A stretch of 61,939 bases of DNA, counting the filler, from Jimgerdemannia flammicorona (taxonomy: Eukaryota): assembly GCA_003990765.1 (NCBI GenBank). It is 2 parts of 2 records of this genome, joined end to end, with 100 filler letters (N's around TTAATTAATTAA, not from the genome) between each part and the next. Parts side by side here need not be neighbours in the genome. Positions count along the whole stretch, not along the records: positions 1 to 30,938 come from RBNJ01000418.1; 1 more part is not named here. The stretch is one strand, 5' to 3'. The notes beneath the pieces are model-generated. The model made no database searches. It saw only the letters and a list, made by a program, of their open reading frames with translations, and had not been told where the DNA came from. A program made the position numbers and the translations under genes. The number at the start of each line of letters is the position of its first letter. The stretch's first letter is position 1. Below are positions 1-61,939 of the stretch, in pieces.

Positions 1-323
1 ATTTGGTATATTCTAATTATAAATAAAAAAATATAATTGTTATAATAAGTAAAATAATAATTTAAAATTTAATAAAATAAATATTAGCTAAAATATATAA
101 GTATCATAATTTTTGCAGGCATATTTGCCTGCTTTACAAGGGATAACATATTTAATGTCTATCGTCGCAAGGTAAATATCATATAAAAATGCATCTACCA
201 AATGTTGCATAATATCCTAAATTCTCTTCCATCCACACTTAGTTCGTCCACTTAAAAATAGGAAAAATAAATTCTTCTAGCCCATTCCCGCCCACATCAC
301 CCCAGCTCACTGCACCTCCCGCC

Positions 324-2620
324 CTACTGCTGGACGCCACATTCCTCGATATAATTCTTCGGCACCTGTCCCTCCACAATCTTCCTGAACGCGTCCATGG
401 TGCACAGACTCGTGTCCTCGCTTGCGTGGTGCGCGCCCAGGGCGGCGCATCCGGGAAGCCTCAGAATGCGGTCGTTATAGCGGACGCGGACGTAATGCGT
501 CGAGGCGCTAGCTACTGGATCGGGCTTCTTAGATGCAAAGATAGCGGGGAACCAGGAGGAGGTTTTCTTCGGCGGGACGGTCGTGTCTTGGAGGAGCTCG
601 AAAATAATGATGCTACTGAAGGGGGGCCATCTGTGAAAGGAAAAACCAGGATTGAAGGTGAGGAGGGCTCCGCGCGGTCCATGGCCTGGCTAATATCGGA
701 ATGAAACCGAGCGAGCGATTGTCTTACTTGTTATCGAAGGCATCCAACAAGATCAGCATCGGCGCGATGCTCCTATTGACGTAGGAAAATCCAAATTATG
801 TGATAAACATTTGGCAATCAGCAATTTGATCATGAAACCGCCTCTCAACTCACTAAACCACCCTATCCCGCAACCTACGTATCATGTCCCGCATAAACCG
901 CCATCTTAAGCTCATCGTCGCCAGCCTTCCTCTCCTCTTCGGTTCTTCCCTCAGCCCTCCGCACTATGCGGTCTTGGATCTCGCCCATCAGCCGGCCCAT
1001 ACCCAGTCGGCGCATCTCCTCGGATTGCTGGGGCCCATGGAACCACTCCTTCACGACCACTTCCTCGAGATCCAGGAATATAGCGTCATCAAACTCAGGC
1101 GGGATGGGGATTCCATGGACTTTGGCTATGAGAGATAAAGGAGGGGTGGTGATGGAATATTAATATTACGACATGTATGATTGGGGAACGGAGAGTCATT
1201 ATGAAAGTAACACTGGTGTGCTTACCGGCAAAGATTGTATCTGGGAACGTCGAAAAGAGAAAACCGCCATAAAAAGTCAAACGAAAGGCACGACCACAGA
1301 ACTACCACGGCACAAAGATGTCGAGCATAGCGACAATTTACTATCCTTCTACCACCGCCAATCCACATACGACGCTCCACTTCCATACCATCAACGTACC
1401 CAAGATCCCATTCGCCGACGGATGACTATCCAACGTGACCTCCTTTACGTAACCCTTCAACCGCTCCGCAATAGACTTCATCTTCTCGTCCATGTCGGCC
1501 GCCACGACCGCCTTAAACTGCTTAGCCAGCGTGCGGAGCCGAGCACAGGAAGGATTCGGGAATAGATTGTCCTCGTTCAGATCACTGGATAGGAACCGGA
1601 AGAATGAGGGCATAGATTAGAATCTCGGAGACACAAACACCATGACATACAGAAGGCGGGTAGAGGAGCAATAGCAACTCACCGTGTATGGATCTTGAGG
1701 GCAAACGAGTCGGGTCGAAACTGCGAAGGGTAGAGCCCGGCGCTGATGAGCTGCTGGATGGATTCCTGGGTGCGCGCATAGTCCGTGCTGCGGAGGTAGA
1801 ATTGATTGGGATCGAAAGTTCTGGGCAGAAAGTTGAGTCTGAAGAGGATAGCAAACGTGTGGAGGCAAAGATAAAGCGACTTGAATATGGAGCTCGGTGA
1901 TATACCATGGAAAGGTAAAATAAATAAAAAATAAATAAAAAATAAAAACGATGTGCAGGTCACCATTCAAGGAACTTGCCTGTCGACGTAGATCTCGCGT
2001 AATCGTGTCCCAATCTCGGTTGTGGATTGCCTGCCGAGGTCCGTAAGTTGGCCACAAAAGCTTCGGGTACGATACAGAAGATTTATGAGTACGCGGAACC
2101 CAGTCAAAAAAAAAGACAATCAAACGCGCGGTCCTCGCAACAGTAGGCATACCAAGCACCCTTGCCCATGTCCACGGACTCCCCGTTCACCGACTGGAAT
2201 ATCTTGCGAACAGGCACGGTCGTTATGGACTTGCTCTTCCCCTTGTCTGGTGTGTCGAATTGCAGGATGGAGGCGAATATAGCATCGTTTGCAGCACACA
2301 TATTCCAGATGGGGGGGATCCAAGGGACGAGCCTACGGCGGACGGGTGTGCGTTCGCCTGGTAGTCAATGAAATTGATTAAGATAAATGCACAGTGGATG
2401 GAAAACTCTAAAGACCGATATCTCGGAGCTTGCAAGGGTTGGCTTACCATGACGGTGCAGAACTTGTAACAATCTGGTGAGGTTGGGAAGGGGGTTTAAG
2501 GATTAATGGATGCCAAGAACAAGGATGCGTAGACTCGACTTTTGTGGTTCACCTCAGCTGTAGGCCGGGAGGATACAGAGAGCTCAAAGCCTCGTTATCG
2601 TTTGAGGGGAGGACGGACAT
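324..2620 (-). CDS. Histidine acid phosphatase (His_Phos_2 / branch 2), multi-exon
   Basis: Spliced reading from ATG 2620 gives MSVLPSNDNEALSSLYPPGLQLR|LLQVLHRH|GERTP. The RHGxRxP motif spans a 26-nt exon (2448-2473) and the next exon. Later exons give YLRSTDYARTQES and the HD motif (AVYAGHDT, ORF 875..1060). The C-terminus HYVRVRYNDRILRLPGC...CTMDAFRKIV...EEC ends at TAG 324-326. GT-AG introns. Confidence 0.9.
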
Positions 2621-2719
2621 TTTGGAAGTATGGCGGCTGCGCTGGCATTTAGATTTTCGACCCGTCACATCACAGTTACACGTGACCCTCTCTCTCTCCC
2701 ACGAACATAGTTACAAACC
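2621..2719. promoter_or_regulatory. 99-bp bidirectional promoter with E-box CACGTGAC
   Basis: Divergent ATGs at 2620 (-) and 2720 (+); CACGTGAC at 2679-2686, GTCAC at 2664 and a CT-rich tract at 2687-2700. Confidence 0.65.
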
Positions 2720-5156
2720 ATGGCAACCAAGACGGGTACATACTTGTTTCTGAAGTCATCACATATTATGTATCCAACTCTCAGGAGCATTCTCTTTTTT
2801 CTGTTCAGCCAAGCACCTTATGAACGACCCCGACAAGGTAACGATATTTTACCTCTTGTAGCAGTAAACGTGCCCCCCGTGATCTGGCGTTGACATTATC
2901 GGATGTTCTATTTGTCGCAGATCGTGGTCGAATCTTTGAAGGGTCTATGCTACGCCAACCCTGGGCTGACTCTGTTGGAAAATGACAAAGGTACGTAATT
3001 TCTATATCCCTCAGATTTAATTGTCTGCTCAAACCTAGAGGGTTGATAATGGCCATTACGTTTCTGAATTTTCTGCCAAAAACGGTTTCCTTCCATGATT
3101 GCGCCCAGTTGTGTACCAAAGCAACGTTGACGAAATCGCCCGAAAGCAAGTGACGCTAGTGGCTGGCGGTTAGTCAGGCTTCCTTTATTCTGCAACAGGT
3201 GGCATATCGCATGTATAAACCCTGACTGTTACTCTCCCTAATTTCTCACCGCCTAGGCGGTGCCGGCCACGAACCCGCCCATGCCGCCTTTGTTGGCCCC
3301 TCGATGCTCACCGCCGCCGTGACCGGGCAGGTCTTCGCCTCGCCCTCGGCGGGCCAGATCCTGACCGCACTTCGTGCCGTCCGCTCCCCGCACGGCACCT
3401 TGGTGATCATTAAGAACTATACGGGCGATTGCCTGCACTTTGGTCTGGCCACGGAGCGTGCCAAGGCGGAGGGGATGAAGGTAGAGATAGTCATCGTAGG
3501 CGAGGACGTGGCAGTTGGCAGGGAGAAGGGCGGGTTGGTGGGACGGAGGGGCCTGGCGGGGACAATACTGGTGCATAAGGTGGCAGGGGCTTTAGCGGCT
3601 AAAGGGTAAACCTTCTTTGTCTTATCAAGCACTTTACCAAACGCTGAGCGCTCGCACAGTCCACTTACGCATTTAACAACACCCCATCTCTAGCGCCACC
3701 CTCGAACAGGTCCGTCACGCGGCTCAGTACGTCGCCTCCAACATCGCGACCATCGGTGTCGGTTTGGACCACTGCCACGTCCCCGGCTCCAGCAGTTTTG
3801 CGAGCCTGGCCGATGGCGAGATTGAACTTGGCATGGGCATCCACAATGAGCCCGGGTACCGCAAGACGAGCCTCCCGCCCCTCAGGACTCTCGTAGGGAG
3901 CATGCTCGACACCATGCTCGACACAACCGATCCGGACCGTTTCTACCTTCCACTTGACTTTTCCAAGGACCGCGTCGCGCTACTTGTCAACAACCTGGGC
4001 GGGACCCCAGCCCTCGAGCTAGGAGTTGTGGTGAAAGAGGCCACCGAGCACCTGGTATCTCGTAGGGGAATCGTGGTCGAGCGCGTTATCTCCGGGTTCT
4101 TCATGACTAGCCTGAATATGCCCGGATTTTCGTTCACGTTGCTGAGGCTGCCGAGCGAGGGCGGGTTGGATTTTGTACCGTTACTGGATGAGCCGGTGGG
4201 CGCGCCGGCGTGGAGAAACGGAACCACGAACAGATTTACAACGGATGTGGTCGATGCGAGGAAGGGGTTGGATAAGGCGACGGTGGAGGAGGACGAGGTC
4301 GGTGTGGGCTCGCGTAAGTATTGTGACGTTTTGTCAATAGTGTATAATGTTGGACAATTGGAGGACCTACATTAACTAATGTTTGGTTTTGTGTTTCTCA
4401 TCAGTCTCGAACCGCGAAGCCGTCATCAAGGCCATCCGTACTGCGGCTGAACATGTTATTGCTGCAGAACCGGATATCACTTCCTATGATACCTTGGTGG
4501 GTGACGGCGACTGTGGTCATACACTCAAGCAAGGTGCCAATGGTGCGTAACGTTCTACATTCCATCCCCTTCTCATTCTATCCTGCCAACATAATGAATC
4601 CTTGTTGGGTTGCGCTCGATCTCACTCGTACCGCCATATTCTATTCCGTCTCCCTCCAGCTGTCCTCGCTGCTCTGCCCACTCTCCCCTTCCACACCGCC
4701 TCCCAACTCATTCTCAGTCTCTCTGACATTCTCGACGCCAACATGGGCGGCACGTCCTCGGCCCTCTACTGTATATTTTTGAACGCACTCGCGGCGGGCC
4801 TCAAGATCTCGACCGCACACGACGGTGTCGCCACCGCCTCAGTCTGGGGGGGGGGCCTCGAGGTCGCGCTCCGCGCCCTCGAGAGGTACACGCCCGCTCG
4901 CCCGGGAGACCGTACGGTCATTGACGCCTTGGCGCCATTCGTCGAGACCTTTGTGGCCACCAGGTCAATTGCCGAGGCGGTCCATCGCGCGCGAGAGGGT
5001 GCCGAGGCGACCAGAAAGATGAAGGCCAGGCTGGGTAGGGCGAGCTACGTCAGCGATGAGAGCGTCATTGGAGCAGCGGTGCCGGATGCGGGTGCGTGGG
5101 GATTTGTGGCGTTGGTAAGTGGGTTGAAAGCGGGGCTGGAGGCAAGACGAGATTGA
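2720..5156 (+). CDS. DAK1: Dihydroxyacetone kinase / triokinase (Dak1+Dak2 domains), multi-exon
   Basis: Spliced N-terminus [24 protein letters not shown]...|[17 protein letters not shown]. Motifs [85 protein letters not shown]. Stop at 5154-5156. Confidence 0.95.
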
Positions 5157-5375
5157 GTGATGACTTGATGTGGTTAAGGGGATACCCTCGTGGCAAGGGA
5201 TTTGTGGGAGGCAATGTAATTTGGTACGTTGACTTCAATTAGTTCAAGTGTTTAGATGAAATTTTTCTTGTAACGAAAAGGCTACTATTTCTATACCACC
5301 TGCGTTCCAAAATGTTTCAAAAGCCGAGAATGTTCTGTAATTGACGAGGATATTGTTGAATCATCAGAAGTGTTC

Positions 5376-5760
5376 CTAATAAATTGATTCGAATCGAATT
5401 GAATCGAGTTGAATTGAGTTGAATTCAATTGAGTTTAAGCCCTTTGAATCCAAACAATAAATAATATTACCAGACTATATATATATATAAGTTTAGATTA
5501 AGCTAATTATTAATTATCATAATTATCAATTTACTATAACTATCATAATATATTATTAGTTAGTTATATCAATATACATAGATAATATATATTTTATAAG
5601 CAGTAAGAATATTTTATACTTTAATATAATTATATTTATTAGCAAAATAAATACTAAAAGTTTCTTTTTAATTTATTATAATTACTTATAGAGTTAATAA
5701 TAAAAATATAATTAGGTATTAAGCTATATAGTTCTATATAACATAGCTTTATATAGTATG
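5376..5760. repeat. AT-rich decayed foldback/TE relic with GAATT/GAATC pentamer repeats
   Basis: TCCTAATAAATTGATTCGAATCGAATTGAATCGAGTTGAATTGAG resembles the terminal pentamer arrays of the elements at 13650, 14250, 16045 and 21132; it is followed by TpA-rich sequence. Confidence 0.5.
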
Positions 5761-6225
5761 ACATACATTCGAATCTATAAACCACACCACGTGACTAAAG
5801 TGTGACCGCCGCTAAATCCTAGGGGTCCATCAAAATAGTCATGTGCTTGTGTGATAATATTTTTTGACAATAATTAGGCGTATACTATTATAAAATTTAT
5901 ATAGTCATTTCCTTTTTAAGAAGTATGTGACTGGCACCAAATTTTGGCTCAACGTAATAAAAATTCTTTTTTTTAAACTTATAGGGAGACATAAAAAAAA
6001 ATTAAATAAAGATTCTAACTCTATCAAGTGGTAGTAAATCAAGCAGAGAATCTTTCTACAGAATTAGTTTTTGAATTTTTTTTTCTTATTATGTTTCTAT
6101 ACCTTCAAAGTTTACCGAGGTTTATAGATTCGCCAGACTAGGAAGGTCACGGGCGTGTGGCATGAGTAGAGACAGTACGTTCATGTGACTGTCACTCAAT
6201 TCGTCTTCTGCACTGTTCTCTCTCC

Positions 6226-7428
6226 ATGGGCCTCCTCTTCTCAAAACTATGGAGCCAGCTCTTCTCAAAGGAGGAGGTAAAGATTATCATCGTCGGCCTG
6301 GACAATGCAGGGAAGACCACTTTGCTATACAAACTGTAGGCCTCACTTCCTTACCTTTGCACGCGCATTGTAGAAGCTTGGCAACCTTAGGCCCAAATCA
6401 CATTCACGCCATGTTGACCTACTTCTCCTCCGGCGGAGTTAGATTATTGAACGAAATTGTAGTGACAACGCCCACAATCGGTAGCAATGTCGAGAGCATC
6501 CTATACAAGAACATCAACTTTTTGATGTGGGTAAGTCTTGGCATTTCTACTCTTTACACACAAGACGTTGTGATTTGAAACTGTGCCGTTCTCTGAGGAT
6601 GCTTTTTAACTATGTAAAACATGTGCCACTCTCCTTTGCACGGCAGGACATCGGCGGCCAAGAATCATTACGAACCTCGTGGGCGACCTATTACGTGAAC
6701 ACAAAGGTGGGATCAATAACAGTCATTGTTTCGTGTGCAGCCTTACCCTATTCTGACAATCAATTCGTGGTTGTTTGCTAGGCTGTCATCATGGTCATCG
6801 ACAGCACTGATAAGGAGCGCCTGCACATCGCGCGAACCGAACTGCACCAAATGATGGAAACGGAGGTAAGTAAGGATGATACGCGCTTATGTACGACTGT
6901 TGCACTATTTTTGACATTGTCACACCCGCCCTCTTCGGTAATCAATTTCTTCGCCGCATTTTGATGGGCTCTATCTATCATTAGTCACTGCAAAACGCTA
7001 GTCTCCTGATCTTTGCGAACAAGCAGGACATGAAGGACGCGCTGACCGCGTCGCAGATCTCGGAAGCGCTAAACTTGACGAGCTTGAAAGATCGGCAGTG
7101 GCATATACAAGTGGGTATTAGTTGAGAGGAGTATGGAAAAATGGTTGATATAGTTCATCCGTTTCTCGTCACTGTCGGTTGCTGATATTCCTGAGTCATT
7201 GTAATTGAAATGTGTTAGGCATGTTGCGCGTTGACAGGTGACGGGTATGTATGATTCAAGTTTGGTACGGGGACATGAGAAAAACAGGAAATAGATTGTT
7301 GCGAAAACGATTCTCTTTCTTGCGCCAATATATGAGAACACCTGGCATACTTATCCTTTGTCCTTATGCCTATTCACAGCATATTCGACGGTCTGGACTG
7401 GATTGTGGCGCAGATCAGTGCGCGTTGA
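6226..7428 (+). CDS. ARL5: ADP-ribosylation factor-like GTPase, ARL5 type, multi-exon
   Basis: [54 protein letters not shown]...[20 protein letters not shown]...DSTDKERL...FANKQD...[17 protein letters not shown]. The PTIGSNVE and [10 protein letters not shown] variants are typical of ARL5; Gly2 myristoylation site; stop at 7426-7428. Confidence 0.9.
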
Positions 7429-7913
7429 TTTGGTTCTGGGACTGCGGCATTTTGCGAACTAGTAGTCGTCTTATTCGTTTGAGCTTGAGGACATTCCATA
7501 CTCGGGTGGCTGATTGTATAGGATATGTGGTGAATATAGTATAGTGGGCAAGAAACCCAGGGTAATTGTGATCCCAGGGTAATTGTGATTTGTCATGTTC
7601 CCTTGTGAAATTGAAGGCAAGCGATTCCGCGAGCGAGAGAATTCGAATTCCTAGAGCCAATCCTTGTGTCGCAGGTTTTTTTTTTTTTTTTTTGTTTTCC
7701 ATGTAGATTGGAATGTATTTTGTCCTAGATGGATAGTAAAGGCCTTTATTCATCGATATTATTCATCAAATCATTGTCATATGGCCCCGCCATTGTTCAA
7801 CCATATCATGCAACAAGTTTCCTTTGCATTAGACTGGTTAAATGGTAGCATCCTACTAATTGATACACCGCCATTTTGGTTTCTGGCACCTAGATTTCTT
7901 CAACACTAATCCC

Positions 7914-8686
7914 TTACTCTTGCTTTTGCTGCAACATCCAATTGATGACCTCTTCGTTCTTATACGTCTGTGACCACGAGTCGTGCTTCACGTTCGGGTA
8001 CACTGTGAGCTTGACATTCCCTCCCACCTTCTTCAGGGCCTCCACCATGTCGATTGACCGCTGGACGGGGACAGTGTTGTCTAGAGCGCCGTGGAAGCAC
8101 CACACTGGTAGATTTTTGATCCGATCGATATGCTCAGTATTGCCGCCGCCACAGATGGGAATGGCGGCAGCGAAACGGTCCGGATACGTGATGGCCAGGT
8201 CCCAGGTGCCAAAGCCACCCATGCTGTACGTGTGTGACAGGAAGAAGGGGTAAACAGCAGTCATGTTAGCTTCCGGATCGAAAAAATGGTGCTTCGACTT
8301 GAAAAGATCTCATCGTAATGTTGCGGGACCAACCTGAGGCCTGTGACGTATACACGTTTTCGATCAACATTATATTCTTTTTCAATCATGTCCAGTAAAT
8401 TCCCCAGGATGTCAGCTTCCCAGCCATTGGCGAAGGTAGCGGAGTAGAGTTGCGGAAACACGCCGATGAAGGGGTATTCTTTTCCAGCGGCAATTAACTT
8501 TGGTAGACCATTTTTCTTCACATTGTTCAGATCGGTGCCGCGCTCGCCAACACCGTGCAGGGAGAGCACAAGAGGCCATACTTTTTTTTCCGTAGCATTG
8601 TAGTCCTTGGGAAGGTAGAGAAGGTATTGTTGGGTTCTGACCACTTGGGCGGAGAGAGTGCCTTCGGAGAAGATGGGGCGAGACAT
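7914..8686 (-). CDS. Alpha/beta-hydrolase (phospholipase/carboxylesterase, COG4099-like), 220 aa, 2 exons (8686-8334, 8223-7914)
   Basis: YLLYLPKDY...WPLVLSLHGVGERG, RVYVTGLS|MGGFGTW (GxSxG nucleophile), PICGGG, FHGALDNTVP (Asp), VKHDSW (His). One 110-nt GT-AG intron; the exons total 663 nt in frame. Confidence 0.92.
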
Positions 8687-9023
8687 GGTATGAAAAGGAT
8701 GGAGCGAAGGCTAAATAACAGGATAACAGGGTGTGGGTGGCGGTGAGTGGCTGGCTAATGACACGATTGTGTCGGCCGAGAGTGATGTCACAAATTGGGG
8801 GTTTTGATGTTGGGATGGATCCGAACAAGTCGACCTCTCTCATTCACAACGTCCATCGCGGTATGTCGGCCGTGCATCCGTCCATCCGTCCATCCATCCC
8901 ATTCATCCATGCTCGTAGCCACCGCAGAGTTGCTAATTTGCAAAAATATGTCATTATGCAGGCTGTTCTTTAAATTCCTTCTCGGAGCCCCTTGAACACT
9001 TACGTTCTCAACAAAAACTCAAG

Positions 9024-10384
9024 ATGTCAAAGGGAGACGGTCGTGTCAAAAAGGAAGCTTACTTCGAGAAGGTGCGTTTGGTTGTTGAAAAGCTCACGGC
9101 TCGTTTCTTGTTGGATTGACTTTGAGAGGGGTTTTTCGGTGGCGGGATTCACGTGACGAGGAGGAAGGTGATGCTGTATTGGGGAATCGGATCCTTATTA
9201 CTTAACCAAACAATGTTAACCTGTTAACCCTGGCACCAACAGCTGAAGGGCCTCTTGGAGGACTTCTCTTCCATCTTCATTGTCAACGTCGACAACGTTG
9301 GCTCGAATCAGATGCATCAGATCCGTTTATCTCTCCGTGGTCAGGCCGTCGTCCTCATGGGCAAGAACACCATGGTTCGTCGCGCCCTCAAGGTCCTTGG
9401 CCCCGATAACCCGCAGTTCGAACGCCTTCTCCCCTTTGTTAAGGGCAACATTGGCTTCGTGTTCACGAATGGTGACTTGAAGGATATTCGTGAGAAAATT
9501 GTCGCCAACCGTGTTGCTGCTCCCGCCAAGGCTGGTGCCGTGGCCCCCGTTGATGTTTTCGTTCCCGGCGGTAACACTGGAATGGAACCCGGCAAGACGT
9601 CCTTCTTCCAGGCCTTGGGTATCCCGACTAAGATCGCTCGTGGCACCATTGAAATCGTGAACGACGTCCATCTCGTCAAGGAAGGTAGCAAGGTCGGCGC
9701 TTCCGAGGCTGCCCTCATGACTATGTTGGGCATTTCCCCCTTCACGTACGGTATGACCATCCTTCAGGTCTACTCCGAGGGCACCACCTTCGCCCCCGAG
9801 GTCCTCGATATCGAGGAGTCCACTCTTATCAACCAGTTCTTGGCTGGTGTCGCCAACATTGCCGCTATCTCGCTTGCTGCTGGGTACCCTACCGTCGCTT
9901 CGGTTCCGCACTCAATCATCAACGGTTACAAGAATTTGTTGGCCGTATCTGTCGCGACTGACTACACTTTCCCTGGTTCTGAGCAGGTAATTATTCTACG
10001 GTATCATCGTGGCTGTTTTCCCCTTTTTCTTTCGCCATCCCGAGCCAAGAGATGAAAAACGTTTATAATAGCCTCCTCACGGAGGCGAAGACTATAACAA
10101 AAACTATATACACTCTAATTTTTTCCTGATGGTTCGCAAGTCGCTTTACCTTCATATTCCGATCCCGTGACACCATTGATACACGTTCTTAACTCCATGC
10201 ACTTTCTATCTCCATCCACCAGATTAAGGCTTACCTCGCTGACCCGAGCGCGTTCGCCGTCACGGCCGCCCCGACCGCCTCGGCTGGATCTTCCTCAGCG
10301 CCTGCTGCGGCTGCTGTAGAGGAGAAGAAGGAAGAGGAGGAAGAGGAGGACGAGGACATGGGCTTTGGTCTGTTTGATGATTAA
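9024..10384 (+). CDS. RPP0: 60S acidic ribosomal protein P0 (uL10), 3 exons
   Basis: [44 protein letters not shown]...MGKNTMVRR...[23 protein letters not shown]; acidic C-terminus [17 protein letters not shown]. Confidence 0.98.
10041..10136 (+). ncRNA. Candidate intronic box C/D snoRNA (guide antisense to 18S rRNA)
   Basis: Lies in RPP0 intron 2. 7-bp terminal stem CGAGCCA/TGGTTCG; box C-like GAGATGA (10049-10055, one mismatch to RTGATGA); box D CTGA (10126-10129). The 16 nt just upstream of box D (ACACTCTAATTTTTTC) are complementary to the conserved SSU rRNA sequence GAAAAAATTAGAGTGT. Confidence 0.75.
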
Positions 10385-10590
10385 ACGCATCTGAGAGGCG
10401 ATGAGGTGGATGGGTGCCCATTTGTACCGAAAATGAATAAACAGTATCTGAGTAATAGCAATGATGGTTATGTGTTATGTGACTGGGTGGCGGAGTGATG
10501 CTTGTGACGTCACGTCGTTACGTATACATTCTGCACTGCGGACGCGCACCCAAACGTAAGCTCTTTCTCTCTCTTTTTCCAACACCCAAC

Positions 10591-13147
10591 ATGCTTGTCC
10601 GGATTCGCTCTAAAGAAGGCACAGTTCGCGTCGAGGTGAACCCCACCGACGATGTCGTCGTGCTAGGTCAAAAGGTGCGCATTCCATCACCCATGCGACG
10701 AATCTAGGTCACCATATCTCACTCCTCTCTCCTTCCCACTGTCCCCATAGATTGCAGCAATTCTCAATATTGCTGATCCCGTCTCCATCATGATTTCTGA
10801 CCAGCCGCAGGTCGCCGGAGCGAGACGAATTTTTGACTTTGGGGGCAAATCACTGGCGTCTATAGGTGTCCAGTAAATTTCGGGGCCCCTTTCACTGTTG
10901 CTCTTGTTCACCTGGATCAATTCTCCCTTATCGCCGGTCGGTATGGGGAACCTTTCGTCATCATTCACACCCTTCCCAAATTTCCGAATCTTTATGCTTC
11001 ATCTAGGCACGGTGATCTCCTTTTCGTCACGATCGATACCTCGTCCTCCGAGGAGTTAGAATCCACACCAACACTACCGGCGGTCGCGATTGAGGATCAC
11101 ACGTCGATAATCTCGCCACCCATGGCACCGGTCATGGTGGACGCGGTTGACGAATACTTGGAGAAGCAATCTGGATTGATTAAGCGAGGGAGGGACCCTA
11201 AGTTGTGAGTGCAGCACGAGCCGTTTATAAATGTGGGTGGGATCACTAAGATTAGGCGAAATTACATGATCTAATATTAAACCTTAACTCCAGCTGCAAG
11301 CACACAGTCAACGGCATGTGCGACTACTGTATGCCCATGGAACCCTACGACTCACGCTATCTCGAACAGAATAAGATCAAGCACATGTCCTTCCACGCGT
11401 ACCTCCGGCAGCTGAACGCGGCGCAGAAAGGCAAGGATGCTCAAGCTGCGGGGTCCGCGAAAGCGGTTGCACCCCTCGAGGAACCAAACTACAAGGTCAA
11501 GGTGCCTTGCAAAGGTCGACACGCGCCGTGGCCCGAGGGAATCTGTACAAATTGTCAACCGAGCGCGGTTACGTTGCAAAGTCAGGTGAGAGCAGACGTT
11601 TGGATGAACGGGCATGATAGAATTAAAAAAAAAAAAAATTGGTACTTTAATGGCTGATTTGTTAATAATTCCCGATTTTCTGGTTGACATGCCATCATAG
11701 CCTTTCCGCTTGGTCGATTACATCGAATTCTCTGCTGCCTCCCTCATCGACAACTTCATTCACTACTGGCGTTCTACAGGCTGCCAACGTTTCGGCTACC
11801 TATATGGCCGCTACGAACCCTATACTGAGGTCCCTTTAGGTATCAAAGCCGTTGTCGAAGCGATCTACGAGCCTCCACAACAGACCGCCTTGGACGGTGT
11901 CGCTCTAGCTCCGCAATATTTTGGTAGCGAGGAAGAAGCTCGAATCGATGCCGTGGCACTCGCATGTGGCCTCCGTCGTGTCGGATGCATTTTTACTGAC
12001 CTCATCGATGACGGTACTTTGCGCGGCACTGTCGTCACGAAACGCCACGTCGACTCATACTTCCTCTCTTCACTCGAGTGTTGTTTTGCGGCCGAGATGC
12101 AGCGACGTCATCCCAATACTACGTCTACGTCTTACTCCACGTCCGGCAAGTTCGGATCCAAGTTCGTGACTTGTGTCTTGTCCGGGAATGAGGAGGGACA
12201 TGTTGATGTAGCGGGATATCAGGTATCGAACACATGCGTCGCTATGGTTGATGCGGGCATAGTCGAACCGAGCGTGAAGCCAAGCGTGATGAGAGTCAAG
12301 GAGGCGGTTGCAGGGGTGCGATATGTACCGGAGGTATTTTACAAATACAAGAATAAGTACGGGGTGAATGTGCAAGAGAGCGCAAAACCGACGTTCCCTG
12401 TAGATTATCTCCTTGTCAATGTGAGTATGCCATCTCGCTAACCTCCGCCCTCCTTTATTAACTAAATTGACAACTAATATTTCTTCTGACGACTTCTCTG
12501 ATACCCTACTCGCTCCAACCAGGTATCTCATGGCTTCCCACAAACTGCCAAGCCCCTTTTCACCGCGTCCACGCCTTTCCCGATTGAAAATCGCATAGGC
12601 CTCGACACTCAGGACTTCGACGCGCTGCGGCGTTATCTGACTGTCCCAGATTTTGCCAACGCCGTGTCGGATTTCCATCTGTTATGTTTTGTGATGGGTA
12701 TGGGCGTACTGGGCAAACTCGAGTTCGAGACGCTAGTGAGGGTAGCAATGAGCAAGGATCCGACAGAGGTAGCAAAGCTGGTGGAGTTGGGAGGATGGAA
12801 GACGCTGCAGATGGTGATGCAGGAGAGCGGTGAGTTAGTTTATATTTGGCTATGACATTGTGAGAGCCACCTGATTGGAAACCAACAAGAGGCCTGTTGT
12901 GTCTTGGTGGAGTACTAACCGTTCAACCTGAACCTTCTGGTTAGTCAAAGCAGCACCTCAATCGCACCTCGGTCATACGTCCGCCGTGTCATCACCTCCC
13001 ATGTCGCGTACGGGATCCACAGCTTCCTCGGCCGCCGGAAGCGCAGGCCGCGCCGCTCCCGAACTCATCAGCTGCCGGCATTGCACACTCTTGAATCCGG
13101 GCACGAATGTTAATTGCGAGATATGCTCGTTGCCACTGAGAGATTAA
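10591..13147 (+). CDS. NPL4: Nuclear protein localization protein 4 (Cdc48-Ufd1-Npl4 cofactor), multi-exon, with C-terminal NZF finger
   Basis: MLVRIRSKEG (UBX-like N-terminus), zf-NPL4 CKH...GMCDYCMPMEPYD...HMSFHAYLR and HAPWPEGICTNCQPSAVTL, MPN-like QRFGYLYGRY...AVVEAIYEPPQ, SKFVTCV, FPVDYLLV, FPIENR, DFHLL. C-terminus SCRHCTLLNPGTNVNCEICSLP, stop at 13145-13147. Confidence 0.96.
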
Positions 13148-13649
13148 GAGGGATACGAGTGGGGTAGAGGTACACCAGGTTTGATTGGGGAGAGTCGGGG
13201 AACGCATTGCTTGTATGCACATCAACTGCCTGCAAATATATAGATAAACTATGATTGTGAAAAATTGAACACCATTACGTGAGGTTGTTTCAACCAAGGG
13301 GCAATCGTATCATGGGGTTAGTTCGGAGGGAGCTGATGCAGCTGTCATCGTTGAACATTTCGGAATAAACTGCACTTTTTGTATCATAAATATATCTCAA
13401 CATATGACTGTATATCTAGTGGTATTATATTTTTTAAGAAGATATTGTTTAGCTTAAAAGTGAGGAATTCATCTTGAATTACCAGTTAATAGACACCAAA
13501 GTTATAATATAGCACACTCTTAATCTGAGAAGTATAGCAGATTTTTTTATTTTATTCTTTTGGTCTTCTTGACTTCTCAGAATTCATATATAGCAGAGTG
13601 TAGAGGTGGGTGAGTTCAAATTGTATCTGCTTATAGACTTACTAGTTTT

Positions 13650-14072
13650 TAGTACTCTTAAATAAATCAAATCAATTCAAATCAAATTGAATTGAGAGTT
13701 ATTCAAATTGAGTCAAATTGGGGGTTTTTCAATTTGAATAAAGTTTGAATCAAATTGAATTCAAATCAAATTGAGAGTTCAATTCAAATCCTATTTTTCA
13801 AAATATAATAACTTGACAAAATATGTCCAAATTTAATGATATTTAGCTTATTAGATTTCTCTTATATAGAGAAATCTAAAAAGCTAAAGACTATTAAATT
13901 TGGACATATTTTCATCAAGTTATTATATTTCAAAAAATAGAGTTTAAATTGAATCTTGAATCAAATTGAACCTTTGATTTAATTTAAATCAAATTGAATT
14001 AGACCTTTAATTTGATTAAATTAAATTAAATTTGAATCAAATTTGATTTGATTTGATTTATTGGGAGTACTA
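13650..14072. mobile_element. Foldback/MITE (whole-element palindrome), MULE-related
   Basis: Termini TAGTACTCT.../...GGGAGTACTA; near-perfect inverted symmetry centred near 13865 (TTCTCTTATATAGAGAA). The flanks CTAGTTTT and TTAGTTTC differ only by C/T transitions, consistent with a decayed 8-bp TSD. Confidence 0.8.
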
Positions 14073-14249
14073 TTAGTTTCATTACTTTAAATTGTTTTAA
14101 TCTAAGATTTATTCAATCTAGATACTAGATTATTTATATAAGTTTATTAGCTATATAGTGGCTAAGTTATGACTTTTTTTCTTATAATGAGTTATTTTTA
14201 CAATATATAGATTCTTATAATTACTAGTTTTTTATATATTATATAGAAT

Positions 14250-15241
14250 TAATACTCCCAAATAAATTGAATTGAGTTCAAATTGAATTGGGGGTCCAAT
14301 TCAAAATATTTGAATCAAATTGAGATCTTATTCAATTCAAAATTAGAAGTCAAAATTTAAAATATAATAACTTGATAAAAATATGTTTAAATTTGATATA
14401 TTTTAGCTTGTTGGATTCACCTTGATGAGGCAAATCCAGTATAATAAAGATCATTAGATTTGAACATGTTTTCATCATGTTATTGTATTTTAAATATTTA
14501 GGTTCAAAATTGAGATCTGATTTAATTTGAAATTGAAAATCAAAATTTAGAATATAATAACTTGATGAAAACATGTCCACATTTGATGTATTTTAGCTTA
14601 TTAGATTCACTTTAATAAGACAAATCCAGTGCAATAAATATCATTAAATTTGGACACATTTTCATCAGGTTATTAAATTTTAAAAATTTAGGTTTATGAA
14701 TTGAGGTCTGATTTGAAGTCAAACTTTGAAATATAATAACTTGATAAAAACATATCAAAATTTGATGTATTTTAGCTTTTTGGATTCACCTTAATAAGGC
14801 ATATCCAGTAAAACAAAGATCATTAAATTTGGACATATTTTTGTCATGATATTGAATTTCAAATATTTAGGTTCATGAATTGAGATCTGATTCAAAGTCA
14901 AACTTTGAAATACATACAATAATATGATGAAAACATATCCAAATTTGATGTATTTTAGCTTGTTATATTCACCTTGATAAAATGAATCCAGTTCAATAAA
15001 GATCATTAAATTTGGACATGTTTTTGTCATATTATTTAATTTCAAATATTTAGGTTTGTAAATTGAGATCTGATTTAAAGTCAAACTTTGAAATATAACA
15101 ACTTGACAAAACCATATCTAAATTGGATATATTTTCATTAAGTTATTGAATTTTAAAAAATTTAGGTTCAAATTGAAATTTAAATTGAATTGGACCTCAA
15201 TTCAAATTGATTCAAATCAAGTTGGGCCTTAATTTAAATTG
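14250..15241. repeat. Foldback-type element with ~4.5 tandem ~180-190-bp self-complementary units
   Basis: Starts TAATACTCCCAAATAAATTGAATT. The unit AAGTCAAACTTTGAAATATAATAACTTG recurs near 14347, 14537, 14716, 14895 and 15078, and each unit is an imperfect hairpin homologous to the core of the 13650 element. Confidence 0.8.
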
Positions 15242-15242
15242 A

Positions 15243-17420
15243 TATAGATAGAAAGTTAGTCACTAAAGTAATTATTATAAGACTGCAGAAGGTGGCCTAA
15301 CAGATATTAGGTACTGAGCAATAGAATTTTATTAGAGGTAGGCTAATTAGAGATAGGATAGTATAGATACACTATATTATTAAGAAGGTGAGAACTAGTA
15401 GACTAAATAGAAAGTTGGTTTTTTTGAATCAGAAGAAGGCTTATGATCATATTTGGCAAGTTTAGCTAGAGAAGGTATTAGAGAGAATTAGTATTTCTCA
15501 CTAGTTCTAAATATCAATAATTTATCTATTGAAGGGCAGCAGAGCAGTAATTCTGTATAATAACTATTATGAGGAGTTTCCCAGAGAGACTCACTGTTTT
15601 CTATTTTATATACTTTATTACTAGAGCTATTGATAAATAGAATTTACTATAAGATATTAAGACTTCTAATACTAGAGATGGTCTGAAAGATTGGGGTCTT
15701 CACAGATGATATAGTGGTCAGACTTGACTCTATTGCTAATATAGGTATACTAAAAGAGACTGTGAAGTAATATAAGAAGTACTCTGGGGTAAAACTCAAC
15801 TAGTATAAATATAAGATAATTGTACTAAGGAGGTAGTAATATTATTAAAACTATTATCTCTATAGGGAAAGTTATATATTATCTAAGTATTTTTCTATTA
15901 GTATATAGTTCAGTTCTACTCAAAGTATAGTAGAAAAAAAAGGTGGTAAAATGGTGGAATATCTTTTGGAGTTAAGAGAGATACTATATTTTTCTTATTA
16001 GGTAGATGGTAATTCTTAATATCTACTATTGCTAAAATTATATTTAGTATTTCTAATGAGTCAATTTAATCTAGATTGGATTTGGATTGATTCATATTAA
16101 ATCTTATCTGGATGGATTCAAATCAACTATTGTTTTAATTTCTAAATTAGACCATTAAATATTTATATCAATAACCTGATGAATAATTATCCAAATTTGA
16201 TGATCTTGGTATCATTTAAAAGTCCTTAATAAGACCTATCTAATGATATCAAGAATATTGAAATTGAATTATACATTGCTGAGTTATGAAGGAAAATGTC
16301 TGAATTGCCAATTTTGGAAATTATTCAATTTGCTAATTTTTGAAATTTTGTCAAATAGAATGTTTTCTATAATATCTCAGCAATGTATAATCCAATTTTA
16401 ATGTTCTTGGTATCATTAGAAAGGCCTTATTAAGGGCTTTCAAATTATACTAAGATTATCAAATTTGAATAATTATTCATCAAGTTATTGATGTAAAAAT
16501 TTAATTGTCTAATTTGAAAATCAAAATAATAGTTGATTTGAATTCCATCTGGATTAACTCATTCAGAGTACTAATTATATTATCTGGTATATCACTTGGA
16601 CTTTCTAGTCTAAGTGATAAAGAGATTGTTGAAGATAGCTAAGAACTGAATTTGGGCTGAGAGGAGGAGTTAGATAGGTTGGAAAATCTTAACAACTCTG
16701 GTAGATAGAAGAGATATAGATCTGGTAAACTTCTCAAAGCAGTTATACTGCCTTTAGGCTTAGTGGTTGAAGAGAGCTATTAAGCTGAGAGATAGAGAGT
16801 GAGTGTCTTTAATATAGAAAGTCTGAGAGGTGAGGTTCTTCTCTTAAGAATTCTCTGATAACTTACTATCTATAGTTGGCCTAAGAAGTAGTAAGTACTT
16901 ATAGTAAAAGAGATTCTAGTAGAGAGTGGTAGAAGGTGCTTACTATATTGATCTCTATTAGTAAGATATAAAAGAGAGGCCCAATAGGGGTTTAAAATAT
17001 AGAGATAGAACAGACTTCTATTAGATAGTTCTCTACTAGTAGATTTTGACATTAGTATAAAGATAGAGTATCAGTAGAGAGTAGGTCAGGATCTGTGGCC
17101 TTTGAGCTGACAGATAACTAGTATTGATAAGGCTTGGGACTGAGCTGGACTATAGTCTTAGAGTACTGAGATACAGTAGTAACTTTTTCTAAAATTCTAA
17201 GTAGTATAGTGATATATTTTAAGAAAGAATATTATATTGAACTTTCAGTCAGATCACTTAATAAATGATAGAGTTTTGAGTATAAAAAATATTTTAATAT
17301 AGAGCAAGAGAGAAAAATAGTATAGATATTCAAACATTAGTTAGATAAGTGTGAGGTTTTTGGTAACTTCTGAAAGAGAGTTGGGGACTAAAGATGTAGT
17401 AGTATAATGATAGAGATATC
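15243..17420 (+). mobile_element. Heavily decayed LINE ORF2 fragment (same L1/Tx1-like family as 42938 and 50590 copies)
   Basis: Residual DRKLVTKV..RLQKVA, LVFLNQKKAYD, DSLFSILYTLLLE, IGVFTDDIVV; colinear with 54290-55960; interrupted by a MITE. Confidence 0.8.
16045..16573. mobile_element. MITE made of two long TIRs of the MULE-like element at 21132
   Basis: Termini TAGTATTTCTAATGAG / CTCATTCAGAGTACTA; perfect 8-bp TSD ATTATATT (16037-16044 and 16574-16581). The left arm aligns with 21132-21440 and the right arm is its reverse complement. Confidence 0.88.
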
Positions 17421-17924
17421 TCTCTCTCTCTTATCCTTTGGATACTTAAAGAAATAAGGTATTACTTAGGAACTTAGTATATAATATATATTAAGAAGCC
17501 TTCAGTTTGAGGAAGTACTCACTTAAAAGTAGTTATAGCAGCAGTACCCTTCTTATCAACCTTGGTTATAAGAAACTTATTCTTTACTATATATAGACTG
17601 AATTCATCTTAAAATTCAGATTTAATAGATTTACTTAAGTTTTTATAATTTATATACTGATCTCGGTTCTGGTAGCAGTTAGCTAGACTTTTAGAGTTTA
17701 GTCAGAAACACTAGAGTTATTTAGATATTATTACTAAGACTCAGGAGAATGTGGGTATAGAGGGGAAACTTGATTTTTGTATCAAGAACTGAACTAAAAC
17801 TGCTTTATTTCAGATAAAAACTAAGGAATATTTATATAAGTTAGTCTATAATTTCTGACTAAGTATAAGTAACTAATTTAATAACTATAGTGAGATTTGG
17901 AATTATGACCTTTGTTAGATAGTT

Positions 17925-20900
17925 TGTGACAAAAAGTACTTTGTGATCAGGATCTCAATTATTAAGCAATAATAATTGCTATAGTAATAGTTACTATAAC
18001 ACCAATTACTAGAGATAAGCTAGATATCATTTTTTGCATCATTTATATTGTTTATTATATTTATTATTTATATGTTATGCTTGATCATAACATCATTACT
18101 GGGTTATGTAATTGCTCATCATATGTCACATCTTGTTTGTTCATTCTATTATATCTTTTTCCTCTTAAAAATCAATATCCTCATTAATTCAGAAGTTGAG
18201 AACCAAGGGAGAGAAAGGTGGGAAATTCTTCTCAATATTGTTGTCTTCTTCTTCTGTAACTAGAGGGGTGGTTGCTGATAGCTCAATGTCTAGAATGGAG
18301 AAGTCAATGAGATCTATAAATGATTCTTGAATTGGTATAGGTATTGAGATAGAGGTTCTCCATCTAATACAGTTGGGATTATCCAAGTAGAGTTCTTGAT
18401 TCTCATATCTAGAGATATCTATTTAGATGGACAGTCCTTCAAAAAGATCAGAGAGACCTTAGAGCCATTGGTTTAGGTTATCATTCAAAAGAGAGCTCTA
18501 GTGGAGTTTGATATCAGTGAACTTGAGGGTAATCCAGAAGTTGGCCTCTTAAATTACTTTGATCTTCAGCTCATCAACCTCAGAGAAGCAGAGATTCTGG
18601 AAGTTCTTCAGTTGTATATAGTTAAGATTGAGAATTGTAAAGAATATATAGTACATAATTTGGTAGACTTTCTTGACTAGTCTTTGCTTATACCTATCTA
18701 GGTTGGTCCAGTCTGAGATCTGGTCAGTGGGTAGGCCATTTACATATTAAAGGAGTTGATGACTAATTTCATATTCATGTCAGATTTCTAGGTGGCTAAT
18801 AGTAAGGTAGGCCCTTTTTATGAGTTTACAGTAGTTAAGAACATACTATCCTAGGTTCTAGCTAGAGAGGTTAAGGGCCTCAGAGTGACAGTTCCTTCCT
18901 TGGATGACAATCTAGATATGTCCAAAGAGATAGTCAATCTAGCTTGAGAGAGACTGGCTATAGTGGGTAGTTTGGTGGTAGGTAGCAGACATTCTTGTCT
19001 TATCTTTTCTTTATAGAGAGGAGAGAGAGATGAGAGTTGTAGTATATTCTTATCTTGAGTATTTATACTTATTCATCTGTCTGGTATAACCTAGTAACTT
19101 CAATTTAATTATACTTTCTAGTAGAATGTGTGATCAGTTGTTGTGAGTAGAGCATATACTGGTTATATGAGAAAATTCTGATTTCAAAGCTATTATCTCT
19201 TGTAGTTGTGGTTATATAGAGTTGGCAGATTTTGTTCCTCTTTTTTTTTTATCTTATTGGCACATTTGTGAGGACTGGTCATCCTTGTCTAGGGCAAGGG
19301 CTCTCATTATTATGGCTGGGAATTTGAATCTCTTAGAAATAATATTTCTTGTAATCTGAGGTAATTTCTAGTAATAATATTTATTATGTAGATAATTTTG
19401 ATATTGTTGGCTTTCTTAAACTCTATATGAAGCATTCATCATCATTCAGTAGAGATGATACAAATGATATGAAATGAAATTATTCAAATACATTTTGCTA
19501 TACCTTACAGAGTTATTCTTTATCAGAGTATCTTTTTATTGATTAATTATAGTGTTTCTTTTTCTATAAGTTTGGTATTATATTCTAGATAAATATATAT
19601 ATAATGTCTTCTTTCTTTACTATATACTCTAAGTTTTTAAAGCTACAGTTTCTTTCTCTGTTATGGAGTAAGTATTTCTATATAGTTCTAGAGAGCTTTA
19701 TGTGTATTCTCCAGAGCTTCTTCTTTTTTTCAGATAGTATTATAAGTGGGATAACTCTTCTATGATAAGGAAAAACTACTTAACTGTTTTGGTATATTTG
19801 CAGACCTTATGGTCAAATACTTCCTCAATTTCAAATTTCTTATGATCATTGATCCTAATTGGGAGTGGTGGTAGAACTATATACCTAGGGAATGAGTTTT
19901 TATAGTAGTCTATCAATTGGCTGATATGGAATACTAAATGAACTTGGATATTATAAGGAAGTTACAACTTATAGTTGACTTTACTGACTTTTTCCACAAT
20001 TTTGTATAGTTCAATTCTTCTAGTATAGAGTTTCTTAGCTAGTTATTATGCTAGAGTATCTGGGTAGAGGTGGTCTGTTTTAAGTATAACTATGTCACCA
20101 ATATTGTAGAAGACTTCTCTTTACTTCAAGTTTGCATACTTGGTCTGATAGTCTTATGCTTCTATGAGAGCATCTCTTGTTATTTAGGTAAGATCAGAAA
20201 TAGTCTTGGTCAGATCTCAGGCTACTGAGACTGCTAATTTTGCAGTAGTGCTTAGAGTTCTTGGGTTTTGACCATGGTTCAGGAAGAATGAAGTCTTCTT
20301 TGTAGAGGTTTGCTGGCTATTATTATAAGTAAACTCAATATGGGCTAGGTACTTATCTCAATCATTCTGCTTATAATAGCAGAAGATACTAAGTATCTAC
20401 TTGAGGATCCTATTAATTCACTTGGTCTGACCATCAGTCTGGGAGTGATAGGCAGTAGAGAACTTCAGCTTGATTCCATAGAGAATAAAGAATACCTTCC
20501 AGAAGTTACTTGTAAACTTTATATCTTAGTCAGTTATAATAGTACTAGGCATACTATATAGTCTAAATACTTAGTTGAGAAAGATCTTGGCAATCTCTGG
20601 TACTATGACAGTGGTCTTGGTGGGTACAAAATAGGCTTGTTTGCTTAGGTGGTTTACAAATACTACAATGGTATCTCATCCTGCCTTAGTCTTGGGGAGC
20701 TGGATAATAAAGTCTATCACAATCTAATCTTAGTTATAACTTGGGATAGACAGGGGTTGCGGAAGTCCTATAGGTAGCTTGTTACTACTTTTGAACCTTT
20801 GGTATATCTTATATGAGGTCACAAAATCTTTGATATTCTTGGTTATCTTTAGCCAGTAGAACTCTCTTAAGAGGAGATTGTAGGTCTTTTCAAAACTAAA

Positions 20901-21131
20901 GTATCCTACTATAGAAGTATCATAGAGTTCCTGCATGATTTGAGCTATAAAATATCATTATTAAATATAACCACTCTGTCATAGTCCTTGTAAATAAGTC
21001 CATTATAGTAAGTGAATCTTTTAGACATTTGACTCATGGGTTCTGGGACCTCAGCCTCTGGGTCTTGGCAGAATTGAAGAAATTTCACCAGGAGGCTATT
21101 CTGTTGGTAACCATCCTTGATCATCTGGGTA
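17925..21131 (-). mobile_element. Ty3/Gypsy chromovirus-type fragment (family D): integrase, chromodomain and long 3' region/LTR
   Basis: Minus-strand remnants LYDTSIVGYFSFEKTYNLLLREFYW (IN zinc region), [40 protein letters not shown] (chromo). Putative LTR end ...TGTCACA at 17925. The 5' part is cut off by the MULE. Confidence 0.8.
18189..18992 (-). pseudogene. Accessory ORF (~267 codons) of unknown function in the 3'/LTR region of Gypsy family D
   Basis: ATG at 18992, about 70 nt downstream of GTATAAATAC. One reading frame runs to 18189 with only TAG/TAA/TGA stops explainable as CAG/CAA/CGA transitions; acidic C-terminal tail (TEEEDNNIE). Confidence 0.65.
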
Positions 21132-22414
21132 TAGTGCTCCTAATAAGTTAATTTAATCCAGATTGGATTCAGATTGATTCAGATTGATGGAATTCGAATC
21201 CTATCCAGATGGATTCAAATCAACCATTGTTTTGATTTCCAAATTAGATAATTAAATGTTTACATTAATAACTTGATAAATAATTATCCAAATTTAATGA
21301 TCTTGGTGTTATTTAAAAGCCCTCCATATGATCTATCTAATGATACTAAGAATATTGAAATCAGATTATGCATTACTGAGTTATGAAGAATAACATCTGA
21401 ATTACTGATTTTGAAAATTATTCAATTTGCCAATTTTGGAGATATCTTATAGCACCATCATTTTTTTCCCTTAACCCAATTTTTTTCATGACTGGATTTT
21501 TTTGATAGGATGATTTATGATTAATATTATCTAATGTAGATCATAGCTATTTTTGATAAAATATATATATATATATATATATCTTTTTTTTTTTTATCTT
21601 ACTCATCAAACTTGAATAAAATGGAGCAAATTTCTGACTCCAACATTTCCATTACCTCTGTCATTATTTTCTCTGCCATTTCACTCATCACCACTATCTC
21701 TGCTACTACTATTCCTGTTACTGCTATTCCTACTATCATTCATCAAAAAAGATATATTATTATTGATGAAGATAGTGATGATAATTATAATAAAGATAAT
21801 GACTTCTCTGTTACTACCATACTTATATCTACTGATCTTGCTGGTCCTGCTATTGTTATAGAACCCACTGACTCCATCAACCTCATCAACCTTGCTGACC
21901 TTAATAATCTTACTGATCTTACTGACCTCACTAATCTTACTGATCTTACTAATCTCACTAATCTCACTGATGCTACCACCTCTGTAAGTCTCAGTTATAG
22001 TGATGATCAGCTCAAGTTCTTTTAAGTAGAAAGGTCATTCACTATATCTATAGAGGAATTCGAAATAATATAGCTAGAAATTAACAATATTTGGATATAG
22101 TTTGGATAAACAAAGAAGTTTGTAAAAGATAAATAGATCAAGAACTATGATTGCTGGTTCAAGAAGCATAATTTCTCATCAACTAAAGACTGAAACACAC
22201 CAGTAGAAAAGAGAAGAAAGACTAGTATGCAGCTTTCAGATCTTTGTAAAGCCAGAATTATTATAATCTATAAGGATGACAAAGTAACTATTCACAAAAC
22301 TAAGAATAGCCCAGACTATTCTCATAATCTCAATACTAGTGATATTTGAAAGATGCCAAGCATAGTCAGAAATTTTGTCAAAATAGAGGTTAAAAAGAGA
22401 TACTGTATATCAGT
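21132..22414 (+). mobile_element. MULE/Mutator-like DNA transposon, left TIR plus 5' part of transposase (pseudogene)
   Basis: TIR TAGTGCTCCTAATAAG... (~300 bp, shared with the MITE at 16045). ORF remnant YDCWFKKH...KRRKT...LCKARIII...PDYSH resembles the FAR1/WRKY-GCM-type DNA-binding region of MULE transposases. Interrupted by Gypsy A. Confidence 0.65.
21864..21972 (+). repeat. 9-bp coding minisatellite (TDL/TNL)n inside MULE ORF
   Basis: About 11 degenerate ACTGATCTT-type units. Confidence 0.8.
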
Positions 22415-24487
22415 TGTAAGCGCATAACCTCCAAGCCATCGAAATTACACATTACCCTCTGAACAAGCCACTGAAATCACATATGACCTCTGAACAAATC
22501 TGGAAATCACCTGCTTGATCACGAAGCTGAGTCAAACTGAAGTTATAGTGCACAAAGCTGAGTCAATACGAAGTCACAGAATACAAGATTCACACAAACA
22601 GAATCTTACCAATCAGGACCAAATATATATATACTGAGCACTGAGATGCATCAAATCAGAGAACCAAAACAAACAATAACCACAACTCCCAAACACATAA
22701 ACATGACCACCGAGATCTATATCTGTATCTGCACTGACATTTGGAATGCTATTGTCAACCGAGCTACACCCCCTCTACCCCTCATAAATATCCATAGCCT
22801 AGTACCCCTCTACTTCGTGGAAGCCTGATGGAATACTCTGAACATGCTTAGCGAGGCCCACTGAATCGGACAAATCTCAAGCTACTACCAGATTGGCTGC
22901 CTCCTGGAAGACATAATTGAATACCACCATGATATAGACATTATCCAGATGTCTCAACACCAGAAGCTCATCACCTGCAAACATTGAGAACTTTTCTACA
23001 AGTATAGCACCATTATTCCCCACCTCCAAGTTACCATAGCCAAAATGATTGCTACCCTATCTTATAGTCAAATTGATGATATGATACAAGAACTCAACCA
23101 CAAGTACCTCGAGTACATCGAAACCACAGACAGAACCTTCCCACACCCCAATGATCATATCCTGCAAATGCCCCAAGTTGGATATGCCATAAAGGACATC
23201 TATGATATAATCCACTTCGATGAAGACAAAGTAGAAGATAATGATCTCTCTGACACTGACATGATCTCTAGCCAAGGATCTCTGCTAACTCTAATCACAC
23301 TGCCAACCTTGCCGATGAACTTACAATAATTTATAACAGCTTATGAGACTTATTGGAATAATGACCACTGGTATGAATACTAACCTACATTCACCCCTGA
23401 TTACTTCAACTACAATGAAGAGACTGGAGAACACAACCTGTACCTCCAGACAACCCTCGAGATTGAACCAACCACTCCACCACCTAAGTATGAGTGACAT
23501 GAACTATAGCCACCAGCTTACTACAACCCTGCAACTCATAGTGCTGTAATCTATAGAAGGTATGCAGATAGCGAAACCAATGAAAGCGAAGATGATACAC
23601 TCCTCCTTCACCCACCAACACCTTATCCAGTATATGAGACTGATGATGCCATCTTGTGGGATAGAGACGAAGTTCCAATATATTATTATCTCAGCAAACA
23701 AGGAGAAGTAATCTGCGAACCACTCTTCCTAGACAACTACATCATCAGAGATGATGTAATCAATAGTGATGTCATCAAGGACTATCCAGATAGTGCCTAA
23801 ACCTATAAATAGTCTAGCAGTCATAGTATAGTTAGATTAGCCTTGTAAGACGTGACTGTGAACTGACTCAGCAGTCAGACAATCTCTTGACATATCAGAT
23901 CACACTTGTACTATGTAACTGCATTCCGACTCAGCAAGGCACTTAGTGCTATATCCATATCTAGCATAGTCCAGATAGCCTCTTACTAGTATAAATACCC
24001 CCTCCCCCAGACCTCAGAATCTCAGACTTGAATACTTGAACAATCTGAACACAACTCCTGAGCACTTTCCCACAATATCCCTTTACACAACTACTCCTAG
24101 TATAGCAATATCATGAATAGCCAATAAGTCTATTTAATAACCCACAAACCACTCTTAAGTAAATCTGCTCCCTGTTAGATCCTACTCCTAACTCTGTCAC
24201 GAAATTTCCTAATTGGGTATTGTCTGTAGCAATACACCAATTCAACTAAGCTGGTCTTAGTTTCTTAAATCTCCTGAAATACAGAAAATCCTGAACATTC
24301 AGAACTAATCCGAAAAAGGACTTTGGTTGAGATGTCAACTCTATCTTGAAAGCAATAAGTGTAGAGGATATACTCCATATGAAATTGATCTTGACCATAA
24401 GAAAACAGTCTTTCAGAACATCCAGAACTTCTAGAAAAACCCTTCCAGAACTACGTAACAGTTACCCTAAAAAGCAACCCTCTTACA
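22415..24487 (+). repeat. 5' LTR of Gypsy A (2073 bp)
   Basis: TGTAAG...CTTACA ends. Both ends are confirmed by the second copy (56538-58054, minus strand). Followed by the PBS; TATA box near 23990. Confidence 0.88.
22703..23800 (+). pseudogene. Accessory ORF inside the U3 region of the Gypsy A LTR (~365 codons, one frameshift near 23280)
   Basis: TATATATA at ~22624, then AAACATG at 22703. ORFs 22646..22828 and 23045..23329 share a frame and are joined by three TGA (ex-CGA) stops. After the frameshift comes an acidic Tyr/Pro-rich tail with PPPKY and PPAY, ending at TAA 23798-23800. Confidence 0.7.
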
Positions 24488-24490
24488 ACT

Positions 24491-24502
24491 TGGTAGCAGC
24501 AG
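24491..24502 (+). promoter_or_regulatory. Primer-binding site, initiator tRNA-Met type
   Basis: TGGTAGCAGC 3 nt after the LTR end; the same PBS type occurs at 46258. Confidence 0.75.
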
Positions 24503-26434
24503 TTTACAATCCAATTCTGCTTCAAGATGCTTCCTCACCCTGCTACAAACCCTTCTGAGAATTCCTACAAGTTGGTATAAAGCTCAACCTCTGAACTGGA
24601 ATTTATCCTGAACTATCTGACAATCTGGAGAGAATTGAACCTGACGTATAAGGACAATTTGACCTCCACACCTACAACAAGTGGGACAAACTTCATTCAA
24701 AAAAAGAAGTACTCTGATTAAATCAGCAAATAGGTGAAACCCTATTCACCAAACTCCTTGCACTACACTCAGCAAGTCAAGATGAAGAAGGTCTTATTGA
24801 AGCCTTCTTTACTCTTCTCAATAAGAGTTTTGTCAGCTCCACAAATCTGAGCAACCTAAGCAGTCTTTCTAGCCTTAGTCTCTCACAAAGTCCAAGCCTC
24901 TATAGCAAAGTGGCTCAACTCTACTGACTTCACTGCACCAGGACCAAGACCACATTATACTACCAATTCCAAAACAGCAAGGCCTGCCATATCCTTAAAG
25001 AAGAAGCAAGAGAAACCCTTCATCAACTACCTGACCCCAAACCTGAAGCAGGCCCTGCTATGGCCCTATCTGAATCTGAAACCAATACTGAACCTGAACT
25101 TGACTTTGAATTAAGTCTATCTAAAATCAGATATACAACTAATTCCATCTACTTTGACACCAAGCAAACCCAATTACATGAGGACCAAACCAAAGAAGAG
25201 GAGGAGTATCTCAGTAAATTCAATCCTAGATACACTACTGAAGGAGAAGCACCTCCATCAGGACAGAATACACCTATACAGCAACAAACAGCTATCTATC
25301 AAGCCCTCACTCCAGACTCACAACTACTACTCCAGCAACTTACACAGACCCAAAAAACCCCATCACACTCTACACCAGTACCTCAAGTAGTACCAGTAAC
25401 ACCACTACCAGCAGTCTAACTGCCTTCAGTAAACAATATGGCAAACCAACAGATTCTAGACCTCACAGCCCAGGTAGCCATAATGGCAGCAACCATTACT
25501 GCCTTAGCTGAACAGACCCAATCTATCAAAAGTCTGAGCCTACCTACCTTCAATGGTACTATATAAGAAGTCCAAAGCTTCATTAGTATAGTTGATACCA
25601 ACTTTGAAGCCAATCAATGGACCAATGAGTGAGTTGCTGACTGTGTTTTGATAAACAATCAAGACCATACTCTGGAACAACTCTTTGCTACCACTACAGC
25701 CTATGTCCACCAAGTTGTTACATTCTTCTGAGGACCTGCCGAAGAATGGTGGCAAACCCTTCCTGAAAAACCCCTCACATGGGATACCCGACCTGCAGTA
25801 GTTGCTCAGAATACAGCAAATAATGCCCCAGGATATGGAGCCCATCCTGCAGCCCCTGGACTCAAATAACTCATAATTGCTCAATACTACAGTGAAACCA
25901 TGATTGCTGAATCTTGAGTAAAACTCTGTAACCTCAAATTTGATGTACATGGCAAAGAAGAATTTGAAACCTTCTGTACAAAACTCAAGTCACTCCTGAA
26001 CACTGTGGGCCTAGGATTCATTGCCAATGATGAAGTATGAAATGGTATAAGAGCAGACCATTTATTCGATGCACTGCCTGAATGGCTTACTAGAAAAATC
26101 CAAGAACAAGGCTACCCAGTTGGTTGTGATCACCAACAATGATGTCTGGCAAGAATCAAGACTATGGTCAAGCAAATCCTAACAGCTGGACCAATTCTGC
26201 CCCAAAGACAATTCAACAATAAGGAAAAGACTTGGACTAAGAAAGAAGAACCCAAGCATGAAGTATTCCGAGCTCCCTCCACATCCACCTCTTAGACACC
26301 TAGAAATCATGAACCTACCCAGCCAAGCATCTTAAAAAAACTCACTGAAGGCGAAAGGAATGAACTTCAAAGAAGTGGAGTATGCTTCTATTACCACTCT
26401 GCACCACCTCAACAACCTGACCACCAGAATACTA

Positions 26435-26841
26435 GACTTTGTCAAATTGAGACAAACTGCTAAGGCCCCAACTAAAGAAAGTCAAAAAGCAGCTGAATAT
26501 GACCTATATGTAGCTGAAGAAGCTACAGTTTCCAACCAAGAAGTCAAACAAGTCTACATAGGAATCAGCATCCAAATCCCTAAAGGATATGTTGGAAGAA
26601 TATGCTGTTGCAGCAGCCTAGCATTGAAAGGACTCTCAGTAGAAGGAGGAGTTATCAACGAAGATTATACAGGTGAAATCATTGTCCTCATTTGAAACCA
26701 CAGTTGGACACCCTTCAAGATCCCTATAGGTTTCTGTATTGCTCAGATTCTATTCGAAAAAATCAAGTCAACCCTGACAGTCAAGGAAGTCTCTAAACTA
26801 CTGCCCACCATCCGAGGATCCAAAGGATTTGGCTCATCAAA
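26435..26841 (+). pseudogene. dut: dUTPase domain of Gypsy A, between nucleocapsid and protease
   Basis: All five trimeric dUTPase motifs in order: AAEYDLY, GRICCCSSLA (ex-RSGLA), GGVINEDYTGEI, IAQIL, RGSKGFGSS. Confidence 0.9.
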
Positions 26842-29800
26842 CAAGGCCCCAGCCCAACCTACCAGGAGTAAAGAAGAACAATTCTATAAGAAGATTGAAG
26901 ACAGATATATACCAAGTGGCCAATGCCCTCATGGCATTGGAATGTACTCTTCCTGAATAATTGATGATTGCTTCTCTTGTGTCAATGAACTGGCTCAAAG
27001 AAGAACCAACAGAAGGAAAGGTCCTACAACTGAAATCACTACCATTGGATCAGACAAACTACTTACACTTAAAGCCTTTGTCAACCAAGCACCTGTCAAG
27101 ATTATGATAGACAGTAGTACCTCAGACAACTTCATCAATGAAGAGACAGCCAACAGACTCAAGGTCTTCACCTCTCCAGTATAGCAAACTCAAGCAGTTG
27201 CTACAGTTGATGGAACCTCACATATTATTAGTAAAGAAGTCCACAATCTACTCTTCCAAATTGGTGACTACTGAGTACATGTTACCCTCAAATCATACCA
27301 CTTCCTGACAATAAAATTATCCTTGGGACTCTATGGTTAAAATAAGAGAACCCCATGATCGATTGGGTAAACCATTCTCTGACCATCAAGAAAGGATGCC
27401 ACAACTTCAAACTACAAGATGAAAAGGACCCACTTAATTCTAGTGACCCTGGACTAAAGATCACCCACATCAACAAGATACAACTTAAGAAATTGGCCAA
27501 GAAATGCCCTCTCTTCGCCATCTCCATCCATCTATCCAAAGGAGAACCCAAGAACTCTGAAGAAGATTTTTCCAAAGTTGACAGCCATGTCAGACCACTA
27601 CTCCAGAAATTTTGAGATATATTCCCAAAGAAGCTCCTGAAAGGCCTACCTCCTAAATGAGTGGTAGACTATGCCATCAAGACTATCTCAGATGCCAAAC
27701 CAATCTTCAAGTCAATCTACCACATATCTCCAAGAGAAATCAATGTACTCAAGAAAGAAATTGACAAACTCCTAGAATAAGGATTCATCAGACCCAGCAT
27801 ATCACCTTATGGTGCATCAGTCCTATTTGTTGTTAAGAAAGGAGGAGACCTGCGAATGTGCATTGACTACCGTGATCTCAATGAACAGACCATCAAGAAC
27901 TGTTGCCCACTACCGAGGATCAATGAAATATTTGATAGACTTACCAACTTGCAATTCATGAGCTCCTTTGATCTGCAAAATGGTTATTAGCAAATTTGCT
28001 ATGAAAGAAGAAGACATCTATAAGACAGCTTTCCAAACTCACTATGGACACTTTGAGTTCCTGGTTATGCCCTTTGGCTTAACTAATGCTCTAGCAACCT
28101 TCCAGACACTGATGAATATCATTCTACATCCATATCTAGACAAATTCATTATTGTCTATATTGATGACATTCTAGTCTTCAGCAAAACCCTGGAGGAATA
28201 TCTCAAACACCTTGAACTAGTACTACTGAAACTCCAAGAAAACTGACTCTTTGCAAAACTCAGCAAGTGCAAATTTCTCCTGAAAGAAATTCAATTTCTT
28301 GGACACATTGTCACTCCAAATAGAATTAAAGTAGACCCCAGCAAAATCTCTGCAATCAAAGATTGGCCCAGACCCAAGAAGCTGAAAGACCTCCAGTTAT
28401 TCCTGGAATTAGCAAACTATTACAGGCAATTTGTTGCCAACTTTGCTAAAATCGCTACTACTCTCACCCAAATGACCAAGTATAGCAAGAAAGAAGAACA
28501 GCCCTGGACCACAAAACAAGAGAAAGACTTCAACAATCTTGTAAATTGGAGACCTGAACAAGATACAGCCTTTCAAGCATTAAAAGATGCCCTGATAACC
28601 ACTTCAGTACTTCAAGTGGCAAACCCTGCCCTACCATATGAAGTTACTACTGATACCTCTGATCTAGCTCTTGGAGCAGTACTCATGCAAGAAGGACACC
28701 CTGTGGCCTATCACTCCCGCAAGTTCAATGATGCCGAAATTAACTATACAACCCATGAGAAGGAAATGCTAGCCATCATAGATACTCTGATCAAATGGTG
28801 ACCCTACCTAGAAGGAGCACACTTCACCATATTGACTGACCACAAATCATTAGTCAATATCAAGACACAGGCTACCCTTTCTCGAAAGCAAGCCAGATGG
28901 ATGAAAGTCCTTACCAACTTTGACTATGAAATCCAGTATCACTCTGGCAAGAAAAATATTATTGCCAATGCAATCTCCAGACCACTCATTGAAGAAGTTA
29001 TCCAAACTCTCACCTTAGTTACTAATACTATTATGGAGCAAATTATTACAGCATGTACCAATGATAAGGAAGCTCAAGCACTGTGAGAAATCCTGAATAG
29101 TAATGATGCCGACAAGCATACACAGTATCATCAATACCAACTGAAGGACAATGCTATCTACTATAAAGACAGACTGTATGTCCCAAACAACCAAGACCTC
29201 CAAAGGACTATCCTATTCAAATGTCATGATGTACCCACAGCTGAACATTTAGGATTCGACAAATGCTATGAAGTTATCTCCCAAAACTTCTATTGGCCCC
29301 GCATGGCAGACCAGCTCAAAACCTACATTACTTCCTGTAATGCCTGCTAATGAAACAAGTCCTCAACACTAGCAAAACCCGGCTTACTTCACCCTATCCC
29401 AGTACCATCTGTGAATTGGGAACAAATCTCTATAGACTTCATTGTACAACTACCCTAAACCAAGAACGGGAAAGATGCAATTGTTGTCTTTGTGGATTAC
29501 CTCAGCAAACAAGCCTACTTTGTGCCTACTATCACTACTGCAACAGCACCAGACATAGCCACACTCTTATTTGACAACATCTTCTGCTATCATAGTCTTC
29601 CTAAGATCATTGTTAGTGACTGAGATTCGAAATTCACCAGTCATTTTTGAAAAGCCCTCTATGCACACCTTGGAACAAAACTTGTACTATACACAGCCTT
29701 TCATCCAGAAACTGATGGCCAAACTGAAAGGATGAACCAAACTCTGGAACAAATGCTAAGGAACTATGTTTTCTACAGACAAGATGACTGACATGAACAC

Positions 29801-30759
29801 CTCACTACAGTCGAGTTTGTCTATAACAATAGCAAGCAAGTCTCTCTCAGAATGATCCCATTCTTCACCAATACTGAACAAAACCCAAACACCCCTTTGA
29901 CACTTATCCAATCCACTGAAGAACACTCCATAGTCGAAGCTGTTGAAGAATTCTTACTCCAAATATACAATCTAAGCCAGATTGCTATCGAGAATTTATC
30001 ACGAGCTCAAGAACAACAGTTACAGTATATTAACCAACACTACCAAGAAGAAACCTTTGATATTAGAGAAAAAGTTCTACTGGACATCAGAGGATACCGA
30101 GTTGACAACCTCAAGTACAGACCATCTACAAAGCTGAACAGTAAGTTCATTGGACTATTTGAAGTCATCACATAAGTCTCTCCAACCTCCTACAAATTAG
30201 CACTACCAGATACTATTAAGATTCACCCAGTCTTCAATGTCTAACATCTCAAGTGATATAATGAGAATGATGATGAACTATTCCCTAACCAAACCATGAA
30301 ACCACCTGCACCTATCATTATTAATGACCAAGAAGAGTACAAAGTTGAACAAATCCTCAATAAACATAGCCACAAGAACTACCCAGAGTACCTTGTCAAA
30401 TAGAAAGATTACCCAATCCATGATGCCACATGAGAACTCAAGACCAATCTCCAGAATACTACTGACCTAGTTCAGGAATATGATTCCTTGAACAACTAAA
30501 ACCAAATACTCTGCACCTATCTATACATATTATATATTATCCTCCTGAACACTATAATTATCAAAAAAATCAAGAACTCAGCAAAACAAGACAAGAATAC
30601 TGACTCTCTGGAAAAAATAGCAAAACTGAAAGCCAGTCTATTCTCCCCATACCACTGGTAGGAAATGAGGTATAGATATTTAAGAAGATTCCATAGAGAA
30701 AATTCTCCAGCAGTGAATGACATCAGAATCACTTCTGGTACACAGCATTGAACACATGA

Positions 30760-30761
<2 letters not shown>

Positions 30762-30820
<59 letters not shown>

Positions 30821-30938
30821 GGACTCATGTCCCGCGGATTTTTATTGGAAGGGAACCTAGACTATATAGGCCAAAACCCTCCCCCACCACCCACCAAGCA
30901 CTGACCCCCCATTAACCTAGTCTAGCTATTGTCCAGCA
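30762..30938 (-). mobile_element. 3' end and poly(A) tail of a LINE inserted into Gypsy A
   Basis: Poly-T at 30762-30817; on the minus strand it is preceded by AATAAA and G-rich sequence; runs into the gap. Confidence 0.65.
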
Positions 30939-31038
30939 NNNNNNNNNNNNNNNNNNNNNNNNNNNNNNNNNNNNNNNNNNNNTTAATTAATTAANNNNNN
31001 NNNNNNNNNNNNNNNNNNNNNNNNNNNNNNNNNNNNNN
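30939..31038. other. Artificial assembly spacer (N44-TTAATTAATTAA-N44)
   Basis: A 12-mer giving stops in all six frames sits at 30983-30994, centred in exactly 100 nt. Confidence 0.95.
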
Positions 31039-31064
31039 AAAAAAAAAAAAAAAAAAAAAAAAAA

Positions 31065-34000
31065 GGTACCTGGTAGGCCTCTCCCCCTCCTCAAGCCCCT
31101 GCCATGGCAGCCTGACAGCCAGACCCTGCATATGAGTCTCCTCCTCTTCCCTCAACACCTGTTGTTGTTCCACTATCTCCAATTTCGCCCTCTCTACCCT
31201 CCAATCCTCCACCCCAACAATAGTGAGCAAATCCACCCACTCCATTTGTAGTCTTCTCAGCCTGCTGGTAGCACACCTTGTGCGCCTCCTCCTCTGCCTC
31301 CCAGCCTCACTACCAGCCCCTCCCCAATAAACCCTCACAGCCTCTTTCAATCTCATCCAGAGGACAGTCACAGGCAGACCATTGCCCCACCAGATCAAAA
31401 CTTTTGCTTGAATGTCCTCCACCCACAATTTCCACAACCCCTTCTCAGCCAGCAGGGAGGAGTTAAGGCGCCAATGTCCAGGTCCATCTCCACTCCCCCC
31501 AAACTGCCCCTGCCCCAACAGTCCCCAGTGATCAGACCATGGGCACCACTCCACTCCCAATGTCTTCCAAACATCCGAACCCCAGCACTCTGCTGTCAGA
31601 ATCCAGTCAATCCTCATGCCCAAGCCATTCACCCAATGTGTGTAGACCCTGTCATCACCCCACCTTATTCTGCCCATATCTCTCAAGGAACTCAATGTCT
31701 CCACCTCCTCCCAAACATCCAGACCTCCACTTCTACCCCTGACATTCCTCCCTCCATCAGTTCTATCCAGACACTGATCCCGAACCATATTGAAGTCCCC
31801 ACCAAGAACATCGACCCCTTCCTCCAAGAGAATACCCTCCTCCAGCAGCCCCCTAATCCACACAGTCCTCTCACCCCTAACGGCAGGGCAGTAGCAAGAG
31901 CCCACCTTCACCGATTCCCACCCTGGTCGATGCCAATCTCTCCAGACCAAGCAATTGCCCCAGCTCCTGATACCCCCCAAGTCTCCTCTGCCCTTCCTCA
32001 CCAGAATCGCTACTTTTCCAAACCAAGCAGCAGCCCCACCCCATTCTCTAGTCCACTCTACCTGCTTGTCCTCATCCTCACACTGAACATCCTATAGTAA
32101 AAAGAGATCAGCCTCCAATCCCTTGAGCCAAGTAAAAATGTTCTTATGGCGCCCAGAGCCCCTTAACCCATTCACATTCAAGGAGAAAATGTTGGTTGTA
32201 CTGTTCATTAAGAATACTGATATATCGTGGTCCCATTCTCTACAAGTCCACATTCTGCTCCTCCTGCACTAAGTCCAAGTCATGTTCAGCAGCTAGTTCC
32301 CTCTCCCCAGCTTCCCATGCTGCCAACTCTCCAAGAAGTTCTACCATTGCCCCATCTTCATGCTCCTCAAAGTCCTCTCGATACTCCAGACAGGCCTCCT
32401 GCCAGAGCCTCAGACCATGACGTTCTGCCCAACAGTACATCGCCCATTCAACAGCAACCACCCCCAACTCTGTCTTCCTAACCTCATCAACCTCATAACC
32501 CTTCTCCTCCAGGAAAATTGCCAGAATTTCCAACTTCAGTGCCTCCAACATTCCATCACTGCGCAGAATATGTGCCCAATGCTCCTCAGGCATTGCCCAC
32601 AGGTTCACTTCCCCCAAAGCCTCTGCTGCAAGATTATCCATCACCTTGCACATCCACAACAAGTTTCCCACCTCTTTCCCTCCTGGAGTCCCCAGCCACC
32701 CTGCATCCAACATCATGGTATCCGCTCCTATACTGGCAGCCTCATCCCACTCCTCCTCAGAGACATCCACCAGCTCCTCCTCACCAACTGCCACCACCTG
32801 ACCCCCTTGCGCCACATCAGGAACCCCAAAGTGCACCTGCTGGGCCCCCTGCATCCATGTATCCTCCATCATCCCTCTCTTCCCCACCGGGCCCCTCCTG
32901 ATAAGTGGGGGGGGGGTGGCATCCAACTCCAGCTCCCACACTTTGAAGGTTCCATCAGCAAATGGGTCCTTGTCCAGCATCTTCCCAGCCTCTGCCTCCT
33001 TCACCTCTCCCTCCTCTCCTCCTTTATCTGCCCAGACACTGGCCTTTATGCCTCCAGACTCCCCAGCTCCAACTGACTTCTTCTCCACCCCTCCTGTCAT
33101 ACTGGCCAATAGCTCCCTCTGCCTCTGGCATCCCTGGGCCCACTCCCACTGCTTCCTGTACATATGGATACGCTTTCCACCCACAACCTCCAGATGTGTC
33201 AACTCCTCATATAGTTTCCATGCCTTCACCCTCCTCTCCACAGCACCACCCAACTCCTCCAGTGCCTCTAACAAGTCCTCCTCCTCCTCTTCACTCCCTT
33301 TCACCTTCAACACCTTGCAGATAACAGCCCCCCACATCAGCACGAAGGCCAGTCACTCATCTTCCCTGTGGCCTCCTTGCCCACTAGCCGAATCCTGACA
33401 TCGACATCACCTGTCCTGATAGTGGTCCTCTCCCACACCTGAAAGCCTATGTCCACCACATCACCATACTCTACCATCACCTCCTCCACTCTCTTCCTAG
33501 TCTCCTCCTTAGTCACTGTGGGCATCCCCCTCACTAGAAGCTGCACCACTCTGGGGTCCCACCTCAAGCACCACACCATGGGTACCACCATCTCTCCAAC
33601 CATAACTCCAGCCTTCAGGGCCTCATCCAGTGGGCCCACTTCCTCAAAACCCACCTCAACCCCCTCCAAGCCCTTCAAGAACTTCACCAAGGCCGCCCCC
33701 ACCACCTGCTTCGAAATCAGCCCCAGAACCATCCTCGCCATCACCGCCAAGCCCCGGAAGCACAAGGTGACCACAAACTCTGAAATCAACTTCTTGAGCA
33801 ATGGGGCCACCGCCAGCCCCATTACACCATCTGCCAGGTCCCTCTTCTGCATTGGGAACCCCTGCCCCCCCTGGCCATCAGCCATCACATCTCTTTTTTT
33901 CGCCTGATTCACCATCACGCCACCATCAGCAGTCCTGCCACTACCCCCAGCAGCAGCTCCACTTCCACCACCTCTCCCTGGCGAAGGCCCAGCTCCCATG

Positions 34001-34340
34001 GCAGCACCATCCTTCTGCTTCCCCTTCCCTCCTGCCTGACTACCGCAGGATCCTGCTGGCCAACCCCCAGTCCTCAGTATGTCCACAAAGCTCCTACCCT
34101 GCAGCCTTCCAGCCCCCCCACCAGTGCCACTTCCACTCCCCAAGCTGTCCTGCCCACCTGAGCCACCAAAGACCCCATCCCCAGTCCATACCCTCTCCTG
34201 ACATGCTGCCAGTTGAAGGCCCCAGGTATGCCTGACCTAGTACGCATATCGGCTTGCTTGCTGGTTGACATTTTCTTAATAGCTTTCTCCAATAAACGAC
34301 TTGAAAGTTTGTTGTAAAGTGTGTGTAATGTAAATTGTAG
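31065..34340 (-). mobile_element. L1/Tx1-like LINE, 5' half (5'UTR, ORF1, APE endonuclease of ORF2)
   Basis: ORF1 (33337..34143 and 32240..33343; RSFVDIL, EVGF). ORF2 begins NVNGLRG...ADLFLL and contains GSCYCP, LGGDFN, YTHW, RIDWIL, PWSDH, GPGHWRLNSSLL, EGERPTRY. The 5' end matches 50594 onward. Broken by a plus-strand poly(A) at 31039-31064. Confidence 0.92.
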
Positions 34341-35539
34341 TGCATGGGTTCCTTCTTTTGAAACTATGAATCCAAGGAATTCAAGTTTCTGCTTCCCAAA
34401 GTAGCATTTCTTTGCATTCAATCTCAGGTGGTTTTTGCAGGTGAGCTTGAAGAATTCCTTTAGGTAGTGCAGTTGTTCTTCGAAATTTGCTAAATAGATA
34501 TTGGAATCGTCCATGTATACAATCAGACAGTGGTGGATCAAGGGGGCATAGACAGAATTCATCATCCTCTGAAAGGTGGGGGGTGAATTGCAGAGTCCAA
34601 AGGGCATTCAGAGGTATTCAAACAGTTTTCCTAAGGCAAGGAAGGCTGTTTTTTGAATATCTTTGGGGCCCATGGAGATCTTGTGGAACCCTGCAAAAAG
34701 GTCCATACTGCTGAAGTATCTGGCATCCTATAACTGATCCAAAAGGTCATCGATTCTGGGCAAAGGATAGGCATCCTTTTCAGTGACTGAGTTAAGTTTT
34801 CTATAATCCACACAGAGTCTCCATCCTCCTTTCTTTGGTACAATAAGTATGGGGCTGGCCCAGGGGCTAGTAGAGGGTCAGATGACTCTATTGTCTAAGA
34901 GTTCTTGAATGTGCTCCTTTTCAAACATTTTCAGGTAATGGGGTATTCTATAAGGTTTCTGCCAGATGGGTTTTGCATTTTCTGTATTTATGCTGTGATG
35001 ATATGATGGGTTGTATAGTAGGTTGCCATAATCAGTAGTCAAGATATTTTGATATTTATTGAGAAGTTCTACTAGTTATTGCTGTTGCTGAGGTGTCAAT
35101 TCTTCTCCAATGTTGGTGGAAAGCTTCACTGTCTCCTGGGTCGCAGAGGGGCCTTTTCTTTCTTCTGGGACCTTTTGCCATTTCCCAATAGGTTTAGTTC
35201 ATAAACTTCCCTATGAGTTTAGTTGAGAAAAGGCACCAGATGTCCTATGATGGTTCCTTTCAGCAAGATGATGGTCTCCCAACTTTGGTTGGTTGCTTGG
35301 GAGTGTGCTGGGTTCATCTTGTCAGGGAATGTGTGTCCCTCTATGTCCAGGTGTGGGATATCTTCCTTGGGTTCAAAGAAAAGGTTTCTGGGGTCAGGTG
35401 GTGCAAAGATTTCGAAGGTGGTTTGTTCTCTGGGCTCCAGGATGAGATTCTTGTGCAGTCTGACTGGTTGCCAGTATACTTGCTGGGGAACATTCCTCTT
35501 GAGGGGGTTGACTTGAAGGAGATGCACCTCCTTCCTGTC

Positions 35540-35940
35540 TGAACTTCCAAATCCCTTGGCTTGTCTTGTTCCTTCAGTTAGTTCAGAAACTTCCTGTAAC
35601 TGTGGAGTCTTGACCTTCATGAAGACTGCTTGGGCAATCTTCTGTCCTCTAATGATTCAGTGCCATTCTACACTGCTGTTGTGTAGGATAACCTTGATTT
35701 CGCCTGTATATCCAGGGTCAATAGTTCTTCCTTCTACAGTTATCCCTTGTCTGGCAAGTCCGGACCTTGAGGTTAGTTGAATATAAGCTCCTTGGGGTGG
35801 CTGCATGGCTAATCCAGTTCTGATCATGAAGGTTTTTCCAGGCTTGATAGATTCATCCTCCAGGCTGTGAAGGTCATATCCTAAATCTTCTGGATAGGCT
35901 TTGGTCAGGGGTTTGGCCTTTGGGTGCTGCAGGGCATACT
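35540..35940 (-). pseudogene. dut: dUTPase domain of Gypsy B, between protease and RT
   Basis: DLGYDLHS, RTGL, QLTSRSGLA, GRTIDPGYTGEIKVILHN, KIAQAVF, RQAKGFGSS; a single TGA (ex-CGA) stop. Confidence 0.92.
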
Positions 35941-38900
35941 GGGCAATATCCTTGCTGAGTTTGGGCTTCCCTAAGACTGAAGCTCCACTAATAGAGAGCC
36001 TCCAAGTTCTGAGATTGAGGTGTGGCCATCTGGCTCCAGTAGAAGGATCTTGGAGGTAGTTGATTCCTCTTCTTCCTATAGGGTCTAGGGCTTCCATGAA
36101 GTTGGTAGCATCTTCTGCTCATCCTTGGTGGGTTGCATGTCTGATGAGAGCTAGGAAGTCTTCTCCCAGATCATAGATCTTGAGGATTCCTTTTCTGGGC
36201 TTCTTGGTCTGGCTTTTTCGAATCTGGCTTTTCCAGATCTGGCTTTTTCGGATCTGGCTTCAGTTATCTCCTTTCTTCAAAGTGTGCACTGCAACATCAT
36301 GACTAAGATGAATCTTCTGATGTCTGCAGTCTCGGCAGTCAGGGTGTCTCCCATGGTTGCAAATATCCCATTGCCCAAAAATAATTTTCCCAGCTCTTTA
36401 TCTCTTGTTGTCTTGGGAATCGGTACCCATCTTGATCATAGGTTGGGGGAAGGGTAGACAAGGGGTATATTTCTGTTTGGGTGAAGAAGCCTTGTCCTCT
36501 AAATCAGCTTTGTAACCTTGTGGTGACTTCTTGAAAGATGGTGGACTGTGCAAGAGTAGTTAGGGGTTCTGGTCTCTGGGGTCTCTGTCTTTCTTGTTGG
36601 TCTAATATATGGCACTGATAGCAGTAGTCTTGGGGAGAGTGAAAGACCATTTGGTGTAGACATCTTTTTAGCTGAAAAGCTTTCTCTTGGTGGGTTTCTT
36701 TCTTGGGGATAATGGTGATTGTACTGGGTCCTTCTTCTGTATTCCAAGGGTCATTGTCTTCAGGTGGTATCTAGTGAGAGTCATTCCAGGGGATGAGTTT
36801 CTTCATCAGGTGCTTCTTGTTCAGGAACTTCTTGGTCAGAAGTTTCTTCTTCCTCAGATTGTTCTTGACCCCAAATTGCTTGTACTTCTGCAGCTTCCAT
36901 TGCAGGTGTTTCTGGAATATGTCTGCATTTCTTCTTCTTCTTTCTGCACTCTGGGCAGGCTGTGCCAGGCGATTTCCTTGTTCCCATGATCTTGGAGGAG
37001 TGCTTGGGACACTTGTGTCTCTTGAGACATGTAGGACATCCTTGGCTTCTTCTGCAATAGCTCCAATAGTAATAGGGATAGTGTTCTTGGCCTACACATT
37101 ATCTTCTGGCCAGTCATCTATCAGATTGATTCAGAGATTGAGTCTGGGATCATTTTCATCTTCAGATTCTTCCTCTTCCTCTGTGGTGGATTCTTCACTG
37201 CTGGCATATTCTTCCTGAATAGTGACCTTCTTCTTCTTCTTTGATTGCTCATAGCTGGTCATCTTAACTCTGTACTTCTTGCCTCAGTAGTCAAACTTGA
37301 GTACTTGTTGGCCAATATCAATGACTGCATACATTTCCTTCATTCAGTTGGTACCAAGAATCATGTCATAGGTGACAGCTTCTGTGACAACAGCTTTGGA
37401 GATAGAGAACTAAATGTGTCCAAGAGAGATAGTGATGTTTCGTACTTCTCCAAGGGGTTGAGTTTGGGCACCATCTGCTACTATGATGCTGAGGTGGGAT
37501 GGTCCATCAATGGGCCATTGGAGGGTATCCAGAAACTGTTTGGCAATAATACAGACAGCTGCTCCTGTGTCTATGAGGATCTTTGCCTTTTGTCCTCCAG
37601 TATCTCCATATAGATAGGTGCTGACATGTCTTTCAGCTGCCTGAACAGGGATGGGAACTGGTTCTTGCTGTGGGATTGGGACTCGGCCAGTGCTACACCT
37701 GGTGGTTCTCAATAATTTGTTTCAGACTCCAGCTGGTGTCAATTGCAAGAACTGCAGGAGGGGAACTTCCATCTTGGCCTCTTGGATCTTCTGCCAGGCT
37801 TTATTGTAGATGTCTCTCGACATGGTCTTCAGAGTGTACTTCTTCTTAGGCTTTGGAGCAGCAGGTTCCTGTTCTTCTTGTTCCATTTCCTCATCTTCTG
37901 GTGGCAACTCATTTGTCTTGGGGACAAAAGGTGAAGGGGTTCGAGGAGGTGTTTCTACTTGTTCCTCCTCATATTCTTCCTCCTCTTCTTGGATAATTCT
38001 TCTGCTGATATTCCTGGATGGTCTTCCTATAGATCTCTTTCTTTTCTCTGCTGGATAGACTGTTTCCAGGTTGTAACCTTAGTGGGGTACAAGTCTAGGT
38101 CACTGTAGTCTTCGCTGTTGCTTGCTTCTTCGAAATCTTCAACAGGATGGGCTTCAGTCTTCTTGTACTGAGTGTCATTCCTTCAGTTTGGTGGTTCTGA
38201 GTCCCTTTGGTCACTTCTTTTGTTGTCACATTTGGTGGCATAGTGTCCAAATTGTCCACAGTGGAAGCATTAGACTTGGGCTCTGTCTCAGACAGAGTAC
38301 CTTCTTTCTTCTTGCTGGTAATTCCTGTTATCTCTTGGTGGATAACCTTGGCTCCTCTGTGGTGGATATCCCCTATTGTCTTAATAGCTCCAATTTTCAC
38401 ATGTAGTGAGTTTTTCAATCTGTCCAACCAATTGGTCCAACTTGGAGCTAAGGTCTTGGATTTCACTTCTATCCTTCTTTTCTTCCTTGGCTGGCCTTCT
38501 TTCCTTGGATCTTTCTTATCCTTGAAGGAGTCCTTGCAGGGCTTTGACCAGGATATCTTCTTTATCTTACTTCTTGTTATGATCACTCTAGGTAGTTTCT
38601 TATCTAACATCAAAGTATCCTTGGGCTACATCTACTTACTCTTCAGACCTTCTAATGCCTAGGGTGCAGATATGCTGGGCAATATTTGGGGGAATTCCAT
38701 TCATAAAGGTCATTGGACCTATGATGTCCTAGTTGGTGATATTGAATCTGGCAGTATACATTCTCTTCTGAATTCTTGTGAAGAAGGCTCTGGGTGATTC
38801 TCCAAGATTCATCTTCATCCCCATGATGGATTCTTGAGCCTTGTGGTGGGTTTCATTTCCTGCATACTTTTCAATGGGCTAATGGACCATGGCCTCATAT

Positions 38901-39688
38901 TCTAGCTCATCGGAGAATACTGCTTGTATCTGTCTTGCTAGTTCTGAATCTGGGTTATTTACTGTTTGATGGAAAATTCCTCTGGCTGGTTCCCTGAGCT
39001 AAGCTTTGTAGATGGCGATTTTTCTTTCATCTGAGAGATTTCTCAAGGCTGCAATTCCTTCGATTCCATTAAGAAATTCTCTGAGGTCTTCCTCCGGATA
39101 TCCTGCAAAAGTTGGCAATGAGGTGGCCATTTTATCGTCACTTTCTTCTGATTCTGGTTCAAGTTTGGATTCTGTTTCTGATTCACTTTCTGAACTGTCA
39201 CTAGAGATGGTGGTGCTTGGGTATCTTGAAGATAGTATTCTGGTCCTTGGATGGAGTGAAATAGGCCTAGGTATTCTTGTAGGAGCTACTTCTGGTTCTG
39301 CAAGGGGTTGTGGTAGGGGTTCTATTGGTGAGATTGGTGGGACTGGTGTGGGGTGTCTGGCTATAAAGTATTGGGTCCATGTAATAAGCTCTTCTAGTTC
39401 TTATGCAAGTTCTCCAAAATCTCTAGCAGGGCTGCCTGTATTGTCTAGTTGATCTGATTGGGAATTTCGGGCTATACTGCCTTCTGGTTCTGGTTGGGAT
39501 TCTTCTAATGCTGGCTAATTGGCAAGTCTTAAAGTGATTACTTCTCTTCCTGTCCAGATGCTGGTGATAACTGGTTCTCCTATAGTGATAGAGGTTGGTG
39601 TTGTATCAAATGTATCCAGTTTGACTGTGGGTTCTTGTGAGCTGAAAAGTCGTATCGATTTTGAAATCTTCCCAGTTCAGCCCCCAAA

Positions 39689-40967
39689 TGTAATATGTTG
39701 GCAAATTACAAGGTTGGGGGTTGATGTAGTTTGGCTTGAGCCCCCAGTTACTTTGTCAAAAGTAACAAAATATTCTAAGATTCCTGAGGTCCTTGGTGTT
39801 TAGCAGTGTAATAGTCAAGATCTGGATACTGCACAAGCTGTTTCCTTTCTGGGACAGGTTCTTGGATATAGTGGCAGTTTTGTGTGAGTAGTTTTCTTCT
39901 TGGGTGGCAGTCAATTTGTATATAGTGCAAGCGGGTTCCTTATTCGGATCAACTGGGAACTGGTAGAATTTCATGTGTAGCATGAATGGGTTTCTTATTC
40001 GGGTCCACTGGGAATGTCATGATTTTGTGTAGCATGACAATCCCTGTGTAACAGTCTGGCAATTTAGCAGTTCTCCTTCTTGAGTGATGGGCAATCTCTG
40101 TATAGTGCAATGATCTTCAAAAGTATGCAATTTCTGGTGGATGGCTTGATTTGGCTCACTGGGAATAGAGGCGGCAGGTTCTCCCTGGGCTTACTGGAAA
40201 CAACGAATAACTCAGATGGCGCAGATTCTTCCTGCATCAGCAGTGTCAACTGGGAATGTGGCAGGTAACTTAGAAGCAGCAGATGAAACAGATTCAGCTT
40301 CAACTGAGAATACTACTTGGATGGTGTGAGTTCTTCCGAATTGGGCTCTTCTGGGAATATGATGGCACAGATTTCTGGGAATGCAGGTAACTCGAAAGTG
40401 GCAGACTTCTTGGAAATGGCGGTGAAGTTCTGCCTTGAACTTGGTAGTAACTTCAGGCTTATCTGGTAAGCAAACCAAAAACAGACTTGTTCTTTATATC
40501 AGAAAGTGGACCAGAGTAGAAGAGAAAAGAACCAAGCTCACAACTTCTTGGCAGTGGCTCATTGGCAGGTGTATCTCCTAAGTGTTGCAATCCTTCCTGG
40601 ATCAAGTGGCTTTTGGCAGATGTTTCTCCTAAGTGTACTAGACAATTGACTTTTGCTTTGATTTGTATTCAACTTTCGGACTGAGGTTTATTCACTCTTA
40701 TCTCTGGGGTAATTTATACATTGTGGTTGATATCTGGTTGCTATCTGACTAACTATAGATTTGCTATCTATGGTGTATTTGGGGGGACAGTCACTGTCCG
40801 GCAGACAGTCACTGTCCAGGGGACAGCCACTGTTCACATTATTCCCTTCTTTGGCTATCTGGTTATTTATACATTTTTCTGCAGCAATGGTTGCTGGTTA
40901 CTATGCTATACTAATGTTCATATCACCTGGATAGGCTTTGAGATTGCTATATTTTGTGGTTTGTCAC
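39689..40967 (-). repeat. 5' LTR of Gypsy B (~1279 bp), followed by a tRNA-Pro-like PBS (39669-39686)
   Basis: Minus strand TGTGAC...ATTACA, then TTTGGGGGCTGAACTGGGA, resembling the tRNA-Pro PBS TGGGGGCTCGTCCGGGAT. Only one LTR copy is visible. Confidence 0.7.
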
Positions 40968-43900
40968 AATATAAATAAAACTCATCATCAATGCTATGAT
41001 GGTGAATGAAGTCTGAGAGATCTTATACAATTACTACCAGTAGACATCTGCATCAAACAGATTCCACCTAAAAGTACATCTGTTGAATTTCTGAATGAAG
41101 TATAAGAAGAGTATCTGAGACTATACTAACTGTGTTGATGATCTGATAATTTAGTGAATTCTCTTTCTATGTCAGCAGACCTTATCAAGGATAAAGATAA
41201 GATTCTGGCTCTTATATATAGCCTTCCCAAGACATATAATATAGTTGTCACTACTATGAAAGAATCTGGTAAATTAATAAACTATAAGTACATCATTATG
41301 AGCCTTTTAAATAAGAAATTGAGATTGGGTGACTTCAATAATAAAGACGATGAGAAAGCATTCTATAGAGTATATAGACAAGGTAATAGTAAGTCAAAAA
41401 GGAGCAAAACCAGTAGTATGATAGTCAATAAGCCAAATTTGACAGTAAATACTTCTACTATAATAAGTGTGGACACTGTGAGTAAGACTAAAACTATAAG
41501 AAAAAGAAAAATAGTAGTCAAGATAAGTAATATAGACAAGTGAATATCATGAACACTAATAATAATAAAAGCAGTAGTAGAGGTCTATTCTTTATAGAGG
41601 TAAATATAAGCATAGATTTGAAAAAAATAAAATTACACTAATAAAAAATATTAATATAAATATCAGTACTAATACATATAAGCTATACATCAAATACTTA
41701 TACATATAGTGAAGAAGTCTAGATTATTAATTCTGATGTAATATAATATATAATAGTACACTATGAGTTTTTCTCCTTATAAAAGAAGTTCAAGTACTCT
41801 AAATCTATTAAACTGAGTGATTATAATGTCATTTATACTTAAGGTAAGAGAAATATCAGTATACACCTATATGGAAATATTGACAAACTCTCAGATACCT
41901 ATATAAACATATTATATATACATATCAAATATAGATAAGAAACTCTTCTTGATAGGCCAGATGATGGTTTAAGGAGATAAAGGAGTAAATTTATATCTGA
42001 ATACTATAATAGTGATTAATCTAATGAATAATATGAATCTAATATATATATTAAAAATGGAAAAACCATATATAATTAATAGTATACCAAGTAGTACATT
42101 ATCTGTATATTCTATAAAAGCAACTGATATCTGTTATATATAGTATAAATACTTTGGACACTTTAGTAAGATAAGCTTAAAATAGATAATAAGGAGTAAA
42201 TCTATATATAGATAGATTACTGAACTATATACTACTGAATTTCGGTTTTTGTGATAAATGTATAATAAATAAGACTTCTCAGTAATCTTTTCAGGAATGG
42301 ATAAAGAAAGTGACTGATATTCTCAATATAATATATATAGATATCTATAACCCTATATAAACTTTAATATATTCTAACAAGAGATACTTCATCACCTTCA
42401 TTGATGATTATACTCATAAAATCTATATATACTTTCTTATAGTGAAGAAAGAAATATCTAAAAAATATTAAGAATTTAAGATAACTATGAAAAATAAAAT
42501 TGAATATAAGATATAGACTCTATGCTCAGATAATGATAAGAAATATATCAACAAAGCCTTCAGAGACTTCTTGAAGAAGCATAGTATCTAACACTCTATG
42601 ATGACTCCATATATATATACTTGACAGAATAGTATAGTAGAATACTTTAATTGAACAGTATTAGAGATAGCTTAAATTATGATAAATACAGCTAGCTTAC
42701 TGTACTCATTCTGGACTGAAGTAGTGAATATAGTATATATTCAAAATAGTTATATTTCTCAAGCTCTAAGTAAGGATTCTGGCAGATCTAGCACATCTAG
42801 CTAATAATTCAAGAATGATAGTGATCTTATCCCTGAGGAATTATGGAGTAAATCTAAGTCTGATATCTCATATATATGGATATTTGGAAGTAAAGCTTAT
42901 AATCTAGATAAGAGTGATAATAAAGACAAGTTTGAGTGGGTCTGGCTGGTGAAAGTATTAGATAGAATTGGGGTTCCAGTCCCATTTCGGTCAGCGATGG
43001 TCAGTCTACTGGAAAGGAGTAGGACTGCGCTCATGTGTAATGGGCATAGAGGGGTTGCATTCCCTCTGGGTAGGGGAGTGCCCCAGGGGGACCCACTATC
43101 CCCCATTTTGTATGCTCTTTCCTTGGAACCTCTAATGGACAGGATTCGGCAGAGGATAGTTGGGCTCTCTATCTATAGAGTTGGCTGGAAGGTTGGAGCC
43201 TTTGCAGATGATATGGTGGTTGGTTTGGGAGTGACTGCAGATGTCGAGGAGCTCAAGAAGACAGTGGAGTGGTATGAGGAGAACTCTGGGGCAAAGCTGA
43301 ATTGGCACAAGTGTGAAACAATAGTGCTGGGCAATGACCTGGTGGGCGGAGAAGTTATTGGAACAATTGTCCCAACCAGAGAGGCAGTGCGGTACTTGGG
43401 CATCTATTTGTTGGTCTATGGGTCTGTTTTGCCCAAGCTGTAGTGGGAGCAGAGGATTGGAATTTGGGAGGAGTACCTGCAGGGTTGAGGGGGAAGACAC
43501 TTCTCTCTGGCAGGAAGGATCTTGATTTTGAATGTATACTGGCTGCCAAAGCTATGGTATTTGGCTTATCATCTGGACTTCCCAGCCTGGGTGGTGAAGA
43601 GATTGGTGAAGGTGGCCAAGGGATGGATTTGGGCTGGCAGATGGAGTCAGATTGGTTGGGAGACTTTGTCCCTACCAGTGGCAAGAGGTGGTCTTGGGCT
43701 GGTGGACTTCCCCAAAAGACTATACTGCTTGAGGGCATGGTGGCTGAGGAGGGCAGTGGAGTTGTATGGAGGGGACTGGGTTCCCCTGCTGCAGAAGGTA
43801 TGGGAGAGGCAGACATCACCAAGAGGCTTGACTGGTGATCTTCTTTCATTAGTTGGGCTTCAGAATACTGCGCAACTGAGATATAAAGGCTTCTGGTGGG

Positions 43901-44809
43901 GGATAGCCAAGGGGGCACACTGCATTGATATTCGCTGGTGAGGGGATGAGGGGGAGAGGGCTTGGGGCCCGGCGATGTGGAGATGGGATGGTATTCTTCT
44001 GGGAGGCATGCCTTTACTTGAGTTCAACATTAGTGATGGCATCAAATGCCAAAGGGGACTAGGCCAGGATCTGTAGCCTAGTGGTTGGCAAGGAGTTGGA
44101 ATTGGTGAGGAGTGGGACTGGCATGGGGTTGGGACCTGGAGTGCTGCAGTGAAAAATTGGATGCCACCAAAGTACTGGGTGGTCTGGTGGTGCGTGCTGA
44201 GGAGGAATGTGATGCTTAACTTCCACTCAGGACACCTTGTTGTAGGAGGCTGCTTTGACTGCGAGGAGTGCTATAATGTAGGGCAGGAAGGGGGATTTAT
44301 TCAGATGCCAGAATATTGGCTAGGGGAGTGTGAGGTGTTGGGAGACTTTTGGCAGGTCATTGGGGACCACTTGGGGGTAAGGCGTAGGGGTGATGATGTA
44401 TGGGGGAGGTGGGAGGACCTGAGGGATCGATTGATAGAAGGGGTAGGGGAGGAGTGGATTACTCTAGGCTGAGCATTGGCTATTTGGGTGGGGCTGGCTG
44501 GTCACTGGCTATTTGTATTTGAGGAGGAGAGGCGAGAGAGCTTGGGGAGCCGGTTATCACAGTGGCAGTGCCTTATGGAGGATACCTTGACAGGCTGGTG
44601 GCTTGGTTGGGGGCTGCAGGGGGGTCGGAGGTGCCACTTGGTGGTGAAAATCTGTGGTCAGAGTGGTGGGAGAGTTGGAGTTGTGGGTGAGAGGGTGGTC
44701 TTTATATGTGAAGAGGTGGGGAGCCCCCCGATGGGGATCGGATAGTGGGTGGGATATTGATATTGTATACTTATTCATAGACTGGTAATAAAGACAGAGT
44801 CCAAGGAAC

Positions 44810-44847
<38 letters not shown>

Positions 44848-45813
44848 GTTTGAGTTTAAGATAAATAAGCATATATTCCTTAGATATGACAGAGTAGTAT
44901 ATAGATTAGAGAATTTGCAGAAATGCTGTATTATCATCTCTCATGACATTTAGTTTAAGGAGACTAAAGAATAGAAAATTTATATAAAAATTCCTATCTC
45001 TATATCTAATCTGACAGTAAAATATCTATATCAACTTTAAAGGTATCTCTAATATCTATATTAGTATTAGTACAATCTATATATATACCAATGAGGCTAT
45101 CAGAGTCAAGAATTATGGAAATTATAAATGAGGATACAGATGTGGATACCTCTCTAAAAGGTAAGAACAAGTATAAATCTAAACTATACCTGTAAGTATG
45201 CCTACATAATAACGACCAGTGAGCCAGCAAACTATACTGAAGCTATATACTTAGATAATAAGGAAGGTAAAAAAAGGCTATAGATGAGAAATATAATTCA
45301 CTCATTGAGAATAATACATTGGATTTAGTCTCTCTTCTGATAAATAGATAAGCAATAGAATCCTGCTAGGTTTATAAAATTAAATATAATTGTAATAGAA
45401 ATATAGAGCAGTATATAGTCCAATTTGTAGCAAAGTGATATTTATAAAGATATAGCATAGACTATAATGAGACCTTCTCTCTAGTATTCAAGCTTACTTC
45501 ACTTAGAATACTTCTTATGATTGAAGTTAAATGTGACTATGAAATCTATCGAATAGATATTAAGACAGTCTTCTTAAATAATAACATAGATATGAAACTA
45601 GATATTTATAAATTATAGATAATTTTGATCTTATTTGATCATCTAGATAGTATCTAGTTGGTCATAATAAGTCAGTTTTTCTATTTGCATATTCTGAAAT
45701 ATATCTCATTAAGCAGAAGTGTTAAAATATCTTAGTTATAATAACTTAATATATATTGGTGCAGTCTGACTATATTATCTCCTAAATGTCATCAATATAT
45801 ATAAAAGCATATA
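40968..45813 (+). mobile_element. Very decayed Ty1/Copia element (gag-PR-IN-RT, internal deletion, start of 3' LTR near 45720)
   Basis: LIYSLPKTYNIVVTT (copia gag), FGHFS (pre-integrase), YFITFIDDYTHKIYIYFL, IQTLCSDNDKKY, IENNTLDLV...VYKIKY...IDYNETFS...IDIKTVFLN (RVT_2). Integrase precedes RT. Confidence 0.88.
42938..44842 (+). mobile_element. 5'-truncated L1/Tx1-like LINE with poly(A) and TSD, inserted in Copia
   Basis: RGVPQGDPLSPILY, AFADD, RYLGI, GGLGL, Cys-rich C-terminus; AATAAA and poly(A) at 44813-44842; TSD ACAAGTTTGAGT at 42926-42937 and 44844-44855. Confidence 0.95.
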
Positions 45814-48800
45814 TGTAACAATTTCACAGTCATATTTAGTTTTAATACATTTTCATATCTTTTAGTTAGTCTTTTCTTATGTTCCATCACCTTCTACTTT
45901 CTTAGAAACCTTCTCCTGGTACCCAGACACCACTAGAACATTCTTGTCTTTTCTTAGCACTAAGTATTTTGTCTTAGCTAGTTATGGAACCTTTTGGAAT
46001 ATTGTAGAATAATATTAGTCAGCTTTGCCAAGAACCTATTTCTTGGCATTTCTCTTTCTTTCCAAGATCCTTCTGGATCTTTCTTTTAGATTATATATAA
46101 ATATCCTTGTTCTCTGTCTGAATAAAGCTCAAAATATTTTCTCTCAGAAATCCTTCAAGAATATTTGAACCTTTAAGTATCTCTTCAAGTTATTTTAGAC
46201 CAACTAGAACTTCCAGATTTAGCTGCTTCCTCTTAAAGAAACTAGAACAATTACACTTGGTAGCAGTGGGTGGTTATACCTTGCCTTATTAAGAAACCTC
46301 ACACAAATTCGCAAACCAGTCACAACTAGTCACATGAATCTGAAATGAGCCACAAAGAGACAGTCTACCAGCCAGACCCCTCTGCTACAGAAGAAGCAAG
46401 AGGATTGCAGCTCAACATAGAAGATATGATCAATACCATGGCCCACCAAATTTAAGAACTACAAGCACAACTAGAATACCAGAAAATACAAACTATGGGA
46501 ATATCACATCCTGTTATAGCATCAGTTAGTTTCAAGTCACTCAAGCCAGATACCTTCAATAGCCATCAAGGAGGACTATCTACAGATGCATGGACCTTCT
46601 ATTTGGACCAATACTTTGAACTCACAAGAATGAGAGATGATATGCATGTCCAATTTGCTGCTATACTTCTCTGAGGAAATGCAGCCATCTGGTGGCACAA
46701 TCATATCATGGTTACATCTGTACTCTCATATGCATAAATCAGAGATTGGGAAGCTTTCAAGAGAGCCCTTTACAAGTAGTTCAAGCCTACTAATGCTACC
46801 AAACTAGCCAGGGACAAGCTAGCAAACATCAAGTAACTCAAGTCTGTGTAAAGCTACAATACACAATTTCTGTCAATCCTACTTAAGCTACAGTAGTATC
46901 TGAGGATGAAAAGATAGACCACTATATTTAAGGTCTGAAGGGAAACACATGAGTCAAGGTTGAGCTAGAAGAGCCCAAATCTCTTGATGATGCTATGAGG
47001 ATTACCAAAGATTTGATGTCATCACTTTTGGCAACTGCTTTGAGCCAGAATGCCACAAGAAGAACTACTTTTAGAACCACCACAAAAATCAACCAAGGAC
47101 AGTTAGCCCAGCATCAATGGACTTAGACACCATGAACAAAAAGAATACCAAGCTCACCTCTGAAGAAAAGCACTGTCTGAAGAAATCTGGAGCCTATTTC
47201 TTCTGTTGCCAAACAGGACACATTGCAACCAAATGTCCTAGAAAGACTAGTGAACCCTCAAGAACAGTCACTATGTTGTCTAAAGACACGCCTGTCAATC
47301 CCACTATCAGTCAACTTGAGCTCAAGGTCAAGAAGCTTCATCTGAAGGCCTAGGTCCCTCAATATCAAACAGAAGGAGCCATTGGTCTTGACCTACACAC
47401 AGTCAAACAAGTTACTATTCCAGCCAAGGGCTGCACTCTAGTGCCTACTGGAATTGCAGTTCAATGCCCTGAAGGACATTGTGCAAGAATTGCACTGCAA
47501 TCAGAACTCAGTGTCAAATATCATTTAGATGTAGGCACTAGTGTCATTGACCCAGACTTTTGAGGACAAGATCAAGTCTTGCTTGTCAACCAGAAGGATC
47601 AAGACTATACAATTAAAGAAGGAGACCAAGTTGCACAAATGATCCTAGAAAAAGCCAGTCAACTCAAGATTACAAAAGTCCAAGAACTTCCTGAAACCAA
47701 ATAAGATCAAAAGGGTTTTGGCAGTACTGATCAAGCAGCAAGTCTTAGTGAAAATTGAGCTCAAGCCATGCTCATTTTCAAAGGCCTAGTCAAAGAAAAA
47801 GAAGTTCAAGTACTCATAGACAGCAGAGCTACAGGGAACTTCATCAATCAGAATCTCATTGAAAGCCTCAAGATCCTCACCAAGCCTGTACCCAAGAACA
47901 ATAGTATAGTCACTGCAGACTGTACTCTGCACTCCATTGAGTCAATTGCTGCCAAACTGCCCATCAAGATTCAGAAATATTGGGAATGAGTAGACTTCAA
48001 GGTTACACCACTAGGAGATCATGACTTGATCTTAGGAAAACCCTGGCTTATGAAACACAACCCAGACATTGATTGGTATATGAATGAAGTTACCTTACTT
48101 CAAGATGGAGCCAATATTATAATCAAGACAGACAAGGCTACAAGCAAGACCCAGATTGCAATACTGTCAGCTATGCAGTATAAGAAAGCACTTAAGAAGA
48201 CAATGCATACCTTTGTTGTAATGATCTGCTCCAAGAAATGAGACAAGAGACTATCACTCAATGAAAGCATCAAGCTACTGCTAGAAGAATTCAAGGATGT
48301 CTTTCCAGAGAAGCTACCTGGTCTACCACCTATATGAGAAGTTGATAATGAAATTGAACTGACCACAGGAGCTGTACCACCTAAGAAATACATATACTAT
48401 ATGTCACTACTCAAAATTGAAGCAGTCAAAATTGAACTAGAAGAACTACTTGCATGAGGAGTTATCCAGCCAAGCAAATCTCCTTATGGCTCACCAGTCT
48501 TATTCATCAAGAAGAAGGATGGTACTCTGTGAATGTGTATAGACTATTGTGTACTCAACAAACTCACTGTCAAGAGCTGCTATCTACTACCCTTGATTGA
48601 TCAAATCTTTGATGCTCTCAAGTATTTCACCAAGTTAGACCTTATGTCAGAATACTACCAGATTCAAATAAAGCCAGAAGACATTCCCAAGACTGCATTC
48701 ATGACTCCCTTTGGACTCTACAAATTCCTGGTCTTAGCATTTGGTCTCACCAATACACCTGCTATATTATAGATACTGATAAATAAGATATTCAAGGACC

Positions 48801-50570
48801 AACTATTTATTTTCCTGTTGGTATATCTTGACAACATCCTGATCTTTCATAAAACTAAAGAAGAACACCTCAAACATATTTGAATAGTCCTAGAGATCCT
48901 TCGAAAACACAAGTTTTACACCAAGCTCAGAAGTGTGAATTCTTCAAGGAATAAGTCGAATATCTTGGCCACATTGTCTCTGCACAAGGAATTCAAGTAG
49001 ACCCATACAAGATAGAAGCAATTGAGGAATGGCCCATTCCATCAAATCTCACAGAACTCTGATCCTTTCTTGGTCTAGCTGGCTATTACCACTGCTTTGT
49101 CAGAAACTTCTCTGGCATTACTGAGCTACTGCCTAACCTCATGAGGAAGGCCCCTCACTCAGACCACTATATACCCTACACCTGGGACCTCTTCAGTCAA
49201 CAAGCCTTTCAAGAACTCAAGAACTACCTGACCCATGCTCCAGTCCTACATAATGCAGATCAAGGTGGTTATCACTGATATATTGAATTTTGCCATTAGA
49301 GCAGTTCTATCACAAGATGATAGCAAAGAACATTGCCCTATTGTTTTTGAGTCCCGCAAGCTAGCCCCAGCTGAACAAAGGCTAGCTACTCATAAGAAGG
49401 AACTACTAGCAATAATACACACACTAGACCACTGGTGATACTATCTATAAGGTATTGAGTTTGATGTCATTACTGATCATTAATCCCTCAAGTACATCAA
49501 CAACCAATCTACTCTGTTATATCTACGAGCCAAGTGGAGCCTCAAGCTTCAAACCTTCAATCTAACAATCATCTATAAGCCTGGTAAGACACTTATAGAA
49601 CCAGATGCCCTATCAAGATGCCCAGACCTCACCACAATCATGCAAGTCACCTTGGTATCAGAATTCCTAGACCAAATCAGACAAACTTACAAAGAAGACA
49701 CAGATGCCACTAGAGTATTCTTGAATAAACTCAAGGATACATATACTGTTGAGAACAATCTGATCTATCATCAAGACCAAGTCTATCTACCTGAAAACAT
49801 GAACCTACACTATAAGATTTTACAAGAACACCATGACTCTCCTCTCGCCAGTCACCTGGGATTTGAGAAGACTGTTAAGAATATCCAACACTATTACTAT
49901 TGGCCAAATATGGTTAAGGAAATCAAGAACTATTTTGCCAGCTGTGATCTATGTTAGTACAATAAATCTACCAACCAAGCATCTGCCAGTTTGCTACAAT
50001 CACTGTCAATTCCTATCAAGAAGTTCGAATAAGTCACCATGGACTTTGTAACTTAACTACTGCAAACTAAATCTTATGCTGATGCTGTCATCATATTTAT
50101 TGACTGTCTGACCAAGACTATGGTTGCTGAACCAACTACTACTAATGCTACTGCACCCAAGATTAGAAGAATCTTCTTCAAGTCCATCTTCTATCACTAT
50201 GGTCTACCATGAGTAATTGTTAGTGATCATGATCCCAAGTTTACCAGTCACTTCTGACAAACCCTCTTCAAGACTCTGGGAATCCAATTGGCTATATCTA
50301 CTGCCTTTTACCTATAAACTGAGTACATGAACAGAACTCTAGAACAAATACTTAGAAACTAGGTTTCCTATGAGCAAGATGATTAGAACATCTACCTGAC
50401 TTATGTGGAGTTTGCATACAACAATGCCATCCAATCATCTACTGGTCTTTCTCCTTTTTGGTTATTCCACAGTCAAGATCCTGAAACCCCTGCAAGTCTA
50501 TTCCCTTTCAAGAAAACCAGTCAAATACAAGTCTCAACTGTGAAGAACTTTACAGACAAAATGGATGAAT
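45814..50570 (+). mobile_element. Ty3/Gypsy element family C: LTR(45814-46255)-PBS-gag-dUTPase-PR-RT-RH-IN, truncated by LINE
   Basis: LTR TGTAAC...ATTACA, PBS TGGTAGCAGTGG (46258). Gag KPDTFNS...GNAAIWW, SMDLD, CCQTGHIATKC; PR VLIDSRATGNFI, ILGKPWL; RT MCIDY, KTAF.TPFG, VYLDNILIF; IN HHDSPLASHLGFEKT, YYWP. Confidence 0.93.
47320..47731 (+). pseudogene. dut: dUTPase domain of Gypsy C, between nucleocapsid and protease
   Basis: LKVKKLH...GAIGLDLH, LVPTGIAV, ARIALQSELS (ex-APRSGLS), VIDPDF*GQ, IKEGDQVAQMILEK, KGFGSTD. Confidence 0.92.
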
Positions 50571-50589
50571 GAGTAATAATACCTTTTAT

Positions 50590-53500
50590 AGCTACCATTC
50601 ATGTTATACACACTTTACAACATACTTTCAAGTCGTTTATTGGAGAAAGGTATTAAGGCAATGGCAAACAGCAAGAAATCTGGGGTGCATACTGAGCAGG
50701 GTGGCCCTAGTGTATTCGACTGACAGCAGGTGGGGAGAGGTTCTGGCCTGGGGGGAGGCATGAGGGGGTTGTTGGTAGGAGGATAAGGAGGGGGAGGAGG
50801 CAGCAGTGGAGGACAGGGGTCTGGGAGGGTGAGCTTTGCAGAGATGGTGAAGGGGAGGCAGCAGACAACTGGGCTAGAGGGTTGGCTGAGGAAAGGCAAG
50901 GAGATAGAGAAGACAGCTGTTCATGAGAGAGTAGCCCTTGGTGGTGAGGGCAGTGGAGCTGGGGGAGTAGTGGCTGGGGGGAACATGATGGCTGATAGTG
51001 ATGGGACTGCCAATCTGGAAAAAAATCCAGATATGACTGCTGATGGTATGGCTGAGCAATTGAGGCTTGGAAGGCAAGGAGATCTGGCAGATGGTGTAAC
51101 GGGCCTGGCAGTAACTCCACTACTTAAGAAATTGATCTCAGCATTCATAGTAATGTTGTGCTTCTGAGACCTGGCAGTGATGGCAAAAATAGTGCTGCAG
51201 CTTATCACTAAGCAGGCAGCTGGAGCAGTATCTGTAAAGTTCCTGAAGGGACTGGAGAGAGTGGAGGTGGGTTTTGAAGAGGCCAAGCCTCTGGAGGAAG
51301 TGCTGAAGATTGGATTGGTAGTTGGGGAGGTATGTGTTCCAATGGCATACTGTCTGAAATGAGACCCCAGGGTGGTCTAACTGCTGGTGAAAGGAGTGCC
51401 CACAGTGATGGCAGTGGAGATGAGAAGGAGAGTTGAGGAGGTCATGGTGGAGTATGGAGAGGTGGTGGATATTGGGTTCAGAGTCTGAGAGGGGACCTCA
51501 CTCAGAATGAGAGATGTAGATGTGAGGATTTGGCTGGCAGGGAAAGAAGCTAATTAGAAGGCAAGGGACTGGTCTTGGGGAATAGTATGGTGGGTGATCT
51601 TGTATAAGGTGATGAGGGTGAAGGGGCTAGAGGCACTAGAAGAACTGAGTGGAGTAGTGGAGTGGGGGGCAAAGGTGTGGAAGGCTTTTGAGAAGTCAAC
51701 ACACTTGGAGGTGGTGGATGGGAAGCAGATTAGAGTGGACAAGGGATAATGGGAAATAGTTCAGGGATATAAACATCAGAAGGAGCTACTGGCAAAGATG
51801 GAAAGTCAACTACAGCAGGAGGCAGGTGGAATGGTGGAAACAGGGGGTGCCAAAGTGAGTGTCTGGGCTGGCAAAGATAGTAGGAGTGTGGAGAAAGGAT
51901 CAGGAGAGGACAGGAAAGCAGCCAGTAGCAACCCATATGCTAATGGTATGTTTGTGGTCTGAAAAGAAGACTGGGAGGGTTTGCCTACCCCTACTCCACT
52001 TATCAGGAGAGGTCCGGCTTCCCAAAGCAGAGTAGAGGAGGATGTGCCTATGAAGGGGACCCAGTGAGTGCAATTTGGAGTTCCAGAGGTGGCGAATGGG
52101 GGACAGGTGGAGGTGGTTGGAGAGGAGGAACTGGTGGATGTCCTAGAGGTATGAGATGAAGCTGCGAGTGCTAGGGCTGATACCATGATGTTGGATGGTG
52201 GGAGACTGGCAACTCCAGGAGAGAAGGAGGCAGGAAACCTACTTTGGATATATAGAATAATGAATAACCTGGTGGCTTAAGAGCTGAGGGAGGTGGACTT
52301 AAGAGTAATGAGCAATGAGCATTGGGCACAGGCCCTGCAGGGGGATGGTATGGAGTTGGCATTGAAGGCAGAGATCCTTATAGTGTATCTGGAGGAGGAA
52401 GGGTATGAAGTGGACAAAGAGTGGGAGGCTGAGCTAGCAGGGGTTGCTGGTGAGAGGGCCAAATACTGTTGGGCCAAGCAATATGGATTGCAGCTCTGGC
52501 AGGAGGCCAGCCTGGAGTACTGAGAGGAGTTTGAGAAGAAGGCAGATGGGGAGATGAATGAGCTATTGGCAGGATTAGAGGCTCAGCAGACTGACATGGT
52601 GCAGAAAGAGATGAATATGGAGCAGTAGGAATGGACTGGATTAATACACCATACTTCATTATGAATAGTACAACTAATATTTTTTCTTTGAACATAAATG
52701 GGTTACAGGGTACTTATCAATGCAGGAACATTTTACTTGGCTGAAGGGATTGGAGGCTGATATCTTTCTCTTGTAGGATGTCAGGTGTGAAGATGATTTA
52801 GATAGACTAGAATGGATGAAGGAATGGGGAGGTGTGGCAGTTTGAAAAGACAAGGTTGGGATTCTGGTATGGAAAGGCAGAGGGGAGATAAGAGACATGC
52901 AGAGCTGGGGGGATAGATTGGTCTGGAGTGAGTGGATATGTTCAGGATAGGAGCCGGTCATGGTGGGCTCTTGTTACTACCCTGCGGTACAGGGTGAGTG
53001 TGTGGATTGGATGAAGGGCCTTCAGGAGAGTGAGATCCTTGCAGAGGCTGGGGTGGATATACTGGGTGGCAACTACAATATGGTCTGAGATGTACTATTG
53101 GACAGAACAGATAGAGGACGGAGAGCTGAGGGTCAGGGTGGAGGACTGGTAGTATGGGAGGAAGTGGAAAGGCTGAGTGCTCTGGTAGATGTAGGTAGAG
53201 AGTACTAGGGGGATAGGAGGGTCTATATGCATTGGGCAGGGGGCTTAGGGACAAGAATTGATTAGATTCTGATGGCCAGCTGCTGGGGCTTAGATGTTTG
53301 GAAGTCACTGGAGGTGGAATGGTGTCCTTGGTCAGATCATTGGGGGCTTTTAGGACAGGGGCAATTTGGGGGGAGTGGGGATGGGCCTGGACATTGGTGC
53401 CTCAATTCCTCCTTATTAGATGATAAGACCTGATGAGATGAGTGGGCTATGGACATTCAACTGAGGGTAGAGTGCTGGAGACGAGAAGGTGCCCCAGTTG

Positions 53501-56374
53501 GTGTTCAGTGGATATGGATGAAAGAGATGGCCAGGACCTACTAGAGTGAGACTGGCAAGGAGGCTGGGAAACAGCAGAGGTGATGGGTGAGATGGACTTC
53601 TAGTAGACTGTCTAGACTTTTGGTGGATTGGGCAAGGCTGATGACATTGGAGAGAGAGGAGAATTAGAGATCAATAAGGGTGAAAAAGGAGGTTGGTGAA
53701 CTACAACAGATATTGCAGGAGGAAGAAGAGGCAAAGGTGCAATACTTGGCAGCATGGCTCTGCTGGCAGGGTTTGGAAGAAGGAGAGAGACTCTCAAAGT
53801 ATCTCATGAGAGCCCTCTAGGCAAGAAGGGTGCAGCAGAGGTGGGAGGGGGTGCTTGACTCTGATGGTATACTGGTGCATAGTATAGATGACATTCTTGG
53901 ATCTCTAAAGGAGCATTAGAGTGGTTTGTGGAGTGAGGAGGAGGGTGGGGTGAATGCTGATGCCATTTGTCACATATTGGAGGATTGGCACCCCCTGTAA
54001 GTAGATGGGGTGAGAGACTTGGTGCTGCCCATACAAGAAGAGAAGATCCACCAGGTTCTTGCTGCAATAGTGCTGGGTACAGTGCCTGGGGAGGATGGTT
54101 TGCCCTGGGACTTCTGGAAGAAGATGGTTGGGATTCCAGGAGTACTAGGTGAGATGATGGCACTGTGTGATTTTATTCTATACACAGGGAAATAGGTGGG
54201 AGAACAGGATCTGGGATTGGTGATGTTACTTTACAAGAACAAAGGAAGGTGAGAAGAATTGAAGAACTGGAGACCAATTATGCTGCTAGATATGGACAGA
54301 AAGTTGGTTACTAAGGTGGTGGTCATGAGGTTACAAAAGGTAGCCCAGCAAGTCTTGGACATTGAGCAGAGGGGCTTTGTAGGAGGCTGGCTCATTAGGG
54401 AAGGCACAGCCTGGGTATATGGAGTTATTGAAGGGGTGCAAGCTTGTGGATTGGATGGGTGCCTGGTCTTTTTGGACCAGGAGAAGGCTTATGACCAGGT
54501 GAGGCAAGTCTGGCTGGTGAAAGTCTTAGACAGAACTGGGGTTCCATGCCAATTCTGGTCAGCTATGATCAGCCTACTGGAAGGAAGTAGGGCTGCACTT
54601 ATGTGTAATAGATATAGAGGAGTAGCATTTCCCCTGGGTAGGGGGGTGCCCCAGGGGGACCCATTGTCCCCCATTCTGTATGCCCTTTCACTGGAACCCT
54701 TAATGGATAGAATTAGGCAGAAGATAGTGAGGCTCTCCATCTTTGGCATTGGGTGGAAAGTAGGGGCCTTTGTGGATGATATAGTGGTTGGACTGGGATC
54801 AATTGCTGATGTCAAGGAGCTCAAGAAGACAGTAGAGTGGTATGAGGAGAACTCTGGGGTGAAGCTTAATTGGCATAAGTATGAAATGATGGTATTAGGT
54901 AATGGTCTGGTGGGAGGGGAGGTTATTGGAATGATCATCCCTGCTAGTGAGGCAGTGCAGTACTTGGATATCTATCTATCAGTGTATGGGTCAGTTCTAC
55001 CCAGGCTTTTGTGGGAGCAGTGGGTTGGAATCTGGGAGGAGGCCCGGCAGAGTTGGGGGGGCTGTCAATTGTCCCAGCAGGGCATGTCTCGATTTTGAAC
55101 ATCTACTGACTGCTGAAGTTGTAATATCTGACTTATCATCTAGACTTCCCAGCCTAGGTAGTGAAGAAATTGATGAAGCTGGCCAAGGGATGGATCTGGG
55201 CTGGAAGGAGGAGTCAGATTAGCTGGGAGGTCCTGTCCTTACCAGTGGCAAGTGGTGGACTTGGGCTGGTTGACTTTCCAAAGAGGCTATACTGCTTGAG
55301 AGCATGGTGGCTGAAGAGAGCCATAGAGTTGAGAGGGGGAGATTGGGTTCCCCTACTGTAGAAGGTCTGAGAGATGAGGTTCTCACTATAAGGCTTGACT
55401 GGAGATCTCCTATCTTTAGTTGGACTTAGGAACACTGAACAATTGTGATATAAAGGCTTCTGGTGGGGGGTGGCAGAGGGGGTACACTATATTGGAATTC
55501 ATTGACAGGGAAATAAAGGGGAGGTGGATTGGAATCTGGCAATATGGAGATGGGACTGGGTGCTGCTAGGCAGCATTCCCTTACTTGAGTTTGACATTAT
55601 TGATAGGATAGAATGCCAGAGGGGACCAGGCCAGGATCTGTGGCCCAGTGGTTGACAAGGTGTTGGAATTGGCAAGGATTGGGCCTGGTGCGGTATTTGG
55701 GCTTAGAGGGCTGAGGTGAGGAGATGGATGCTGCCAAAGTACTGGGTGACTTGATGGTGTATACTGAGGAGAAATATAATGCTCAACTATCACTCAGGTC
55801 ACCTTATCGAGTGAGGTTGCTTCAACTGTGAGGAATGCTATAATGTAGGAATAGAGAGAGGGTATATGCAGATGCCTGAACACTGGCTAGGAGAGTACAA
55901 GATACTTAGTGACTTTTGGCAGACTGTTGGAGATCATTTGGGAGTAGGATGCAGGGGAGGTGGTATGTGGGGGCAGTGGGAGGATTTGAGGGATAGACTG
56001 GTGTGGGGGGTGGGAAAGGAATGGCTCACATTAGGCTGAGTACTAGCTATATGGATAGGGCTGGCCAGCCACTGGCTATTTGTTTTTGAGGATGGGAGAA
56101 AGCTGGGCTTGGAGGTCTGGCTACTGTAGTGGCATAGCCTTATGGAAGACACCTTGACAGGCTGGTGGCTTGGTTGGGTGTTGCAGGGTGGTTGGAGGTA
56201 TTGATTGGTAGAGAAAATCTGTAGGCAGAGTGGGGGAAGAGTTGGTGTAGTGGGTGAGAAGGTAGTCTTTATTTGGGAGTAGGTGGAGAGAGACTCCTCT
56301 TGGAGATCGGGTAGTGGGAGAAAATACTGTAAACTTATTAATAGACTGGTAATAAATGTCAGAGTTCAAGTGAC

Positions 56375-56406
<32 letters not shown>
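50590..56406 (+). mobile_element. Near full-length (~5.8 kb) degenerate L1/Tx1-like LINE
   Basis: 5' end and ORF1 colinear with the 31065-34340 copy. ORF2 has APE (NINGL, PWSDH) and RT (PGEDGLP, NWRPI, FLDQEKAYD, QGDPLSP, FVDD); AATAAA and poly(A) at 56378-56406. Confidence 0.93.
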
Positions 56407-56411
<5 letters not shown>

Positions 56412-56537
56412 AAGATTCTATATCTCTACTAGAACTTTAGAAGTACTGTTAAAGAGCAAACTACACATGAGCATGATATGGCCTATACAGCAATAATAGC
56501 TATAATCTGAGGTTCTTTGAGCAGATTGATAGAGTAT

Positions 56538-59500
56538 TGTAAGAGGGTTGCTTTTTAGGGTAACCATTATATAGTTCTGAAAGGGTTTTCTGGAAGTTCT
56601 GGATATTCTGGAAGACTATTTTCTTATGGTCAAGATCAATTTTGTATAGAGTATGTCCTCTACTTATTGATTTCAAGATCAGGTTGATGTCTCAACCAAA
56701 GTCCTTTTTCAGACTAGTTCTGGATGTTCAGGATTTTTCATATTTCAGGAAGTTCAAGAAACTAAGACCAGCTTAGTTGAATCAGCATATTACTGCAGAT
56801 GATATCCAATTAGAAAATTTCATGATGGGGTTAGGAATGAGATCTAATGGGGAGTAGATTTACTTAAAAGTGGTTTGTGGATTATTAAATAGGTTTATTT
56901 GCTATTTATAATATTGCTATACTAGGAGTAGTTGTGTAAAGAGATATTGTGAGAAAGTATTCAGGAGTGTTCTTGTATGTTCAAGTCTTGTTTGAGTCTC
57001 TGTATCTGTTCAAGTCTGAGATTCTGAGGTCTGAGAGAGGAGGTATTTATACTAGTGAGGGGCTATCTGAGCTATGCTAGATATGGATGTAGCACTTAGT
57101 GCCTTGCTGAGTTGGAATGTAGTCACATAGTACAAGTGTGATCTGATATATTAAGAGATCATCTGACTGCTGAGTCAGTTCACAGCTACATCATATAAGG
57201 CTAATCTAACTATACTATGACTGCTAAACTATTTATAGATCTAGATGCTGTCTGGATAGTCTTTGATGACATCACTATTGATGACATTATTGCTAGCAAA
57301 GTCTGAGCAGTTTTCTGACTTCTGATATCATCAGTTTCAAGATGTTGTCACTTCTATCTCTTGCAAGATTAAGGCTATCCTTGGTGGTAGTAGTTGTACA
57401 AGGATAACAGGTCTTGGTTCTCTTTTTTTTTAGCCTGCTAGTGCATTTGTGAGAACTGGCCATCCTTGTCTAGAGCAAGAGCTCCCAATGTCATGGCTGG
57501 AGGTTTGAATCTCTCAGAAATGATATTTTCTATAATCTAAGGCAATTTCTAGTAGTAATATCTGTCATGTGGATGGCTTGAGATTGGTTTTGATAATATC
57601 AGCTTTCTTGAGTTCAGATGAAGCATCCATCACTCTCCAACAGAGGTGACACAGATAGAGTAAATGGAGTTGTTCAAATGTATTTTACTTCTGCTAAGTA
57701 ATAAGGTCTTGTATAGTTGTGGTGTATCTTGGTCTTGAGTTTGATAAGTGTAGTTCATGAACTCTTGATGGATGAGATAGGATCTTTCTTGTCTCAGTTT
57801 GAGTTTGGTACTTTCAGTTTCCTTTTGTAATAATACAGTATACTAAACTAGTTATAGAGGTTCAGAGTCAGTCTTATAGTTATAGTACTTCTTCTGGTAT
57901 TTTTGTGTCTTGGCAGTAGGTTCTCATATTTGCTGGTATATTTTGTATAACCAGATGATCTCTTCAGTAACTTGTTTTATAGTCTCGCATATGGTTTCCA
58001 ATTGGTTCTAAGAATAATATGCAATTTTGGTGGCTTGGAGGTTGTATGCTTACAACTCTCCCCTTCTTAGCTTTTGACATTCTCGTCAGGGCCTTCTAAT
58101 TTTGTTCTAGTGTTGTTGTACCATTTGGATGATTTTTGTAGCTATGTTTGTTGAGGATTTGTTCAACTTCATACTCTTCTTGGTCATTGATAATGACAGG
58201 TACAGATGGTTCTATGGTTCAGTTCAGAAATGTGTCTCAGACCTTCTGGAGTAGTGGTCTGACATGGCTGTCAACTTTGGAAAAGTCTTCCTCAGTATTC
58301 TTGGGTTCTCCTTTAGATGGACAGATGGAGATAGCAAAGAGAGGGCATTTCTTAGCCAATTTCTTGAGCTGTAGCTTGTTGATGTAGGTGATCTTTGGTC
58401 CAGAATCACTAGAGCTGAGTGGGTCCTTTTTACCTTGCAGTTTGAAGTTGTGACATCCTTTCTTGATGGTTAGAGAATGGTTTACCCAATTAATCATGGG
58501 TTCTCTTGTTTCAACCATGGAGTCCCAAGGATGATTTCATTGTTAGGGAGTGGTACAATCTGGAGGGTAATATATACTTAGTAGTCACCAATTTGGAAGG
58601 GTAGGTTGTGGACTTTCTTGCTAATGATATATAAGGTTCTATCAGCTGTGACAACTGCTTGAGTTTGTTGTACCAGAGATGTGAAGACCTTGAGTCTGTT
58701 GGCTGTTTCTTCATTGATGAAGTTATCTGAGGTACTGCTGTCTATCATAATCTTGACAGGTGCTCAGTTGATAAAAGCTTGAAGTGTAAGTAGTTTGTCT
58801 GATCCAATAGTAGTGATTTCAGTTGTAGAAGCTTTCCTTCTGTTGGTTCTTCTTTGAGCCAGTTCATTGACACAAGAGAAGCAATCATCAATCATTTGGA
58901 AAGAGTACATTCCAATACTATGGGGGTATTGGCCACTTGGTATATATCCATCTTTAATTTTCTTATAGAATTGTTCTTCTTTATTTATGATAGGTTGGGC
59001 TGGGGCCTTGTTTGATGAGCCAAATCCTTTGGATCCTCAGATGGTGGGCAGTAGTTTAGGGACTTCCTTGACTGTCAAAGTTGACTTGACTTTCTCAAAT
59101 AGGATCTGGGTGATGCAGAAACCAATAAGGATCTTGAAGGGTATCCAACTATGGTTTCAGATGAGTACAATAATTTCACCTGTGTAATTCTTATCAATGA
59201 CTCCTCCTTCTACTGAGAGTCTTTTCAATGCTAGGCTGCCATGACAACATATCCTTCTGACATATCCTTCAGAGATTTGGATACTGATTCCTGTATAGAC
59301 TTGCTTAACTTCTCAATTGGAAACTATAGCTTCTTCAGCTACATACAGGTCATATCCAGCTGCTTTTGACTTCCTTTGATTGGGGCCTTAGCAGTTTGTC
59401 TTAACTTGATAAAGTCCAGTATTCTGGTGGTCAGGTTATTGAGGTGGTGCAGAGTAGTAACAGTTGCTCATGTTGTTGTTCAGGGTTTTCAGTTGGGGCA

Positions 59501-61919
59501 GGCACTGGCCATATGTCCTATCTTTTAGCAATAGAAGCATGCTCCACTTCTTCAAAGTTCATTCCTTTCTCTTTCGGTGAGTTTCTTAAAGGTACTTGGC
59601 TAAGTGGGTTTATGATTTCTAGGTGTCTATGAGATGGATATGGAGGGAGCTTGGGATGCTTTATGCTTGGGTTCTTCTTTCTTGGTCCAAGTCTTTTTCT
59701 TGTTGTTGAATTGTCTTTAGGGCAGAATTGGTCCAGCTGTTAGGATTCACTTAACCATAGTCTTGATTCTTGCCAGGCACTATTATTGGTAATTACAACC
59801 AACTAGGTAGCCTTGTTCTCAGATTTTTCTAGTAAGCCATTCAGGTAGGGCATCAAATAAATAGTCTGCTCTTATACCATTTTGTACTTCATCATTGGCA
59901 ATATATCCTAGACCAACAGTGATCAGGAGTAACTCGAGTTTTGTACAGAAGGTTTTAAATTCTTTCTTACCATATATATTGAATTTGAGGTTGTGGAGTT
60001 TTACTTGAGATTCAGCAATTATGGTTTTGCTATAGTATTGAGCAATCATGAGTTGTTTGAGTCCAGGGGCTGCAGGATGGGCTCTATATTCTGGGGCATT
60101 GTTTGCTGTATTTTGAGCAACTACTGCAGGTTGAGTGTCCTATGTGAGGGGTTTTCAGAAAGGGTTCACCACTATTCTTTGGCAGGTCCTCAGAAGAATA
60201 TATGTAACAACTTGGCAGACATATGCTATAGTAGTAACAAAGAGTTGTTCCAGAGTGTGGTCTTGATTATTTATCAGAAGGTGGTCAGCAACTCACTCAT
60301 TGGTCTATTGATTGGCTTCAAAGTTGGTGTCAACTATACTAATGAAGCTTTGGACTTCTTGTGCAGTACCATTGAAGGTAGGTAGGCTCAGTTTTTTGGT
60401 AGGTCAGATCTGTTTGACTAAGGCAGTAATGGTTGCTGCCATTATTGCTACCTGGGCTGTGAGGTCTAGAATCTGTTGGTTCACTATGTTGTTTACTGGA
60501 GACAGTTGGACTGCTAGTAGTGGTGTTACTGGTACTACTTGAGGTACTGGTGCAGAGTATGAGAGTGTTCTTTGGGTCTGTGTAAGTTGCTGGAGTAATA
60601 GTTGTGGGTCTGGAGTAAGGGCTCAATAGATAGCTATTTGTTGCTGTATAGATGTGTTCTGGCCTGATGGAGGTGCATCTCCTTCAGTGGTGTATCTGGG
60701 GTCAAATTCACTGAGATACTCCTCCTCTTCTTCAATTTGGTCTCCATGTAATTGGGTTTGCTTAGCATTAAAGTAGACAGAATCAGTTGTATATCTGATT
60801 TCAGATAGACTTAATTCAAGGTCAAGTTCTGGTTTAGTATTGGTTTCAGATTCAGATAGAGCTGTAGCAGAGCCTGCTTCTGGTTTGGGATCAGGTAGTT
60901 GATAGAGGGTTTCCCTTACTTCTTTTTTAAGAATATGGCAGGCCTTGCTGTTCTGGAATCAGTAGTATAACATAGTCTTGGTCCTGGTATAGTGAAAGTC
61001 AGTAGAGTTGAGCTACTTGGCTACAGAGGCTTGGGCTTTGTGAGAGACTAAGGCTAGAAAGACTACTGCTGGTTGTCCTAGGTCACTCAGATTTGTGGAG
61101 CTGACAAAACTCTTGTTGAGAAGAGTAAAGAAGACTTCTATAAGACCTTCTTCATCTTGACTTGCTGAGTGTAGAGCAAGGAGTTCAGTGAATAGGGTTT
61201 TGCCTATTTGCTGATTTAACTGGAGTATATATTTCTTTCTTTGAATGAAGTTTGTCCCACTTGTTGCAGGTGTGGAGGTCAAATTGTCCTTGTACATCAG
61301 GTTCAATTCTCTCCAGATTATCAGATAGTTCAGGAAAAATTCCAGTTCAGAGATTGGACTTTATACCAACTTGTAGGAATTCTCAGAGGGGTTTGTAGCT
61401 GGGTAAGGAAGTGTCTTGAAGCAGAATTGGATTGTAAACTGCTGCTACTAAGTTGTAAGAGAGTTGCTTTTTAGGGTAACTGTTACGTAGTTCTGAAAGG
61501 GTTTTCTGGAAGTTCTGGATATTCTGGAAGACTGTTTTCTTATGGTCAAGATCAATTTTATATAGAGTACATCCTCTATGCTTATTGATTTCAAGATTGG
61601 GTTGACATCTTAACCAAAGTCCTTTTTCAGACTAGTTCTGGATGTTCAGAATTTTCTGTATTTCAGGAAGTTCAAGAAACTAAGACCAGCTTAGTTGAAT
61701 TAGTGTATCACTGCGGACAATACCCAATTAGGAAATTTCATAATAGAGTTAGGAGTGGGACTTAACAGAGAGCAGATTTACTTAAGAGTGATTTGTGGAT
61801 TATTAAATAGGTTTATTTGCTATTCATGATATTACTATATTAGGAGTAGTTGTGTGAAGGGATATTGTGGGGAAGTGTTCAGAAGTGTTCTTGTGTATTC
61901 AAGTCTTGTTTGAGTCTCT
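56538..61919 (-). mobile_element. Second, internally deleted copy of Gypsy A (5' LTR from 61454 outward, gag-dUTPase-PR, deletion of RT-RH-IN, PPT, 3' LTR 56538-58054)
   Basis: Reverse complement of 24100-27620. PBS at 61441-61450 (TGG mutated to TAG); dUTPase at ~59015-59420; PPT AAGAAGGGGAGAGT directly before TGTAAGC at 58054; LTR ends CTCTTACA at 56538. Confidence 0.92.
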
Positions 61920-61939
61920 TTTTTTTTTTTTTTTTTTTT

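Follow-up and report, generated by a model that had tools for sequence, protein, structure and literature searches.

In silico analysis of a 61,939-nt window of Jimgerdemannia flammicorona DNA (the whole stretch examined, joined from two parts of assembly GCA_003990765.1 with filler letters between them) revealed a decayed additional open reading frame (aORF) in a Ty3/Gypsy retrotransposon, here named element D. The aORF spans positions 18165..18992 on the minus strand and was delimited by translation, homologues, tblastn, and the C terminus of a related copy in the metagenome contig L001. This frame, here called the D ORF, is likely a dead copy of a real protein-coding aORF of a fungal Ty3/Gypsy retrotransposon that was disabled by hypermutation. 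It lies in an LTR retrotransposon, 3' of pol and on the same strand, and coding conservation is seen in other copies of the family (five relatives, L001, and an excess of differences at third codon positions).

Reading frame, stops, and coding strand

Translation of the minus strand from 18992 to 18189 yielded 267 codons with 10 internal stops, opening with an ATG at 18992-18990 and closing with a TGA at 18191-18189, in agreement with the first-pass annotation of this region. The TGA is premature; the ancestral stop was probably located eight codons further on, at 18167-18165, since the C terminus reached there (INEDIDF-stop) matches that of L001 (INMDIDF-stop). Over this stretch the D frame contains 11 stops in 268 codons, compared with 15 to 30 in four other frames, and the flanking region 17000-18188 contains 32 to 40 stops per ~396 codons in all frames. 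The stop density equals that of the integrase frame of element D (24 stops in 454 codons). The D frame is more than a chance opening.

The antisense frame is almost as open (14 stops in 268 codons, and 9 in 223 across 18330-19000), so that the strand cannot be read from openness by itself; the sense assignment is based on the homologues and on L001, in which the sense frame alone is open. The nearly equal antisense openness could be taken to mean that the D frame is a chance opening in AT-rich decayed DNA or that the gene lies on the opposite strand. This reading has a negligible probability and was rejected, as three database relatives (E values down to 4.7e-60) match the minus-strand frame only and L001 is fully open in sense, with 6 to 22 stops in antisense.

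The stops had been described as exclusively of the transition type, a property without information value, since any stop codon is one transition away from a sense codon. Informative instead is the finding that at five of the 10 stop positions the intact relatives have a (nearly) invariant W, Q, or R. The ATG start codon is conserved, and the tail of the family is acidic, with short hydrophobic motifs (DLIxFS) and a terminal P-[LMW]-[VI]-L-N-F. The acidic tails ascribed to both the D ORF and the partner ORF described below were confirmed, with D+E fractions of 0.17 and 0.23, respectively, in the last 60 residues.

A rare protein family with intact members

When 1.84 billion representatives were searched exhaustively with HMMER, the D frame recovered P0002 (E = 4.7e-60, 50% identity), P0003 (1.5e-35), and P0004 (4.6e-15), all of which map onto 18974-18168 by tblastn. 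The relatives comprise five intact proteins in three clusters (27 to 50% identity) from environmental and ENA assemblies; they are intact ORFs of 214 to 342 amino acids with 32 invariant columns in their alignment. The family is very rare, with three clusters among the 1.84 billion representatives, and a second search with the family profile recovered P0003 and P0002 alone and no new members. Its rarity could also fit a lineage-restricted captured gene.

A scan for loci found one D-family locus in metagenome contigs, namely L001, and none in genome contigs; viral contigs contained no locus of either the D family or the partner family. L001 provides the known flanking genomic context for one of the five related proteins and carries an intact 291-codon D-type copy behind the C region found in Gypsy D and Gypsy A(-) (see below). 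Its sense frame has a single, terminal stop in 292 codons, and the remaining frames have 6 to 22. Differences between the D ORF and L001 show a third-position excess, with 38/33/54 transversions and 57/34/79 transitions at codon positions 1/2/3. Among them, C>T (79) and G>A (53) changes in the D ORF predominate. The proposal that a true accessory gene once occupied the D frame is thus borne out by the intact relatives elsewhere and by the layout of L001.

No Pfam family was matched at E ≤ 1 by the six frames of 17400-19800 or by P0001 to P0006, and a PDB sequence search with the D-family profile gave no match below E = 1 (best, 1.2). The ESM Atlas offered no usable match for P0003 (best, 0.88 against a bar of 0.9) or for P0001, the Atlas model of P0001 having a pLDDT of 0.39. 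AlphaFold2 modeling of both family alignments reached mean pLDDT values of 34.1 (D) and 31.0 (partner), and at this low confidence helices are predicted in the N-terminal half of the D-family protein. Transmembrane segments were not found in the five intact D-family proteins or the L001 ORF, where the maximum 19-residue Kyte-Doolittle score was 0.57 to 0.66. Judged by these searches, the D family is a new, small protein family with no relative in Pfam or PDB.

Element D and its hypermutation

The pol remnant of element D, comprising the integrase zinc-binding domain, catalytic core, and SH3 domain, is located at 19701..21143 on the minus strand. It was identified by Pfam (Integrase_H2C2, 6.7e-10; SH3_Tf2-1, 6.9e-12) and by 37.5% identity to the Gypsy A pol over 384 amino acids. 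A "family D chromodomain" had been reported 5' of the D ORF; Pfam confirmed the zinc-binding and SH3 domains of the integrase on that side but detected no chromodomain in element D. The element is a single copy within the window and is 5'-truncated at ~21139, where it adjoins a repeat at 21132-21443.

The interval between pol and the aORF contains a conserved 3' segment, here named the C region (19194..19499, minus strand), which ends in the A-run AAAAAAAAAAGAGGAAC. A copy recognized by nucleotide similarity in Gypsy A(-) (57376..57689, minus strand) shows 72% nucleotide identity to it (19194..19499 against 57689-57376; z = 70), and the final ~90 nt of the segment in element D are also found at positions 16-103 of L001. 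A T-arm-like string in the C region prompted tRNA and Rfam scans of the window, neither of which returned a hit.

The D ORF lies on the pol strand, 3' of both the SH3 domain of the integrase (~1 kb away) and the ~300-nt C region (200 nt away), and has the same A>T and C>G skew as pol. Observed/expected CpG ratios are 0.0 in the D ORF and 0.02 in the integrase, against ~1.0 to 1.1 in the host-gene stretches tested. The shared strand and skew, the CpG loss, and the C region held in common with L001 indicate that the D ORF belongs to element D. Classical indices of RIP were not reached, (CpA+TpG)/(ApC+GpT) being 1.15 in the D ORF; transition hypermutation that has removed CpG completely is a more fitting description of the damage.

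The partner ORF and the Gypsy A LTR

The ORF with which the D ORF had been compared, here called the partner ORF, is located at 22703..23800 on the plus strand and consists of 365 codons with seven internal stops. Its identity to P0001, an intact protein, is 60% (151/250), and at four of its stop positions P0001 has Q; on this similarity the partner ORF is a real gene, as the first-pass annotation had assumed. A search with the partner-family profile recovered P0001 alone, which does not have the N-terminal part that bears the proposed similarity to the D ORF.

The 5' LTR of Gypsy A(+) spans 23751..24488 (plus strand), has TGTAA...TTACA ends, and is followed by the PBS-like sequence TGGTAGCAGCAG; its similarity to the 3' LTR of Gypsy A(-) (57290-56537) begins at 23751. 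The partner ORF had been termed an LTR ORF, a designation that these boundaries contradict: it is an internal ORF whose last ~15 codons (~45 nt) extend into the A LTR, and its stop codon lies 3 nt before the TATAAAT of this LTR. The placement of the two ORFs in the 3'/U3 region was accordingly right in part, the partner ORF being internal and overlapping no more than the LTR start. The final 19 codons of the partner ORF survive as a remnant where the A(-) 3' LTR begins (57244..57300, minus strand), as shown by translation, by tblastn with residues 229-247 of P0001, and by an HMM match of 10.2 bits; the remainder of the partner ORF is absent from the A(-) copy.

Candidate promoter and position relative to the LTR

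A TATA-like motif had been noted 5' of ATG 18992, and we located it as GTATAAATAC at 19059..19068 on the minus strand (19068-19059 in the direction of the ORF), where it may act as the promoter of either the aORF or the LTR. TATAAAT precedes the ATG of the D ORF by 75 nt, the partner ORF has a TATA 79 nt 5' of its ATG, and in L001 the sole TATA[AT]A[AT] in 1,535 nt lies 80 nt 5' of the ATG, so that in each of the three ORFs a TATA lies at -75 to -80 relative to the ATG. For a D-type promoter, the argument draws on two DNA copies (D and L001), one of them AT-rich.

We regard it as possible, with somewhat more against it than for it, that the D ORF lies inside the LTR of its element, 3' of the LTR's own TATA box, in which case each LTR, solo LTRs included, would be a complete TATA-ORF unit. 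A 145-nt stretch located 3' of the C region and 5' of the D ORF can be aligned colinearly with the first part of the Gypsy A LTR, with a TG-to-TATA spacing of 46 nt in both (TATAATTAA... at ~19113 and TGTAATCAA... at 23755), and CCAGACAG...TATAAATA is present in both the D stretch and the Gypsy A LTR. However, the alignment is marginal (57/1,000 and 31/500 shuffles reach its score), an alternative placement scores almost equally, MAFFT aligns the TATA boxes differently, and the window holds no second D LTR. A possible LTR start at ~19113 is suggested by this weak alignment with the Gypsy A LTR in an element that is single and 5'-truncated. In L001, the ORF is flanked by a 33-nt direct repeat (27/33 identical; copies 1,311 nt apart), whose score was reached by none of 500 shuffles and which fits an internal cassette equally well. 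A direct repeat of this kind was not found flanking the D ORF.

Relationship between the D ORF and the partner ORF

The first-pass annotation proposed that the two ORFs are homologous, on the basis of equal spacing in an alignment by eye of peptides from 18779-18669 (minus strand) and 22880-23083 (plus strand). As it had also stated, the two ORFs do not resemble each other at the nucleotide level, whether compared with blastn, tblastx, or a purine/pyrimidine alphabet, the latter used to tolerate hypermutation. At the protein level, the D-family HMM was run against 672 six-frame segments of the window. Since hmmbuild dropped the N-terminal 113 columns of the partner family, which the window copy alone covers, phmmer was used in the reverse direction.

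Common descent of both ORFs from one old accessory gene, kept in Gypsy lineages that have diverged to 37.5% integrase identity, is a serious candidate that falls a little short of an even chance on this protein comparison. The best non-self match of the D-family HMM was the partner frame (5.6 bits), colinear over 124 columns from near both N termini, and the runners-up reached 4.1 and 3.7 bits over 24 columns. Conversely, phmmer with the first 140 residues of the partner placed the D frame at non-self ranks 1 and 2 (3.0 and 2.6 bits; next, 2.5 and 2.4). The real HMM score was reached by 11 of 1,000 shuffles, and in comparisons with the five intact D-family proteins 5, 8, 1, 6, and 6 shuffles per 200 reached the real score. 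The profile-profile comparison that had been suggested as a check selected the same region (hhalign, P = 0.034), and both ORFs are in sense orientation 3' of pol, with a TATA 75 to 79 nt before the ATG and acidic tails. The equal spacing seen by eye was therefore reproduced by HMMER and hhalign, but it is not statistically secure: hhalign, run on very shallow profiles, gave a probability of 1.5% and so did not confirm homology, the pairwise tests were all nonsignificant (Smith-Waterman z, -0.9 to 1.6), tblastx and tblastn gave nothing at E ≤ 10, and the margins in the rank tests did not exceed ~1.5 bits. At the 38 invariant D-family columns the partner shows 12 identities, a rate barely above that at the 81 variable columns, where it matches some member at 23. 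Moreover, the hypothesis was drawn from the same sequences, so that the tests are not a priori, and the intact P0001 does not have the N-terminal part carrying the similarity. RDDVIDD, considered as a tail motif common to P0004 and P0001, was rejected, as 127 of 500 composition-preserving shuffles equaled its score. Finally, a weak alignment (p ~0.06) puts a remnant of the partner tail 5' of the D ORF, which, if real, would mean adjacent slots for the two ORFs and not the same slot. The homologous accessory family proposed earlier thus has reciprocal best non-self ranks among the 672 segments in its favor and hhalign and the pairwise tests against it.

There is an even chance that the ORFs are instead two unrelated accessory genes, acquired independently between pol and the LTR promoter, a stretch that this explanation takes to be recombination-prone, and that their likeness reflects composition and helical periodicity. 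Besides the failure of any standard test to give significant similarity, the mosaic structure of the 3' regions argues for this: A(-) combines a D-type C region with a partner-type ORF tail and LTR, the partner copy is devoid of the C region, and the 72% identity of the C region against 37.5% for the integrases points to exchange of 3' modules. The reciprocal best ranks, the long colinear alignment, and the equal TATA-ATG spacing are less readily accommodated by independent acquisition.

Proposed function and relation to known systems

In the favored explanation, a dead copy of a protein-coding aORF, the D copy was disabled by the C->T/G->A hypermutation that also stripped CpG from the whole element. 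The aORF may have been transcribed from its own TATA promoter, 75 to 80 nt before the ATG in the two DNA copies, into a subgenomic mRNA with a 3' end in common with the element RNA. The product, according to the low-confidence model, would have an N-terminal helical domain of ~190 residues, followed by an acidic tail that is probably disordered. We infer a non-enzymatic, non-envelope accessory or adaptor protein, similar to a retroviral regulatory protein.

Retroviral accessory genes are well known, and in MMTV sag and HIV/SIV nef such ORFs overlap U3 or are located inside it. nef overlaps the PPT and U3, and the partner ORF similarly ends ~45 nt inside the LTR, 3 nt before the TATA; the D ORF may lie inside the LTR, a sag- or nef-like position. 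Neither the D ORF nor the partner ORF has a sequence relation to these genes or evidence of splicing.

Sense aORFs between pol and the 3' LTR (aORF-3S, "env-like") are known from plant LTR retrotransposons. As described in the relevant portion of PMC7264820, they resemble the D ORF in lying on the gag-pol strand 3' of pol, in being conserved among copies, in having no other similar protein, and in having a role that is not understood. They are termed "env-like" for their transmembrane segments (PMC7264820), of which the D family has none, and the D ORF differs further in its fungal host, its Tf2/chromovirus-type element, and its candidate own promoter in place of splicing. Fungal examples in the sections of the literature covered are brtn of Boty/BcGypsy1 from Botrytis cinerea and unnamed extra ORFs in other Botrytis Gypsy elements. 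Compared by description alone, brtn is likewise an extra gene of a fungal Ty3/Gypsy element between pol and the 3' LTR with a function given as not known, but it is antisense, whereas the D ORF is sense (PMC7264820, PMC8365987). Captured ORF3 genes are found in LTR retrotransposons of bdelloid rotifers; as summarized in PMC5408684, these additional ORFs occur across diverse retroelement types, the pattern proposed in the first-pass annotation, in a different host kingdom and again compared by description alone.

A broader scenario, which we consider unlikely, is that Gypsy elements of the chromovirus type in fungi harbor an ancient, retroviral-style regulatory gene driven by its own TATA promoter. 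The D and partner ORFs would then be diverged descendants, possibly tandem paralogues flanking the LTR TATA, with the D type inside the LTR. Each LTR, solo LTRs included, would in that case express autonomously a protein of benefit to the element, for example against genome defense.

Through the D ORF, a new and very rare protein family is linked to a Gypsy element of a fungus; the start codon of the gene is conserved, and a putative promoter of the gene itself lies 5' of it. Such a gene is a tangible candidate for a regulator encoded by a retroelement in fungi whose genome defense works by hypermutation. Should the weak link to the partner ORF hold, the gene would be older than the divergence of Gypsy lineages whose integrases now share 37% identity, which would imply a lasting function in the life cycle of these elements.

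A decayed sense-strand gene downstream of a Gypsy pol

Translation of the minus-strand frame that follows the integrase of the Gypsy element D (the D ORF) gave 267 codons, as first described, from an ATG at 18992 to a TGA at 18189 with 10 internal stops, and GTATAAATAC was found upstream of the ATG at 19068-19059. The frame contains 11 stops in 268 codons compared with 15 to 30 in four other frames, and the flank (17000-18188) has 32 to 40 stops per ~396 codons in every frame; the true integrase frame of element D has 24 in 454. Since the antisense frame is almost equally open (14/268 over the D ORF and 25/454 over the integrase), openness suggests past coding without fixing the strand. That the frame holds only transition-type stops, an argument of the first-pass annotation, is uninformative because every stop codon would qualify.

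When the read-through translation, with X at stops, was searched exhaustively with HMMER against 1.84 billion cluster representatives, three proteins matched: P0002 (E = 4.7e-60, 50% identity), P0003 (E = 1.5e-35), and P0004 (E = 4.6e-15). The cluster mates P0005 and P0006 bring the intact D-family set to five, all annotated as hypothetical and located on short ENA and JGI contigs. When they are aligned, 32 columns are invariant and the start is shared (MPALR/MPPIR/MSAT), and 5 of the 10 D ORF stops align with an invariant or near-invariant W, Q, or R. A scan of metagenome contigs yielded a single locus, L001, a contig of 1,535 nt and 47% GC in which 291 codons (376-1251) form an intact ORF; the remaining five frames carry 6 to 22 stops each, and this one-frame openness settles the strand. 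Between L001 and the window copy, transversions number 38, 33, and 54 at codon positions 1, 2, and 3, i.e., with a third-position excess. The prevailing changes, read toward the window copy, are C>T (79) and G>A (53). The original end of the D ORF probably lay 8 codons further, at 18165, where INEDIDF precedes a stop as INMDIDF does in L001.

Pfam returned zero families at E ≤ 1 for any frame of 17400-19800 or for the D-family proteins and their counterpart in the second family treated below (P0001-P0006), and a PDB sequence search gave no significant chain (top E = 1.2). Judged from these sequence comparisons, the D frame is a genuine former gene for a protein family without known relatives. 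Hydropathy revealed no membrane segment, so the protein is not envelope-like, and no catalytic or nucleic-acid-binding motifs were recognizable. Its N-terminal half is predicted to be helical, at low confidence (AlphaFold2), and the acidic tail harbors short hydrophobic motifs and, at or close to the end, a conserved P-[LMW]-[VI]-L-N-F. Most likely, the protein would serve the element in a nonenzymatic accessory or adaptor role.

Association with the retroelement and position relative to the LTR

On the minus strand of 23000-17000, Pfam hits were limited to the zinc-binding domain of an integrase (6.7e-10) and an SH3 domain of Tf2 type (6.9e-12); the chromodomain previously assigned to element D was not confirmed. 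The D ORF and the integrase share strand, base skew, and CpG loss. Between pol and the D ORF lies a conserved segment of 306 nt (19499-19194; C region) that is 72% identical (z = 70) to 57689-57376 in A(-), the minus-strand one of two Gypsy A copies, whereas the D and Gypsy A integrases share just 37.5% identity across 384 residues. Conservation of a cis element or 3'-module exchange between Gypsy families may account for this disparity. The two C-region copies differ mostly by transitions, tblastx scores them alike in several frames on both strands, and Rfam and tRNA scans of the C region gave no match. The final ~90 nt of the C region open L001 (16-103; z = 16), and the ATG follows 273 nt later; the layout of C region, about 200 to 270 nt, and ORF thus recurs in an independent, unmutated sequence. 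A TATA[AT]A[AT] motif is located 75 nt 5' of the D ATG and 80 nt 5' of the L001 ATG, the only such motif of that contig; the D ORF may have been transcribed from this TATA promoter of its own as a 3'-coterminal message. A fungal Ty3/Gypsy element carries this conserved extra gene in the sense orientation, and the D ORF is a copy of it that has decayed.

Element D is present in the window as one copy, 5'-truncated at ~21139 at the start of a repeat (21132-21443, a copy of 16045-16346), and two placements of the ORF were weighed. The start of the Gypsy A LTR can be aligned colinearly with the 145 nt that separate the C region from the D ORF, including CCAGACAG...TATAAATA and an equal TG-to-TATA spacing of 46 nt; if real, this would put the D ORF inside the LTR, 3' of its TATA, but the alignment is marginal, its score being reached by 31/500 and 57/1,000 shuffles, and MAFFT pairs the TATA boxes otherwise. 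Location within an internal cassette would fit L001, where a 33-nt direct repeat (170-202 and 1481-1513, 1,311 nt apart) flanks the intact TATA-ORF unit with 27/33 identical positions, a score equaled by 0/500 shuffles; no counterpart of this repeat was found around the D ORF in the window copy.

The partner ORF and mosaic Gypsy A 3' ends

The Gypsy A peptides with which the D ORF had been compared map to 22880-23083 (+), within a frame of 365 codons and 7 internal stops (22703-23800 [+]; partner ORF). An intact protein of 247 amino acids from a 998-nt ENA contig, P0001, is 60% identical (151/250) to its C-terminal two thirds and has the same C terminus, and four of the stops correspond to Q in P0001. 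The partner ORF is a real gene, internal to its element. At 23751/57290, the 5' LTR of the plus-strand copy, A(+), starts to resemble the A(-) 3' LTR, and the LTR ends are TGTAA...TTACA, followed by TGGTAGCAGCAG. The earlier name "LTR ORF" does not fit, as the LTR holds merely the last ~15 codons (an overlap of its first ~45 nt); the ORF stops 3 nt before the LTR TATAAAT at 23804. A(-) retains just the last 19 partner-ORF codons (57300-57244), the remainder being replaced by the C region, which is absent from the partner copy; the 3' ends are thus mosaic. Similarity of A(-) to A(+) ends at 58126, inside the chromodomain, and the region 57988-58126 (-) then has a 74-nt stretch resembling 22412-22485 (+), just 5' of the partner ORF, so that the 3' part of A(-) appears chimeric.

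Window landscape and transition hypermutation

The window is a mixture of GC-rich (50 to 57%) genic stretches and AT-rich tracts made up of decayed retroelements. A host gene at 11701-12441 matches Npl4 in PDB sequence comparison: six top chains, which we take to be Chaetomium and yeast Npl4, scored 256 to 270 bits versus ~195 for chains titled "Nuclear protein localization protein 4 homolog," presumably human. This ranking leads us to read the genome as fungal. The host-gene stretches that were tested have a CpG observed/expected of about 1.0 to 1.1 and the partner ORF has 0.31, as against 0.0 to 0.12 in D, A(+), and A(-), i.e., CpG is nearly gone from the retroelements. Between the two Gypsy A copies compared, 372 of 409 substitutions are transitions. 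As the sequence falls short of the classical CpA-based RIP index, we call this damage transition hypermutation.

An AT-rich tandem array (13639-15135; 22 to 34% GC, ~180- to 190-nt units) lies between host genes and the retroelement block. A foldback, MITE-like repeat occupies 16045-16554 (arms 16116-16320 and 16339-16543, 83% complementary); its half copy at 21132-21443 coincides exactly with the truncation of element D pol, and the D fragment is enclosed by the pair. Blocks that are GC-rich (47 to 57%) and whose GC skew is extreme (up to ±0.5) recur as two pairs, one inverted (31456-34340 and 50592-53412; 66% identity) and one direct (42940-44846 and 54508-56410; 77%), and one such block cuts off a third Gypsy element at ~50570. 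In two different Gypsy elements, a dUTPase domain separates gag from protease, at 26459-26839 (+) and 47348-47728 (+) (Pfam E = 1e-30 and 1.5e-26, respectively). Because runs of N (assembly gaps; 30939-30982 and 30995-31038) follow a long T run just past the A(+) 3' end, the 3' LTR of A(+) is unassembled.

Comparison with known additional ORFs

Many plant elements have documented additional ORFs, sense or antisense, in the interval from pol to the 3' LTR, as does Boty of Botrytis, antisense in its case (PMC7264820); Botrytis Gypsy annotations include further extra ORFs (PMC8365987). A term search of a survey of fungal LTR elements (PMC3248453) found no mention of additional ORFs. Outside subscription journals and Repbase, the literature searched yielded no account of such a sense-oriented family for fungal Gypsy elements. 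From what these sources describe, the D ORF resembles the plant ORFs in lying 3' of pol and differs from that of Boty in being sense. Given these precedents, it is a newly found example within an already described class, the additional ORFs of LTR retrotransposons.

Possible kinship of the two ORFs

The first-pass annotation regarded the D and partner ORFs as homologous. Standard sequence tests were negative: tblastx between them found nothing at E ≤ 0.01, and tblastn of each on the other's locus nothing at E ≤ 10. Smith-Waterman comparison gave z = 1.6 for the window copies (score matched by 20/300 shuffles) and z = -0.9 to 1.25 for ten pairs including intact proteins. The proposed profile-profile comparison, run with hhalign on two small alignments, returned a probability of 1.5% (P = 0.034). 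A tail string common to P0004 and P0001, RDDVIDD, was equaled by 127/500 shuffles preserving acidic composition and is nonsignificant. Structure models had mean pLDDTs of 34.1 (D family) and 31.0 (partner family) with AlphaFold2, and the Atlas model of P0001 had 0.39.

Several weak signals nevertheless favor the original alignment, although they depend on each other and on how the hypothesis arose. The same colinear region was selected by hhalign, HMMER, and most pairwise alignments. The D-family HMM scored the partner above 989/1,000 shuffles, and among 672 six-frame window segments the partner frame was its top nonself match (5.6 bits over 124 colinear columns, starting near both N termini), ahead of runners-up at 4.1 and 3.7 bits with 24 columns each. 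Searching in reverse with the first 140 partner residues gave the D frame the top two nonself places (3.0 and 2.6 bits), by small margins over the next (2.5 and 2.4 bits). A TATA-like motif also lies 79 nt 5' of the partner ATG. The partner matches invariant D-family columns (12/38) hardly more often than variable ones (23/81). Common ancestry of the two ORFs is possible, with a chance that we place somewhat below even, and the stronger proposal of one old accessory-gene family maintained across Gypsy lineages would be a testable possibility.

Follow-up and report, generated by a model that had tools for sequence, protein, structure and literature searches.

Little is understood about the additional open reading frames (aORFs) of LTR retrotransposons. 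In the excerpts available from the accounts that describe them, they include the antisense ORFs of the plant elements Grande, RIRE2 and Retand and env-like ORFs (PMC7264820), the ORF3s of bdelloid rotifer elements (PMC5408684), and, in a drawing of fungal chromoviruses, an 'add. ORF' whose function is unknown (PMC2864245); most of them sit between pol and the 3' LTR (PMC7264820, PMC5408684, PMC2864245). The interior of an LTR is an unusual place for a protein gene, and a narrow phrase search of the literature found no LTR retrotransposon with such an LTR-internal ORF, its matches being mouse ERVs and MMTV. Further accessory genes of the LTR region are nef of HIV and the bel/tas region of foamy viruses. 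According to partial texts of the relevant papers, the 3' LTR of MMTV contains the open reading frame sag (PMC2119085, PMC2191119), whose product is reported to be a type II membrane protein (PMC2191119). Partial texts likewise report that the LTRs of Cassandra TRIM elements carry a 5S rDNA-like sequence (bioRxiv 10.1101/2023.07.14.548913, PMC10886601), and that dUTPase-carrying chromoviruses occur in the fungi Tuber (Tmt1), Phanerochaete and Postia (PosPlaTy3) (PMC2864245, PMC6431247).

We analyzed a window of 61,939 nucleotides, filler included (the whole stretch of DNA under study), from Jimgerdemannia flammicorona, in which the LTR of one element, element A, encloses a decayed sense-strand ORF. 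We regard this ORF as probably a pseudogenised aORF belonging to the LTR of a dUTPase-carrying fungal chromovirus (Ty3/gypsy). Like the known aORFs, it is an extra frame beside gag-pol and specific to its family; such frames often have no homologues. Unlike them, it sits inside the LTR, and would thus occur twice per element, once at either end, and persist in the solo LTRs that recombination leaves. With MMTV sag it shares the condition of a sense-strand protein gene lodged in a retroelement LTR, the placement in U3 being presumptive here. The sag gene is accessory to replication, and by analogy an accessory role is a candidate for the window ORF, which differs from sag in its fungal host, in its acidic, Tyr/Pro-rich C-terminus, and in having no Pfam similarity at E <= 10. 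Sequence searches of Pfam and the PDB gave no homology to Sag or Nef, and the models of the ORF product are too poor for a comparison of folds. The Cassandra LTRs are comparable in holding a foreign gene-like module with its own promoter (a candidate one in element A), but what they hold is a pol III RNA gene rather than a protein gene, and Cassandra elements are non-autonomous and belong to plants. A comparable backbone is that of the dUTPase chromoviruses, with which element A shares dUTPase, protease, reverse transcriptase, RNase H, integrase and chromodomain; as in PosPlaTy3-3, its dUTPase precedes the protease, near the Pol N-terminus (PMC2864245, PMC6431247, in the portions available). 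The same portions mention no LTR-borne ORF for these chromoviruses, in contrast to element A (PMC2864245, PMC6431247).

Limits, class and variants of the element

The LTR of element A and the signals that it contains or adjoins are as follows.

22415..24487, + strand: 5' LTR of element A, 2,073 bp, TG...CA, with ends matching those of LTR B and a PBS after it
22415..22466, + strand: LTR 5' terminus common to variant B (pairwise alignment)
22432..22497, + strand: tandem repeat with a 32-nt unit and 2.1 copies, upstream LTR portion (Tandem Repeats Finder)
22528..22565, + strand: two TGAGTCA motifs, 31 nt apart, 5' of the first TATA run
22624..22633, + strand: TATATATATA run, candidate ORF promoter by motif only, ~70 nt 5' of the ATG
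22703..23800, + strand: decayed additional ORF, 365 codons and a stop, with 7 internal nonsense codons
23749..24487, + strand: LTR 3' part common to variant B, containing the final 16 codons of the ORF and its stop
23804..23811, + strand: TATAAATA just 3' of the ORF stop, kept in B at 57230-57237
23864..23870, + strand: TGACTCA, kept in B
23990..23997, + strand: TATAAATA, candidate element promoter, kept in B at 57044-57051
24491..24502, + strand: PBS TGGTAGCAGCAG, 3' of LTR A

LTR B, the PPT and the PBS together set the limits of LTR A, in agreement with the first-pass annotation, which had drawn an LTR of ~2.07 kb from a second copy, a PBS and a PPT. The LTR opens with TG at 22415 and closes with CA at 24487, and in blastn alignments its two ends correspond to those of the other copy (22412-22454 to 58057-58015, 84%; 23751-24488 to 57290-56537, 84.4%). 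Contigs from four public runs gave zero cover at 22000-22320, and their cover began in the bin holding the start of the LTR. The ORF-bearing LTR itself was covered by contigs of all four runs compared.

The internal region that follows carries these domains.

24503..30520, + strand: internal region of element A (Pfam and ORF list); every domain carries stops
~26459-26839, + strand: dUTPase (Pfam)
~27056-27331, + strand: aspartic protease (Pfam)
~28001-28312, + strand: reverse transcriptase, RVT_1 (Pfam, 9.5e-21)
~28547-28921, + strand: RNase H, RT_RNaseH (Pfam, 1e-32)
~29189-29692, + strand: integrase (Pfam; Integrase_H2C2 4e-17, rve 1.9e-05)
~30071-30259, + strand: SH3_Tf2-1 (Pfam, 5.6e-15)
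30338-30484, + strand: chromodomain, Chromo (Pfam, 1.5e-07)

The gypsy order of reverse transcriptase, RNase H and integrase with a C-terminal chromodomain places element A among the Ty3/gypsy chromoviruses, and the LTR features are those of Ty3/gypsy elements as well (TG...CA ends and a PBS in element A, a PPT in element B). The rve match, at 25.3 bits, lies under the curated cut-off of 32.6. The best named matches of pol are 31-49% identical and scattered over plants, amphibians and fungi, and so point to no taxon. That the host is a fungus is borne out by ribosomal protein P0, whose top scores are against chains in five PDB sequence sets of fungal origin. Element A is present without its 3' end and 3' LTR, its sequence passing into poly-T and then into a run of N near 30991.

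A second element, element B, lies on the opposite strand and has an LTR that does not hold the ORF.

56538..58054, - strand: element B 3' LTR of 1,517 bp, lacking the ORF cassette
57293..58000, - strand: unrelated block of ~0.71 kb in LTR B, standing in place of the TATA run and the ORF body
58056..58073, - strand: PPT aaagctaagaaggggagag of element B, directly 5' of its 3' LTR
61453..61939, - strand: 5' LTR of element B, 3' part only, truncated at the window end

The leader and gag of element B, from 61452 downward, match element A at 88%. Variant B has the segment corresponding to 22470-23748 swapped but retains the two LTR ends, both TATAAATA boxes and the ORF's final 16 codons. The ~0.71-kb block that stands there contains no frame longer than 70 aa and no Pfam family. 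The junction recurs in two other public runs. Since variant B holds other sequence at the site of the ORF, the difference between the two LTRs is a replacement rather than a simple insertion. Neither target-site duplications (TSDs) nor terminal repeats occur at the A/B junctions; an insertion with its own TSD in this copy alone had been named beforehand as an outcome that would refute the proposal. The sister variant without the cassette shows that LTRs of this family can do without the ORF in cis.

The reading frame, its relatives and its decay

The ORF starts at the ATG of AAACATG (22703) and runs as one continuous frame, as had been proposed (~365 codons with this start). The single frameshift proposed with it is absent, as both relatives described below align in one frame and as single tblastn segments. 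Internal stops fall at codons 42, 54, 95 (TGA), 209, 227 (TAA), 265 (TGA) and 269 (TAG), that is, at positions 22826, 22862, 22985, 23327, 23381, 23495 and 23507. The frame has 8 stops including the terminal one, the other two sense frames have 21 and 40, and dinucleotide shuffles (n = 5000) have a mean of 25.5 ± 4.6, with a minimum of 11; it is open far beyond chance expectation. The G fraction at codon positions 1, 2 and 3 (0.25, 0.10 and 0.12) points to a periodic composition. Further copies in the window were not detected by tblastn, except for a remnant of 15-19 residues in LTR B.

Only two relatives were found among 1.84 billion representatives and 5.8 billion clusters, both of them environmental proteins that are open and partial, each from a contig of ~1 kb. 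P0003 (128 aa, 76% identical) opens with the same MTTEIY as the ORF, and P0002 (247 aa, 60% identical) extends to the same C-terminus. Three other matches (P0004-P0006) were rejected as spurious, being repeat or low-complexity proteins aligned over ~35-65 residues. Scans of metagenome_contigs and viral_contigs yielded no DNA locus for either relative; one stretch of viral_contigs was positive by tblastn but gave no locus.

At all seven window stops the relatives have Arg (3) or Gln (4), as expected from the CGA/CAA/CAG-to-stop pattern that the first-pass annotation had read from the codons themselves. As the relatives remain open at these positions, the window copy is a pseudogene inactivated by C-to-T changes. 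The ancestor had an open frame of 365 codons, and relatives, or other copies, still have it open. Judged by its sequence, the ORF is a real, formerly open protein-coding sequence embedded in a Ty3/gypsy LTR, represented by two partial open relatives and a broken window copy, where aORFs are expected to be open in several copies of a family. Among the mismatches to P0003, 25/31 are explicable as a single C-to-T or G-to-A change in the window copy. For P0002, 65/96 mismatches are left unexplained by such decay, which marks it as a truly diverged relative; its alignment contains two gaps of 2 residues each. As a side observation, the C-to-T decay of the ORF agrees with CpG depletion in the transposon-rich parts of the window.

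Selection on the ORF is only suggested by these comparisons, and they bear directly on an alternative that we consider unlikely on balance, namely that the ORF is a passive passenger, a captured host or foreign gene or a de novo frame that spread with an LTR subfamily to no benefit, its intact relatives being merely younger copies. A neutral simulation at 60% identity is compatible with it (3.5-5.6 stops expected, 4 seen), and the probability of finding no stop in P0002 under neutrality is 0.04-0.13, assuming that half of the divergence fell on the P0002 lineage. The paucity of relatives, just two, also suits a passenger, as does an LTR in variant B that manages without the ORF, and LTR retrotransposons with transduced ORFs have been described (PMC7264820, in the part available). 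Against a passenger stand the difficulty of obtaining a frame of 365 codons by chance, the lack of any host or other homologue among the 1.84 billion representatives or in Pfam, and the state of P0002, which stays open, with both gaps preserving the frame, despite more divergence than decay of the window copy accounts for. Identity to P0002 is, moreover, unevenly spread over the protein (permutation test on the variance across windows of 12 residues, P = 0.008). If non-functional, the locus would be a clean case of an orphan ORF hitch-hiking in U3.

Position and possible expression of the frame in the LTR

The ORF falls wholly within the LTR and lies 5' of the two conserved TATAAATA boxes, and so presumably in U3. 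The downstream box at 23990-23997 is the second TATA (~23990) that had been noted where the element promoter is expected. The upstream TATA noted at ~22624 is present at 22624-22633, but the T at 22626 is a C in most related contigs, so that part of the run is a C-to-T change in this copy. Motifs of this kind call for caution: TATAWAWR occurs 123 times in the window, where TATA-like motifs are common, and TGASTCA shows no enrichment (10 found, 11.9 expected). The TGAGTCA pair upstream of the first run may be AP-1/Gcn4-like.

The same signals can be arranged otherwise. If the TATA at ~22624 were the element promoter, the ORF would lie in R rather than U3, as a leader cistron 5' of gag, with the downstream TATAAATA boxes either connected with poly(A) or incidental. 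The short stretch before the first TATA (22415-22620) does contain tandem repeats, which are frequent in U3 enhancers. This arrangement would, however, need an R region of about 1.4 kb, a length that would be very unusual. It also fits poorly with variant B, which has neither the upstream TATA nor the repeats and retains the downstream TATAAATA boxes and TGACTCA, so that the downstream part seems sufficient for an LTR of this family; the recurrence of the variant B junction in two more runs adds to the difficulty. We therefore hold a location in R to be decidedly improbable.

With the ORF placed in U3, the upstream repeats, the TATA run and the ORF may form a cassette gained or lost as one unit, because exactly that block is replaced in variant B. 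The likeliest route of expression would be a transcript from the LTR-internal TATA (~22624-22633) through the ORF to the LTR's own poly(A) site. With both start and poly(A) site inside the LTR, any such LTR, solo LTRs included, could express the ORF, and a gene held at both element ends and in solo LTRs could be expressed from many genomic sites, independently of gag-pol. The likeliest role would be that of a dispensable trans-acting accessory factor. An acidic activator or adaptor is the guess we favour, with a position like that of sag in MMTV or of the transactivator in foamy viruses. The full form of this proposal is that the LTR is a self-contained gene cassette with an internal promoter, an orphan ORF and its own poly(A) site, whose trans-acting acidic accessory protein would benefit the family, as a transactivator or anti-silencing factor for example. 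We put this forward tentatively, as a possible but rather unlikely reading. If true, it would describe an independent fungal counterpart of MMTV sag and foamy-virus tas. Any function of the ORF would mean that accessory genes like those of complex retroviruses arose in fungal retrotransposons too, and would offer a handle on how elements cope with host methylation and silencing.

The encoded protein

The predicted product of the ORF is a strongly acidic orphan protein. Its C-terminal 165 residues comprise 31 D+E, 7 K+R, 19 Y and 18 P, which bears out the acidic, Tyr/Pro-rich C-terminal half described earlier. A helical N-terminal half had been described as well; the N-half is predicted to be helical at low confidence, by AlphaFold2 models with pLDDT of 31.5 (on a 3-row alignment) and 51.3 (on P0003 alone), values too low for a fold search and too low to sustain that description. 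For the Tyr/Pro-rich, acidic C-half no confident fold was predicted. Pfam returned no family for P0001 at E <= 10, nor for P0002 and P0003 at E <= 0.01, and the best match in a PDB sequence search had an E of 0.5. In the ESM Atlas, P0002 (own model pLDDT 0.39) had no usable match, and P0003 gave sub-threshold leads only. No fold, family or motif from Pfam, the PDB, the ESM Atlas or AlphaFold2 supports a specific biochemical role. With relatives open from the same Met and a family that cannot be detected, the earlier wording of an uncharacterised retrotransposon product is fair, and we extend it to an uncharacterised retrotransposon additional ORF.

Two PPxY motifs occur in the C-terminal half of the window copy.

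23480..23491, + strand: PPKY motif (window translation)
23510..23521, + strand: PPAY motif (window translation)

These motifs had led to the idea that the protein is an adaptor for Rsp5/NEDD4-type ubiquitin ligases. Both are present as described, but neither is kept in P0002, the only intact relative covering this region, where PPKY is replaced by LSEY and PPAY by PLAY; the conserved HPPTPYP is not a PPxY. The ligase-adaptor idea thus loses its only basis, and PPxY-dependent action of this kind appears very improbable.

Periodic codon composition commonly leaves an antisense frame open as well, and although one antisense frame has just 9 stops in 366 codons, it is scarcely credible as the true feature, given that the three antisense translations match no Pfam family, that both database relatives match the sense frame, and that every sense stop maps to Arg or Gln.

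A decayed reading frame inside a chromoviral LTR

The 5' LTR of element A, a plus-strand Ty3/gypsy element, holds a decayed ORF that was very probably once a genuine protein-coding gene of this LTR family.

Features of LTR A and of LTR B, the 3' LTR of the related minus-strand element B
22415-24487, plus strand: 5' LTR of element A (LTR A), 2,073 bp, TG start, CA end
22624-22633, plus strand: TATA run, about 70 nt upstream of ATG 22703; motif only
22703-23800, plus strand: decayed ORF, ATG context AAACATGA; 365 codons, then TAA at 23798-23800
24491-24502, plus strand: primer-binding site TGGTAGCAGCAG, TGGTAGC type, three bases past the end of LTR A
58054-56538, minus strand: LTR B, 1,517 bp

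The ORF carries seven internal stops and no frameshifts. Counting the terminal stop it has eight, against 25.5 ± 4.6 (minimum 11) for the frame in 5000 dinucleotide-preserving shuffles; the remaining two sense frames over the same stretch have 21 and 40, and G content is periodic by codon position (0.25, 0.10, 0.12). The first-pass annotation, which had described a frame of about 365 codons with one frameshift, was essentially right: the length stands, and the frameshift is not there. Coding on the antisense strand is very unlikely. The one antisense frame with 9 stops translates into a hydrophobic sequence that matched no family and no database entry, and we take it for the mirror image that a periodic coding frame usually leaves on the other strand. 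Position 22703 is favoured as the start because the in-frame ATG at 22646 is missing from one related contig (a loose end) and unused in P0003, an environmental database protein matching the ORF.

The LTR limits proposed earlier are borne out by a second copy, the polypurine tract and the primer-binding site. Self-comparison of the window matches 22412-22454 to minus-strand 58057-58015 and 23751-24488 to minus-strand 57290-56537 (84%), and the limits are right because the LTR B copy starts (TGTAAGC) directly, one base, past the polypurine tract aaagctaagaaggggagag, which itself lies after the end of a pol frame. Independent support comes from contigs of four public runs (two from soil metagenomes, two from coded organisms) mapped to the window at a likeness of at least 80%: in 4/4 runs the cover is zero over 22000-22320 and begins in the bin containing 22415. 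Upstream of LTR A, a frame at 21860-21980 consists of ctt act gat ctt act ... repeats and translates into a repetitive NLTDLT peptide with no Pfam family.

Relatives, decay and constraint

A search of 5.8 billion protein clusters and 1.84 billion representatives (the latter without a word index) returned only two real relatives of the ORF protein; P0004-P0006 were discarded as repeat proteins matched over short stretches only. P0003, a 128-aa 'hypothetical protein' from a 1,180-bp JGI contig, is 76% identical to ORF residues 1-128 and has the same N-terminus, MTTEIY. The second environmental protein, P0002 (247 aa, from a 998-bp ENA contig), is 60% identical and 79% similar to residues 115-364 and has the same C-terminus, ...YPDS. 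P0003 has Arg at three TGA stops of the window copy (codons 42, 54 and 95) and P0002 has Gln at the other four; all seven stops therefore arose by C-to-T change from CGA, CAA or CAG codons, as the first reading had supposed. With P0003, 25/31 mismatches come down to one C-to-T or G-to-A transition on the window side. P0002, by its sequence, is a genuinely diverged relative with its frame intact: only 31/96 of its mismatches are single changes of this kind and so fit decay of the window copy, and 40/96 require a transversion or at least two changes.

Simulating neutral change on the codons of the window copy gave an expectation of 3.5-5.6 stops at 60% identity; four were seen, all in the window copy, and the chance that P0002 stays open was 0.04-0.13, assuming that half of the divergence lies on its lineage. 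Against P0002 the ORF shows two gaps, of 2 residues each, and neither shifts the frame. Identity between the two proteins varies unevenly over their length (permutation P = 0.008), with nearly invariant blocks such as FTPDYFNYNExTGEHNLYLQTT. Taken together, the simulation, the frame-keeping gaps and the uneven identity are suggestive of constraint on the ORF, short of proof.

The protein as a whole is strongly acidic, and its C-terminal half is acidic and rich in Tyr and Pro, as anticipated, with a net charge of about -24 over residues 201-365 and -18 over residues 1-200; that of P0002 is -36. The protein and its relatives gave no Pfam family, no PDB sequence match and no Atlas lead. Poor AlphaFold2 models (pLDDT 31.5 and 51.3) predict helix across most of the first ~170 residues, then mostly coil. 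The two PPxY motifs previously pointed out are present in the window copy; a role as ubiquitin-ligase adaptor through them is unlikely and has no conserved basis, because they read LSEY and PLAY in P0002.

A variant LTR and the expression signals

LTRs A and B have in common their first ~50 nt and last ~740 nt. The common 3' part holds the last 16 codons of the ORF and its stop (encoding DDVINSDVIKDYPDSA in A and NNVINSDVIKDYPDSI in B), and both TATAAATA boxes and one TGACTCA are present in either LTR. Between the common ends, LTR A has 1.28 kb (22470-23748) holding the tandem repeats, the TATA run and the ORF body; in LTR B their place is taken by 0.71 kb of unrelated sequence, in which every frame is 70 aa or shorter. 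Simple insertion of the ORF cassette was ruled out in favour of replacement, because neither a target-site duplication nor a terminal repeat was found at the A/B junctions. LTR B is most likely derived from an LTR that bore the ORF, since the C-terminal codons common to both LTRs are also kept in P0002. B-type junction sequence was found as loose ends at 23746 in two public sequencing runs, X1 and X2; both LTR variants therefore exist beyond the window locus, and the ORF segment is not private to one copy, a case the first-pass annotation had allowed for. The same finding shows the cassette to be dispensable for an LTR of this family.

Ahead of the TATA run, the LTR holds a tandem repeat with a 32-nt unit and a pair of TGAGTCA motifs spaced 31 nt apart; all of these are motifs only. 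The window contains 123 TATAWAWR matches and no enrichment of TGASTCA, and the T at 22626 in the TATA run is C in most related contigs. The strongest indirect argument that the ORF may be a separate unit is that repeats, TATA run and ORF body are swapped as a whole in LTR B, whose downstream TATAAATA boxes are retained. That the ORF is a functional LTR gene with expression of its own seems doubtful. An accessory-gene reading is plausible, and we lean, with some reserve, towards the ORF being a dispensable, cassette-like accessory frame of the LTR family as the best explanation of the whole.

Known systems and genomic surroundings

LTR retrotransposons are well known to carry additional ORFs (aORFs), which in the portions of the literature available lie mostly between pol and the 3' LTR (PMC7264820, PMC5408684), whereas that of element A lies within the LTR. 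LTRs are known to hold a gene in MMTV, sag (PMC2119085, PMC2191119), and a 5S-like, gene-like module in Cassandra (10.1101/2023.07.14.548913, PMC10886601). A narrow phrase search, which leaves absence from print unproven, found no LTR retrotransposon with an ORF within its LTR; its only two matches concerned mouse ERVs and MMTV. Because aORFs and LTR-borne genes are known and this placement was not found for an LTR retrotransposon, we file the ORF as an LTR-placed aORF of a fungal chromovirus, encoding an orphan protein.

Element A is a chromovirus as judged from its sequence, with the Pfam domain order dUTPase, aspartic protease, RT, RNase H, integrase, SH3_Tf2-1 and chromodomain; dUTPase-carrying fungal chromoviruses appear in print, in the parts available, for Phanerochaete, Postia and Tuber (Tmt1) (PMC2864245, PMC6431247). 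Its dUTPase is placed upstream of the protease, and dUTPase domains occur in two different gypsy elements of the window (26459-26839, E 4.8e-31; 35219-36118, minus strand, E 1.8e-25; Pfam). Element A has lost its 3' end and 3' LTR at a poly-T run followed by an N gap (near 30991-31040). These belong to 30760-34240, which continues into a C-rich (55% GC), minus-strand LINE-like element with long open frames and a Pfam match to Exo_endo_phos that falls short of the cut-off (E 8.3e-05); element A is truncated on its 3' side by this LINE-like element. Element B (56538-61939, minus strand), with just ~3.4 kb separating its LTRs and a pol shortened at the chromodomain end, is an internally deleted, probably non-autonomous relative of element A.

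The retroelement nest occupies the window from ~13 kb onward, and transitions dominate between copies. CpG observed/expected is 1.01 in the gene-bearing left 12 kb versus 0.13-0.31 in the retroelement stretches tested (22415-34000); CpG loss and transitions fit cytosine methylation and deamination directed at transposons, rather than RIP with its CpA bias. The left 12 kb holds host genes with introns, which we take, by translation likeness, to be dihydroxyacetone-kinase-like (3226-5156), ribosomal protein P0 (9228-10055) and NPL4-like (11256-12441). For P0, chains in five PDB sequence sets, presumably fungal ribosomes, score ahead of all others. Tandem repeats of ~180-190 nt, in 4-5 copies with 66-85% identity, make up an AT-rich (25% GC) array at 13818-15135, and an RVT_1-bearing element is present in two ~80% identical plus-strand copies, 11.57 kb apart, at 42808-43819 and 54253-55386.
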